From: Octopus sinensis
Lineage: Eukaryota
Assembly (NCBI RefSeq): GCF_006345805.1
Contig: NC_043015.1
Location: 47,678,001 to 47,742,000 of the forward strand
Direction of reading: 5' to 3'
Length of the DNA stretch: 64,000 nucleotides
The notes below the pieces were generated by a model. It was given only the letters and a program-made list of their open reading frames with translations. It searched no databases and was not told the origin of the DNA. How positions within the stretch are numbered: the first letter of the stretch is position 1; each line of letters starts with the position of its first letter. Shown here in pieces: positions 1-64,000 of the stretch. Position numbers and translations under genes: made by a program.

Positions 1-349
1 CCCCCCCCCCGGTCCAATGTACGGTGCTGAGTTGTCAAACATTTAAACCAAATATTCTCAAAACAACTTGTCCGACCGTCCCATAGGCCTCCCCTTTGAG
101 AAACACTGATTTAACCTAAATTTGAGACACCAGCAAAAGAAGAAATAAAGATAGACTTTTTTCTATTCTAAAGAAAAACGATTTTATTCACACAAATATG
201 CCACCGAAGAGTTTAAAGTACCAGTAATGATAAGGCTGTTGACTGGGAGAACACAAACATGGTTTAAATAGTAAGCTTGGCAGGAAAGAAACGTGCCTTT
301 AAGCAGTACAAAAACAATAAAAAATGGAAGGTGCAGTTATGTACAGGTT

Positions 350-549
350 GACAGAAGAAAAGCACGTTCCCACAGCTTTATCGATCGCATTCTCACCTGG
401 AATCGATTTTTGTAAATTTTTCAAGACTTATACACGTCCTGATACCGTCGGTAGCTACATATCAAATTTGAGCGCAATTGGATGGAGGATGCCCGAGATC
501 CTAGAAGAGACACACACACAGACAGACGGAACGGATTTTATATAATAGA
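350..549 (-). mobile_element. Non-autonomous Helitron-like element, 5' portion
   Basis: Minus strand begins A|TCTATTATATAAAATCCGTTCCGTCTGTCTGTGTGTG, a typical Helitron 5' TC terminus followed by a short microsatellite. The left boundary is uncertain. Confidence 0.5.
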
Positions 550-1165
550 TGGCGCAAAATGAGCAGCTGTCAGAGTTTACCATATACCTTACTACAAATT
601 TCATACGTGACAACCAAATAAATAATGTACTCCAGGTACACTATGCCCAAAAACAAAAACAAAAAAAAACAGGGTAGTCGCGGCTGAAATGTTCAAAGCG
701 ATCACTCCTACTCGATAAACACTGAAACGGCAAACGGCTTGCAAATCTGGCAACCACTTCTAATCTATGTTTTAAATAAGATTATTTAAAGTTTATCTGA
801 TTTGTAATCTGGATTAATTAGGTTTATCATAAATATTGTTGTGCTGTGATGTCACTGCTAATAACGAAAAGAGCTGCCCTGTACGGCAATTGTTGTGTCT
901 GGACCTTGTTTAACTGTTACTGTTTTGGGACCATGTACTGAATGAAGTAAGTAGCTATTTTCCCTTCAAACAATTATTGTACCTGTTGTGCCAAAAAATC
1001 ATTGACAAGGATTTTTCTCCAAGCACGTGTGTGTGTGTGCGCGCTAGTACGTCGTGCATGCGTGCGTGTGTATGTGTGTATATATATGTAGTTTTTTCTT
1101 TACTAGTTTCAGCTCGAGAACTGCGGCCATGCTGGGGCATCGCGGTCAGCTTTGCTATACTTTCG

Positions 1166-1556
1166 CTACGTGAAACCTCCTCTGACATGTGGTATTCGGT
1201 GAATGGGGGAGTTTGATGTTGCTACCCTCATCTGCATTTTTAGCCTCGAGGTAGGTTCATCCGGAAATCTTAACAGGAGGAGATCCAGATTTGTTTTGAA
1301 AACGCCTACATCCACCTCATGTAGGTCTCTCAGGTTTTTGAGAGGATATTGAAGACCTATGGGCCTTTGACACCCAAGCTGTTGCAATATCTGGCCCTGT
1401 ATCCTGATGGTAACATTGGGATTTTTGGTACTAAGCAGTGTGCTCCATTCTGCCTGTTTGTGTTAACTTTCAATGCCAAAGTTTGGTACAAGTTCTTCAA
1501 GGATTTTCCAGATGTATATCACTGCATATCTTTCCCCGCTTTGTTGTATGGAGTTA
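1166..1556 (-). mobile_element. CR1/L2-like LINE 3' fragment (degenerate)
   Basis: Minus-strand frames give RARYCNSLGVKGP and PLKNLRDLHEVDVGVFKTNLDLLLLRFPDEPT...RVATSNS, resembling the C-terminus of CR1-group ORF2, with frameshifts and stops. Confidence 0.6.
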
Positions 1557-1645
1557 GTATCTTTTGCTGAACCACTAAGTTACAAGGACATATACACACC
1601 AACATCGGTTGTCAAGCGATGGTGTGGGTACAAATACAGCCACAC

Positions 1646-1699
<54 letters not shown>

Positions 1700-1838
1700 C
1701 TACGAAGGACTTCTTTCACTTTCTGTCTACCAAATCCACTCACAAGGCTTTTGTCGGCCCGAGACTATAGTAGAAGGCACTTGCCCAAGGTGTCACGCAG
1801 TGGGACTAAACCCGGAACCACACAGCCACGCCTGCATA
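1557..1838 (-). mobile_element. SINE family A (tRNA-derived, CORE-like), partial
   Basis: Reverse complement of the recurring GGCACCTTGGGCAAGTGTCTTCTACTATAGCC...GGAAACTGAAAGAAG motif, with an internal CA/TA microsatellite. Confidence 0.85.
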
Positions 1839-2619
1839 CTATAATTTAATAATGCGTGTATAAAACAACATATAATATAATGCAAAAACATTCTGCAGGG
1901 TGCGATAGTCGATAACATAGAAATAAAATTTAAAATTTATTCTTTCTGTGACCCGGTATCAAAATGATCCACCGCCTGATCCCTGATACTGATCCCTAGT
2001 CCTGACCTGTGGTCTAGGACTCCTGCTTTAGGTGTGGACATACCTGGAGGTGTTAGTTCTCCTCTGCTTTCCAATCTGCTCAGTGGAATAAACTTGGTCG
2101 TAGTGTGACTGTTGTTTACTTAGTGTGAGGTCTGGTGCTTAAGGCTAATGAGGTTATGGCTTTTGCTCTCATCTTTATTTATGTATGTTTTTATTCAAGT
2201 TAGAAACCTTAGGTTCTTAGGATTGTGTTGCTGTTTAACTCCATGTCTGCACTGATCGAGCAGACCTATGACAGATTATCCTGTGAGGATTAGAGACTAC
2301 AGTTCAAACAGCAAAAGCAAGTAGTCGACTTTAATTTGAGGAAATAGAATGGCAGGCAGTTTGTACTGTAATCAGTAACGTAATTCTCCAGCCAGCAGTA
2401 AATACATGATTCAAGTCCACTAACAGGTCTGTTGCTTTTGTCTGTTATATATTGGTGCTTATAAATGTCAGGTATCTTTTTTTGTTAAAATTGTTAATTC
2501 GTAATTGTATCTGTATTATATAGAAGATTCAGTGGTTTAGAATGCAGATCTACATCTGAAAAAAAGACGGTTTTGTTGGGTGAAAGTACTCTTTTTAAAC
2601 TTTAAGTCTTGTTCTGCTC

Positions 2620-2960
2620 TGCATATTGGGCAGGAGGTTTTCCCCCACCGGGTTCGGTTCGGTTGGTGACTACTCTTGCACATCCATTCCACGTGTTGTT
2701 GATTGTCTTCTGATCATCTTGAAATGTCTGCCACCTCCAATTCGTCTTCAGCCTGCTCCTTTCACACCTGCCGGTCAGGTCGTACCCAAGTTATGGATTG
2801 TTTTCCAGTACCGTTGATAGGCTAGACGGAAAATGTAGCCGACCAGACAGTCTTACAGTGGTCAACATCGCTCTTTTCGGATTCTCCTCATTTATGACAC
2901 GGTCCCAGGATCTTTTTGCGGCACATTTGATGAAATACAGGTGTTTCGTAGAAAACATAT
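2620..2960 (-). mobile_element. RTE-like LINE fragment (degenerate)
   Basis: Minus-strand frames give FHQMCRKKILG / SWDRVINEENPKRAMLTTVRLSGRLHF, matching the RTE post-RT motif (RCLRKILGI.W.D.V.NEEVL.RA). Confidence 0.5.
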
Positions 2961-3459
2961 TAAATGTACGCTGTGTGGACGTGTACCCCCACCAGTGCTT
3001 GACAATCAATGTTGGTGTGTTTACATTCCCAGAAAGAACACAATGTCATTAAGAAACGTTATCTAATCAGCCTCAGAAAGGTCATAAGCTAAAGAATATT
3101 AATTCAGTATATGTATTTTTAGCACTAATTGATTAAAAAAAAAAATTTCAATCAAGACTTGGTATTTGCTATAATTAATTCCCTCATATATTTTGTTGTT
3201 TTCATGAATAATGGACTTTTAAAATATTATTCCTATCTTTTCAGATTTTGAATTGATGGTAAAAACAAGAGACAAAACCCACCTTCAGTGCCTTCAAAAA
3301 GGAAATCTTTCAAAAGTTCTGAACTAAATCTCTTACCAAATATAGAGAAACAGAACCTTGGACGTAGATAAATACAAAGTTTTCATTATGAACTTTTAAT
3401 TTGATTTTTTTTAAAATAAATTCTATGCAATAAGATCTGGTGATTGGGTGTCTGAAAAA

Positions 3460-4974
3460 ATGGTTTTAATTAGGATAATTTTATTATTCTTGACATTTGG
3501 AAATGTATGCATTGCTGTATATTGTCCTGAAAACTGTAATTGTTTCAAGAACTTTGGGCTTTTAGATTGTTCAAATACATTTAAAACTATTATACCAGAT
3601 AATATTGATTCACCTAAATTTATTACAGAGTTAGTCCTAAGAGGCAATCAAATCAAACAACTAAATGTTGATCTGCATCAATATAGCAGTTTAACATATT
3701 TCGACATTTCCTCTAATGGTCTGATCAATATTGAAGACAATTCTTTTGAGCACATGGGAAAACTGCACACATTGATCATGAGAAATAACCTTTTATCGAA
3801 TCTAAACAACAAAACACTTTATGGTTTAAAGAACTTGGTGTCTTTAGACCTAAGTCAAAATCATTTGACTGTTTTACTCGACAATACTTTCCAGTATTTT
3901 CCCAAACTACTTGAATTGAATCTAACTGGAAATTTTATTCATAGTATAAGTGGCAATGCCTTCAGTGGTCTCTATGCATTGGATAGTTTGCATCTGACAT
4001 CTAACAGATTGATGGCTATTCCTGTTGTGGCTTTCAAAAACGTTAAACATTTACGGTTTCTTAACTTGGAAGGCAATAACATACATCACTTACTCAATTA
4101 TAGCTTTTGTAACAATTCAATGCTTGCAGATATTAATATTGCAAATAATGATTTGAAAATAATTGAAGACAAAGCATTCAGCGGGTTAGAGAACTCTTTA
4201 GAATCCTTAGACTTGCATCAAAATTATTTACCTGTTGTACCTACACAAGCATTTCTTCAACTTGAACAACTTTCAAAACTTGACCTCGGTGCAAATAGGA
4301 TAAGTGTTATTGCATCAAATTCGTTTTACAATTTATCTCATCTTGAAGTTTTATATCTAAACGATCTTAATGACTTAACAAAAATCAATGGTCTAGCTTT
4401 TAATCTTACCCATTTAAGAGTGCTCCACATTGCTTTCAACCCACTTTTAAGATACATACACCCAAAAGCACTCTATAATTTACCTGCTTTGAAAGTTGTT
4501 TATTTAAATAATAATGGAATACATAAATTTCCCAAACATTTTCTTCCCTGGGAGAATTTGGAAACTCTTGACATGAGTGGAAATTTTATTGATTGTGATT
4601 GTGATGCACAATGGCTGCTAGATGTTTTTAATGAAATTAGTAATAATAAAAAGAATTTCATACAAAAATCATTACGCTGTCGTTCACCCAAACATCTTCT
4701 GGACCTACCGGTTTCGACATTAAAGCCTTCTGATTTTCATTGTCATAAATTAGCATATGGCTATGATGCTAAACACCATAATAAAACATTAGTTGTTGTC
4801 ATTCTTAGTGTATGTTCTACTGTGGCAACAATTCTAATTTTATTCAGTCTCTGGCATTTTAGAGTGAAAATATTTCCCATTGCAGAATGGCAGTCTAACT
4901 ATACGAGACAAAAGAACATTCTCACAGATCCTCAGAATGAGGAAGACAGCCTTTCTGCTGATACTGTAGCATAA
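3460..4974 (+). CDS. Tartan/capricious-like leucine-rich-repeat type I membrane protein (504 aa), single coding exon
   Basis: The first ATG is at 3460 (the track's 3448 start is GTG). Signal peptide MVLIRIILLFLTFGNVCIA, LRRNT CPENCNC, about 13 LRRs, LRRCT LPWENLETLDMSGNFIDCDCDAQWL, TM VVVILSVCSTVATILILFSLW and a short tail. No Ig domain. A probable 5'UTR acceptor CTTTTTCAG lies at 3244. Confidence 0.92.
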   Translation: MVLIRIILLFLTFGNVCIAVYCPENCNCFKNFGLLDCSNTFKTIIPDNIDSPKFITELVLRGNQIKQLNVDLHQYSSLTYFDISSNGLINIEDNSFEHMGKLHTLIMRNNLLSNLNNKTLYGLKNLVSLDLSQNHLTVLLDNTFQYFPKLLELNLTGNFIHSISGNAFSGLYALDSLHLTSNRLMAIPVVAFKNVKHLRFLNLEGNNIHHLLNYSFCNNSMLADINIANNDLKIIEDKAFSGLENSLESLDLHQNYLPVVPTQAFLQLEQLSKLDLGANRISVIASNSFYNLSHLEVLYLNDLNDLTKINGLAFNLTHLRVLHIAFNPLLRYIHPKALYNLPALKVVYLNNNGIHKFPKHFLPWENLETLDMSGNFIDCDCDAQWLLDVFNEISNNKKNFIQKSLRCRSPKHLLDLPVSTLKPSDFHCHKLAYGYDAKHHNKTLVVVILSVCSTVATILILFSLWHFRVKIFPIAEWQSNYTRQKNILTDPQNEEDSLSADTVA

Positions 4975-4992
4975 CTTAAGAAATATCAGACA

Positions 4993-5240
4993 TTAGTTGG
5001 GGAGACGAAGAGATTGTTGACGACAAAGGTGACAGTTGTTCTTGTGGTAATTGGTGCACTTGGCACAACACGCAAAATGCTACCTAAGTGGCTGAAGGAT
5101 ACAGGAATTGAGACTTGCATTGTCGACCTGTAAGAATCTTAAGAAAGATTCTTGAGATTTGAGAAGACTTGTTGTCAGCAAACTTCAAGTAACATCCATA
5201 TTAATTAAATTAGCATATAACTTTTGAATAATAATAATTA
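4993..5240 (+). mobile_element. R4/Dong-like (RLE clade) non-LTR retrotransposon 3' end
   Basis: Encodes KVTVVLVVIGALGTTRKMLPKWLKDTGIETCIVDL, the RLE C-terminal motif (V.VVIGALG), followed by a (TAA)n tail. Confidence 0.6.
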
Positions 5241-5261
5241 TGACATTATTATAATTATTAT

Positions 5262-5628
5262 GGAAGGTGGTGAACTGGCAGAATCATTAGTGTGCTGGAC
5301 AAAATGCTTGGAGGTATTTCGCCCTTCGCTATGTTCTCAGTTCCATCTCCACCAAGGTTGACTTTACCTTTCATCCTTTCAGGGTCGATACAATAAGTAC
5401 CTATTTCTTTACTACCCACAAGGGGCTAAACACAGAGGGGACAAATAAGGACAGACAAATGGATTAAGTCGATTATATCAACCCCAATGCGTAACTGGTA
5501 CTTATTTAATCGACCCCAAAAGGATGAAAGGCAAAGTCGACCTCGGTGGAATTTGAACTCAGAACGTAGCGGCAGACGAAATACTGCTAAGCATTTCACC
5601 TGGTGTGCTAACGATTCTGCCAGCTCAT
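5262..5628. mobile_element. Two SINE family B copies in opposite orientation
   Basis: Head GGTGAACTGGCAGAATC and core GACTTTACCTTTCATCCTTTC on plus; the reverse-complement copy spans about 5400-5628. Confidence 0.8.
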
Positions 5629-6821
5629 AATTGATGTAATTGGCTCATCCCCTCTCCAAAAATTGCTGCCCTTGTGGCAAAATTTGAAACCATTGTTATT
5701 ATTATTATTATTATTTTGTTTGACTTTTGCTTTACATTTGTACAAGTTGGCTCCAAGTCTCACCCAGAGACCTCAAGAGACAACAAGTTGGAAGTTCATG
5801 TTGGTTCAAGCCTAGGGTGCCATATATTTGGTTTTGTACATAGAGTTGTTCTAGAGAATGTTTAAGAAACCATAAGAAAATTATGTTTGTTTTAAAGCTT
5901 GAGATTACATAGAAAGTATTTTGAGTAGGATATGAGCAGTTCCCATGAGCACTATCTTTTGAATTTCTGCCATTTTGGGGTTTCCTGGTATCTGAACTAG
6001 GTAGCAATCAGCCCCTTTTGCTATCATTCCCAGGGCACTTATTATTATTGTTATATTATTATTTTTATTATATATTTATAAAGTAAGATTTTATTTGTAG
6101 TAAATATTTAGAAACTAAAACTTTATTTCCTCACTTCTCCTTCTGATGATAGCATTTCTGTTCATCATTATTTAATGTACATTTTTTTTGCCAAGGCGGT
6201 GAGCTGGCAGTCATCAACATGCTAAAATGGTTTGGTAGCATTTCGTCTGTCTTTACATTCTGAGTTCAAATTCTGCCATGGGTTTGATAAATTAAGCACC
6301 AGTCAAGTACTGGGTTTGATGTGATCGACTATCCTCCTCCCTACAAATTCCAGGCCTTGTGCCTGTAGTAGAAAAGATTATTTAATATACATTCTAAAAC
6401 GCTAGCATTGAGTAGACATGTTTAACTACTTGTAACGCTAAGACGTTTGCCACACATGAAAAGGGAGATAACTGGCCAAATCTGTTTTTGTTTTTTTCTT
6501 TGCTATTGGATAATTTTCCTCTCACCAAAGACTTTACAGTATCGACTGGAAGCTCTTAGTTATGCCAATGGTACAAGAGAGGTAGTTGTAGAAACACTAC
6601 AAGTTCTCACAACTGTATTTTTTTTTTGGAGTCACTACCTTCCCAGATGGGTTGCCTGCATCTCCATTTGTTCTATCACCTTTTGACTAAACAATTTGTA
6701 TTCAATTGTAAAAAGTAATAAATGATCAAATTTATTTTAAAAATCATACTTCTCTTTTCTATCCATTAAATGTTTTTCTTAATGTTTAGTAATGTTTATC
6801 ACTGTATTAACAGAGAAATCG

Positions 6822-7100
6822 TGGGACTATGTGATAAAAAGCTTCCTTACCAACTACATGGTTCTGGGTTCAGTCCCACTGCATGACACCTTGGGCAAGT
6901 GTCTTCTACTATAGTCTTGGGCCAACCAAAGCCTTCTGAGTGGATTTGGTAGACGGAAACTGAAAGAAGCCCATCATATATGTATATATCTAAGTGTCCA
7001 TGTTTGTCCATCACCACTTGACAACCAATGTTGGTGTGTTTACATCACTGTAACTTGGTGGTTTGGCTAAAGAGACTGGTAGAATAAGTTCTAGGTATAA
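6822..7100 (+). mobile_element. SINE family A
   Basis: tRNA-like head (GGGTTCAGTCCCACTGC B-box region), CORE-like GACACCTTGGGCAAGTG and the family tail. Confidence 0.85.
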
Positions 7101-7735
7101 AGCGGTGAGCTGGCAGAAACATTAGCACACTGGGCAAAATGCTTAGCGGTATTTCGTCTGCCGTTACATTCTGAGTTAAAATTCCGCCGAGGTCGACTTA
7201 ACCTTTCATCCTTTTGGGCTCAAAAAATTAAATACCAGTAACGCACTGGGGTCGATATAATCAACTTAATCCCTTTGTCGTCTCTGTGTTTAGCCCCTTG
7301 TGGGTAGTAAAGAAATAAAGGCGGTGAGCTGGCAGAAGTGTTAGCACGTCGGGCGAAATGCTTAGTGGTATTTCGTCTGCCGCTACGTTCTGAGTTCAAA
7401 TTCTGCCAAGGTCAACTTTGCCTTTCATCCTTTCAGGGTCGATTAAATAAGTACTAGTTACGCACTGGGGTCAATATAATCGACTTAATCCGTTTGTCTG
7501 TCCTTGTTTGTCCTCTCTGTGTTTAGCCCCTTGTGGGTAGTAAAGAAATAGGTATTTCGTCTGCCGCTACGTTCTGAGTTCAAATTCTGCCAAGGTCAAC
7601 TTTGCCTTTCACCCTTTCGGGGTCGATAAATTAAGTACCAGTAATGCACTGGGGTCGATATAATCAACATAATCCATTTGTCTGTCCTTGTTTGTCCCCT
7701 CTGTGTGTAGCCCCTTGTGGGCAGAAATAAGAATA
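7100..7735 (+). mobile_element. SINE family B cluster (tRNA head + Meta/Sauria-like core), three units
   Basis: GGCGGTGAGCTGGCAGAA A-box, GAGTTCAAATTC B-box and core GAGGTCGACTTTGCCTTTCATCCTTTCGGGGTCGAT...AAGTACCAG repeated. Confidence 0.85.
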
Positions 7736-7829
7736 AACTGAATGCTAAAGGGTCATATTTAGTGACCCAATTGCTGTCATATTTAGTGCTGATGCAGGTA
7801 TGTAATGCATCTGAAGGACAGTTGTTTAA

Positions 7830-8266
7830 TCCTTTGATACCAACTCATCTGACCCTGTCCCTATTTCTCTAATACAGACTTCTTGTTTCATGTGATCTAA
7901 ATTAAAACCATACAACCATTAGCTTAATAATAAGGTTGTTTTACTAAATTAATTATTTTCAAAATTTATTGAAACAAAGGTGGTGTAATAATAAATCTCT
8001 GAACGAGATATAAACAGTAACTGCACGACAATGTGAGGTATACTTGCCATCTCAATATGGCTAATCACTAAGGGTGGGTGTTACTGTAGCTTGTAGCCCC
8101 AGAACATCGTCTCCAGCACAGAAAGTGTGCCTAAAGCCAGCTGGAGACAATGTTCTCCTGGGGTTAAAAGCTACAGTAACACCCACCCTTAGTGATTAGC
8201 CATATTGAGATGGCAAGTATACCTCACAAAGGTGGTGTAGTTTGGCAGAATTGTGGTGTGAAAGGG
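7830..8266. mobile_element. piggyBac-type MITE hosting a later insertion
   Basis: TTAA|TCCTTTG ... GAAAGGG|TTAA termini, interrupted at 7987-8225. Confidence 0.5.
7987..8225 (-). mobile_element. Palindromic (hairpin) retroposon-like element, copy 1
   Basis: 13-bp TSD ACAAAGGTGGTGT (7974-7986 and 8226-8238), about 80-bp inverted arms, and an AATAATAAA end consistent with a (TTA)n tail on minus. Confidence 0.75.
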
Positions 8267-8419
8267 TTAAAAGAAAGTGAATAGAATTTGTGAAGAGAGG
8301 AAAATGATGGAAGACTTGGAACAACATTATGAAGACTGATCTGAAGATGCCACATGTCATGAATGAAATGATAAGGAAGGATGTGTTGATTGGTGACATG
8401 TAGAGTAGGAAACAATCAT

Positions 8420-8766
8420 TATGGTTCCGGGTTCAGTCCCACTGTGTGGCACCTTGGGCAAGTGTCTTCTACTATAGCCTCAGGCCGACCAAAGCCTTGC
8501 GAGTGGATTTGGTAGGCGGAAACTGAAAGAAGCCCGTCGTATATATGTATGTGTGTGTATATGTTTGTGTGTCTGTCTCCCTAGCATTACTTGACAACCG
8601 ATGCTGGTGTGTTTATGTTCCCGTCACTTAGCGGTTCAGCAAAAGAGACCAATAGAATTACTGGGCTTACAAAGAATAAGTCCTGGGGTCGAGTTGCTCG
8701 ATTAAAGGCAGTGCTCCAGCATGGCTGCAGTCAAATGATTGAAACAAGTAAAAGAGAGTAAAGAGT
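8420..8766 (+). mobile_element. SINE family A
   Basis: Near full-length copy ending in the AAACAAGTAAAAGAGAGTAAAGAG tail. Confidence 0.85.
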
Positions 8767-8779
8767 ACTCCTGTGTATC

Positions 8780-9000
8780 ATCATCATTTAACGTCCGTTG
8801 TCCATGCTGGCATGGATTGGACAGTTTGGCCAGGCTGGCATGCTGCACCAGACTCCAGTCTGATTTGGTATGTTTTTCTACGGCTGGATGCCCTTCCTAA
8901 CGCCCACCACTCCGAGAGTGTAATGAGTGCTTTTACATGCCACCAGCATCTGCCGTGATTGCAATTTCGCTCGACTTGATGAGTCTTCTTAAGCACAACA
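8780..9000 (-). mobile_element. RTE LINE 3' tail fragment
   Basis: (CAT)n followed by TTAACGTCC...GGCTGGATGCCCTTCCTAACGCC, the reverse complement of the RTE 3' terminus seen at 58900-59058. Confidence 0.7.
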
Positions 9001-9344
9001 GGTGTAAGCCTAGTAAAGAGAATATTAAAAATTGAACTATTGAGGATGGCTGAGATGTTGTCACCACACTCTTCTGTATTCCCAGCCATGTCTACAACAC
9101 CCTCCTGCTTCTCTTTTATTCACTGATTCTTTCCCAATTCTTTCGTAGCCTGCTTGTAACCTTCTCTATCACAAACCACTAACCACCATCTCCGTCCATC
9201 TGCACATTCTCCCATACAACATTGGGTAGCAACGGATTCCTGCCTATTCTCTGTTCCCCACTAAGCATGGAAGGAAGATATTTGATTGCAGAACCCATCA
9301 TTCCCTTCAATGGGATGAACCATAAAGTCGTTGATGCTTTTCAT

Positions 9345-9815
9345 CACCATCATCATCATCATCATCGCTTAATGTCCGTTTTCCGCGCTAGCACGGGTTG
9401 GACAGTTCAACTGGGGTCTGGGAAGCCAGGAGGCTGCACCAGGCTCCAGTCTGATCTGGCAGTGTTTCTACAGCTGGATGCCCTTCCTAACACCAACCAC
9501 TCTGCGAGTGTAGTGGGTGCTTTTTACATGCCACCGGCACAAGTGCCAGGGGTGTCTGGCAGCGGCCACGATCGGTTGGTGCTTTTAACGTGCCACCGGC
9601 ACGGAAGCCAGTTAAGGCAGCGATCGGTTTGCGCTTTTTACATGCCACTGGCACGGAAGCCAGTCGAGGTGGCGCTGGCATCGGCCACGTTTGGATGGTG
9701 CTTTTTATGTGCCACCGGCACAGGTATCACAACAACTATTTCCATTGATATTTATTTCGATGTTCATGTACTTGACTCAATACATCTCCTCAAGCACAGT
9801 AGGTTGTTCTGAAAT
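9345..9815 (-). mobile_element. 5'-truncated RTE 3'UTR with internal ~55-bp tandem repeats
   Basis: (CAT)n tail, the shared RTE terminal segment and repeats of GCTTTTTAYGTGCCACCGGCAC... Confidence 0.75.
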
Positions 9816-9875
9816 CCAAGGTACTTTGTAAATGACAAAAATAAAAAGGAACAATTTAATTTATACAGAAGCATA

Positions 9876-9881
9876 TTTATT
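9876..9881 (-). terminator. Putative polyadenylation signal of EMC5/MMGT1
   Basis: AATAAA on minus 32 nt after the stop codon, followed by a U-rich stretch. Confidence 0.5.
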
Positions 9882-9912
9882 TACATTGTCAAAGTACATA
9901 GAAAATGCATCA

Positions 9913-9985
9913 TCAAGCAAATAAAGCTTTCCCTCTGTGGTTGAAGCTACAGAAAGATTGTCGGTTACTCAACATCTCCCAGTTT
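9913..9985 (-). CDS. MMGT1: EMC5/MMGT1 exon 4 (last coding exon)
   Basis: Acceptor TTTTCTATTTTTCCAG; encodes (K)NWEMLSNRQSFCSFNHRGKALFA*, matching human [23 protein letters not shown]. Confidence 0.93.
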
Positions 9986-10066
9986 CTGGAAAAATAGAAA
10001 AAAAAAATAACATCATTAAGAAATCACTTATAACAATTATTATAATGTTGTTATAGCCTAGAGATA

Positions 10067-10332
10067 AGCAATAATAAATCTCTGAACGAAATGTAGACAG
10101 TAACCGCTCGACAACGTAAAGTATACTAGCCACCTCAATATGGCTAACCACTAAGGGTGGGTGTTACTGTAGCTTTTAGCCCCAGGAGATCATCGTCTCC
10201 AGCTGGCTTTAGGCACACTTTCTGTGCCCTTATGACATTTGCAAAGGGAGACGATGATCTCCTGGGGCTAAAAGCTACAGTAACACCCACCCTTAGTGGT
10301 TAGCAATATTGAGATGGCTAGTATACTTTACG
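10067..10332 (-). mobile_element. Palindromic (hairpin) retroposon-like element, copy 2 (EMC5 intron 3)
   Basis: About 87-bp inverted arms (10115-10200 and 10246-10333), imperfect 13-bp TSD TAGCCTAGAGATA/TAGCCTTGAGACA, and the same unique left segment as copy 1. Confidence 0.75.
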
Positions 10333-10459
10333 TAGCCTTGAGACAGTTCTCTAGAAAATACCTTGTGATTATGCTATTGTTTATAAAAGTTTAATAGGTT
10401 AAAGAGAGAAGTAATGAAAAGTGGTGATAGGTAAAACAAATTCAGGGCCTTCATATTTA

Positions 10460-10677
10460 TGAAGTGGTGCAGAAAAGTTCCTAGCTTTGGGTAAAAGAAA
10501 ATACACGAAAATCAGTTAATTATGATTTTATTTGACATATTCCCCTCTAAGGCTCACATACTTATTGCAGCAGTTTTCTAAGTTTTTCTAAGACCTGTAA
10601 AAGCACTCAGAAGGGTGAGCCTCCAAGCAGGCCTTTCATGAAACCCTTAAAGCCAGGAACTTTCCAGTACCCCCTCA
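10460..10677. mobile_element. Mariner-type MITE
   Basis: TA-flanked TIRs TGAAGTGGTGCAGAAAAGTTCCTAGCTTT / AAAGCCAGGAACTTTCCAGTACCCCCTCA. A related partial copy lies at about 17262-17393. Confidence 0.65.
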
Positions 10678-11020
10678 TACCATCACACCCCATTTAACAT
10701 AGCCACTCCATTTACTGTGCCTCACTTCTACATGACTACAATTAAAACAAAAACAGAAGATAATTTTATTTCAAGTTACACAACTGTTTTCAATTGTACA
10801 AAACCAAACTGAACATGTATTATAATGAAATTAGTTGTTGTAGTCAGCATAGGAATGGCTGTATGATTAAGAAGTCTGCTACTCAATCAAATGGTTTTGA
10901 AGGTCGGTCCCACAACACGACATCTTGGGTAAGTGTCTTCTACTATAGCCCAAGGGTGCCCAAAGCCTTGAGTGAATTTAGGAGATAAAAACTGAAAGAA
11001 ACCAGCCATGGGTATGTATA

Positions 11021-11060
<40 letters not shown>

Positions 11061-11299
11061 AACATTGATGTCTGGGAATCTTAATAGGGTGCAACACTGG
11101 ACAGATAGGGTGTTTTTACACTTTTTTTTACCATAAGAGAGAATTTTTCTCCAGAGTTACTGCAGTGAATTTGCTTTTTAGCAGTTGAAATATGTCACAA
11201 ACATATTTTAACTAACTATATATATATATATATAACTCTTTGTTATATGTCTACGACCCCCACCTCTTTTTTTTAAAGATAAATGCTTTTTAATAGTGA

Positions 11300-11590
11300 T
11301 AATGAAACAAGAGGTTTAGTCCTTACTGCCAAAATTCATTTCTCTTGGGAAATACAGAAGTGATGATGTCTTCATTCCACGGATCCCATTAATCACATCT
11401 GACCTCCCCTATGAATTTAAACGGCACCAGTTCCCAGTGAAAATTAGCACAATCTCTCAACGTTGTTGGACTTAACCTTGCTGTTCTCATGGGCGATTAT
11501 ATGTAGGATATTCGCAAGTTGGAAGTCCCAAAACTCTTAATTTGTACCCCAATTAAAGGACACACTGAAAGCATTGTATATTTAGAAGTT
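11300..11590 (+). mobile_element. Helitron RepHel PIF1-like helicase C-terminal fragment
   Basis: GKYRSDDVFIPRIPLITSDLPYEFKRHQFPVKIS...SLNVVGLNL...CSHGRLYVGYSQVGSPK, the conserved Helitron helicase end, with deletions. Confidence 0.8.
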
Positions 11591-11699
11591 CTACAAAATT
11601 AAACTGATTGATTTCAGGATTTGTTTTAATAACTTTGTTTAAACTCACTTCATCTGATTGAATTTTTCTGAAAATATGTTTTTTATCAGAATAAATATA

Positions 11700-12268
11700 T
11701 TTATTTGAGGCAAGTAAAAATCGAAATCGATCAACATCAATGGAAATTGCAGCTGTGATACCAGTGCCAGTGGTACATAAGAAAACCATCCGAACGTGGC
11801 GTTACCAGTGCCGCCCCGACTGACCTTGTGCCGGTAGCACGTAAAAAGCATCATCCAATCGTGGCCGTTGCCAGCCTCGCCTGGCCCCCGTGCCAGTGAC
11901 ACGTAAAAAGCACTATCCGATCGTGGCCATTTGCCAGCCTCGTCTGGCACCTGTGCTGGTGGCATGTAAAAAGCACCATCCGTTCGTGGCCATTGCCAGC
12001 CTCGCCTGGTCCCCATGCCAGTGACACGTAAAAAGCACCATCCGATCGTGGCCGTTTGCCAGCTCTGTCTGGCACCTGTGCCGGTGGCACATAAATAGCA
12101 CCCACTACACTCACGGAGTGGTTGGCGTTAGGAAGGGCATCCAGCCGTAGAAACATTGCCAGATCAGACTGGGCCTGGTGCAGCCTTCTGGCGTCCCAAA
12201 CCCCAGTTGAACCGTTCAACCCATGCTAGCATGGAAAGCGGACGCTAAACGATGATGATGATGATGAA
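11700..12268 (+). mobile_element. 5'-truncated RTE 3'UTR with ~6 x 55-bp tandem repeats and (GAT)n tail
   Basis: Repeating ACGTAAAAAGCACCATCCGATCGTGGCC...GCCAG units, then the RTE terminal segment and GATGATGATGATGATG. Confidence 0.8.
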
Positions 12269-12604
12269 CATTTTTTAAACTTCCGAGCAACGGCAGGTAA
12301 TTAGGCTTGCCCTTTCATAAAATAAAATACCAGTCAAGTATCGAGATCGATGTAAAAAACTTAACCCTTCCTCCTAAAAATTGCTGGCACTTACCAAAAT
12401 TTGAAATAATCATTAGAGAATTGAAATTTTTTCTATGCTACAAGCAAATATTCTGTTGGCCAACAAGTATTATATTCATTAAATCTGATATTAAGGGAGA
12501 ACATAATTTTTTTAAATTGAGGCAATAATGTGATTTTAAAAAAATTCTTTTTAACATTCAGACAGTATTTTTCAAATGGTTGCTATAACCAGTGAAATAC
12601 TTAC

Positions 12605-12708
12605 TTATTTTCTAGTTCAGCACTTGACTGAATTTCTTTAAAGGCACCAGCAATATGCACAACACCATAACAAATGATTAACAAACTGATCAGACACTGG
12701 ACTAAAAT
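12605..12708 (-). CDS. MMGT1: EMC5/MMGT1 exon 3
   Basis: 104 nt between TTTCTTAG and AA|GTAAGT; encodes ILVQCLISLLIICYGVVHIAGAFKEIQSSAELEN(K), matching human [35 protein letters not shown]. Confidence 0.95.
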
Positions 12709-12913
12709 CTAAGAAATAAAAACAAAAACAAAAAAGAAACAACATTTAATCCCATTCTTCAAACAAATCTTTTAATGGTTTTACCACGTTAACTACATCA
12801 CTGGAACTTACCAGTGGCGTTACATATGTCATGCAATCACATTGCATAATGTTTAATTAGAAAAAAATGTAAATTTTTTTGCATTTTCACATTATTTCAT
12901 AATTAAACTTTAA

Positions 12914-13135
12914 CCCTTTAGCATTTAAACTGGCCATATCCGTCCAAAAATATTCTACCTGTTTTATGTTCAAACTGGCCAGATCTGGTCTCTCACACCA
13001 ACCCTACAATATCGTTTAAAAAATTAACAGCTACCTTATCAAAATCTCATAGCTACAAGATAATGCATGATTAATTCAAAACAATGTGAATAAAGAAAGC
13101 ATTAATTTTGGTAGAATAATGCGAACACTAAAGGG
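12914..13135. mobile_element. piggyBac-type MITE (222 bp)
   Basis: TTAA|CCCTTTAGCATT ... CACTAAAGGG|TTAA; a second copy lies at 19806-20026. Confidence 0.75.
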
Positions 13136-13310
13136 TTAATATTTAACATTCATGTTACTTAAATATACTCAAAACCATGTCAAAGATACAGAATAAAATA
13201 TTTTCTCAAATTATGAAAATGTACCACTGGTGGTACATGTGGTAGTTATGTGAAGTTTGTGATGAACCATCCATTGTATATGTGGTGGTTAACATGTTAA
13301 AATGTAAATA

Positions 13311-13863
13311 CAGGGTGGACCAAAGTTATCTGACACATTTGGAGGCTTAATAAAAGCACAAAATAAGAAATAATGAAAAGAGAAATTTTATTTTCTGAAC
13401 ATACATATAATGCCATTTTATTTCATTAAGTTTTAAAAATTAAATCAGCTAAATGCCTCCCATCATTGTCAACACACTGTTGGAGACATTCATGAAAGTT
13501 ATCGATAACTCTATGGCTCGTTTCTTCTGGAATGGTGAAATGTGATTTCTTCTTTTGGGGATATTTAAAATCAAAAGTATTCAGTCATCACCCTCGATCT
13601 ATTGATGAATTAAAACATGAAATTTGTGTAGAAATAGCAACCGTTCCAGGAGAAATGATCCATAGAGTTATCGATAATTTTCACGAACGTCTCCAAGTGT
13701 GTTGACAATGAGGCAAAGCATTTAGCTGATTTAATTTTTAAAACTTAATGAAATAAAATGGCATTATATGTACATTCAGAAAATAAAATTTTTCTTTTCA
13801 TTATTTCTTATTTTGTGCTTTTAATAAGCCTCCAAATGTGTCAGATCATTTTGGTCCACCCTG
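13311..13863. mobile_element. Foldback Tc1/mariner derivative with ~225-bp inverted arms (EMC5 intron 2)
   Basis: TA|CAGGGTGGACCAAA ... TTTGGTCCACCCTG; arms 13311-13536 and 13640-13863. The loop and right arm encode CDFFFWGYLKSKVFSHHPRSIDELKHEI...RVIDNFHERLQVC (transposase C-terminus). Confidence 0.85.
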
Positions 13864-13939
13864 TGGTAACAATATAATATATTTCTAACACACACACATT
13901 AAGAGGGTCTACTTTTAGATAATTTAAATCATTACTTAC

Positions 13940-13992
13940 ATCCAATGGTAATCGCGTAAAGTCATTTTTAATCAAACGTAGATATGCTCGAT
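13940..13992 (-). CDS. MMGT1: EMC5/MMGT1 exon 2
   Basis: 53 nt between GATTTCAG and GAT|GTAAGT; encodes (H)RAYLRLIKNDFTRLPLD, matching human HRSYMRLTEKEDESLPID. Confidence 0.95.
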
Positions 13993-14276
13993 CTGAAATC
14001 ACATGAAGATATATATATGTATCATTAAATTCTCAGGAGAAACTTTTATCAATAGAATAAAATTTTTTAAATTCATTTAAAATTTCCACAAACTTGATTT
14101 ATACTAAACATGTTAAAAATCTATCTGTATTAAGATTAATTTCTTAAGACCAACACAGTTTACATCATTTTGTGTAAATTTACAAAAAGATCCTAAAAGG
14201 TCAGTTCAAACCACTTCCCCAACAGCTAAGAAAACGAAATTTTACAAAGTATTTTTGTTATTCAACACACACTTAT

Positions 14277-16300
14277 TATCCATCATCATTTAATGACTGT
14301 TTTCTCTGCTGGCATGGGCTGGCTGGTTTGACAAGATCCTGCAAAGATCCAATGTCAGCTTAGATATGGTTTCTATGGCTGGATACTCTTCCTAATGCTA
14401 ACCACTTTACAGAGTGTACTAGTTGCTTTTTCATGCCACCAGCATTAGTGAGGTTGCCAAATAACTTGCAAAGCAAGGAAGAAGAAGAAAGAATAAAAAA
14501 AGGGGGGGTTATATGGGGAGGAGCAATGGTTCTATGCTAGGCATTGAGAGACTAGAATGCGGCAGAAAAACAAGCCCAGGTGGCTTGTAATAGATATACT
14601 AGGCTGAGTAGTGGGAAAGTTGGAAAGAAGATAGAATTGGTGGTGCAATGCTGGAAGATCTCAAGATACAGTAGATTGTTTTGGGGGTGGGATAGAAAGG
14701 AAAGATGGGGGTTGAGGTACATGTAATGAGTGATGGTAAGAGATATAGGAGTAGCTCATGGAGGCTATGGTAAGTGATAACAGGTACGAGAGCAGTTAAG
14801 AACGAAGTATAGCAGAAGAGAGCAATGGATAAAGGCAGAAAAGGATGTGATTGGCAGAGCAGGGAGAGAGCAAAAGGAGGGACAAGACCCCCACACATGC
14901 AAACATAACCAAAGTGGTTTTAGAATATCATTTCTGTTATGATGGACAGCCTTTTTGAGTACAGCAAATTATTAATCCTCTTGGTCCTTTGTCATCTCCT
15001 CCAGAAGGTTCAGTATTTTGAGATGAGCCTTCACTGCATTCCATATATTCCTGAGTCTCCCTCTTCTGCAAGTTCTATCCACATTAAGCAGTCGTACTTC
15101 TTTATGCAGCTGTTCTTATCCATCTTCCTCATCCAAATGCACCATGTGTCCAAACCAGTGCAGTCTTATCTCTTGCTCACTATATACGATTCCTCGTATG
15201 CCTAATTTAGTTGACATTTAACTGACATTGCACATCCAATGGAGCATACAAACTTCATTCCTCTCTCATCTTTGCATGTCTTTTGCATTCAGGGTCCACA
15301 TCTCACCACCATGTAGCATGGATCTATGTACACAAGCATCAGACAATCTGCTTTTCACACACACAGAGACAGTGACCTTTTGCCCTTTTTTGTCAAAAGA
15401 GGTAATAATAGCCCTCTGAATCTCATCTAGGTCATCCCATAGGATGCCCCTAAGGGTTTCGGTTGCACATACTATAGGAGTCACAGGGCACTGCTCCATG
15501 TGGTCCCGCAGTTTCCATCTAACTAGGAATATTGGGGTCTCAACCATTGTCTTGTATTCAAGATCCTCTGCATGACATCCTGCTAGTACAAAGCCAAGAA
15601 TCTGATCTGTTGGGTCCTGCCAAAAACTAAATCCCTTTGACCTGTCTGGCCTGGTAAGACCTACCTGAAGATTTCTCTCCCTCCAGCATAGCTCTCCATG
15701 TCAATGGAGCACACAGACACTTCACCGCGACAAGGTACTTGTTGAATTGGCAATTGACTGCACAGTAGCTCTTCCACCTTTTGACGGGTCCTATTTTTAG
15801 TCCCACAAGGTGTCCAACAAACACCCTCCTCACCAAGGAAGCTTGATGGGGTTGCCAGTTTAGTCACTGACGACCCGACCATGTGACAGGTTGTACTGGG
15901 TTCCATGTTACCAGTAGCGCTCAAGAGCAACCTGACATCTCTCCATCCTATTCTTGTTCTAACAACTACAATTTCTGAACATCATCCTCCTATGCTTATT
16001 AGATCACCTAGGCAACAAAAATTATCCATTACTACCAGGGATCTTCTAAAGCATTTGAAAAAAATCAATTTTCCCCATGTATCATTAATCTTTATGGCTC
16101 CTGTGCATCTTCCACATACAAATACTACTTTCCCCATTAACGTTCCTGTGATTCCACTGCATCTCATGGAATTCCTGCCTATACCTTTTCTACATATCAA
16201 ACAGCACCATTTACCTAAAACGAGTAGGGTCCAGTCCGTTTTCTTAATTACAAGAACCTTGGCTTTTAAGTAAGTTAACCTTAAGATCCTTCGATTCCAG
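14277..16300 (-). mobile_element. 5'-truncated RTE LINE (RT C-terminal half, long 3'UTR, (GAT)n tail) in EMC5 intron 1
   Basis: Degenerate RT/post-RT frames (CVHRSMLHGGEMWTLNAKDMQR; VCGRCTGAI...), a purine-rich UTR on plus and the RTE terminal segment at 14280-14460. Confidence 0.8.
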
Positions 16301-17137
16301 GTTTTGCTTCCATACCCGCAATTTCTTTTCTAATTCTGTTACAGATTCCACTATGAGAACAAGATCAGCAACATATAATAGTTCCCAGGGGTAGACAGTT
16401 TAAAATTTCTCTGTTCACCATCATCATTGTTTTATGATGTCTGCTGTTCCATGCTTGTATAGGTTGGAGGCAAGTTGCTGAGGTAGATGCCACGCAGTGG
16501 GACTGAATCCGAAACCAAGCGGTTCAGAAGCAAGCTTCTTACCACACAGCCACGCCTTCTATTTTAAATTATATCCAATTAGTATCTATTTATTCTAAAT
16601 AAATTAATAAATAGTTGTTATTTTTTTCGTCAATGTTGTTAATCTTTCGTGGCTGATGTTATTAATTTCTTCATTTTCTCCATTTTTAAATCTATCGATT
16701 GCTTTCATTACCTCTAACTTCCATCCCCTGTATTTCGGGACCGTGAAATAATTTTTTTTTTCCTGTGAGTTTCGTTTCCTGCCCAAGATTGAGTCTTTTC
16801 CATAACATTTTTCGTTTACCAACAAATTATGTGAAAGCAATGTAGCTTACAACGAAACCGTAACAACACGAATAACGAGGCACTCAACGATTCCATATTT
16901 GGAATATTGTTTATATCTGAATATTGTCAAAAAGTGTGTACAATTATTATAGTAAATCAATGAACAGACTTTTATAAAAACAAAATCCAACACAAATTAA
17001 TGTTAATGCTAAGGGATATTCATAAAAAGAATAAAACTGAGAACCCCAAATACACAATGATTTTAAACCTGCTTGGCAAGAATTCTTTATGTATGATGCT
17101 ATTTATATGTAATTATATATATGAGTGTATATGCATA

Positions 17138-17170
<33 letters not shown>

Positions 17171-17221
17171 GGTGAAATGAATACGTACACCCGGTGTTTA
17201 GGGTGTGTGTGTGTATGTATG

Positions 17222-17260
<39 letters not shown>

Positions 17261-17942
17261 TAGGGGGTGTTGAAGGGCCGCTGCAATAAGTGTGTGAATC
17301 TGAGACGGGAATAGGTTCAATAAAATCATAATTAACTGATCCTCCTGCGTTTTCTGTTACTCAAAGCCGGGAATTTCGCAGCACCCCCTCGTGTGTATAC
17401 ACACACATATTTATATACATTATCTATCTATCTATCTATATATTATTTTGGTCGAGCCAGTCTCTCGCTACTCTGAATTTCGAAGATCCTTGCACCTACA
17501 GGTGTAGTAGCAAGAATCTAACACGACCAAAATTAAATATATAATTAATCTCATATATAGAGTACTCTTTTTCCGACAGCCGACACTAAACGTATATATT
17601 TTTTTTTCATTACTACTACAAGTATTATATCATTAATCTGATTCTCTTCCCTAAAATCTGTATCACTTCTACCTTGTCTTATGGGGAACAGCTGTATTTT
17701 CAGAACCGAGTCGTCAGAACCACTTTCGAGGGTGAAAATATATTAAGTTTTTATTTTATTTCCCCCATCGTTAATTTATAATACCCAGTATTTAAGAACA
17801 AGTGCCCGGGGCGATGAATAAAAAAAAAAAGAAGGCATTGTTGAAATTTAATAAAACTGTTTTGAATATATTTTAGCCACAAAAAAATCATAGTTAAAGA
17901 ATTTAAATAATAAAAAGGTTTAAATTAATGTTATGCACTTAC

Positions 17943-18021
17943 GTTGGGCAGCCGAATAGGCAGCATGAGCTAAGACAAGAAGCCCAAATGTAATACAAAT
18001 TTTGTGAGATGAAGATCCCAT
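17943..18021 (-). CDS. MMGT1: EMC5/MMGT1 exon 1 (ER membrane protein complex subunit 5; 102 aa total)
   Basis: ATG at 18021; encodes MGSSSHKICITFGLLVLAHAAYSAAQ, then donor C|GTAAGT. The four exons (79+53+104+73 = 309 nt) join in frame. Confidence 0.95.
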
Positions 18022-18140
18022 TTGCACCGTGTTGGAAAGTGAAGCTAAAACCTGAGCCAGGAAGAGTCAGCTTAATATAACACTACATAGATATACAAAT
18101 ACACACAGATAACGTGGAAATATAGCTCAACGGCAGCCAT

Positions 18141-18404
18141 ATTGAATTTACAAATGCAGGAAAAAAGTAAAAGAACTAATGTATACCAAATTTCTTTATT
18201 CACCTATAAAAAGGTTTACATAGAGGGGACGTTACGAAGACAGCCAAGGGACATGTAGGGGACAGACACACATTGAATTTACAAATGCAGAAAAAGTAAA
18301 AAAAACTAATGTATACCAAATTTCTTTATTCACCTATAAAAAGGTTTACATAGAGGGGACATTACAAAGAGAGACAAGGGACATGTAGGGAACAGACACA
18401 CATT
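18141..18404. repeat. Tandem direct repeat, 2 x ~131 bp, just upstream of EMC5
   Basis: ATTGAATTTACAAATGCAG...GGACATGTAGGG.ACAGACACAC occurs at 18141 and 18272. Confidence 0.9.
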
Positions 18405-18647
18405 CTTATATACAAGATGAAAAGATATATGGATTTATATATATTATACGGATGGGAGTTAAAAATATAAGTGATGATTGGATGAACTAATATATACCAA
18501 TTCACTTTCCTGTCTCGTATTGGTTCCTGTAACACCTAATATGCCTTTTTTTATGTTAAAAGTTTTTGTAGTTAAGTCAATTACGAAATAAAAGAGAAGC
18601 AATGTTTTTTTTTTTCGGAACATTGAATCTCGAAGCAGAAAAGCCAT

Positions 18648-18975
18648 CAATAAAAGTATCTTTTATCATGTACTTGTTTCAGTCATTTGACTGCGATCAT
18701 GCTGAGTCATTGGGGAATTTTAGTCGCATGAATCGACCCTGGGACTTATTGTTAAGCCCGGTACTTATTCCATCGGTCTCTTTGGCGAGCCGCTAAGTTA
18801 CGAGGAGATAAACAAACTAAAACCGGTTGTCAAGTGGTGGTGAACAGACGCAAAGATACACATACATACATACAACACACACACGACGGGTTTCTCTCAG
18901 TATCCGTCTACGAAATTCACTCACGAGATTTTGGTCGGCCGAGGCTAAAGTAGAAGTCACTGCCTAGAAATATCG
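18648..18975 (-). mobile_element. SINE family A (diverged)
   Basis: Reverse-complement family A tail and CORE-like segments. Confidence 0.75.
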
Positions 18976-19805
18976 CGACTTAAAAAAAAAAGTCGGTGCA
19001 ACTGTCTATACTGCGTTCTACCGCAATATGCACAGTCTGTGCTGTGAATTGGCCTTATCTGGACAATAAGGTTTAGAGTTAGGGTTTGCGGTTAGGGTTT
19101 AGGGTTAGGATTCGACTGCATACAAAAGCCTAAATGGCTAAATAGACCGCACGCTCAAGATGCACCAAAATGTCTATATAGTTTAAAACAGCACCTTTCT
19201 AACTCAAAAATATCAAAATATTATTTCTAATTTCTTAAAATGAAATGTTTGAATTTCAAAATTATATCAATAGACTTTGTAAAATAGAAAAGAAGAAGAA
19301 AGTGACATTACATTAAATCAACATCTTCTGTTTTTATCATTTGCTCGAGAAACCTATTTATTGAATTCATCTATGTATAAATGTGTTGGAAAACCCCTAA
19401 AAACGATCAACAGCTACAAAACAAAACTAGAAGGGCGATGGGGTGGACCACCCCAGGTGTGCTTTTATGAGAGCTGCAGTTTTGGATTAGTGGTATTTCG
19501 TTTTTGTATTTGGTTTCCAAGATTTTTAAAGTGAACTCATGAGCTGGAGCAAATTTTGTTGTATCATATCTTGGGAGGGTCATTATGCCAATAATAAGCA
19601 CACGCACTGGTTTCATTTCACTTCTTTATTATTGGTTAATTGGGTTAGTTATTTGGGTCTAATGCCGTTTCGCACCTCTTTTTTTCATTATTGTTTCTGC
19701 ATATTCGTAATCTCCGTCACCTAAAACGTAGGAATCTGAAAAAAAAAAAAAATTTATGCATTTTTCAAGGAGAGGTACGAAACTGCATTAGCCCCAGTTA
19801 TTTAA

Positions 19806-20026
19806 TCCTTCCGTATATAAACCGGTTTCACCTGGCCAAAATATTATATCTGTTTTATGCTCAAACTGGCCAGATCTAGCCTTTCACACCTACCCTACAA
19901 TGTCATTCTAATAATAAACAATCGCATCACTGAAATCTAAAAGCTACAAAGATAATACCTGATTAATTCAAAACAATGAGAATAAATAAACATTGCATTT
20001 GTCAGAATAATCTGAATGCTAAAGGA
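19806..20026. mobile_element. piggyBac-type MITE, second copy
   Basis: TTAA-flanked and homologous to 12914-13135. Confidence 0.7.
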
Positions 20027-20217
20027 TTAAAGAACCAACAAATCGCTCGCTCGCTTAATCAGTCGGTTAAGCAATGAATCAGTTGTCTGGGTCACTTGTA
20101 CTTTCTTGGTTTTTCTCATGGAAGTAAATTTGCGTCGATCGAAAATAGAAACTGCTTCGCATATTCGGTTCTTGACAAGATTCAATTTACCATACCATGG
20201 TCATCAATATCAAACGG

Positions 20218-20815
20218 GGTACTATTTAAGAAGAGTGGTCCCGGTGCGCGCACTCGCGTACTCGCGCATCCGCGATAGCTAGTCGTGACTAGTTGATCCT
20301 TACTTTGTGTTTTTGTGTTTTATTTACTTTGTTTTAAAAAAAATTATGGCGATCCTTCGGTATAGGTACCGTAAGTGGCTTTGTTTACATTTCTGAAGAT
20401 AACAGAAACCCTTTTCTCCAACCCCTAACACAAACCCTAACCCTAACTTCCCATATACTTTCTTGAAATGTATCCGGTACTTCCGGTACCTATACCGAAG
20501 TTACGCCAAAATTATTTATTTTGTGTAAAAAAAAAATTATTTATTTTGTGTTTTATTTATTATACTTTGCTAGGTAGTCATTGCAGGATCGACAAGTCAC
20601 GACTAGCTAGCGCGAATGCGCGAGTACGCGAGTGCGCGCACCGGGACCACTCTTCTTAAATAGTACCTATTTCTTTATTACCCACAAGGGGCTAAACATA
20701 GAGGGGACAAACAAGGACAGACATAGGTATCAAGTCGATGACATCGACTCCAGTGCGTAACTGGTACTTAATTTATCGACCCCGAATAGTCTTAAATATC
20801 TTCTTAAAAAGTACC
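20218..20815. mobile_element. MULE-like MITE with ~80-bp TIRs and 9-bp TSD, containing a nested MITE and a SINE
   Basis: TSD ATCAAACGG at 20209-20217 and 20816-20824; TIR GGTACTATTTAAGAAGAGTGGTCCCGGTGCGCGCACTCGCG.... A SINE-B fragment (20668-20786) is inserted in the right terminus, duplicating TCTTCTTAAAWAGTACC. Confidence 0.75.
20348..20507. mobile_element. Merlin-like MITE (GG termini, 8-bp TSD) with telomere-like CCCTAA repeats
   Basis: TIR GGCG...CTTCGGTATAGGTACC, TSD AAAATTAT on both sides, internal AACCCTAACCCTAAC. Confidence 0.7.
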
Positions 20816-20948
20816 ATCAAACGGTAAGTTTATTAGGGTTTCGTCGAAAAAGGGTCAACGTTTTTAACTGTCATAGTAAAAGAGAAAAGGGAGGGAAGCA
20901 AGTAATATTTTGTTGATCTTCAACGTTGAAGGGAGATTATTCATATCA

Positions 20949-20958
20949 GCCGCCATTT
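20949..20958. promoter_or_regulatory. YY1-like motif in the PSMA3 proximal promoter/5'UTR
   Basis: GCCGCCATTT about 70 nt upstream of the PSMA3 ATG, matching the YY1 consensus typical of housekeeping promoters. Confidence 0.4.
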
Positions 20959-21028
20959 CAAAGTGATAAAGCAGTTTTGTCAACGTTGTCGGTAAGCTGT
21001 TTCTTGGTCTGTACATATTTACTTTCTA

Positions 21029-21787
21029 ATGAGTTCCATCGGTACTGGTTATGACTTATCTGCATCGCAGTTCTCACCCGACGGGCGTGTATTCCAAGTG
21101 GAATATGCCCAAAAAGCGGTAGAGAACAGCGGCACGGCGATCGGCATTCGCGGCAAAGACGGTGTTGTGTTCGGCGTTGAGAAACTTGTGCGGTCCAAAT
21201 TGTACGAAGTGGGAGCAAATAAGAGGATATTCAACATTGATACACACATCGGTGCTGCAGTCGCTGGTCTACTAGCTGATGCTCGTCATGTAATTAAGAC
21301 ATCCCGCGAAGAAGCCGCTAATTATCGCTACAACTACGGAGAGTCGATTCCCCTCAAGTATCTTACCAACAGAGTTTCCATGTACGTCCATGCTTACACT
21401 TTATACAGCTCCATGCGTCCGTTCGGTGTGAGTATGATTATGGGCTCTTATGAACAAGGCAATCCTCAACTCTACATGATCGATCCCTCTGGTGTATCTT
21501 GGGGCTATTGCGGTTGTGCCATCGGTAAGGCTCGCCAGACAGCGAAAACCGAAATCGAAAAGCTGAAGACCAAAGATATGCCTATTACTGAAGTAGTGAA
21601 AGAAGTAGCCAAAATTATCCATGTTGTCCACGACGAAATCAAAGACAAAGCTTTTGAATTGGAATTAAGTTGGGTTGGAGAACACACTGGTGGAAAACAC
21701 GAACTTGTACCAACACATATTTTAGAAGAAGCCGAAACCGCTGCCAAGAACTTCCTCAGGGTCGCAGACGACGACGGAGAAGAGTGA
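21029..21787 (+). CDS. PSMA3: Proteasome subunit alpha type-3 (alpha7), intronless, 252 aa
   Basis: [27 protein letters not shown]...[13 protein letters not shown] aligns end to end with PSMA3; uninterrupted ORF with an acidic C-terminus. Confidence 0.97.
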
Positions 21788-21930
21788 ATCGAACTGTTGA
21801 CTCTTATTTTTGTATTTTTAAAGCTAAGAATGACTGAATGTGTTTCGATTTCACATCATTATAGAACTGAAGGCGGAAAGTAGTTTCAGTAATGTTTTTT
21901 TCTTACTGCTTTTTCGCCTGCATTCCGATC

Positions 21931-21936
21931 AATAAA
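21931..21936 (+). terminator. Putative PSMA3 polyadenylation signal
   Basis: AATAAA about 145 nt after the stop codon, followed by T-rich sequence. Confidence 0.5.
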
Positions 21937-22124
21937 TACCAAGTTGTCATTGAAAACATCATTTCTTTTCCTCCTGTTTTTGCCGTATTTTATTTTAAAA
22001 TCATTTTCAAGAGGTAGGTCAATATTGTTCTTAAACGTTTTTCGGTTCTTTTGTTAAAATTGTAGGCAAGTCTTCTTTGTGTTAAATGCTTTATTCTTAT
22101 CTTTTTTTAATGTACATATTATAG

Positions 22125-22790
22125 ACGTAGTAAGAGGCTTGCTCTCCAACCACGTAATTACGGGTTCAGTTCCACTGCGTGGCACATTGGACAAGTGTCT
22201 TCTACTACAGCCCCGGGCCGACCAAAAAAGCCTTGTGAATGGATTTGATAAGACTGAAACTGAAAGAAGCTCGTCATAGATGTGTTCCCGTTACTTAGCT
22301 ATTCGGCAATAGATATCGATAGAATAAATACCAGCCTTAAAAGAAATAAGTACTGGGGTAGATTTGTTCGACTAAACCCTTCTGCTACAGCCCCGGGCCG
22401 ACCAAAAAAGCCTTGTGAATGGATTTGATAAGACTGAAACTGAAAGAAGCTCGTCATAGATGTGTTCCCGTTACTTAGCTATTCGGCAATAGATATCGAT
22501 AGAATAAATACCAGCCTTAAAAGAAATAAGTACTGGGGTAGATTTGTTCGACTAAACCCTTCTGCTACAGCCCCGGGCCGACCAAAAGCCTTGTGAATGG
22601 ATTTGATAGACTGAAACTGAAAGAAGCTCGTCATAGATATGTTCTCGAAACTTAGCTATTCGGCAGTAGATATCGATAGAATAAATACCAGCCTTAAAAG
22701 AAATAAGTACTGGGGTAGATTTGTTCGACTAAACCCATTCAAGGCGGTGCTCCAGCATGACCGCATTCCAATTACTGAAAACAAGTAAAT
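22125..22790 (+). mobile_element. SINE family A with an internal 180-bp unit in triplicate
   Basis: Units start at 22201, 22381 and 22561. Units 1 and 2 are essentially identical; unit 3 has small indels. Confidence 0.9.
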
Positions 22791-23440
22791 AAAAAATATA
22801 AAAAAACATTGCAGTAAAATGGTTGATAAATCGATTTTAACTTGCAATTCAACCGGATGTTAAGATTCCCCGACAAAAACCGGCACGGAAGCAAAAACAA
22901 CGACATAGATGTAATATTTATAAAAGGTGATTTGGCGAAGGTAAAGACTACACACGCCACCCGTTTTCGGCGGTTAGGGTTTACCGTTGAGACGAAGGTA
23001 AAGAATACGCACACCACCCGTTTTCGGCGTAGACAAAATAACATTGCCTAATGTAATAGAATTATTGAAAGGTTACTTGAATTTCTGAATAGTTTACATT
23101 GTAAATAGTTTCAGTTGATATAGAATTAATGGTTATTCGTGATTTAATCATAGATTACAACTTTGAGGAAATACACAATTCGCCAGACCTTCTGTGTATT
23201 TCAGTTTCCGTTCTTTATTTTTCCAGTTTTTATCTTCAGATTTCATTTCTCGTAGAATTGCACTTTAAGATAGGAGATTGCTTTGTTAAAATCTTGTTAG
23301 GCATTTTACGGTATTTTTTTTTTACCAAAATTTACCCATCTGGTATACATTTATTGAGCTTTTTAAAGTTCGACTCTTTGCTTCCTGTGAGGTAATTATT
23401 TATGTTATGACTCTGCAGTAATTAATGGCAATAAAAAGAC

Positions 23441-23608
23441 GGCGTAACTTCGGTATAGGTACTGGAAGTACCGGATACATTACAAGAAAGTGTTATTTAT
23501 ATATATATATATATATATATATGGGGGTTAGGGGTGGGAGAAAAGGGTTTCTGTTATCTTCAGAAATGTATACAAAGTCACTTACGGTACGTATACCGAA
23601 GGATCACC
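23441..23608. mobile_element. Merlin-like MITE, second copy (inverted relative to 20348-20507)
   Basis: Same TIRs, with its own AAAAGAC flanking duplication. Confidence 0.7.
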
Positions 23609-24469
23609 AAAAGACCTTAAAATATTGGGTAAACGACTGAGAATTGAAGTATAAACGAAATATTGTTTACTTTGGGGGTTAAACAGTAGTTTCGTTTTAA
23701 AAACACGTGTTTTACGAGGAGAGAAAAAAAAATTTGGGTAATTGAAAAGTATTTAATTAAAATTGGTAACAACAACAAAGAAATAAGATGTAAATGATTG
23801 TAAGTCGGCAGAAATTATGAACTTCAGTGTCATTTCTGTAGTTAAACAATATTTTTTTCGTTTCAATATTACAAGTAAACCCTGTTGTTTTTATACACAC
23901 CCCTTGTCATCTAAAATTGTACCGTAAAAGGGCAGCCGAAACGAAAATCCCATTCTCTTTTAGCAGGAATTTCTTGATACCGCAGATGGGCTTCGGTGAA
24001 TGTATGGAATTCTTGTTACTCCTAACAAATCTGACACTTCCTACCAGTGAGGACACCATTTTAGTTCTTTCTTAAGATGATTGTGTTTATTAATGTTGAA
24101 TTAAGATAGATTCCATTCTTGTCAAAAGCAATATTTGATTTATACTTATGGCAAAATCTTTCCAAATGCTTTGTGTGTATTTTCACTGATAAAACAGTTA
24201 TTTTCCTATTTGAACAGAGGAGTCACAGTCATGGTGGGCATGAATGGAAGAGTTAGGAGTCGAAGATTTTATGTGCCTACGCCACAGCCCTGGAGTTGAA
24301 GGATGACATCTTCATGGGAATCCTACTGTCCAGACAAAACCTGTGGTTGACTCTAGAGGCTAACGGTGTTTACTGCAATTGAACATTAGAAGAAGATTTA
24401 GTTTGTCTTGGGTAATGGTTTCTTGCAATTCTCTATAGATGGTTATAGTATCTGACGAAACTAGAATTG

Positions 24470-24958
24470 TGAAGACCTGTTGACTCAAGTGAAATCGAAA
24501 TCAAATTCGAGGACCTTCATCCGTGCTAGTGGAGCGCTAAGTGTACCGTACAAGCGTGATCGTTGCCAGAGCAACAAACTAGCCTCCGTGCCGGTGGCAC
24601 GTAAAAAGCTCCATTCAAGCGTGATCGTTACCTGCATCGCCTTACTGGCACGTGAAAAAGCATTCGAGTGAAGTTGTTGTCAGTGCCGCTGTACTGGCTC
24701 CTGTGCAGGTGGCACATAAAAAGCACCATTTTGAGCGTGGCTGTTACCAGTACCACCTGACTGGCCCTTGTGCTGGTGGCACGTAAAAGGACCCACTACA
24801 CTCTCGGAGTGGTTGGAGTTAGGAAGGGTATCCAGCTGTAGAAACTCTGCCAGATCAGATTGGAGTCTGGTGCAGCCATCTGGTTCGCCAGACCTCAGTC
24901 AAACCGTCCAACCCATGCTAGCATGGAAAGCAGACATTAAACAATGATGATGATAATG
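24470..24958 (+). mobile_element. 5'-truncated RTE 3'UTR with tandem repeats and (GAT)n tail
   Basis: Same architecture as 11700-12268. Confidence 0.75.
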
Positions 24959-25728
24959 TCATGGGTTACAAATGTGATTTTATGAACACTTAACTCTTTA
25001 GCATTCAGATTACTCTGTCAAATGTAATGGTTATTTATTCAAATTCATTTGAATTAGTCTAGTATAGAGTTTCTTTCCTTTCTGGAAACTCGCTGCGTAC
25101 CTGCAGCTGATGGTTTGCAGACCACCACTTTGAGTAGCACTAGTGTAGATTCCTTTCTCTGTTCTTTTTTTTGTCTTGCAAATAACTTGGTGATCTTGTG
25201 GGTACCAGTGACGGGAATAAAACACTCAGTGCACTCTAATGTAGTGAAAGAAAAGGCATCCAGCCATAGGAAATGACGCCAAAGCTGACGTTGGAGCTCA
25301 GCACAGTCCTATGGCTTGCCAGCTCCTGTCAAACCGTCCAAACCATACCAGTCCGGAAAGCAGATGCTAAATAAATATGATATGGATGATAGATATGTGT
25401 GTGTGTGTGTATTTATATCTTGTCTTGACTTTGTGCTGATTGGGAACAAAGTCACCATTCTTACAGAAACAGTGTCATTTGTTTTAATCATCCATGGAAA
25501 CATATTTGGCTGTTGATCTGCTTATGCTTGTAAGCTTAGGGGAAATATTACCTTACTTAGAAACAGGTGAGGATTAGCAACAGGTAGTGTGTCTGGTCAT
25601 TGAAAATTTGTCCCAGTAAAGCTGGTCTGATTCATACAAAGGTGAAAACATAAGCATTAAAATAATGATAATTAATGTACGATAATGAATACCTCACAAA
25701 TAAAATGTATTGGTTTTTGATCTGCTGA

Positions 25729-26115
25729 GGCAGCGAGCTGGCAGAAATGTTAGCATGCCGGGCAAAAAGCGTAGCCGTATTTCGTCTGCTGTTACGTTCT
25801 GAGTTCAAATTCCGCCGAGGTCGACTTTGCCTTTCATCCTTTCGGGGTCAATTAAATATGTACCAGTTACGCACTGGGGTCGATGTAATCAACTTAATCC
25901 GTTTGTCTGTCCTTGTTTGTCCCTTCTATATTTAGCCCCTTGCCGGTAGTAAAGAAATAGGTATTTCGTCTGCCGCTACGTTCTGAGCTCAAATTCCGCC
26001 AATGTCGACTTTGCCTTTCATCCTTTCAGGGTCGATAAATTAAGTACCAGTTGCATACTGAGGTTGATCTAATCGACTGGCCCCCACCTTGTGCCCAGAG
26101 TAGAAAAGAATATTG
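25729..26115 (+). mobile_element. SINE family B dimer inserted as a single unit
   Basis: 12-bp TSD TTGATCTGCTGA (25717-25728 and 26116-26127) around head+core+tail1+core+tail2. Confidence 0.85.
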
Positions 26116-26925
26116 TTGATCTGCTGAAGACTAGCAGGCCGGAACTTCAAAGTCACAGCCAACACTATTCTTGTAAATGAATTATATATATCAGCAAAGA
26201 GACCGATAGAATAAGTCCATGGCTTTAGAAAATGAAAATAAGTCCTAGGGTCAATTTGTTTGACTAAAAACCATTCAAGGCAGTGCTCCAGATTGGCTGC
26301 TGTCAAATGACTGAAACAAATAAAAGAATATATATCTTGTTCCAATGTCTTTTTTATTTTGATATGGCTTCTGCAGCTGGTAGATCTTCGTAATATCAGT
26401 CACTTAACGGAGTGTACTGGGTTTTTTTTTTTAATTTCATTTTATTTGTTATCATTATTCTTTTGGAAAGAATCAGCATTTGGTGATGTTACTTGCAATT
26501 TGCAAATTAAAGAACTCCATCGACTGAGAAGTATAGAGGATAGAACAGTTGCTTTATGTGAGCTGGTGAGAGGTAAATGTATATATATATATATGGAGCA
26601 GGCACAGGTTGATTGCTGTGAAGGAAATTCATGGCTACCTTTACATGGCTGAGTAGAGGTGGCTGCAGAGGTGCTGTTGGGAAGTAAATATGGTGATGAG
26701 GTACCAGAATGTACCTCTGAATAACGTTCAAGGTGTATAGAAGAGTATGGAAGCAGGTGAACCAGGAAGAGTTGTTACTGATTGTGTTTCACCTTTCAAA
26801 TAATGTGAACAATAAACCAACTTAATCAGAAGAGGAATGACAGTTTATGTGTGTGTGCATACACGTATGTGTACATGTATGTATACATGCATGCGTATAT
26901 ATATATATATGGAAGTGTGCATATA

Positions 26926-27488
26926 CAGGGTGGCCCAAAAGTAGGTTTACAGTTATCATGTAAGCACTCGAAATTTCTTTTTAAACATTCTATTACATTT
27001 AAATTTCTATCTTACAATCATATTGTTTTGACACATCTTAAACAGACAATGTTTAATCTCCCAGATGCTCAAAGTGTCCTCCTTCAACACAGCAACATTC
27101 TTCAAACCTCTTCAGAACACTGACACACAGTGCGGCACAAATTCTGATCTCCATCAATTTCAGTGAATGTGTCGGATATGTAATCTTTTAATTCATTTAC
27201 TGTTTTGGGACTCTTATAAACCTTGTTCTTTACAACACCCCAAAAATAGAAATTCATTGGTGTCAGGTCAGGTGAACGTGGTGGCCATTTGATACTGCCC
27301 CGTCTTCCAAACCAACGCTCTGGAAAGGCTTTGTTGAGGTAGTCTCTTACTGTTAACGCATAATGTGGAGGTGCTCCATCTTGCTGAATAATGGTTTCAT
27401 ATTTTTTTATAATTGAGATCTAAACTGTTAATATATGAATGCAAAAGAGATGGTTGAATGACTGTAAACCTTCTTTTGGGTCACTCTG
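26926..27488 (-). mobile_element. Tc1/mariner DD41D (rosa-type) internal-deletion derivative
   Basis: TA-flanked TIRs CAGGGTGGCCCAAAAGTAGGTTTACAGT / ACTGTAAACCTTCTTTTGGGTCACTCTG. Minus strand encodes QQDGAPPHYALTVRDYLNKAFPERWFGRRGSIKWPPRSPDLTPMNFYFWG, with 41 residues between the second D and the third catalytic position. Confidence 0.8.
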
Positions 27489-28479
27489 TATATATATTTG
27501 TATGTCTGTGTGTATGGAAGGAGGGACATTAAATGGTAATATAGGGAAGTTGTGGAAGAGCCCCAGGAAAAAATAGGATGAAGTTTTGAAAGCCAACCTC
27601 AAAACGTTGAGCTTTACAAAGGAGGTGACAGTGGACTGCAATGTGTGGTGCACTGCTATACTCTAGGAGACCCTCCCACCATAACAGTTGAGATTGTAAA
27701 ACCAAGGTGTCATGTAAAAAGCATTGGTGTGGGTGCTGGTGCCACATGAACACCCGCAGTACATTGTGTAAAGTGGTTGGCATTAGGAAGGGCAACCAGT
27801 CATAGAAACTAAGCAAAAACAAACTATGGAACCTGGTGTGGGCCCTGCCTTTGCCAGTTCTTGTCAAGTTGTCCAACCCATGCCAGCATGGAAAACAAGC
27901 ATTAAATGTGGATGATGGTATATAATATATGCAGTTGTACATATGTATTTTAAAATAAATGATAGGCAGATAGTTGCACCAAAGCATTTATAAAATAGTT
28001 ATACAGAGGTGAGTATAAATATATTTAAGCAGAAAAATAGGACAATCAGGTAAGCAAAAGTTCATAGTTCTTTATAGATTGGTAGATATCCTGAAACTTC
28101 ATACTCTAATATCACAGATGAAAGAATGATGATATAATTTAAATTTGTGTTATTTCACATGGATTTGTTAACACCAACTTACTACATGTACATGTAACTG
28201 GTACTCCATAAGTTAGATAATCGGACACAGACAGTGTGTCGTTAGTCAGCTGGAGGAGATGTCTTCCTGGGGCTAAGAACGAATGTAACATCGTCCTCTA
28301 TGGGACCACCACATTAAGTTGGCGAATATATTTTACCATATATATAAAACAATATTCATAGCAACTTTAACATGACTGTCCATTTGAACGGACTCTACTG
28401 CGATTTTTTAAACCTAAGAGGACATTTCTAGCTAGTTAACGATGCACAGCTACGTCTGATAAATTGTGAGTAATTTTGG

Positions 28480-28488
28480 GTGTGTGTG

Positions 28489-28524
<36 letters not shown>

Positions 28525-29110
28525 GTATGTATATATATTATGTATGTATATATATATATATATATGTATGTATATATAGATATATGTTAATGAATAAATA
28601 AATAAAACATATGCATATATACATACATATGTACGTACCTACCTCTACATGTATATATACATGCATATATGGGTACAGGACACCAAAAAAACGTCGAACA
28701 CAATGAGAAATGAAAACATAAACACAAAACCAAGGAAATGGACATTTTTCTTAAACAACGAAAAAATAGAGTACAGGACATATGTATGTATATGTATATA
28801 TATATGTATGTGTATATATATATGCATGTATATATATATATGCATGTATATATATATGTATATATATATATGTATATTTATATATATGTATGTATATATA
28901 TATGTATGTATATATGTGTATATATATATATGTATGTATATATATATATTATGTATGTATATATACATGCATGTATATATATATGTATGTATATATATAT
29001 ATTATGTATGTATATATACATGCATGTATGTATATATATTATGTATATATATATAGATGTATATGCATATATATCTATGTATATATATATATGTTTGTAT
29101 GTGTGTGTGC
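28480..29110. repeat. Compound (TA)n/(TATG)n microsatellite tract
   Basis: Low-complexity TA/TG repeats; source of several spurious ORFs. Confidence 0.95.
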
Positions 29111-29539
29111 ATAGAGAGACAGTTTTTGTCTTCTATTGAAAGGTCTGTACATATATATATCATCGTGGAAGTTATCTCCCTTCTCACACTCTGCAACTTC
29201 TCAAACGGCGTGACATCAACAGTTTAAAATTGTCTGAAACTTTGGGATGGACTTTGCAACCTGAAGGAAACTCCTAGATTTTGTTTCGGTGCTAGCTGCT
29301 TTACCCTTTAACCATAGCATCGTAATATATTTATCAACCGACAATGAATTTGACACTTTTCGATGTATGGGTCTGCTCTTTATTTTGGACTTAGAAATCC
29401 AGGAACACTTGTATGTATGTACGCGCGTGCGTATATCTTTATCTTTTATTTTTTTCTTTGTCTCAGTCATTGGACTGCGGCCATGCTGGGGCATAACCGT
29501 AGTCGAATTAATCGGCCCTAGCAGTCATCTTTTTTTTTT

Positions 29540-31000
29540 TCAAAGCATGACACCTATATCGAACTCTCTTTTTCCGAGCCGTTAAGTTGCGAGGACGTAA
29601 ATAAACCGACACCGGTTATCAAGCGGTGGTGTAGCACAAGCACAAAGAGGAGAGAGACAAATACATACACGCGAGTATATAGGACGGGATTCTTTCAGTT
29701 TCCGTTTACCAAACCCCACGTGCAAGGCTTTGGTTGGCCCTGGGCAATAGCAGAAGATACTTGCTGAAGGTGCCACGCACTGGGATTGAACCTTCAGAAA
29801 CCTGTAGTTGTGAAGCAAACTTCTTATCACACAGCCACCGCTGTTCCTGCCGCGCAGTGACGCCATGTGTGTGTGTGTGTGTGCGTGCGTTTATAGATGC
29901 ATACAGGCGTAGCTGTGTAGTTAAGAGGTTTGCTTCCCAACTACGTTGTTTCGGGTTCAGTTCTACAGCTCGGCACCTTGGGTGCCTTCCACAATAATTC
30001 TGGGTTGGCCAAAGCTTGTGAGAGGATTTGACTAACGGAAACTGAAAGAAACCTGTTGTATAGGCGCAAGAGTGGCTGTGTGGTAAGTAGCTTGTTTACC
30101 AACCACATGGTTCCGGGTTCAGTCCCATTGCGTGGGACTTTGGGCAAGTGTCTTCTACTATAGCCTCGGGCCGACCAAAGCCTTGTGAGTGGATTTGGTA
30201 GACGGAAACTGAAAGAAACCCGTCGTATATATGTATATATATGTATGTGCGTGTATGTTTGTGTGTCTGTGTTTGTCCCCCTAGCATTGCTTGACAACCG
30301 ATGCTGGTCTGTTTATGTCCCCGTCACTTAGCGGTTCGGTAAAAGAGACCGATAGAATAAGTACTGGGCTTACAAAGAATAAGTTCCGGGGTCGAGTTGC
30401 TCGATTACAGGCGGTGCACCAGCATGGCCGCAGTCAAAATGACTGAAACAAGTAAAAGAGTATGTGTATGAGCGTTTTGTGTCCCCTTATCAAGACATTG
30501 GATGATTGTCGCAAATGAATGCCTTTCGTTTCCAATCTCCTACGAAAACATGTCTAGCCATAGGGAAATATCACCTTGTTTGAAAACAGGTAAGGGTTGG
30601 TGACAGGAAAGGTATCCGGATGTCGAAAATCTGGGCAAGTGTCTTCTACTATAGCCTCGGGCCGACCAAAGCCTTGTGAGTGGATTTGGTTGACGGAAAC
30701 TGAAAGAAGACCGTCGTATCATCATCATCATCATTTAACGTCCGTTTTCCATGCTAGCATGGGTTGATATGTATATGTTTATATATGTGTGTGTGTGTGT
30801 CTGTGTTTGTCCCCCCAACATTGCTTGACTACTGATGCTGGTGTGTTTACGTCCCCGTAACTTAGCGGTTCGGCAAAAGAGACCGATAGAATAAGTACTA
30901 GGCTTACAAAGAATAAGTCCTGGGGATCGATTTGCTCGACTAAAAGGCAGTGCTGCAGCACGGCCACAGTCAAATGACTGAAACAAGTAAAAGAGTAAAA
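29540..31000. mobile_element. Cluster of SINE family A copies and chimeric SINE/RTE-tail fragments
   Basis: Full family A copy at about 30062-30460, with partial copies on both strands around it. Confidence 0.8.
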
Positions 31001-31513
31001 TCCGATATAATTGTTATCTATACCATATGAAAGGTATTTGTAGAAAATTTCATTAAGAAATATCTATTTTTCTGAAAGTTATTATGAAACACAGTCGGCG
31101 GCGGTGGTGGCAGGGCTGGTGATGTTGTTGTTGTTGTTAGTGGTGGTGGTGGTGGAACACTTGTGTTTGAATGCCTGATATTTTACGACCAGGAAACACA
31201 TAAAGCTTGACATATACAGTCGTAAATTTGTGTATGTTAACTGGGTGGGGTGGAGGTGATGTTTGTTCTGTCCCTAGCAACGGTGTTATTGTTGATGTGG
31301 TTTCGTTGCTAAGAAATTTAGGCATCGAATGTAAACATCGAATGCGGCAGGCGAACAATATTGAAAAATAATGTCACCCGAGAAACCAATTATTTTTCAA
31401 ATAACATAATAGAAAACTATCGCGGACGACGTCTTTGCAGATTACGATATTTGGTCAGATAATGAGAAAGTAAAATGTAGTTTGTCGTAAACAGAGAAGA
31501 TAACACGTTTGAA

Positions 31514-31590
31514 ATGAATCCTTACATCTTACGGACATATGGCCTTGGGCCGAAACAGAACACGTGTAATTATCCATTGTGGGATTACAG
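31514..31590 (+). CDS. Proposed first coding exon of FAM124-family gene
   Basis: ATG with an upstream in-frame stop; MNPYILRTYGLGPKQNTCNYPLWDY(R); strong donor CAG|GTAGGT in phase 2, which is the phase the 46128 exon requires. No homology support for this peptide. Confidence 0.45.
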
Positions 31591-31641
31591 GTAGGTGCCA
31601 AGAAATAATTAGTTTGTAGGCAATATTTCGGTAGAAGTCTA

Positions 31642-31751
31642 TGACGTCATGAGTGCGTGTGTGCGTGCGTGACGTTGTCCTTCATATGCGCGATAGAGCT
31701 GAGCAGTTAAACACTCAGTCGAGCACACGCACTCACTCGTGGCTGACGTCA
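31642..31751. promoter_or_regulatory. Two full CRE palindromes (TGACGTCA) in a CpG-rich island
   Basis: TGACGTCA at 31642-31649 and 31744-31751, plus a half site TGACGT at 31670. Confidence 0.55.
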
Positions 31752-32309
31752 TATACTAATACCGAAACACTGCCAGTTTGTATAATCACGGCGAGGTCAA
31801 CGAAATGGTATGTTTAATTGCTAATTTATGAATTGAGCTTTTAATTAATGACAAACGAGCGAGTATAGCGGAGGATTGCGGCGTCAAAACGAGGGGAACA
31901 GATTGTTGCTACCAAATTCGCGGACGTTGAAGGTGATGGAAGCTGGGTTTGTGAAGTGAAAGAGATCGAAGGTTAAAAAAAAATTGAGTGAATTATACAA
32001 CAATAAGTGTGAAAGGAATTAAAGGGAACGGTCCCAAGATCTAATAGCCTTCCGTTCCAGGTTCGCCCCAATAATCGACTTGACATTGGTGCTAACCAAT
32101 ATTCTTTTAGTGGTGAACTTGAGTGGGAATTCTACAGTCTGTTCCGAGGAAAGGAGGCGGTAGGATGTTGACACATAAACGGAAACTCCATGGAATAGAT
32201 TCAAGTAAACTATCAGGAGTGGTGCCTTAGGGATTTAATTCGATTAAACTAAGAAAAGGGGGTTTTTTTGAGATTGTTTTAATTTCATTTTTAGATTATT
32301 TGTTATATA

Positions 32310-32876
32310 TTGGGTTGTCCGGAAAGTTCGTGCCGATTTATAGTAGCTTGCCTTTCGACTTATTTTAGAACATGGTTGAGTCCATAAAATAGGATTTGAC
32401 TACACCTCCATTTAGAGCACAGTTTAAGCTATCTTTTCGTGGAAGAAGATTTATGTTCCTATAACCTGTGTTAATTCTGCAATCCTTTAAAATGGAAGAT
32501 AAGAAAGTTCATTTTTGGCACTTGATGCTTTGGGAACCAGACAAAAATTGCTGCAGCTCGGCTGGGATGTGTTACCCTACCGTCCATATTCACCAGATAT
32601 TGCTCCTTCGGATTTCCACTTATTCAAGTCTCTGCAGAATAGTCTTAATGGTAAAAATTTCAATTCCTTGGATGACGTAAAAAGATACCTTGATGAATTG
32701 TTTGCCATGAAACCACCTCAATTCTGGGAAGAGGGTATTTTAAAGTTAAAGGAAAGATGGAGACGCATTGTGCAACAAAATGGTTCATATTTGGTTGATT
32801 AAAAATGTAATGGCAAGTATCTATTGACCCTTTTTCTTTCCTTTAAAAATCGGCACGAACTTTCCGGACAACCCAA
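32310..32876 (+). mobile_element. Mariner (DD34D) internal-deletion derivative, 567 bp
   Basis: TA-flanked TIRs TTGGGTTGTCCGGAAAGTTCGTGCCGATTT; N-terminal MEDKKVHF fused to RQKLLQLGWDVLPYRPYSPDIAPSDFHLF...RWRRIVQQNGSY. Confidence 0.92.
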
Positions 32877-32883
32877 TACATTA

Positions 32884-33472
32884 GGGTAGCGAGCTGACAG
32901 AAACGTTAGCACGCTGGGCGAAATGCGTAGCCGTATTTCGTCTGCCGTTACGTTCTGCGTTCAAATTCCGCCGAGATCGACTTTGCCTTTCATATTTTCG
33001 GGTTCGATAAATTAAGTACCAGTTACGCACTGGGATCGATGTAATCGATTTAATCCGCTTGTCTGTCCTTGTTTGTCCTCTCTGTGTTTAGCCCCTTGTG
33101 GGTAGTAAAGAAATAGGTATTTCGTCTGCCGTTACGCTCTGAGTTCAAATTCTGCCGAGGTCGACTTCACCTTTCATCCTTTTGGGGTCGATTGAATAAG
33201 TACCAGTTACGCACTGGGGTCGATATAATCGACTTAATCCGTTTGTCTGTCCTTGTTTGTCCTCTCTATGTTTAGCCCCTTATGGGTAGTAAAGAAATAA
33301 GTATTTCGTCTGTCTTTACGTTCTAAGATCAAATTCCACCGAGGTCGACTTTGCCTTTCATCCTTTCGGGGTCGATAAATTAAGTACCAGTTACGTACTG
33401 TTGACGATCTAATTGACTTGCCCCACCCCCTCCCCAAACATCGGGTCTTGTGCCTAGCGTAGAAAAGATTTA
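32884..33472 (+). mobile_element. SINE family B trimer
   Basis: One head, then three cores joined at AAAGAAATA(G/A)GTATTTCGTCTG; the last unit has the alternative tail. Confidence 0.85.
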
Positions 33473-33479
33473 TTATATA

Positions 33480-33777
33480 CAGTAATCCCTCGACTATCGC
33501 GGATGTTACGTTCCAAAACCCCCCGCGATCGGTCAAAATCCGCGAAATAGAAACATTGCTGTTTTACTCTTTTACTCTTTTACTTGTTTCAGTCATTTGA
33601 CTGCGGCCATGCTGGAGCACCGCCTTTAGTCGAGCAAATCGACCCCAGGACTTATTCCTTGTAAGCCTAGTACTTATTCTATCGGTCTCTTTTGCCGAAC
33701 CGCTACGTTACGGTGACGTAAACACACCAGCATCGGTTGTCAAGCGATGTTGGGGAGACAAGCACAGACACACAAAC

Positions 33778-33810
<33 letters not shown>

Positions 33811-34080
33811 CATATATACGACAGGCTTCTTTCAGTTTCCGTCTACCAAATCCACTCACAAGGCTTTGGTCAGCCCGAAGCTATAGTAGAAGACACTTGC
33901 CCAAGGTGCCACGCAATGAGACTGAACCCAGAACCATGTGGTTGGTAAGCAAGCTATTTTTTAAAAATAATTTGTATATATTTATTTTATGATAAATGCA
34001 AAGCAACACCACGGAGGAATTGACATAAGCTTAAATAATAAACCGCGATAGGTGAACCGCGGTATGGCGAGGGATTACTA
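33480..34080. mobile_element. Tigger/pogo-like MITE interrupted by a minus-strand SINE A (~33563-33957)
   Basis: TA|CAGTAATCCCTCGACTATCGCGG ... CCGCGGTATGGCGAGGGATTACT termini. Confidence 0.7.
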
Positions 34081-34338
34081 TAATACCTTCTTGCTAATGA
34101 AACCATACGCTAAGAGCGTCGATTTCTTTTCAATTGTTAAGCTTATAAATAATTATGGTTTCTTACATAGAGAAAATGTCTTAGTCTAGGGGCACAATAC
34201 AGACATTTTGTGTCGATTTGGTGACATACCTATCAGCCGACTTGTTACCTTATAGCTCTCAGAAAAGAGTCTTTTTAATGAAATTTTCTAAAAGTGCCTT
34301 TCAGATGAGATAGATTAATATTGTATCGAAGTTTGTTA

Positions 34339-34340
<2 letters not shown>

Positions 34341-34374
<34 letters not shown>

Positions 34375-34944
34375 GCCCTGATGCAGTACCAGGCAGTGGC
34401 TCTCATGGCTTCTGATCTTAACTGATTGGAAGTGTTATCATGTACATTGTTTTGTGTTTGTATAAAAGATGGGCTACAGCAAATATTCTGCTCAATACCA
34501 CAGATTTGCTTGTCAGTTGTTTGACCATAACCAGTTGACCATGTCCCTTAGTGGCTGACAATATGTGCATCTCTGATCACGAGCAGAAGTTGTGGGGGAG
34601 TATCATAGCCGTGTGTTGAGAGGGATTCTTGGAGGTTTGGATAATTCACCTTTGGAAACATGGGTGGTTTGTTCAACATCCTTAATCAATCCTTATTCAG
34701 GGACCTTTTGAGCGGGATGGGTTTCTCGACCAGAAGAAAATTCTAATTGGGCCCCACCTGCAAGGTCATGTGCTGTTTATCTTGATATGAGATCACCATG
34801 TCGCGCACATATGGTTGTGATGCATGTGCCTGTTGTACCCTTATCAGACGGGTAGTCATGATGGGTATACTGGGCTTCGTATATTTTACCCCAGTGTCAC
34901 TTTGAGTGCATGCACTGCTCTCTCACTCAATAATAATAATAATG

Positions 34945-34975
<31 letters not shown>

Positions 34976-35425
34976 TAATAATAATAATAATAATAAATGC
35001 CTTGATGCAGTACCAGGCAGTTGGAAGTGTTATCATGTACATTGTTTTGTCTTGGTATAAAAGATGGACTACAGCAAATATTCTGCTCAATACCAAAGAT
35101 TTGCTTGTCAGTTGTTTGACCTTTACCAGTTGAGCACGGCCCTTAGTGGCTGACGATATGTGCAGCTCTGACTACGAGCAGAAGTAGTGGGGGAGCATCA
35201 TAGCCGTGTGTTGAAAGGAATTCTTGGAGGTTTGGATAATTCACCTCTGGAAACATGGGTGGTTCGTTCAACAGCCTTAATCCTTTTGAGCAGGATGGGC
35301 TACTCGACCAGAAGAAAATTCTAACTGGGACCCGCCTGCTAGGTCATGCGCTATTTATCTTGATATGAGATCACCATGTCGCGCACATATGGCTGTGATG
35401 CATGTGCCTGGTGTACCCTTAACAG
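34341..35425 (-). mobile_element. Two head-to-tail copies of a ~560-bp non-coding retroposon embedded in (AAT)n
   Basis: Copies at about 34372-34928 and 34995-35425 each start (on plus) AAATGCC.TGATGCAGTACCAGGCAGT directly after (AAT)n tracts. Confidence 0.75.
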
Positions 35426-35563
35426 ATGCATATTATTTAACACACACAATACATGTTTTTATGTGCTACCAATAGTTTCTTATGCTGAGAACATGCCAAA
35501 TAAGGAATTATAACATGTGTAATATCCCAATATAGTCATCATGCACTAACAACATTGTATATA

Positions 35564-35731
35564 TACATGCACACCGTGGCTGTGTGGTAAGAAGCTTTCT
35601 TCTCAACCACATAGTTCCGAGTTCAGTCCCACTACTTGGCACCTTCGGCAAATGTCTTCTACTATAACCTAGTGCCGACAGAAGGCTTGTGAATGGATTT
35701 GCTAGACGGAAACTGAAAGAATCTCGTCATG

Positions 35732-35771
<40 letters not shown>

Positions 35772-35966
35772 TATAAATACATGTTGTCAATGAGACCCAA
35801 ATGTGTCAGGTAATGCTGGGTAAGTGCTATGGACAGACCATAGTTAAGCTCCAGGTTCGGTGATTATGCGAATAAGGAGTTCAAGGTAGGTCATATATCA
35901 GCATGTGTATACATAAAATTTTTCTTTTCCAGAATGAGCTAAAAACATACATACATACATACATAC
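35564..35966 (+). mobile_element. Composite SINE A head + alternative ~190-bp tail ending in (CATA)n
   Basis: Near-identical inverted copy at 43245-43704, sharing diagnostic variants (CTACTTGGCACCTTCGGCAAATG, GCTAGACGG). Confidence 0.8.
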
Positions 35967-36889
35967 TTGAAACACGCACAGAGATAAGCACAGACATTTA
36001 AGGCCGTTATTCTATACTTTTTGGATTATGATTTCGTAAGAAATTAAGAGTGCCCCTAAAGATAGCTAAGATGAATTGCGTGTGTGTGTGTGTGTGCGTG
36101 CATGTATTCACTGACAAAAATGGGCCTCTTCAGAGCTTTTTGGTAGAAAACAAAATAACGATTACACAGTACATCGTTCGTCAATACGCTTGAGTTAGGA
36201 CAGAATCGAGACACGGAACTTTATATACCTTAGTTTATAACATGAATGAAATCAACATTTACTCAAAATGTGTGAATCCTACAAGTCTATTAAGCGATTT
36301 GTACTGTAGCAATAGTAGTACTATGGAATATCCACATATGTACTTTCATGTTTTATAAAGTAAACTGGATAATGTATATAGAAAATGACCATGTTCATGA
36401 AATTATTTGTGATGTAGAGCCAACCATATATCTACAATCAAACTACAAAGAAAGAATCAAGAATTAATATTAATATTAAATTTTCATCTGGTATCCGCTG
36501 AATTTTCTCTAGAGAACATTCTTTCTTTGTAGTATGATCGTAGGTGATCTATTTCTAGCATATGGCTGTCCACATAGTGGTTTTTAGCTCTTAATATATA
36601 TACACATATATTAGAATTTTCTCTGATTTTTCAGATTTTTGTATGCTAGGCTACTGGTTTTTAATTGATATTAATTAAATTAATATTCAATTTATCTCCC
36701 TCATTATTTAAATATCCACAATCAGATAATAGGCATTAATAAATACGAAAAACTAAGATACGTGTGTTTTTAAACTGGTAGAAATTATAAAATCGTAGCT
36801 AGACCAAGGCTATCGTCTGAGAGAGGCGGGAAGAAAACTAAGCAACGGTTCTGCCGCTAAGGTATTGGCACATTCGTTTAAAGGGTTAA

Positions 36890-37672
36890 GGCGACGAGCT
36901 GGCAGAATCGTTAGCGAGCCGGGCAAAATGCTTAGCGGTATTTCGTCTGCCGCTACGTTCTGAGTTCAAATTCCGCCGAGGTCGACTTTGCCTTTCATCC
37001 TTTCGGGGTCGATTAAATAAGTACCAGTTACGCACTGGGGTCGATATAATCGACTTAATCCGTTTGTCTGTCCTTGTTTGTCCTCTCTGTGTTTAGCCCC
37101 TTGTGGGTAGTAAAGAAATAGGTATTGGCACTGTCGTTTAAATAGCTAAAACATGGCGCACAGATTGTTTATTTCTAGCTGCGTATTCTGATTGGCTAAA
37201 ATAATACAGACGACAACGGTGATCAGTGATCGTGTAATCTGTTTAACTGGCTAAAATAAAGCTTGTGACTAGTTAAAATAACAGACGTGAAAATCAAACT
37301 GTCATCTCCTTAAGGTCGCTGCATTAGCTTCTATTTTTCTCTCTATTCTCTTCCCACGTGACCGATAGGCCAGACTGCTCGCTCTTTTTTGAGTCTGACC
37401 GTGATCCGTGCAACATCGATATTCTGAGCTGGCAGAAACGTTAGCACGCCGGGCGAAATGCTCAGCGGTATTTCGTCTGCCGTATTTCGTATTTCGTCTG
37501 CCGTTACGTTCTGAGTTCAAGTTCTGCCGAGGTCGACTTTGCCTTTCATCCTTTCGGGGTCGATTAAATAAGTACCAGTTACGCACTAGGGTCTATATAA
37601 TCGACTTAATCCGTTTGTCTGTCCTTGTTTGTCCTCTCTGTGTTTAGCCCCTTGTGGGTAGCAAAGAAATAG
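36890..37672 (+). mobile_element. Two SINE family B copies (~36890-37125 and ~37423-37672)
   Basis: Family B head, core and tail motifs. Confidence 0.8.
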
Positions 37673-38113
37673 AAATAGATATTCTTCCCTATCTTAGTGA
37701 AACTTTTGTATCTCTGCCGTAAGGCTTCATTTCCACACACACACCAGCTTAATTCAATTCGTCCCCAGTCGAAAGACACCTGTTGTTATGTCCTGTTATT
37801 ATTATTGTATTGTATTTATATTTGTGTAACATTGTCTGTTTTTCTGTCCTTGTTTCTGTATACATTCGATGCTTTCTTCCAAGGAATCTAATGCTCTTAG
37901 ATTAGTTTTTCCTTGGGGCTGGCCAGATTGGAGCAATCTCAAGATTAATCAGCCGAAATTACGAGGATGATCTGGTTCTTGACTGAGGATAGAAAGCTTC
38001 GAATGACCCACCCTTGTTTTTTTGTATCGTCTATCTGGATGTGTTGTTGGCCCTTTTTGTATCACCTAGTTGTCCGGCCGGATGTTTTGCGTTCTTGTCC
38101 CATTTTGTATTGT

Positions 38114-38156
<43 letters not shown>

Positions 38157-38202
38157 CGACGTACGTACACTTTGTTCTCTTATATGTAAGTACACATTCT
38201 AC

Positions 38203-38255
<53 letters not shown>

Positions 38256-38859
38256 TGAATGCAAACAAGGAAGAACAAACATGAAAAAACGAGGACGTGG
38301 TACAAGTAATTTATTATCAGACGCTTAGGACAGGAAATATATATATGTATGTATGTACACACACACACACACACACACACAGATATATATATATACGTAT
38401 CTGTGTGTATGTATATAAACGTATATACGTGTGTGTGTGTACCCACATTGTCAGGAATGATACGCATGAACAACCATCAAAGAATTCAAGAACCTTTAGA
38501 ACGCTTTTCATTCAAAAGCCATTCTGACCTTCCCATTCATTCTTTGTGTTTGATTCTTTGCATTCTTCACCTTCCACTCCTCGAATACATGTGTTGGTTG
38601 TTGTCAAAACTTACTAATTAACCGTTCGGGATGCGCTGCAAAGCTGAAAGAAAATGGCACCATCGACCTTCCACGTGTCGAAGAAACACCTCTGGCTCAT
38701 GTACTGAAGCAAAATCAATAGATAATATAATAATACAAATACAGATTTTAAAAGTCATATTATAAATTATTGAATTCCATAAACTACTTCTTACAGCTGT
38801 TTCAGCCTATTGTTAAAATTGAATCCAATTTACATTGCCTATAGATGTCAATATATTAG

Positions 38860-38932
<73 letters not shown>

Positions 38933-39411
38933 TGTGCGTGCGTGTATCTAATTATGTGTGTCTGTGTTTGTGTTGGCCTTTTTACGTTGCCGCAAATTAG
39001 CGGTTCGACATAAGAGAACGATAGAATCAGTACCAGTCTTTAAAAATAAGTAGTGGGGATCGATCTATTCGGCTATACTTTTCAAGGTGGTGCCCCAGGC
39101 ATTCTATCGATAGTTCTCTGATTATTTTTCCAAAGTTTGCTTTACACATTCCGTTGGATTGTAGATCCTTTTAACTATAAAATTACTGATGTGCCTGAAG
39201 GATTAACAGGGGTACTTTGTAAACGTTGCTCCAATAGTGAATCAGGGAATTTCAGGAGGCAGATATCTCATATTTAGAATGTTAAAGGAAGCATTGCCTT
39301 TCGAAAATAGCGCAAGTGGCAGTAACAAAAATACTACTGCCATTTTCAATAAACTACTTCTGATTATTTAACAATCTCACGTCTAACGCTTTCAAATAAA
39401 TAACTCTAGAA

Positions 39412-39667
39412 CATTGGTTTCCAAACTTTTTCGGGCCACATTCCTGGCGCCCTCCACCCCCAACTAACCATCAGAAACATAGGCCTCTTTCTGAAACACA
39501 TTCACATAAATTTTATTTAATAAATAAAGCTTATCCTAATCAACCCATTATTGTGTTGTTTTTACATGAATCGCTACCCTATTATCGCCTCACTTTTCTT
39601 CAGCACTCCTTTGGAAATTTCTTCCGCACCCCCAGGGTGGCAATACCATTAACTTTGGGAACCACTG
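39412..39667. mobile_element. hAT (Charlie-like) MITE
   Basis: TIR CATTGGTTTCCAAACT / CTTTGGGAACCACTG with a perfect 8-bp TSD CTCTAGAA. Confidence 0.85.
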
Positions 39668-39697
39668 CTCTAGAAGTAACTACATTATACATGTTCC

Positions 39698-39900
39698 GCA
39701 TCGTGGTCTGGTGGTTAGAGTGTTGCACTTACGATCGCAAGATCGTGGGTTCGATTCTCGGATCAGGCGATATGTTGTGTTCTTGAGCATAGCACTTCAT
39801 CTCACGTTGACCTGCGGATCACTTCGACATCTGACGTCTGGCTTACCATGCACCTGTACAGGCAATATCGATTTGATAGAGCTTATGTGCAGCACAGGCA
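39698..39900 (+). mobile_element. tRNA-derived SINE of a third family
   Basis: A-box TGGTGGTTAGAG, B-box GGTTCGATTC, then a CORE-like GTGTTCTTGAGCATAGCACTTCATCTC. Confidence 0.6.
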
Positions 39901-39959
39901 TTTGGTCCTTATAGACAGTTCGTCTGTGAAGATTATTCAGCAAAAAAAAAATTGCATAA

Positions 39960-40370
39960 TTGCAGGAGTGGCTGTGGGGTAAGTAGCTTGCTTACCAACC
40001 ACACGGTTCTGGGTTCAGTCCCACTGCGTGGCACCTTGGGCAAGTGTCTTCTACTATAGCCTCGGGCTGACCAAAGCCTTGTGAGTGGATTTGGTAGACG
40101 GAATCTGAAAGAAGCCCGTCGTATATATATGTGTGCATATATATATATATGTATGTGTGTGCATATGTTTATGTGTCTGTGTTTGTCCCCCTAACATAGC
40201 TTGACAATCGATGCTGGGGTGTTTACGTCCCCGTAACTTAGCGGTTCGGCAAAAGAGACCGATAGATTAAGTACTAGGCTTACAAGGAATAAGTCCCGGG
40301 GTCGATTTGCTCGACTAAAGGCGGTGCTCCAGCATGGCCGCAGTCAAATGACTGAAACAAGTAAAAGAGT
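39960..40370 (+). mobile_element. SINE family A, full length
   Basis: GCAGGAGTGGCTGTG head through the AAACAAGTAAAAGAG tail. Confidence 0.9.
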
Positions 40371-41439
40371 ATAATCGTCTTTCTCGGACCTATATGATTC
40401 AGATACTCTGAATTATGCTTGTATTATTCACTCCATTAGTATTTGTTCTAGAGACATCCAGTAAACATGTTATTGTTTCAAGCGACAATGATTACGACCA
40501 TGATGATTACGGTGATTATGATGATTACGAGGATGTTGCTGCTGCTGCTGCTACTACTACCACTGACGAATAGGATAATGATGATGGTGATATCAGTGGA
40601 GTAAATGAGCAATGACATGGATTTCTTTTATGTTCCTACAGAAATTACTTCCTTTACTTGAACTGCGTTTCTGTATTCTTATTCTTATTTTCAAACAAAA
40701 CTATTCAATCAGCTTTTTTTCCCAATCTTCCTTTATCAAGTAAGCATATTCTAAAAATAAATTTTCTCATCAAAGATCCTTTTTATTCTGTTTAGTGGCA
40801 GTAAAAAAAATATTTATTTTTTTTCATTCAGTATTTTGTATTCCTATTTTTCAAACATTAGTATTATTTGAAATGGCATGGAATTGAGGTTAAGAAGTTC
40901 GCTTCCTAACCATGTATCTTTCGGTTCAGTCCCACTGCGTGGCACCTTGGACAAGTGTCTTCTACTATAGCCCAGGCCCGACCAAAACCTCGTGAGTAGA
41001 TTTGGTAGACGGAAACTGAAAGATGTTCGTCCGTTTGAATATTACTGTCCAGGTGTCGAAACCATAGTGATATCTGTTAGGCAGCTGAAGATGGGAATAT
41101 GTTTGATATACTTGTTTGTGAATCTTTTATATCTTGGGTGTCATCGTTATTTTAAGTCAGCCTTCATAATTGTATGGCTGAGCATGGTTTTGGGTTCATG
41201 ATTTATGGTGAGTTGTATACTGTTTGATTGCTTCATGTATAATTTTATTTGGCTCGGATAATACTTAATAAATGGTTACTAGTTTTGGGAGGTTCTCTGG
41301 CATATATATACACGCACGCGAGCGTGTGTGTTGTGTTTGTCCGTCACCACCGCTTGACAACCGGCATTGGTTAGTTTACGTCCCCGTAACATAGCGCTTC
41401 AGCAAAATAGAAACCGATAGAATAAATACCAGGCTTTAA

Positions 41440-44400
41440 CCCTTTTAAAACGGTTGACGTAAATTTTCGCACGCAATGTACGTGCTTTAAAGCGGTCGAC
41501 GTAATTATAGGCCACCTGACTTAGAACCTGTCGCCTGAGTTAGTAGCGGTCCACCACCTGCCAACTGATTGGCCGATTAGATGTTTCATGTAAATATTTA
41601 CAGCCCAATAAGCTGGTACTACCATTCCGGTTCTGTCAATTTGGTCTCGCGTCCTGTTTCATGGAATTTACGGTCGTCACGCCAAGCTACACCAAGCTCA
41701 AACCACCTCACCAGTCGTTACTTCCGGTTCGGACAATGACTCAGAGAGTGAGTATTTTTCTAGTTCAGAATCAAATGATTCCGATAGCGATGATGGTATT
41801 CCTGCGAATCAAAGGTACAGGAGAGCAGCAGTGAATGGCTCTGGACAACAGAATGTCGTGAGGCGAGCGACAGACAATTTCGTTCGACGGCATGTTTTTA
41901 CTGGTACGCTTGGCATAAAGACAAACCTTGAGCATGGAAGTTCGCCATTGGAAATCTTCGAGTTTTTGACGGATGAAATGATCCAGTATAATAGCGGACG
42001 AAACGAATGACTATGTTGAAAACCATCATCAGCATGTCAAACCCGGGCATGGCGGTAATTAGTTACGAACCACAGGGGACAAACTCAAAGTTCTGCTTGC
42101 CCTGCTGATACTGATGGGTATCATGAAGAAACCGACCTTGACGTCATACTGGAATCGGGATCCAGTTACGTCGACACTTTTCTTTCCGGAAACGATGTCA
42201 CGTGATCGATTTTTGGCGTTTCTTCGAAATCTTCGTTTCAACTTAGGTAAGAACCAGGATGACAGGCTGCACAAGATACGTCCTATCGTTGACGAAATGG
42301 CTGAAAATTTCAGAATGGTGTATGTCCCCCACAGAGGACTTTTGTACGGACGAGAGTTTGTAGAAATTCAAGGAAAGGCTCCGATTTAAACAATACAACC
42401 CGACCAAACGCACCGGCTTTGGAGCCAGGGTTTGCCAATCAACTGGCAGAGATTTGCCAGTCAAGATTAGCCAGTCAGCAGGCAGAGCCAAAATCTACAC
42501 TGGTCAGGACGGATTGGATCTTCCTGCGTCTACTCTAGCGTCAACCGATGTCGTGTTGTCGCTGAATTAAAACTTTTTTGACAAAGCTACAATATTTTTA
42601 TGGAGAATTGGTTTTCCAGTTCAGAACTCCTCCTGAAGCTGCAGATGAGGGGGACTAATGCTTGAGGGACTGTGAGGACGAACAGGAAAAACATGCCGCC
42701 CGATCTTCACAAGATAAAACTTCGGAAGGAGGAAACAGCACACCGATAGTGGCATTCTCGTTCTAGTATTACGTGACAAGAAAACCGTCTGCATGTTATC
42801 CACTAGGCATTCTGCAAGTATGAAGGACACTAGGAAACAAGATACAGATGGTAATGCCATACTGAAACCGAGTGTAGTTGTTTCATACAATGAGTGGATG
42901 AGCGGAGTCGATCGATCAGATCAGTTGGCGGCGACGACACACAAACCAATGAGAAAATTTGTGAAATGGTACAAAAAATGTTTTCTCGTATTTAGTTGGC
43001 ATGTGAGTCGTGAACTCATATTTGATTTGGCGGATGCTTGGCAGTGTTGGGGATGGATTGACATTCAGGAATCTATTATTCCGTGAAATAATAGAAGCAT
43101 CAGACCTGCCAAAGTACAGACCACGTGGAGGTCTCCACACCGCATGGTGAAAGGACGTGGACATCTTCCACTACTGTTTCTCCCACGCCAAGAAGACATG
43201 CTTTAAAGAGATGCATAGGTGTATGCATGTATGTAGGCATGGATGCATGCATGTATGTATGTTTTTTTATCTTATTCTGGAAAAGAAAAAAATTATATAT
43301 ACACATGCTGATATATGACCTACCTTGAACTCCTTATTCGCGTAATCATCGAACCTGGAGCTTAACTATGGTCTGTCCATAGCACTTACTCAGCATTACC
43401 TGACACCTTTGGGTCTCATTGACACAATTACCTCTCATAACCTGTCTGTCTGTCTGTCTCTATACATACATGCATGCATGCATGCATGCATGCATACATA
43501 CATACATACATACATACATACATACATACATACACACACGACAAGATTCTTTCAGTTTCCGTCTAGCAAATCCACCCACAAGTCTTCTGTCGGCACTAGG
43601 TTATAGTAGAAGACATTTGCCGAAGGTGCCAAGTAGTGGGACTGAACTCGAAACTATGTGGTTGAGAAGAAAGCTTCTTACCACACAGCCACGGTGTGCA
43701 TGTAAAGCAAAAAGGAAATGCAAGGAAACTAGATACCATTGTTCACAATGTGATATGCCACTATGTGCGGTACCTTGTTTTGAACTTGTGATTTTAGTTT
43801 TGATCACGTGACTTTGTCTCGATTGCTGCTATATGTCTGCAGTACGACTGCGCGGAGTTCTGCTCTGTTTGCGGCACGATGTGTTCAGTGTTGGTTTTGG
43901 ATAGTCGAGACTATAGCAGCTCGCTGCATAAAACTGTTATTGCGTTGAAGTTTGGTTTTGCTTACAATTTAGCATTCTTTGTTTGTATTGTATTGGATTG
44001 TCCGGAAAGTTCATGCCGATTTTTAAAGGAAAGAAAAAGGTCAATAAATACTTGCCATTACATTTTAAATCAACTAAATATGAGCCATTTTGTTGCACAA
44101 TACGTCTCTATCCTTCCTTTAACTTGAAAATACCCTCTTCCCAGAACTGAGATGGTTTCATGGCAAACAATTCATCAAGGTATCTTTTTACGTCATCCAA
44201 GAAATTGAAATTTTTACCATTAAGACTATTCTACAGAGACTTGAATAAGTGGAAATCCGAAGGAGCAATATCCGGTGAATATGGAGGGTAGGGTGACACA
44301 TCCCAGCCGAGCTGCAGCAATTTTTGTCTGATTCCCAAAGCATCAAGTGCTGAAAATGAACTTTCTTATCTTCCATTTTAAAGGGTTACAGAATTAACAC

Positions 44401-44901
44401 AGGTTATAGGAACATAAACCTTCTTCCACGGAAAGATGGCTTAAACTGTGCTCTAAATGGAGGTGTAGTCAAATCCTATTTTATAGACTCAACCATGTTC
44501 TAAAATAAGTCGAAAGGTAAGCTACTATAAATCGGCACGAAGTTTCCGGACAACCCAATAGATTGCTGTATTTTTAGTCGATTAAAACCTTTTTAACTTT
44601 GATATTCGAGTTTGGGTTTATAACAGAACTCTACCACACTAAAGTCAATTTTTGAATTCATGTGATTGTAAATAAATATATAAAGTTGATCTGACTTGTG
44701 CTGTCGAGTGATCTTATTCAAGAATGATACCGCATGAGCTTTCCTGCGCAGGGATATGGTGTAGGTAAATGAACAGTAGTTGCACTAAAGCGGTTGACGT
44801 AAATATACGCTGAACGCTACCTCACACTGAGTGCTAACCTCAATCGACGCGATTACCGTAGCCGCGCGCTGGTAACCGAATGAATCACCGCCGTAAACTG
44901 G
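41440..44901 (+). mobile_element. Decayed piggyBac (PGBD4-like) transposon with nested SINE and mariner
   Basis: TTAA|CCCTTTTAAAACGGTTGACG left end and a degenerate ...AACTGG|TTAA right end. Frameshifted transposase (MGIMKKPTLTSYWNRDP...MSRDRF; FKQYNPTKR; YNEWMSGVDRSDQ) and a C-terminal CRD (KRC...CKAKRKCKETRYHCSQCDMPLCAVPCF) split by an insertion. Confidence 0.85.
43993..44558 (-). mobile_element. Mariner internal-deletion derivative, second copy (inverted)
   Basis: Same TIRs, same deletion junction and near-identical length (566 bp) as 32310-32876. Confidence 0.92.
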
Positions 44902-44974
44902 TTAATGTGGTTGATGTAAATAAACTCCGAACCATTGTCGTGCGCTAATTGCTGATCTCAGCCGACATGATTAC

Positions 44975-45813
44975 TTGTTTCTTTATTACCCACAAGGGAC
45001 TAAACACAGAGGGGACGAACAAGGACAGACAAACGGATTAAGTCGATTATATCGACCCCAGTGCGTAACTGGTACTTAATTTATCGACTCCGAAAGGATG
45101 AAAGGCATAGTCGACCTCGGCGGAATTTGAACTCAGAACGTAACGGCAGACAAAATACGTATTTCTTTACTACCTACAAGGGGCTAAATACAGAGAGGAC
45201 GAACAAGGACAGACAAATGGATTAAGTCGATTCTATCGACCCCAGTGCGTAACTGGTACTTAATTTATCGACCCCGAAAGGATGAAAGGCAAAGTCGACC
45301 TCGGCGGAATTTGAACTCAGAACGTAACGGCAGACGAAATACGGCTACGCATTTCGCATGGTATGCTAACGGTTCTGCCAGCTCGCCGTGATGATTACCG
45401 TCAATGCAACCTAGTTGCTTGATGAAAAAAAAACCCGTTGTCATGGGGTTGAAAATAAATACTGGGGGCGATCTGTTTGATTAAAACTCTTCGAGATAGT
45501 GCCCCAGCGTGGGCGCAGTTCAAGTATTGAAACAAATAAAAGATAAAAGATTACGATGTTACATAAATTGGTGTTCAAAGAAAGATGCATCAGAGATTTG
45601 TTTTATATACTCTTTTACTTGTTTCAGTCATTTGACTGCGGCCATGCTGGAGCACCGCCTTTTAGTCGAGCAAATCGACCCCCATGACTTATTCTTTGTA
45701 AGCCAAGTACTTATTCTATCGGTCTCTTTTGCCGAACCGCTAAGTAACGGGGACGTAACACATCAGCATCGGTTGTCAAGCAATGCTAGGGGTACAAACA
45801 CAGACACACAAAA

Positions 45814-45865
<52 letters not shown>

Positions 45866-46030
45866 GACAGGCTTCTTTCAGTTTCCGTCTACCAAATCCA
45901 CTCACAAGGCATTGGTCGGCCCGGGGCTATAGCAGAAGACACTTTCCCAAGGTGCCACACAGTGGGACTGAACCCGGAACTGTGTGGTTGGTAAGCAAGC
46001 TACTTACCCCACAGCCACTCCTGCGCCTAT
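44975..46030 (-). mobile_element. SINE B dimer (~44975-45390) and SINE A (~45608-46030)
   Basis: Reverse-complement family motifs. Confidence 0.8.
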
Positions 46031-46127
46031 ATAATTATATTTTTATATAATTTTTATATAATTTAGTTGGTGTTTATATTCTGAATTTGTTGATTATCTG
46101 AAAGAAAAATGTTGTTTATATTTTCAG

Positions 46128-46165
46128 ATCACAAAGATACAGTTCAATAGGTTCGAGCAGTGATG
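46128..46165 (+). CDS. 38-nt internal coding exon of FAM124-family gene
   Basis: ATATTTTCAG|...GATG|GTGAGT; reads SQRYSSIGSSSD(G) and joins in phase 1 to the Ser-rich start of the 51820 exon. Confidence 0.7.
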
Positions 46166-46595
46166 GTGAGTGTTTTTGTAGTGATTCCGTGTAAAGAAAT
46201 GTGTTATTCGTGACTAGAAATAGCCGTCGGAATGGAATTAAAATTGTATGAGGTTGGAAGGACTGCATGACATGAAGTGACGAGAATGGTTCTTTTGTAC
46301 CACATCACATAGCTCTTTACAATAAAGAGAAATTGAGTGGAACAGATAAATTGCCAGAGGGGAAAAAAGACACAACCGCGTAGAATGATTTAAGAGGACA
46401 TTTTTGCGCTTTTAATTGCGACGTAAAATAAATAAAATGTATATAAGTTGTGATTGAAATCAGATTGTGTATGAAACTCAGCAAGAACGGGTCTTTACTA
46501 GGTATCAGTGGTTCTGAACCGGGGCCCATATGATCCTTGGGTTGGGGGTCCACATAAGATTTTGTTTTTAAGTTTATGTCCAATAAACTGGTTGT

Positions 46596-47009
46596 GGGTC
46601 TTTTCGGTTTGAACGGCAGTTTTTAAAAATAATTTCCACGTAACTAAACACTTTTAAATTTCGTATACTGGTAGAATGTGTTTATAAAACATCTTTTTCT
46701 CTTGGCTTTATTGAGAAAATTCTATAGTTTGTAAGATATTTGTTGTTTTTTATTCTTCAATTTCTGCAATTTCAACCAATCACTGACGTCTATTGAGGTA
46801 AAAAAAACATTCTGTGCCGTATGACTATGTCCCTCGTTTAAGAAACAGATTGGGCTTATTTACATTTGTGAAGAAAAAAGATACCCTTCCCCCCACCCCT
46901 AACCCTAAAACAGATTGCATTGCAATAAATCGACACTAGGGACATAATTATGGGTGACAATTTCATATGACACTGCTAGAAAAAACTGCCGTTCAAACCG
47001 AAAAGATCC
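46596..47009. mobile_element. Merlin-like MITE (~415 bp), copy 1
   Basis: TIR GG.TCTTTTCGGTTTGAACGGCAGTTTT / AAAACTGCCGTTCAAACCGAAAAGATCC; homologous to 55505-55922. Confidence 0.75.
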
Positions 47010-47245
47010 AAGGGCTGTAATAATTTGGGGGAGGGGATAGTCGATTACATCGACCCTAGTATTCAACTGGTACTTAGTTTATCAACCCCGAAAGGATAAA
47101 AGGCGAAGTCGACCTCGGTGGAAATTGAACTCAGAACGTAAAGACGAACAAAATTCCGCTAAGCATTTCGCCCGGCGTGCTAACGATTCTGCCAGTTAAC
47201 CGCTTTGATACGATTTCTAATAATATTTAATTCTAAAAATAAATA

Positions 47246-47471
47246 TTGGGTTGTCCGGAAAGTTCCTGCCGATTCTATAGCAGCTTACCTTTCGACTTAC
47301 CCTCCCAAGCACCTCAATTCTGGGAAGAGGGTATTTTCAAGTTAAAGGAAAGATGGAGATGCATTGTGCAACAAAATGGTTCATATTTGGTTGATTAAAA
47401 ATGTAATGGCAAGTATTAATTGACCTTTTTCTTTCCTTTAAAAATCGGCATGAACTTTCCGGACAACCCAA
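47246..47471 (+). mobile_element. Mariner derivative, further deleted (226 bp)
   Basis: Same TIRs as 32310-32876, TA flanks, only the 3' end of the transposase retained. Confidence 0.85.
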
Positions 47472-47512
47472 TAGGATTTTTCAAACATCAAATGGCTAGG
47501 TGAGTCCAACCG

Positions 47513-48035
<523 letters not shown>

Positions 48036-48059
48036 TTATTCACTATTACCTACATAGGA

Positions 48060-49790
48060 GTCTATATCTACTCTAGCTAATACCATGCCCTTGGGTAGAA
48101 TCCTCCTCTATTCATATTAAATTCCTTCCAAGTTCTTCTGTCTAGCTTTGCTAATTCAGTTTTTGTCCAATCTACAAAAGCTACTGAGTATCTGAGTAAA
48201 TACTACCCAAGTATTTACAGCCTTCACTAGATTCGGACCTTTTTGCTTTGACTTCATTAGCTTCCTCACCCTTCTGATGTACTCCTCAACTTTCGTTTTC
48301 ATTTCTATAGTTAGTGCTCTGTTAGATTATAATACTCCTAGATACTTATAACTCTCTCCTCCTTTCGATGATTCTAATGTGTGGCCATCGCTGTTGACTA
48401 ACCGTCCCCTTTTCATGACTAATATTACACATTTATTTATGCCAAATTCCATGCCTACATCTTTGCTGGAAAGTCTTACAGTCCGTATTAAGGAATCTAT
48501 CTCTTTTTCATTCTTACTAAAAAGCTTCAGATCATCCATGTAGAGTAAATAGTGAATTTTTCCCTTACTATTTCTGAACTAATACCCTGCCTTTGCTTTC
48601 CTTAATACTAAACTGAGGAGGATCAAACATAAGACAAATGTTAAAGGGGACAACGAGTTAACTTACCCTAAGAATGTGTCCCCTAAGTAGAGATCTACTT
48701 TCTATTTCTTCATGCTAAAGCTAATTAATTCTCTTATGTTGTCTGCTATACTGAATATACTCAAACATTTACTTATCCATAAATGTAGGATTATGTCATA
48801 AGCTTTTTTGTAATCTATCCATGCTATTTTTAGATTTTTCTTTCTAGTTTTTATTTCATTTAGAACTGCTTTGTCTATGTATAATAGATCACACATTCCA
48901 CTAGCCTTCTTTCTGTTCTTCTTGCAATAAATGCTGGTTGTCAAGGTACTCGTAAATGCTTTCTGAAAGCATTCCTGTTATCAGCTTCCACTCTAATGGT
49001 AAGCAAGTGATTGGTCTATAGTTGCTAGTTGTATTGCCTTTGCTCTTATCTTCCATAATGTGTATTGTCCTCCCTCTAGTCATCCAATCTGGTATTATTC
49101 CTCCATTCAGGCAATCCTGAAGTTGTTCCCTCAGCCTCCCATGTAAATTACTAAATTTCTTTTGCCAGTATCCTTGAACTAAATCTGGTCCTGGGCCCTT
49201 CCAATTCAGCATTTTTCCTAACACTTTACTCATCAATACACAAGTCAGTCTTAGATCTGGCTGCTTCTCACTCACTATTTGTTCTCTCACTTTCTTTAAC
49301 CATACTGTATTTCCATTATGATTGACTGGCTTATCCCGTATATTACTCCAGAACTTTCTAGCTTCTTCTGCATTAGGTTTCTCATCTCCAGTACTTCCTA
49401 TTGTTTATTTGGTTATAAAATCCCTGGTGTCTCAAATAATCTATTCTGTTGATACTGGTCTATTCTTTTCTGATATCTGGAAAGCTTGCCTGCTACTGCT
49501 ATGATACGCTGTTTCAACTCTTCTATTACTGTCCCAAGTCCTTTCTTTTTGACTAAGTATCTTTTCTCAAGGGAAGATTTGCATCTTGTGTTTTATAACT
49601 TGTTCAGTTTCCAGGCTTCTATTCTACTCAGATCTTGTCTTAAAGTCTTCCCTTTATTCTGTAGTCTCCTTTTTCACATTTGCTCGTTTTAAATATTTCC
49701 TTGTGCTTTCCCTTTTATTCTTTTGTTTACACCTGCCACTCACTGCCTGAAGCTTCCAAACTTCCTAGATACACACACACTCTCTATCTA
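48060..49790 (-). mobile_element. R4/Dong-like (RLE clade) non-LTR retrotransposon fragment with RT
   Basis: Minus frames: NWKGPGPDLVQGYW, GRTIHIMEDKSKG..TSNYRPITCLPLEWK, IAWIDYKKAYD, YMDDLKLF, YKYLGVL; stops and frameshifts throughout. Confidence 0.85.
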
Positions 49791-50317
49791 GGGGCTTCCT
49801 GATCTAGCTCCCCCATTTAAATCCTGCATCGAAAAAAAAATTGGTGTTGTCCCCTTCTTTAAGCAAATATTTTGTTCATGATTAAGTCCGACATAGTTAA
49901 TATCTCGACTTTGACGGATTTAAATATCCCCATGTATTTAACTTATTTATATTTACATTATTTTATTCTTTTCAATTTAATGTCTCTAACTCTGCGTATT
50001 TTAATAAACTCTATTGTATTCCCTATAAACTTTCATGTCGCCTTCGTTATATCTATCCTTCTTGCTCTATCGTTCGATTTTTATAGTTAAAATAAGTCAA
50101 AAACACCAAGACGTGTCCAAAATTTCTGAATATTGTTGAACGAGGGGTGTTTTATGCTTGCTGACTAAATTTTTTTGAACTGAGCGAAAAGAACTCAACT
50201 GTAAATGTATTTTTCTTCGATGATTTTAGAAAGTAGTGCCGGCGAACCACAGTAAAATAATCTGGAAAGAGAGATGAATCGAAGAGCAAAATAATCCATC
50301 AAGCCATCCACCTTCGC

Positions 50318-50565
50318 TCACTGGGAGGGTCGTAGAGGTAGAGTCTTTGGATGCTTCCTCCATTGGGTCCTACCAGAAGCAACCATCATTACACTTTCTG
50401 GCTGGATTCCCAAGCATGACCGACTGAAACTATGGATATTATTCAACCATCTGGTTCTTGGTTTACCACTTGGCCTCCTCTCATTTGGCTCGGTTTGAAG
50501 AATCAGTCTTGCAATTCTTCCTTTTTGCTTTCTAATCATTTGTCCGTAGTACCAGAGTTGTATTT
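50318..50565 (-). mobile_element. RTE LINE ORF C-terminal fragment
   Basis: LRYYGQMIRKQKGRIARLILQTEPNERRPSGKPRTRWLNNI, the RTE terminal motif (GH..R....G.R..GRP...W.D). Confidence 0.6.
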
Positions 50566-50705
50566 TCTCCGAAAGTAGTGATAGAGTATGTATATTATTT
50601 CTTTTTTTAGTTGATATGCAATTACCCAGACCCTATTAAAGTGGATCTTAAGCGGGGCACCGAAGAAATGGTAAATGGTTTATGGCAAACAAGATTTCAC
50701 TTTAA

Positions 50706-51097
50706 ACTTACTCTGTTGCTTGTTTCAGTCATTTGATTGCGGCCATGCTGGAACACCGGCTCTAGTCGAGCAAATCGACCTCAGGATTTATTCTTTGTAA
50801 GCCTGTACTTATTCTATCGATCTCTTTTGCCGATCCGCTAAGTTACGGTGACGTAAACACACCACCATCGGTTGTCAAGCGATGTTGAGGGGGACAAACA
50901 CACACATATATATATATATATACAATATATACGATGGGTTTCTTTCAGTTTCCGCCTACCAAATCCACTCACAAGGCTTTGGTCGGCCCGAGGCTATAGT
51001 AGAAGACACTTGCCCAAGGTGCCACGCAGTGGGACTGAACTCGGAACCATGTGGTTGGTAAGCAAGCTACTTACCACACAGCCACTCCTGCGCCTAT
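50706..51097 (-). mobile_element. SINE family A
   Basis: Reverse-complement full-length family A copy. Confidence 0.85.
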
Positions 51098-51819
51098 GTA
51101 TTGCTAAAATAATATTCGAAGTTTCTTTATATGATCGGAAATGTAATTCCGAAGTGTTCATTTTGTCATAATGAGGATATGGTCAAAAACTTTGCGATAA
51201 AAAAAAAGGAGAAAACCTTTCAAATATAATAAAGCGGAAGTATAAAAAAAAAAATAACACCATTTTCCATTTCATTGTGTTAGCTTTGTTTCATTTTGAA
51301 AACTAAAAACTCATTTTATTACTTATTATTGTTTTTATTTTTATTTATATATATATATGGGTGCGCCAAAATCTTTTAAGTGCTTAGGGCCTCTATGGGT
51401 CTTAATCCGGCCCTGGCTGTGCCATTGATATGAAGAGTATGAAATTACAAGACATAGAATATAGTATCTTCGTGACGTCCACGTGACTGTAGATGTAAAT
51501 AATATTAGCAGAATGCTTGGAATTTCTATAGAGTTTGGTGACTTTAAACTGTTTCCTTCACGAGCAGGGAGGATGAGGTGTGATAACGCTATCGTGTGAT
51601 GTGTATTGTGTGCATTTTTGTCAAGATGTAATGGTGAGATGTGCGCGTACACATTATGCTTGCGAATTTATATCTATATAAATCGCTCAGATTCTTATGT
51701 AAAAATATTTTGTATTTTTATTCATTGTTGTGTCCATTTAAATTGCATTTATTTTGTTGTTATTTACTTTGGGTTTATGGCCAACACAGTCACACATTTT
51801 TTCTTCTTTCCATTTTTAG

Positions 51820-52745
51820 GTGCTAGCTTGAATTCTTCGAAGGGAAGCTCGAGTCGTTCAGATTCTAGCTCCGAAGCCGCAAGTATAATCACTACCGAAA
51901 TTTATGAATCATTTCTACCTTTTGAAGTTAAAATATTCGCCGACAGCAGCCAAATCAATATGCTTAATACACTGTATCGGCCGCTAATAAACCTTCTTGA
52001 TTCTGACCTACATATCATAAAAATATCAGATAATAGAAGTCCTCGTTGTTCTGAGACTAATTCACTGAAAAAGCAAGATTATCTCCGCCATGTTTTTGTG
52101 CCCAGTTTTTCGATTTTGATTTTTTTACTCGAGGACGGATTGCTTACTCAGCAAAGATTTTCGGAAGCTCAGTTTTACTTTCAACAGAAACCTTGGAAAT
52201 TTTATCATCGATCACGAATAGACAAAAGAAAAGCAATAGAATTTTGTTCCGATAATATGCAGGAATTCTATGGTACTTCAAAAGGTTATCCTCTCTGGGG
52301 AATTCGTCGCGTACATTATGGAAAAGAGCATTTGCGATTTATGTTATTTGTCAGCTGCGACAATTGGCTTGCGATGGTGAGCTTTTACAAAGTTCTTATG
52401 AATTCAGCTCCTGAATACGAACAAGATGACTTCTGTATGTTCACAGTGGACAACCAAGAACATTATGACGTACAGTTTGTTCTCAAACAACTGCCTCCAC
52501 ATATTATTCCCGAACCATTATATTTCGTTGAACTTGAATTTCAGATATCTGATATTGGCATTCTGATGCCACATTTTCCAAACGTTTGTAAACCAATGTC
52601 TGGTCATAAATGGTGCACATCGGATCATGACGGAAATCCCCTTATAATGAGCTTAAAACCGAGACTACAATGTTCACCCCAGACGTCTATGAAACGAAAT
52701 TCACCCGAATATTTGTCAGCCGCTAACAAAGTGTTTTTCGTGTGA
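51820..52745 (+). CDS. FAM124A: FAM124-family protein, main/last coding exon
   Basis: Acceptor TTCTTTCCATTTTTAG|G at 51819. Contains YPLWGIRRVHYGKEHLRFMLF, LKQLPP, LEFQISDIG.LMP.FPN.C.P, W.T.DHDGN, matching vertebrate FAM124A/B motifs; the A/B paralogue cannot be resolved here. Confidence 0.9.
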
Positions 52746-53224
52746 AAAACTCAAACGCGCCAAATTCCTAACAGTTATAACACAAAAACATCTAACTTAT
52801 CTCGAAGAAGCGATTGTTCATTATGTTTTACCGGCAATAATGTGTATACAGATGGAGTCTCCAGAGAAGAATCGAACCAGGTACTAATGGAATGTCTTTA
52901 AGATCTTTATTCGTTTTTTTACAAAGAACAGTTAAGATTTTGATGTTCGTATATGACCTACTTTTTATTGAATGTATTTCGGAAAAGTCAAACCTTATGG
53001 TTGAATGTATTATATGTATATAAGAGGACTATTATTAATGATAAATATACCGTTCAAACTAAGCAGAAAATCTGTTATTACTGAACTGAGCGTTAATACA
53101 GAAATAATATTCTCACAAATCTAAGACAATGGCTAAGATGGACCAAGAATAACAAATATGTTTAGTGTACATTCATGAAGAGCTATTGAGTACTTAGTTG
53201 AGATATACCTTTACAGAACAATTC

Positions 53225-53520
53225 CAGTGGATTTGGTAGACGGAAACTGAAAAGAAGCCCGTCGTATATATGTATATGTATATATATATGTGTGTGTGTG
53301 TGTTTGTGTGTCTGTGTTTGTCCCCTCAACATCGCTTGACAACCGATGCTGGTGTGTTTACTCCCCCCTGTAACTTAGCGGTTCGGCATAAAAACCGATA
53401 GAATAAGTACCAGGCTTACAAAGAATAAGTCCTGGGGTCGATTTACTCGACTAAAGGCGGTGCTCCAGCATGGCCACAGTCAAATGACTGAAACAAGTAA
53501 AAGAGTAAAAGAGAGTAAAA
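53225..53520 (+). mobile_element. SINE family A, 5'-truncated
   Basis: Family A central and tail motifs. Confidence 0.85.
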
Positions 53521-54313
53521 AATAGGGCGCATGACACAAAGAGAACTTACAAAAAATTAATAAATAAGCACCGGAAGTGGAGAGTAGCATTTGTTATTGA
53601 GTAATAGTTTGTGCGCAGGTGTTGAAGACTATTACATGTCTCAGAATCATATTATTGCCAGTTTGGAAATCTAATTCTCTGTAATTTATATATGTATTTT
53701 ATGGCTTATGTCTTTAAGGACGATCAGTGGGAAGATGAAAAGACAATTCCATTCTGGTTCTTAACAGGAAACTATTTTCGGTGGACATGCATCAAATACA
53801 AACACCGGTAAAAAAAAATATGTAAAACAAGCAACACGGTGCCAACTGCATCCAGATTTCCGGACATCTTTTTTTTTTTTTCAACTAGATTCCAAGTAAC
53901 GAAATAAACTTTAATATCATTTTTGATTACAACATTTCTGGAACTCAGAAAACATTTATAAAGAAATCATTTATTTTCTCTTCGACTCTAGACACGATGT
54001 AAATCATTTCTGTAATGTTTGCAAATAATATATTTGCGAAATAGATTATAAATTTTATACCAAAACAAACAAAAAAGAATTATACAAGCGCATTCATAAA
54101 ACACGATTCATGCATCCATAAATATTCATGCGTATCTATATGAGCATAGGTGTTTACATACTTATACATAAACGCACACAATATCTATACACATATCTAT
54201 ACACTTATTACCAAATTTCCGCTATTTTAATGCTAAATCGTTATTCAGAAAAAGCGGAACAAAGTCATTGTCATCAGAAAATGCGGAACAAAATCATATT
54301 TCATGAACAAAAT

Positions 54314-54670
54314 TTATTTCAAGGACTTTCCTTTAGGTTTAGAAAGATTAGATATTTCCTCCGAAGGTTTTCGAGATTTAGCTAGTCTTGTTTTAGTCAG
54401 TTTTGTATAAACGAACCTTCTAGGATTTGGTGGCCGCAGGCTGCCTTTACAATCTATACAAAAGCAGAAAAAATCGCACTGCTTCATGTAATATTTGCAG
54501 TATTTGATACAATGGTCGAAGCTGTGCTTCAGATGTGTGAAACATTGCTTGAAGCAGGAGAGGGAAAAATTACCGCACGCAATGGAACAATCTGCATTTT
54601 CTTTGAAGCTCATGTAAGCAGAAGACGACAGGTACGGAAATGTAAAGAGAAGTAGTAATATTTCGGCTTT
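54314..54670 (-). CDS. Secreted cysteine-rich peptide precursor, main coding exon (unrecognised family)
   Basis: Acceptor TTTTTATTTCAG; phase-0 frame KAEILLLLFTFPYLSSSAYMSFKENADCSIACGNFSLSCFKQCFTHLKHSFDHCIKYCKYYMKQCDFFCFCIDCKGSLRPPNPRRF...KSLK*. Hydrophobic signal peptide, 10 Cys, RR site; AATAAA on minus at 53970-53975. Confidence 0.8.
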   Translation of the reverse strand, partial: KAEILLLLFTFPYLSSSAYMSFKENADCSIACGNFSLSCFKQCFTHLKHSFDHCIKYCKYYMKQCDFFCFCIDCKGSLRPPNPRRFVYTKLTKTRLAKSRKPSEEISNLSKPKGKSLK

Positions 54671-55209
54671 CTGAAATAAAAAGAAATATATAGAAAATAT
54701 ATAAGATTAAATATTTCAAGGTCGCTGTGAAAATTATTGAATGGAATTTTATAAGTGAAGAAAAATTAAGCATTTAAGAAGAAATCATCGTTTATAAATT
54801 CATATGAAACTATACACAGACTATCACACGAGGTTTCATATGAAATAACTTTATTATTATTATTATTATTAATATTATTATCATCATCATTCTTCTTCTT
54901 CTTCTTATTATTATTATTATACATACATACATAATAATAATAATGATAATAATAATAATAACAACAATAAGTAGGTGTAAACACATGAACAAAATAAAAA
55001 TAAACAAAGACAAATTACACAAACGTATATAAACAGGAGATACAAATATTACAGACACTTCCCCCCACCACACACACACACTAACTAAACATAGACACAC
55101 ATAGAGGTATACGCATGCGAAAATGAAGACACATACAATAGAAATACAAAATACAAAATGGCTGACCGTTAGTAAGGAGAGACACACAAATAAGAAAGAA
55201 GAAAGCAAA

Positions 55210-55254
55210 GGACCACTGATGAGGTCACAGGAGTGTGACGAAAGAACTCTGGCC
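55210..55254 (+). ncRNA. Minimal type I hammerhead ribozyme motif
   Basis: GGACCA-CUGAUGA-G-GUCACA(GGAG)UGUGAC-GAAA-G(AA)C-UC/UGGCC: intact core, 6-bp stem II, 2-bp stem III and stem I pairing. Confidence 0.7.
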
Positions 55255-55504
55255 GAAATAAGATTAAGATTAATGTAAAAAATAAATAACGCTGGAGAGA
55301 AGTAACACCAAATATATAGTGCGTGTGGCAAAATGACCATTCCTAAATACAACAATAACTTGTGAATAATTTCATTTTAATAAACGGGGAAAACTAACAC
55401 AATTTCAAAAGATTCTTTGTTTCTATGCTGAGGCGAAGATTTGATGAAGCTTCAAATCATATGGAACAGATTTTTTAAATTCGATTTGTCGTAAGGCAAG
55501 TCAT

Positions 55505-55922
55505 AGATCTTTTCGGTTTGACCGGCAGTTTTTAAAAATAATTTCCACGTAACTAAACACTTTTAAACTTCGTATACTGGTAGAATGTGTTTATAAAACA
55601 CCTTTTTCTCTTGGCTTTATTGAGAAAATTCTATAGTTTGTAAGATATTTGTTGTTGTCTTTTCTTCAATTTCTGCAATTTCAACCAATCAATGACGTCT
55701 ATTGAGGTGAAAACATTATGTGCCGTATGAATATGTCCCTCGTTTAAGAAACAGATTGGGTTTATTTACGTTTGTGAAGAAAAAAGATACCCTTCCCCCC
55801 ACCCCTAACCGTAACTCTAATACAGATTGAAATGTAATAGATCGATTCTAGGGTCATAATTATGGGTGACAATTTCATATGACACCGCTAGAAAAAAACT
55901 GCCGTTCAAACCGAAAAGATCC
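55505..55922. mobile_element. Merlin-like MITE, copy 2
   Basis: 28-bp TIRs and an 8-bp TSD CAAGTCAT/CAAGTCAC. Confidence 0.8.
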
Positions 55923-56490
55923 CAAGTCACTAATAAATATAAATAATGTACAATAAATAATAAAGTGAACTAAAAGAGGAAACAGGTTCTGAAGGGCTTA
56001 CGCAAAAAAAAAATCTTTATTTAATTTCTTTCTTGGTTATGGAAAGAAGACTAATACCTGGTGGTAATTATTAGCGACTCTTATAAAAGGGAGATAATTT
56101 AAAGAAATAATGTTTGATCGGACTACATTGCTCTGATGATGTCTGATAGATCGAAACAAGTCCCTAGTTATCACCCTTGCCAGTTAACAAAGATTTCCCA
56201 TTCTTTGATTTAAGAAATTAATTCATACTTAAAATTATCTCTTTTTCGTTCTAATTGCCACTAGAAGAGTTTTTGTTTTTTTTCAACTAAGAAGGGCTTT
56301 CAATTAATTAAGAATACTTTGTGAACTTCATTCAATACATCACCTCTTAATTATCCAAATTTATGTCATTAGCCCGTCTTAGCTATTTCCCTTCGTTTTA
56401 TTTATTAACTATGCAAACTATACTGGCTAAAACTATTCCCATATATCAAATGATTGATAGGTTTGCAGCAGGTCAATGAACTGGAATGTG

Positions 56491-56688
56491 AAGGACCCCT
56501 TATTAACTCATGCAGTGGAGTTAGGGATCATTCAAGACTTATTCCAAGTAGTTCTTGCTCTTACCATTCAAAGATTCCAGGATCTCGGTAAGGATCCCTT
56601 ATTAACTCATGCAGTGGAGTTAGGGATCATTCAAGAGTTATTCCAAGTAGTTCTTCTTCTTACCATTCAAAGATTCCAGGATCTCGGT
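56491..56688. repeat. Tandem duplication, 2 x 99 bp, containing the ATG/splice donor of the Cys-rich gene
   Basis: Units 56491-56589 and 56590-56688 differ at only a few positions; each contains TGAATG|GTAAGA on minus. Confidence 0.92.
56664..56666 (-). CDS. Start codon of the Cys-rich peptide gene (ATG is the last codon of a likely 27-nt exon 56664-56690)
   Basis: TTTGAATG|GTAAGA with an in-frame TGA immediately before the ATG; splicing to 54670 gives MKAEILLLLFTF.... Candidate upstream acceptor TTTTACAATATAG at 56691 and upstream donor CAG|GTAAAA at 56952. Confidence 0.7.
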
Positions 56689-57204
56689 ATCTATATTGTA
56701 AAACAGAAATTTTGTGCGACATCCAGCTCATCTCTATCTTTTCATTGTCGGAAAGGGACGGGTTTGAAGCTTTATTCTAAGAGATCGATAAACGATTGGT
56801 TTTTGTGGTTCTTTCTTGTTTTGTAAAATTAAGCCTGTTCTTGACGATGAGTTCTATATTTGACTCTGATGTCGAGCACGGGGATGATCGGGCAACGATC
56901 TGTTTAGCCATCAACACCACACAAAGATGTGACAATTCAAATATTTTTTACCTGTACGTCTCTTCTTGATTTTGATGAAGTTAATGAGATGCTAGTAACT
57001 GAACAGTAACATCTCAATGATTACGCCAATAACATTGATTAGATACCAGTATACGACCGATAACGAAAGAGTTAAAACTGTACTATCAAGATTAACCAAC
57101 AGCTTATGGAAATATGGTAGCTAGCATCTAACCAAACACGCTAGCCAAAAGCTTATGGAAATATGGTGTAGCAGTCTCGTCCATTGATTAATACAATCAT
57201 TATA

Positions 57205-57417
57205 ATTATCTTACACCGCATATGCCGGTGTATAAGACGCGCTTTTTTTTATTCGCAAATCAAGAAAAAAATTGGCGTGCGTCTAATGTAACCGTATTAA
57301 GGATGGGATACCCAGTGTATGAGAGAATATAGTGAAACATAAAATCTATTTTTCCTCACAAATGTCGGGGTTTGTCTTATGCGAAAGGGTGTTTTATATA
57401 CCAGCAAAAAACGCTGT
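57205..57417. mobile_element. Tc2/Tigger-like MITE (degenerate)
   Basis: CCGGTGTATAAGACG ... GTCTTATGCG...TATATACCAGCAAAAAACG sub-terminal motifs. Confidence 0.45.
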
Positions 57418-57445
57418 CTTCAGCAAAACAAAATCTAAGCGTTGA

Positions 57446-57479
<34 letters not shown>

Positions 57480-57489
<10 letters not shown>

Positions 57490-59058
57490 TCTGAAAGTAT
57501 TGTTTCAAGAATAAGAATTGTATGGAGGAAGTTCAGAGAGCTATTCCCTTTGTTGGCAGCAAAAGGACTCTCTCTCTCCCTCTCAGAGTGGAAAGTAGAC
57601 TGTATGATGCTTGTGAGAGAACGGCTATACTCTGCGGTAGTGAGACATGGGCTCTGAATGCAGAAGACATGCGTAGACTGGAGAGAAATGAAGTTAGTAT
57701 GCTCCGTTGGATGTACAACATCATTGCGCATGTGCGACAAAGTGCAAATGTATTGAGAGAGAAGTTAGGCATAAGTGGAATCAAACGTAATATGCAAGAG
57801 AGAAGACTATGTTGGTTTGGACATGTGATGTGTATGAATGAGGACAGCTGCATAAAGAAATGCCGATCACTGAAAATGGATGGTACCCGCGGAAGAGGGT
57901 GATCCAGGAAAACGTGGATGAAGTGGTAAGGACCGATCTCAAAGATGTTGGGCCTCGCGGAGGAAATGTCAACGGAGCTAGATGTCTGGCGATATGAGGT
58001 TCTTGACAAGACCCGCCCACGTCAGCGAAACTCAGTTCCAGAAGCACTGTGTGTGTCCCACCCACACTTAACAAGAAAACTTCTCACACCCCCTACCACA
58101 ACAAATGAAACTACATCTCTTCCTTTCCTCGCATTTCCCCTTTATGCACTATGCTTACCTCCTATTCCCCAATCCTCTCTTGGCCCTGTCTCAATGATAT
58201 CATCTGCTAGTTCGACTTGTGTGTTCCACCCACACATACCAAGAAAACTTTTCACTCACCCTATCCAAACAAACTAATGTACGTCTTCTCTTCCTCACAT
58301 TTCCTCCTTCATACACTATGCCTACCTCTCACTCCCCAATCCTGTTCCTCTGTGTCATTGCTATCCGGTAGCACCCCCACCCCCGACCCTATACATACCC
58401 AAGCCCCCACCCCGCCCGTCCATACCCCCTAATCACGCTTCCTCGCAATAACTTGCCACTTATATTATGACGTTCGAACCTCAAGGGTATACCCTGGCAC
58501 CCTCTCTTCCTTTACTCACCATCCCATTTATTTTCTGATCCCCGTCCCTTTTGAGTATGCCCGGCACTTTGCCAATATCTCCATCCTGCTGTCTTCCACT
58601 CTCTCCTCCTGCACTTCCATCAGGTTTGGTAATCGTGTATTTCCTTTACGGAAGTGCACCTGTCTCTGTTTTCATTCCTGATCTCTCCCCACTTCTCTCT
58701 CTCTCTCTCTCTGGTCGAGTAACTTTGTACTTCCTCTACAGCAAGACACATGTTTCTGTCTCTCAGCCTCGCTATAACCTTTCATCATCTGACACAAGAT
58801 CACCTTCTCCAATGCCCCCACCCTTCTCAAAAGAGATTTTTTTTGTCTTGCAAGTACTTGGTAACCACGTCAGTGCAGGTGCCACTTAAAAGCACCCAGT
58901 CCACACTGTAAAATGGTTGGCATTTGGAAGGGCATCCAGCTGTAAACATCCTGCCAAAACAGTTGCAGAAGTCTGGTGTAAGCTTCTACCAAACCGTCCC
59001 ACCCATGCCAGCATGGAAGGTGGACGTTAAGCGATGATGATGCTGATAATGATGATGA
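57480..59058 (+). mobile_element. 5'-truncated RTE LINE: ORF end, long pyrimidine-rich 3'UTR, (GAT)n tail
   Basis: RLYDACERTAILCGSETWALNAEDMRRLERNEVSMLRWM...RRLCWFGHV...GTRGRG, then the UTR and terminal segment ending GATGATGATG. Confidence 0.85.
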
Positions 59059-59092
59059 TATGTATCATTTAATGTACACTGTGTTAAAATAA

Positions 59093-59193
59093 GAGCTACT
59101 AATACTCTTTTGCTATTAAGACATGTGGTTAGGGCATGTTATAGAAACTAGCCTAACTACGTGTCTTAATAGCAAGAAACTATTAGTAGTTTT
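59093..59193 (+). ncRNA. pre-miRNA-like hairpin (candidate)
   Basis: 24-bp upper stem TTGCTATTAAGACATGTGGTTAGG / CCTAACTACGTGTCTTAATAGCAA whose two non-WC pairs are G-U on plus, a basal stem GAGCTACTAATA / TATTAGTAGTTT and a loop of about 15-18 nt. Confidence 0.4.
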
Positions 59194-59499
59194 TAATGTG
59201 CATTATATAATATTTATCTCTCATTGGATGGAGTACATTTTTGTTGTTCTGACCTTAACAGTGAGCTATATATATATATACTCTAACAGTGGAGAGAACC
59301 TATGGAAGAAGTAGACCCAGGAGGACATGGGATGAGGTGTGTATATACAGGTATGTATATATATATATATATATATATATACATAGATACGAAACGGGAA
59401 AGATGACTATTTATAAATGACAAAACTTTCTCAGGTGAAGAATGTACCCCACAACATAGGTTAGCAGTTAGCGACTTCAGGATCAGGGCTAAATGGCTG

Positions 59500-60800
59500 C
59501 CTAGAAGCTGACTAGCATGGCAAAGAAGGGTCTAGAAGCTTAAGGTTCTTCTGAATGGACAGAAACTTTGAGACATATTACTTGAAGCTTTTGACGAAAA
59601 AAAGGAGGATATAGAATCACATAATGTGGAAGACAATGGAAGGTTCTTACGGGACAACCTGTTGAGGGCTACTGACCAGATCTGCGACTGATGCAAAGTC
59701 CTTTCTCGACCTATAGTAACGTGGTGGTAGAACAGTGTATTTGACAGAGCCATTACGGAAAAGAAACAGGCATGGAAGGACTGGAAGAACGGTGGTCGCA
59801 GGGAACTGTATCAGATCGCTAGAAGGAAGCTAGGAGACAGGTTTACTTAGCCAGAAGGGAAGCAGATACGAAATGTTCTGCATCGTGAGGATCAGAGACT
59901 TGAAGTGTTTCGAATTGCAAGACAGTGTGTGAGAGAAAATCGCGATGTCATAGGAGGGAAATGTGTCCGCATGGATGATGCCTCACTTGCATTTAATGAT
60001 GCTGCAAAGAGAGAGACTTGGAAACGCCATTATGTAAGGTTGCTAAATAAAGAGAATGAATGGGAGAAAGAGAGTCTGCCAAATGTCGACCCAACAGAGG
60101 GACCAGTTATCTGAATTGTCAGTACCTTGGCAGATAAAACAATTAATGGTATGAAGACAGGTAAAGGCGGCGAGCTGGCAGAAGCGTTAGCACGCTGGGC
60201 GAAATGCTCTGCGGTATTTCGTCTGTTGTTACGTTCTGAGTTCAAATTCCGCCGAGGTCGACTTTGCCTTTCATCCTTTCGGGGTCGATTAAATAAGTAC
60301 CAGTTGAACACTGGGGTCGATATAATCGACTTAATCCGTTTGTCTGTCCTTGTTTGTCCTCTCTGTGTTTAGCCCCTTGTAGGTAGTAAAGAAATAGGTA
60401 TGAAGACAGGGAAAGCTCCTGGCCCATCAGGAATCACTGCTGAGATGCTTAAAATATCTGGTGGTGTAGGCTATAGTCTAGTCACCCGTATAGTCAACCA
60501 ATGACTGGTGTAACAGCACCATAGTCAACTGCTACAAAGGTAAAAGTGGTGCATTAGATAGGAATACTTTCAGAGGTATCAAGTTGTTGGATCAGGTGAT
60601 GAAAGTCACGGAGAGGGTCATAGGGTCTCAACTAATTAGGGAGAGGGTTAGTTTAGACGAGATGCAGTTTGGGTTTGTGCCAGGGAGAAGCACCACTGAT
60701 ACTATATTTCTGGTAAGACAGCTGCAGGAGAAATTCCTAGCCACAGATAAAACCTCTGTATTGGCTTTCGATAACATGGAGAAAACCTTTGACAGGATGA
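59500..60800 (+). mobile_element. RTE LINE ORF fragment (EN-RT linker and RT N-terminus) interrupted by SINE B
   Basis: VFRIARQCVRENRDVIGGKCVR; MKTGKAPGPSGITAEMLK; QFGFVPGRSTTDTIFLVRQLQEK. SINE B at 60162-60396 has a 14-bp TSD GGTATGAAGACAGG. Confidence 0.85.
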
Positions 60801-61750
60801 TTCCACCGGATGTCAGGATTTTATGGCTTTAAATACCATTGGAGTAGATTTGCAGTGTATCCCATCAGTTGGTCCCAGTAAATTGTACAGCAAATATTTT
60901 GTGGATATTGGTTTGTGAGAGAGCTGTGACTGCCATATTCTTTAAAGCCAACAATAATCTCTCTTTTACTCTTTTACTTGTTTCAGTCATTTGACTGCGG
61001 CCATGCTAGAGCACCGCCTTTTAGTCGAGCAAATCGACCCCAAGACTTTCCTTTCCGCCAAATTCTTGAGCCATATCAACCAAAAATATTATTAAACTCA
61101 GATACTACCCAACGTTGTTAATATTTCCATTGTAGAAGGCGGCGAGCTAGCAGAATCTTCAGCGTGCCGGACGAAATGCTTACCATCATTTCATCCGTCT
61201 TTACGTTTTCAAATTCCGCTTTCGTCCTTTTGGGGTCGATTTGATCAACTTATCTTCTCCTCCAAACCTGCTGGCCTTGTGCCAAAATTAGAAACCCAAA
61301 TTTCCATTGTAGATAGTAAGATCTTCACCGTCCAATATTATTTCCATGCACGTTTCTTGTGGACCCTACTATATAAGTAAATTGTGGGTTTGGTGCCCAA
61401 AATCGAAATACGGACAGACTGTCTTGTTGAATATTCCTTCCGAAAGTTTATGTCAAAGACAATGATCGTGCCTTTGGTTACAAAGTTGTTCTCTGAAGCC
61501 CTTCAATGGCAGATACGAGGGAAGTAATTACTTTCGTTAAATGTTGCCCGTCCAGAAACAATAAGTGAAAATCAAGTCAAACGCCGTTAAATGGTTTCTA
61601 ATCTAGTTGTATTGCCACAAGGTATAAATTCCAGTTAAACCGTTACGTTTGTACGATTCTCATTTATATATATTTTTTTTTTCGACTTCAGACAAAAGAG
61701 CCTTATTCATTAAAAATATAATTTTCATTCGGACTGGCAATTTCTTTATA

Positions 61751-62125
61751 TCTATATATATAAAGCTGAAGTTATCTGTGTGGTAGGTTTGGTAGCCTTC
61801 AACTAGCACTATCTCCTCCGAGACCCTGCGGCGCAAGTCGACCAAAATTGAGAGTATGATAAAAGAAGGCTTGCTCTTCCTTCCGTAGAAGAAAAAAATT
61901 CAAATCGGACCATGTTAACACCAGAAATTACTTACATCAAAAAGGTGCTTTTTTTCTATGAAAATCCCTATTTTTTTACGATCTTTTGACTGCTGTGTCA
62001 CCATTTTTCGGTGTATTCTAACCAGAAAAATGTTCACTTAAAGAGAATAACAAGCTACATAATGCAAAATTTTTACTTTACAAAAATTCCAATTCTAAAG
62101 GGTCGAAACAAACCCGAGTAACAAA
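61751..62125 (+). mobile_element. Non-autonomous Helitron-like element
   Basis: A|TCTATATATATAAAGCTGAAG 5' end; CCCGAGTAAC near the presumed 3' hairpin, with the CTAG terminus missing. Confidence 0.5.
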
Positions 62126-62974
62126 ATGTTGGAGCAATTAAAACGTACGTCGTGTTCTGTCAAGTGAAGATTATCATTATTAAGTACAAGATTTGTCGAT
62201 GAAATAGCAAACCAGTTTGTTATATCAAAATGATCGCAGGAAGATTATGTTGTTCGTGTGAGATGCATGGTCAGACGATGAAGATGACGTTGGTATGGAG
62301 GAGATGGTCAAATGAAGGGGATGCTGTTGGAGGCGGGGGTGATGATCATATGAAGGGGATGGTGTTGGTGTGGAAGAAATGATCCAGGGAAGAGAGGGAT
62401 GTTGGTGTGGGAAGATGAACAGATAGATGAAGGGAAGAGTGTTAGTATAGGGGAGATGGTTAGATGAAGTGAATGGTGCGGGGGAGATGTCCACATGAAG
62501 CAGATGGTGTTGGTGTGGGAGAACTGGTCAGATGAAGCGGAGTCTGTTGGTGTAGGAGAGATGTCAGACGATGGGGGTGATGATGCAAGGGCGATGATCA
62601 GAGGAGGGAATGGTGTTTGTGTATGGGAGGTTGTCATATTTACGCGGGAGAGGTGGTGCTGGTCAGACCAAGAGAGCGGTATTGGCGGGGAAAGATTGCC
62701 AGTAACGATGGTGTTGACTTAGGCGGGAAGACGACATGGCCTGATGCATTATTATATGTATGTATACATACACGTATACAAACGTGCATTCACATACACT
62801 CACACACACACATTCATAAATATTTTAAATACCAATATACACCAATGCAAAACTAAAGTAGTTAGTTTGCAGTGAACACTGGTATAAACAGGCGAACTAG
62901 AATGCAAACATCCCTTAAAGGATTATAAGCCCTTGGTATGATTATATATATACATATACATATACATAAACATA

Positions 62975-63015
<41 letters not shown>

Positions 63016-63234
63016 TATATATGGTTGTTGTTGTTTACACACCCGGCTTCGTCTTTTGTTTTGTCTTTTTGTAAATCTCAACTATATATATATATATATG
63101 CATATATATACATATATACATGCATATATAGATATATATTTGCATCGCTCTCTCTCTATATATATATCTATATGTGTATATATATATGCATATATACCTA
63201 TATATATATATATATACATATATATATTTGCATA

Positions 63235-63265
<31 letters not shown>

Positions 63266-63275
63266 CACATACACA

Positions 63276-63484
63276 CAGGGTGTTCAAAAAGTCTCTCCAC
63301 TGATTTTTTTTTCTCCAAGATCTATTTCTTATGTACCGAAAATTAAGAACGATACTTTCAACACCTCTTATAAAGTTTTTAAGTCTTGTAAAGTCTAATA
63401 TATTTTTTTGTAGTCTTACTCCATCTTATAAATATTTATTTTGCAATAAAATTCTTACTGAGGAGAGACTTTTTGAACACTCTG
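63276..63484. mobile_element. Tc1/mariner-type MITE (209 bp)
   Basis: TIRs CAGGGTGTTCAAAAAGTCTCTCC / GGAGAGACTTTTTGAACACTCTG|TA. Confidence 0.8.
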
Positions 63485-63558
63485 TATATTCCAGAATTTA
63501 ACCACTGTTAGCGATTTTTTCCCGCCGTCTTCTTTTTCTCTTGGACTTTCCTGTTCCC

Positions 63559-63595
63559 TGTTTCTGAAGAAGAGCTTTGCTTGAAACGTAAAACA
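63559..63595 (+). ncRNA. Minimal type I hammerhead-like motif in a Penelope-type repeat
   Basis: UGUUU-CUGAAGA-A-GAGC(UUU)GCUU-GAAA-CGUA/AAACA: 5-bp stem I, 4-bp stem II and a loopless palindromic ACGU stem III. Confidence 0.55.
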
Positions 63596-63779
63596 CCCTG
63601 TCTTTCCTCCTCTTATTAATACCCTGCAACGTACCACGTCCTCGAGTTGTTATTTTTTCCTGTTGTTTTTTTTATTATATGTAGTTCAGCAAAATTTAGA
63701 TTCAGATGAATATGATACTTAAGTCAAAGGCACCAGAATTTTGTATGGTATTATCCATATAAATCCACGGGGTGATTAC

Positions 63780-63868
63780 AATCAAAATAAGCAACAAGTA
63801 TATCCTCTGATATATTTTGAAATAAGCAACAAGTATATCCTCTGATATACTTGTTGCTTATTTTGATT
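63780..63868. repeat. Palindrome with internal direct duplication
   Basis: AAATAAGCAACAAGTATATC-CTCT-GATATACTTGTTGCTTATTT is a perfect 20-bp stem; the left arm plus loop is duplicated upstream. Confidence 0.85.
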
Positions 63869-64000
63869 ATATATATAATATAATATATATAACAAGATGC
63901 AGCACGGATTTTTGTCAGTGAACAGGTCGCGGATTTTAGCGACGAAAATATTTTGACAAATTAAACTTAAATGTTGAAGTGAATCGAACGGCTTTTGTGT

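Follow-up and report, generated by a model that had tools for sequence, protein, structure and literature searches.

The question raised by this locus is whether a short cysteine-rich reading frame, lying within an analysed stretch of 64,000 nucleotides (the window), is a genuine gene and, if so, where it begins and what its product might do. The DNA is of octopus origin, the wider region being approximately 98% identical to that of O. vulgaris, and against this background the 357 nt of positions 54314–54670 show no differences at all between the two. On the reverse strand the frame is open from 54670 to the TAA at 54316–54314 and reads KAEILLLLFTFPYLSSSAYMSF...KGKSLK. The 119-aa product, its hydrophobic N-terminus, ten cysteines and dibasic site, and the AATAAA behind it had all been described in a first-pass annotation made from the sequence alone, and all were seen here; the mechanical list of open reading frames was also confirmed to hold just a truncated frame of 99 aa beginning at M21. 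That annotation had called the gene unrecognised, which holds in that it carries neither a name nor a family, but the identical 119-aa protein (P0001), predicted from an unnamed O. vulgaris gene model, already has entries in both NCBI nr and UniRef. An Rfam scan across the entire window returned no match. What lies here is a genuine octopus gene with strong conservation; it codes for a small, basic protein rich in cysteine whose N-terminus resembles a signal peptide, and its features are collected in Table 1.

Table 1. Features of the locus, in window coordinates; a slash within a sequence marks an exon or cleavage boundary.
Feature	Position	Strand	Basis
Part of intron 1, with repeat and LINE fragments; continues past the window end	54671–64000	-	O. 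vulgaris alignment
Tandem duplication (99 bp x2) with ATG/GTAAGA at 56666–56664 and its twin at 56567–56565	56491–56689	-	
3' end of intron 1, polypyrimidine tract and cag acceptor	54671–54700	-	Acceptor also kept in L002 and L003
Main (second) coding exon, codons 2–119 and TAA stop	54314–54670	-	Translation identical to P0001
Signal-peptide-like segment K2–A19, h-region ILLLLFTFPYL, S-x-A then Y20	54617–54670	-	
65-aa core Y20–P84 with ten Cys, N35-F/Y-S sequon, C72-x2-C75 and LRPPNP end	54422–54616	-	
Dibasic R85–R86 (R-K in orthologues), possible convertase site	54416–54421	-	
Cationic C-terminal tail F87–K119 with conserved S-N-L-S sequon	54317–54415	-	
AATAAA overlapping the stop codon, candidate poly(A) signal	54313–54318	-	Read from sequence
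ATTAAA, second candidate poly(A) signal	54231–54226	-	Read from sequence

Upstream of the acceptor (...ttttatttcag/AAAGCC at 54670/54671) the frame contains stop codons and no ATG, and the start codon must therefore come from an upstream exon. In the O. vulgaris model (OX597832.1; CDS range L001:10001–30150) the first coding exon consists of the ATG alone. It begins at L001:10001 with ATG/gtaagt, 19.8 kb 5' of the main exon and approximately 10 kb past the end of the window, whose last coordinate (64000) aligns with about L001:19986. This ATG is preceded by TATAAA (9852) and CCAAT (9817) boxes, and the 200 nt 5' of it contain no further ATG. The model stems from a pipeline in which Iso-Seq and RNA-seq data were processed with PASA/TransDecoder (PMC10700109), and an initial coding exon of 3 nt at a distance of 20 kb would be hard to derive without a transcript. 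Given the annotation and the promoter-like motifs, the most likely place for the start codon is some 20 kb 5' of the main exon and beyond the window. No counterpart of this exon was detectable when the 10 kb 5' of the orthologous exon in L002 were searched.

The first-pass annotation had instead placed the first exon at the ATG/GTAAGA of 56664, so that the gene would start at the ATG of 56666–56664 and would span 2.4 kb; a start at the twin of 56567–56565 would be a variant of this model. The ATG/GTAAGA at 56664 does exist, its GTAAGA donor is strong (8.5 bits) and it yields the same protein as the distal ATG; the protein sequence consequently cannot discriminate between the two gene models. 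However, the site is itself a duplicated one, sitting within a local tandem duplication that is most likely intronic rather than exon 1. Its context is poor: T stands at -3, the preceding 80 nt contain three ATGs and a TATA is absent, whereas the annotated model takes the distal ATG with its TATA and CCAAT. There are furthermore 25 ATG/GT sites upstream of the exon, five of which, this one included, are followed by an equally strong donor. A start at this ATG or its twin is considered very unlikely.

Orthologues conserving the cysteines, on which the first-pass annotation had made its claim of a gene depend, were found in three other genomes (P0002, P0003, and P0004). All of them keep the ten core cysteines, the acceptor, both N-x-S sequons and the S-x-A/Y motif. 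In L002 and L003 the acceptor (ttacag/ or ttccag/AGG) falls at the same codon boundary, while the sequence 5' of it is not conserved, and in nucleotide comparisons with the orthologous contigs the exon alone aligns and the rest of the region does not. No synteny with FAM124 was apparent over 10 kb in L002. Between the orthologues and octopus, pS ranges from 0.77 to 0.87, meaning that synonymous sites are saturated. Values of dN/dS were 0.06–0.13 overall, 0.03–0.16 for the signal-like segment and 0.2–0.7 for the tail, with 0.03 for the core when L002 and L003 are compared. For the same pair the signal-like segment shows seven synonymous differences and one non-synonymous difference (dN/dS 0.03), and E4, I5, L6, L7, L8, F10, P13, S17, A19, and Y20 are invariant in and just after it. 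This segment is constrained and therefore translated, and so M21, with which the listed 99-aa frame begins, is ruled out as the start codon.

The tail has a relaxed sequence in which charge is maintained. Paralogues were found neither in about 100 kb of flanking sequence nor among 1.84 billion representative proteins; the gene is single-copy, with strong purifying selection in its core. Searches for the family at protein level returned just three clusters, and in the protein collections searched no orthologue was present from annotated cephalopod proteomes other than that of O. vulgaris. Restriction to one lineage is likely; small genes of this two-exon type seldom receive an annotation.

At the N-terminus, small residues stand at -3 and -1 of the putative signal and the maximal Kyte-Doolittle mean over nine residues is 2.56, which would be consistent with cleavage between A19 and Y20 after a signal peptide of roughly 19 residues. 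The cysteines of the core (residues 29, 33, 40, 44, 55, 59, 66, 70, 72, and 75) have spacings of 3-6-3-10-3-6-3-1-2, so that C-x3-C-x6-C-x3-C occurs twice. The internal two-fold repeat reported from this pattern could not be confirmed: it amounts to the cysteine spacing and a single Phe, beyond which the two halves have no residue in common. Neuropeptide and prohormone precursors have a signal peptide and peptides bounded by conserved KR or RR sites, often with a Gly as amidation donor; here there is a signal-like N-terminus and a single dibasic site. The latter, proposed earlier as a cleavage site, is indeed R85–R86 in octopus, but it reads R-K in the orthologues, which would make a poor convertase site, and it is not preceded by a Gly that could serve as amidation donor. 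Together with R85–R86 the tail carries a net charge of +10 over 35 residues (+9 to +10 in the orthologues), the pI of the tail being 11.2. For the predicted mature protein the pI is 9.5 and the net charge +13, of which the core alone has just +3.

An exhaustive HMMER profile search with the untrimmed alignment recovered no relative besides the orthologues from the 1.84 billion representative proteins. The sole other match, a bacterial HAMP-repeat protein (P0005), was rejected, its score being inflated by eight repeats. No Pfam family was found for the window protein, NCBIfam gave no significant match and a scan of JGI metagenomes gave none. A Foldseek search against the PDB was also without a match, although the query model is too poor for this absence to count. 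The literature held no match to the sequence motifs of the protein, and reports of octopus neuropeptide precursors contain no description of it. Judged by its sequence, the protein appears to belong to no convincing named family, in agreement with the first-pass annotation, which had been unable to assign one.

The CRAL/TRIO (Sec14-like) domain, PF00650, reached 24–25 bits (cut-off 22.6) in two non-octopus orthologues and did not match the window protein. The match covers profile positions 17–68 of 153 alone, it vanishes on reversal, on shuffling and on replacement of Cys by Ser, and it was rejected as partial and fragile. It is best regarded as a chance match to amphipathic helices, since a 65-aa disulfide core cannot hold a domain of about 150 residues. 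Small Tim proteins (twin CX3C) and CHCH proteins (twin CX9C) of the mitochondrial intermembrane space are helical hairpins held by mirror-symmetric cysteine pairs. In contrast to what is proposed for the octopus protein, their hairpins have two rungs; they reach their compartment by mitochondrial import and lack both an N-terminal hydrophobic signal and sites for glycosylation. The Pfam models zf-Tim10_DDP and CHCH gave no match, and the N-terminal hydrophobic signal argues against membership of the twin CX3C small Tim group, which comprises proteins of roughly 90 aa with two CX3C motifs and no signal peptide.

With regard to the fold, two AlphaFold runs gave helices in the cysteine region at poor confidence (pLDDT 43 and 48), and the topology is for that reason not established. 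In the model with pLDDT 48 there are two long helices, 27–48 and 52–69. Eight cysteines form two mirror-image sets (i, i+4, i+11, i+15); every mirror pair adds up to 99, and the four members of a set fall inside a helix arc of 60 degrees. These eight would share one helix face, making a single four-rung hairpin as likely as two small hairpins; the double helical hairpin of the first-pass annotation is therefore not favoured by the cysteine geometry, which fits one hairpin at least equally well, or by the low-confidence models. In the proposed arrangement, the ten core cysteines would form five disulfides, with two antiparallel helices stapled by 29–70, 33–66, 40–59, and 44–55 and a local bond between 72 and 75. 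Asn35, which would face away from the cysteine stripe, would probably be glycosylated. A possible difficulty is G34–N35, which sits midway along the first proposed helix and could interrupt it.

One of the closest structural parallels would be with the plant alpha-hairpinins, in which CX3C motifs staple two antiparallel helices by a ladder of disulfides, the octopus fold being a proposed one. Both are cationic. The alpha-hairpinin motifs are CX3C-X4-20-CX3C (4C) and CX3CX3C-X4-20-CX3CX3C (6C), versions with extra rungs and with extra flanking cysteines exist, and the plant 6C forms are an earlier example of a hairpin that exceeds two rungs (PMC11591084). In the octopus protein the 4C pattern is found at three places (29–44, 40–59, and 55–70): C40X3C44-X10-C55X3C59 fits it, and each half does so formally (n = 6). 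Membership was nevertheless rejected, as at most two extra cysteines are allowed outside the core motif (PMC11591084) and here six further ones lie outside any one of them. The octopus protein also differs in being encoded by an animal gene, in its ten cysteines with 3-6-3 spacing per arm as against 3-3 in the 6C type, and in its much greater length (65–100 aa), and the two have no sequence similarity. That the core represents a fold new to animals, an “8C hairpinin” of four rungs and a CxxC cap, in an ancient single-copy signalling protein confined so far to cephalopods and acting on a conserved receptor, is a doubtful proposal.

For the function of the gene, the explanation that we consider moderately probable is that of a conserved single-copy cephalopod gene of two coding exons, whose product would be a secreted, basic, ligand-like protein with disulfides and glycosylation. 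Exon 1 would supply the ATG alone and exon 2 the remainder of the 119-aa product, which would enter the secretory pathway by means of its signal peptide and leave the cell as a strongly basic protein of roughly 11.7 kDa. The invariant core may then bind a conserved endogenous partner in a hormone-, cytokine- or other ligand-like role. The fast-evolving cationic tail could tether the protein to glycosaminoglycans or membranes, or could be cut off at R85–R86. A conserved molecular partner is suggested by a sequence that is nearly frozen across a divergence that saturates synonymous sites, and we infer a ligand function from this evolutionary pattern and the composition alone. Cephalopods possess many lineage-specific secreted proteins without an assigned role, among which this one stands out by its single copy and near-frozen sequence. 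A hormone- or cytokine-like ligand would add a cephalopod-specific signalling system, and a four-rung disulfide hairpin, if real, would offer peptide engineers a compact and very stable scaffold.

The single copy and the strong purifying selection are also what favours an endogenous extracellular ligand over the venom and antimicrobial roles put forward in the first-pass annotation. As a host-defence peptide, the protein would be a cationic helical hairpin, stapled by disulfides and extended by a polycationic tail, that disrupts microbial membranes as alpha-hairpinins or thionins do. Such a role would account for the high pI and charge of the mature form, for the CX3C motifs, which alpha-hairpinins also have, and for a tail whose charge is preserved despite drift in its sequence. 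Genes for antimicrobial peptides, however, typically diversify and duplicate, and here a single-copy gene has a core with dN/dS of about 0.03 across saturated divergence and little charge outside its tail. This reading is regarded as unlikely.

A venom or salivary toxin, or else a water-borne pheromone or a reproductive protein, for example of an accessory sex gland or the egg coat, is even less likely. The protein is predicted to be secreted, is rich in cysteine, is limited to one lineage as far as has been seen and has a conserved glycosylation sequon. Attractin, a pheromone of Aplysia, is likewise glycosylated and forms a helical hairpin held by three disulfides, and like the macro-conotoxin / con-ikot-ikot superfamily of cone snails it is a secreted protein of about 60–90 aa with helices cross-linked by several disulfides. 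The cysteine frameworks differ from that of the octopus protein, and neither PDB sequence searches nor Foldseek, the latter with a poor model, matched any solved toxin or pheromone by sequence or fold. Purifying selection this strong is unlike that of most toxins and mating proteins, and no expansion of the gene family was found.

It is highly improbable that each C-x3-C-x6-C-x3-C unit folds as the second half of a TACI/BCMA cysteine-rich domain (CRD), making the protein a soluble decoy for a ligand of the TNF family or another ligand. TACI CRD2 has a 1-3/2-4 disulfide pattern. TACI/BCMA CRDs (PDB 1xut, 1xu1) are the only solved structures with any sequence resemblance, and TACI CRD2 (1xut) was the sole PDB match (E = 0.0076 with the L003 core, 0.037 with the profile). 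Five of the six cysteines can be aligned, and for the last four of these the 3-6-3 spacing is identical; the strings SLSC and KQC-YFC are common to both, and the real fragment outscores 2000 shuffles with fixed cysteines. These matches (PDB E = 0.0076–0.36), however, fall short of any safe threshold, and neither the search of 1.84 billion proteins nor the Pfam models gave a match to TNFR, TACI or BCMA. The same residues match both TACI and CRAL_TRIO, and hence at least one of the two matches is due to chance. A CRD of this type has six cysteines in three disulfides, including a universally conserved Cys1–Cys2 bridge (PMC5360319), but HMMER aligns Phe52 with the second cysteine of TACI, leaving that bridge without a partner. 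The D-x-L motif, DHL in TACI, is THL in octopus and RHL in the orthologues, Leu alone being kept. Receptors of the TACI/BCMA type lack a signal peptide and belong to the type III membrane proteins, whereas the octopus protein is small and predicted to be secreted, with two such units, a putative signal peptide, no transmembrane segment and no TRAF tail (criteria of PMC5360319). TNFR domain membership was rejected, as features that define these domains are missing.

An intracellular protein, starting at M21 or anchored by its hydrophobic segment, with a core that binds metal through Cys and His and a tail that binds nucleic acid, would fit the invariance of M21, the conservation of H47 and H50 among the cysteines and the very basic tail, but it is extremely improbable given the coding constraint on codons 2–20, an h-region of about 11 residues that is too short to span a membrane, the two conserved N-x-S sequons and the lack of a Pfam match to zinc-finger or Tim10 families.

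As a separate observation, genes with an ATG-only first coding exon tens of kb away are missed by scans based on open reading frames and in many annotations.

The main coding exon lies on the minus strand behind a strong splice acceptor, and its translation gives KAEILLLLFTFPYLSSSAYMSFKENADC...KGKSLK. Translation of the frame 5' of the acceptor revealed stop codons and no in-frame ATG, so an exon further upstream, joined in phase 0, must supply the start codon. The ten cysteines occur at residues 29, 33, 40, 44, 55, 59, 66, 70, 72 and 75 (spacings 3-6-3-10-3-6-3-1-2), and a dibasic R85-R86 is present. The mechanical ORF list includes just the 99-aa frame from M21. The first-pass annotation had described both this exon with its protein and the truncation of the listed frame, and it was correct on these points, as the acceptor, open frame, ten cysteines, R85-R86 and AATAAA attest.

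Coordinates of features in the window
Feature	Position	Strand	Basis or details
Splice acceptor ttttatttcag/AAAGCC, strong	54671/54670	minus	sequence read
Open frame of main exon	from 54670 to TAA 54316-54314	minus	sequence read and translation
AATAAA, overlapping the stop codon	54318-54313	minus	sequence read
99-bp tandem duplication, two copies, 96% identity	56491-56689		repeat comparison; holds the ATG of the first-pass annotation
Leucine-rich-repeat protein, 508-aa single ORF	3448-4974	+	N-terminal hydrophobic segment, LRRCT, C-terminal membrane-span-like segment
Proteasome alpha-type subunit, uninterrupted 252-aa ORF	21029-21787	+	Pfam Proteasome and Proteasome_A_N
FAM124-domain large exon	51606-52745	+	E = 2e-57
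LINE reverse-transcriptase fragments	57522-58009, 48901-49290		
SINE-like repeat of ~230 bp, many copies, 90-94% identity	e.g. 5402-5626, 7319-7550, 25728-25959, 32889-33115		
SINE-like repeat of ~230 bp, further copies	e.g. 36889-37120, 45160-45388, 60165-60396		

A protein search recovered an identical 119-aa protein (P0001), which is present in NCBI nr and UniRef with neither name nor Pfam domain and is encoded on OX597832.1 of GCA_951406725.2, the Octopus vulgaris reference assembly (PMC10700109). Alignment of window positions 44701-64000 with the O. vulgaris sequence around this gene (L001) showed the gene region to be ~98% identical, with indels, and the adjoining repeat-rich stretches 91-95%; the main exon has no differences over 357 nt. 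The window thus differs from the O. vulgaris reference record and probably derives from another individual or a sister species such as O. sinensis. The gene, previously called unrecognised, is therefore already known to databases as an unnamed model; it is uncharacterized and family-less. No literature match to the sequence motifs of the protein was found, nor any description among octopus neuropeptide precursors.

Three further matching protein clusters were identified in the same way. Several sequencing runs contribute the five Logan contigs that carry P0002; P0004 is a near-identical variant of it from a separate run, and P0003 lies on a 161-kb ENA contig (L002). These proteins were called as unspliced genomic ORFs running through the intron, and their N-terminal extensions are mutually unrelated. 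At L002 10001-10549 TGA was called as Trp, P0003 showing W where the DNA has TGA; the N-terminal 68 residues of P0003 are therefore an artefact of calling genes prokaryote-style in eukaryotic sequence. Each orthologue has a cag acceptor precisely at the octopus exon start, and from there onward shares 62-65% identity with the octopus protein. Invariant features are the ten core cysteines, an S-x-A/Y motif, the N-x-S sequons at N35 and N109, and LRPPNPR. Cysteine-conserving orthologues, a search for which the first-pass annotation had proposed, thus exist in P0002, P0003 and P0004. From the depth of divergence, our guess is that their source may be a different cephalopod order.

Values of dN/dS (Nei-Gojobori method) were 0.06-0.13 for the whole exon and 0.03 for the core between L002 and a second orthologous contig, L003. 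For the signal-like segment they were 0.03 (L002 vs L003; seven synonymous differences and one non-synonymous) and 0.16 (window vs L002), and for the tail 0.2-0.7. Relative to octopus, synonymous differences in the core have reached saturation (proportion 0.77-0.87). Only in the exon do the orthologous contigs resemble octopus at the nucleotide level, and they share no octopus repeat families. Judged by its sequence, the main exon is an old, constrained coding exon. Because the signal-like segment is constrained too, M21 is excluded as start codon. The window, 40 kb of O. vulgaris and 20 kb of L002 contain no paralogous exons.

The annotated O. vulgaris CDS spans L001:10001-30150. It opens with ATG (L001:10001-10003) followed by gtaagt, and the main exon begins at L001:29794, so the annotated first coding exon supplies the ATG alone, and a 19,790-bp intron separates it from the main exon. 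As the window end aligns with ~L001:19986, this first exon lies ~10 kb outside the window. Intron 1 is largely repeat-derived. Genes of such shape are seldom annotated. Upstream of the annotated ATG lie TATAAA (149 nt) and CCAAT (184 nt), the preceding 200 nt are free of further ATGs, and its immediate context is A at -3 and G at +4. For the O. vulgaris annotation, transcript assemblies from Iso-Seq and RNA-seq (PASA/TransDecoder) were used together with ab initio predictions (PMC10700109), and we infer that an initial coding exon of 3 nt at a distance of 20 kb would hardly have been annotated without an underlying transcript. The start previously proposed, ATG/GTAAGA at 56666-56664, is unlikely beside this distal ATG: its -3 position is T, three other ATGs precede it within 80 nt, no TATA was found upstream, and it sits in a duplicated 99-bp unit, each copy of which carries an ATG/GTAAGA resembling a start-codon exon (the second at 56567-56565). 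Further copies of this unit were found neither elsewhere in the window nor in L001. Upstream of the exon, 25 ATG/GT sites occur on the gene strand in 29.8 kb of O. vulgaris sequence, which comprises intron 1 (19.8 kb) and the 10 kb beyond it, and five of these sites have a strong donor; since every candidate yields the same protein, exon 1 is not placeable from sequence alone.

The product is a putative small secreted disulfide-rich protein, of a familiar kind but with an unusual mirror-symmetric cysteine framework. Its two four-cysteine sets are exact mirror images (29+70 = 33+66 = 40+59 = 44+55 = 99), and the cysteines of each, at i, i+4, i+11 and i+15, fall inside a 60-degree arc of an alpha-helix. 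Given this symmetry, antiparallel helices with a turn at 49-50 would bring four cysteine pairs face to face. Two AlphaFold runs gave poor confidence (pLDDT 43 for the full length, 48 for the core); both models are helical, the core model having helices at 27-48 and 52-69, one per set, and Foldseek of the low-confidence model against the PDB gave no match. The cysteine geometry argues for helices, as in these models. With antiparallel helices, N35 of the conserved sequon would face away from the cysteine stripe, helix 2 would display a Lys/Tyr/Phe face (K57, K60, K64, Y61, F68), and C72 would pair locally with C75 in a CxxC bond. A precedent for a multi-rung disulfide hairpin comes from plant alpha-hairpinins, which are defined by CX3C-Xn-CX3C and include a three-rung 6C form (PMC11591084). 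The two small hairpins of the first-pass annotation (pairs 29-44/33-40 and 55-70/59-66) are a possible alternative. A 1-3/2-4 pattern, the disulfide connectivity of TACI, is likewise possible.

These data show a conserved gene with two coding exons, whose product joins a hydrophobic N-terminus under coding constraint to a frozen ten-cysteine core and a fast-evolving yet always cationic tail (net charge +9 to +10, pI 11-12). That the gene is real and secretory in character is, taken alone, highly probable. Entry into the ER, cleavage after A19, five disulfides and glycosylation would yield a secreted 11.7-kDa protein of pI 9.5. Its core may be an endogenous hormone- or cytokine-like extracellular ligand with a conserved partner, while the tail may anchor the protein to glycosaminoglycans or to a membrane, or be a pro-region cut off at R85-R86. 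Classical neuropeptide processing is poorly supported, as the dibasic site is R-K in the orthologues and has no accompanying Gly. Duplication and diversification are usual among genes for venom, antimicrobial and mating proteins, and the single copy and very strong long-term purifying selection on the core therefore favour an endogenous ligand; as a reading of the whole, a conserved gene with a secreted ten-cysteine ligand as product is modestly favoured. Host defence, against which stand the single copy and the strongly constrained core, is rather unlikely, and a venom, pheromone or reproductive role, facing the same single copy and very strong purifying selection, is less likely again.

Pfam and NCBIfam gave no match to the window protein. 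When 1.84 billion representative proteins were searched exhaustively with an HMMER profile, only the family itself was recovered, plus a bacterial HAMP-repeat protein, rejected as a relative because its score arises from eight repeats; a JGI metagenome scan was empty. The earlier failure to assign a named family is thereby upheld. It is plausible that the gene is lineage-restricted. Two weak leads, CRAL_TRIO and TACI CRD2, both cover residues ~35-70, an overlap that exemplifies how a short amphipathic cysteine-rich sequence can yield misleading profile matches. Pfam CRAL_TRIO matches the L002 and L003 cores at 24-25 bits (cut-off 22.6 bits) over profile positions 17-68 of 153, with no match on the octopus protein. 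Reversing or shuffling the sequence, or replacing Cys by Ser, abolishes the match, and replacing Cys by Ala lowers it to 15 bits. Homology was rejected because the match is partial and fragile, and a 65-residue disulfide core has no room for a folded third of a lipid-binding domain. We attribute the match to chance resemblance to an amphipathic helix; at most it would support helical structure.

The only solved-structure match was PDB 1xut (TACI CRD2), which gave E = 0.36 when the query was the octopus mature protein, 0.037 when it was the profile and 0.0076 with the core of L003. Five of the six TACI cysteines are aligned, the last four with identical 3-6-3 spacing, and the real fragment scores above 2000 Cys-fixed shuffles, which speaks for a TNFR-like binder. 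However, the Cys1-Cys2 bridge is conserved in all TNF receptors, D-x-L is a family feature, and TACI-type receptors sit in the membrane and have no signal peptide (PMC5360319), whereas in the ten-cysteine protein a partner in that bridge is replaced by Phe, the Asp is Thr or Arg, and the N-terminus is signal-like. With these family-defining features and the membrane-receptor architecture missing, membership of the TACI/TNF-receptor family was rejected and a TNFR-like binder is very improbable; the likeness at most shows that a C-x3-C-x6-C-x3-C unit can form a compact two-disulfide module. An intracellular metal-binding protein is scarcely credible, as the signal-like segment ahead of M21 is under coding constraint.

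The FAM124 gene is convergent with the ten-cysteine gene, with ~1.6 kb between the stop codons. This neighbour is likewise annotated in O. vulgaris, and was not found within 10 kb of the orthologous exon in L002. The proteasome alpha-type ORF is a complete single-exon copy, which suggests a processed retrocopy or an intronless gene.
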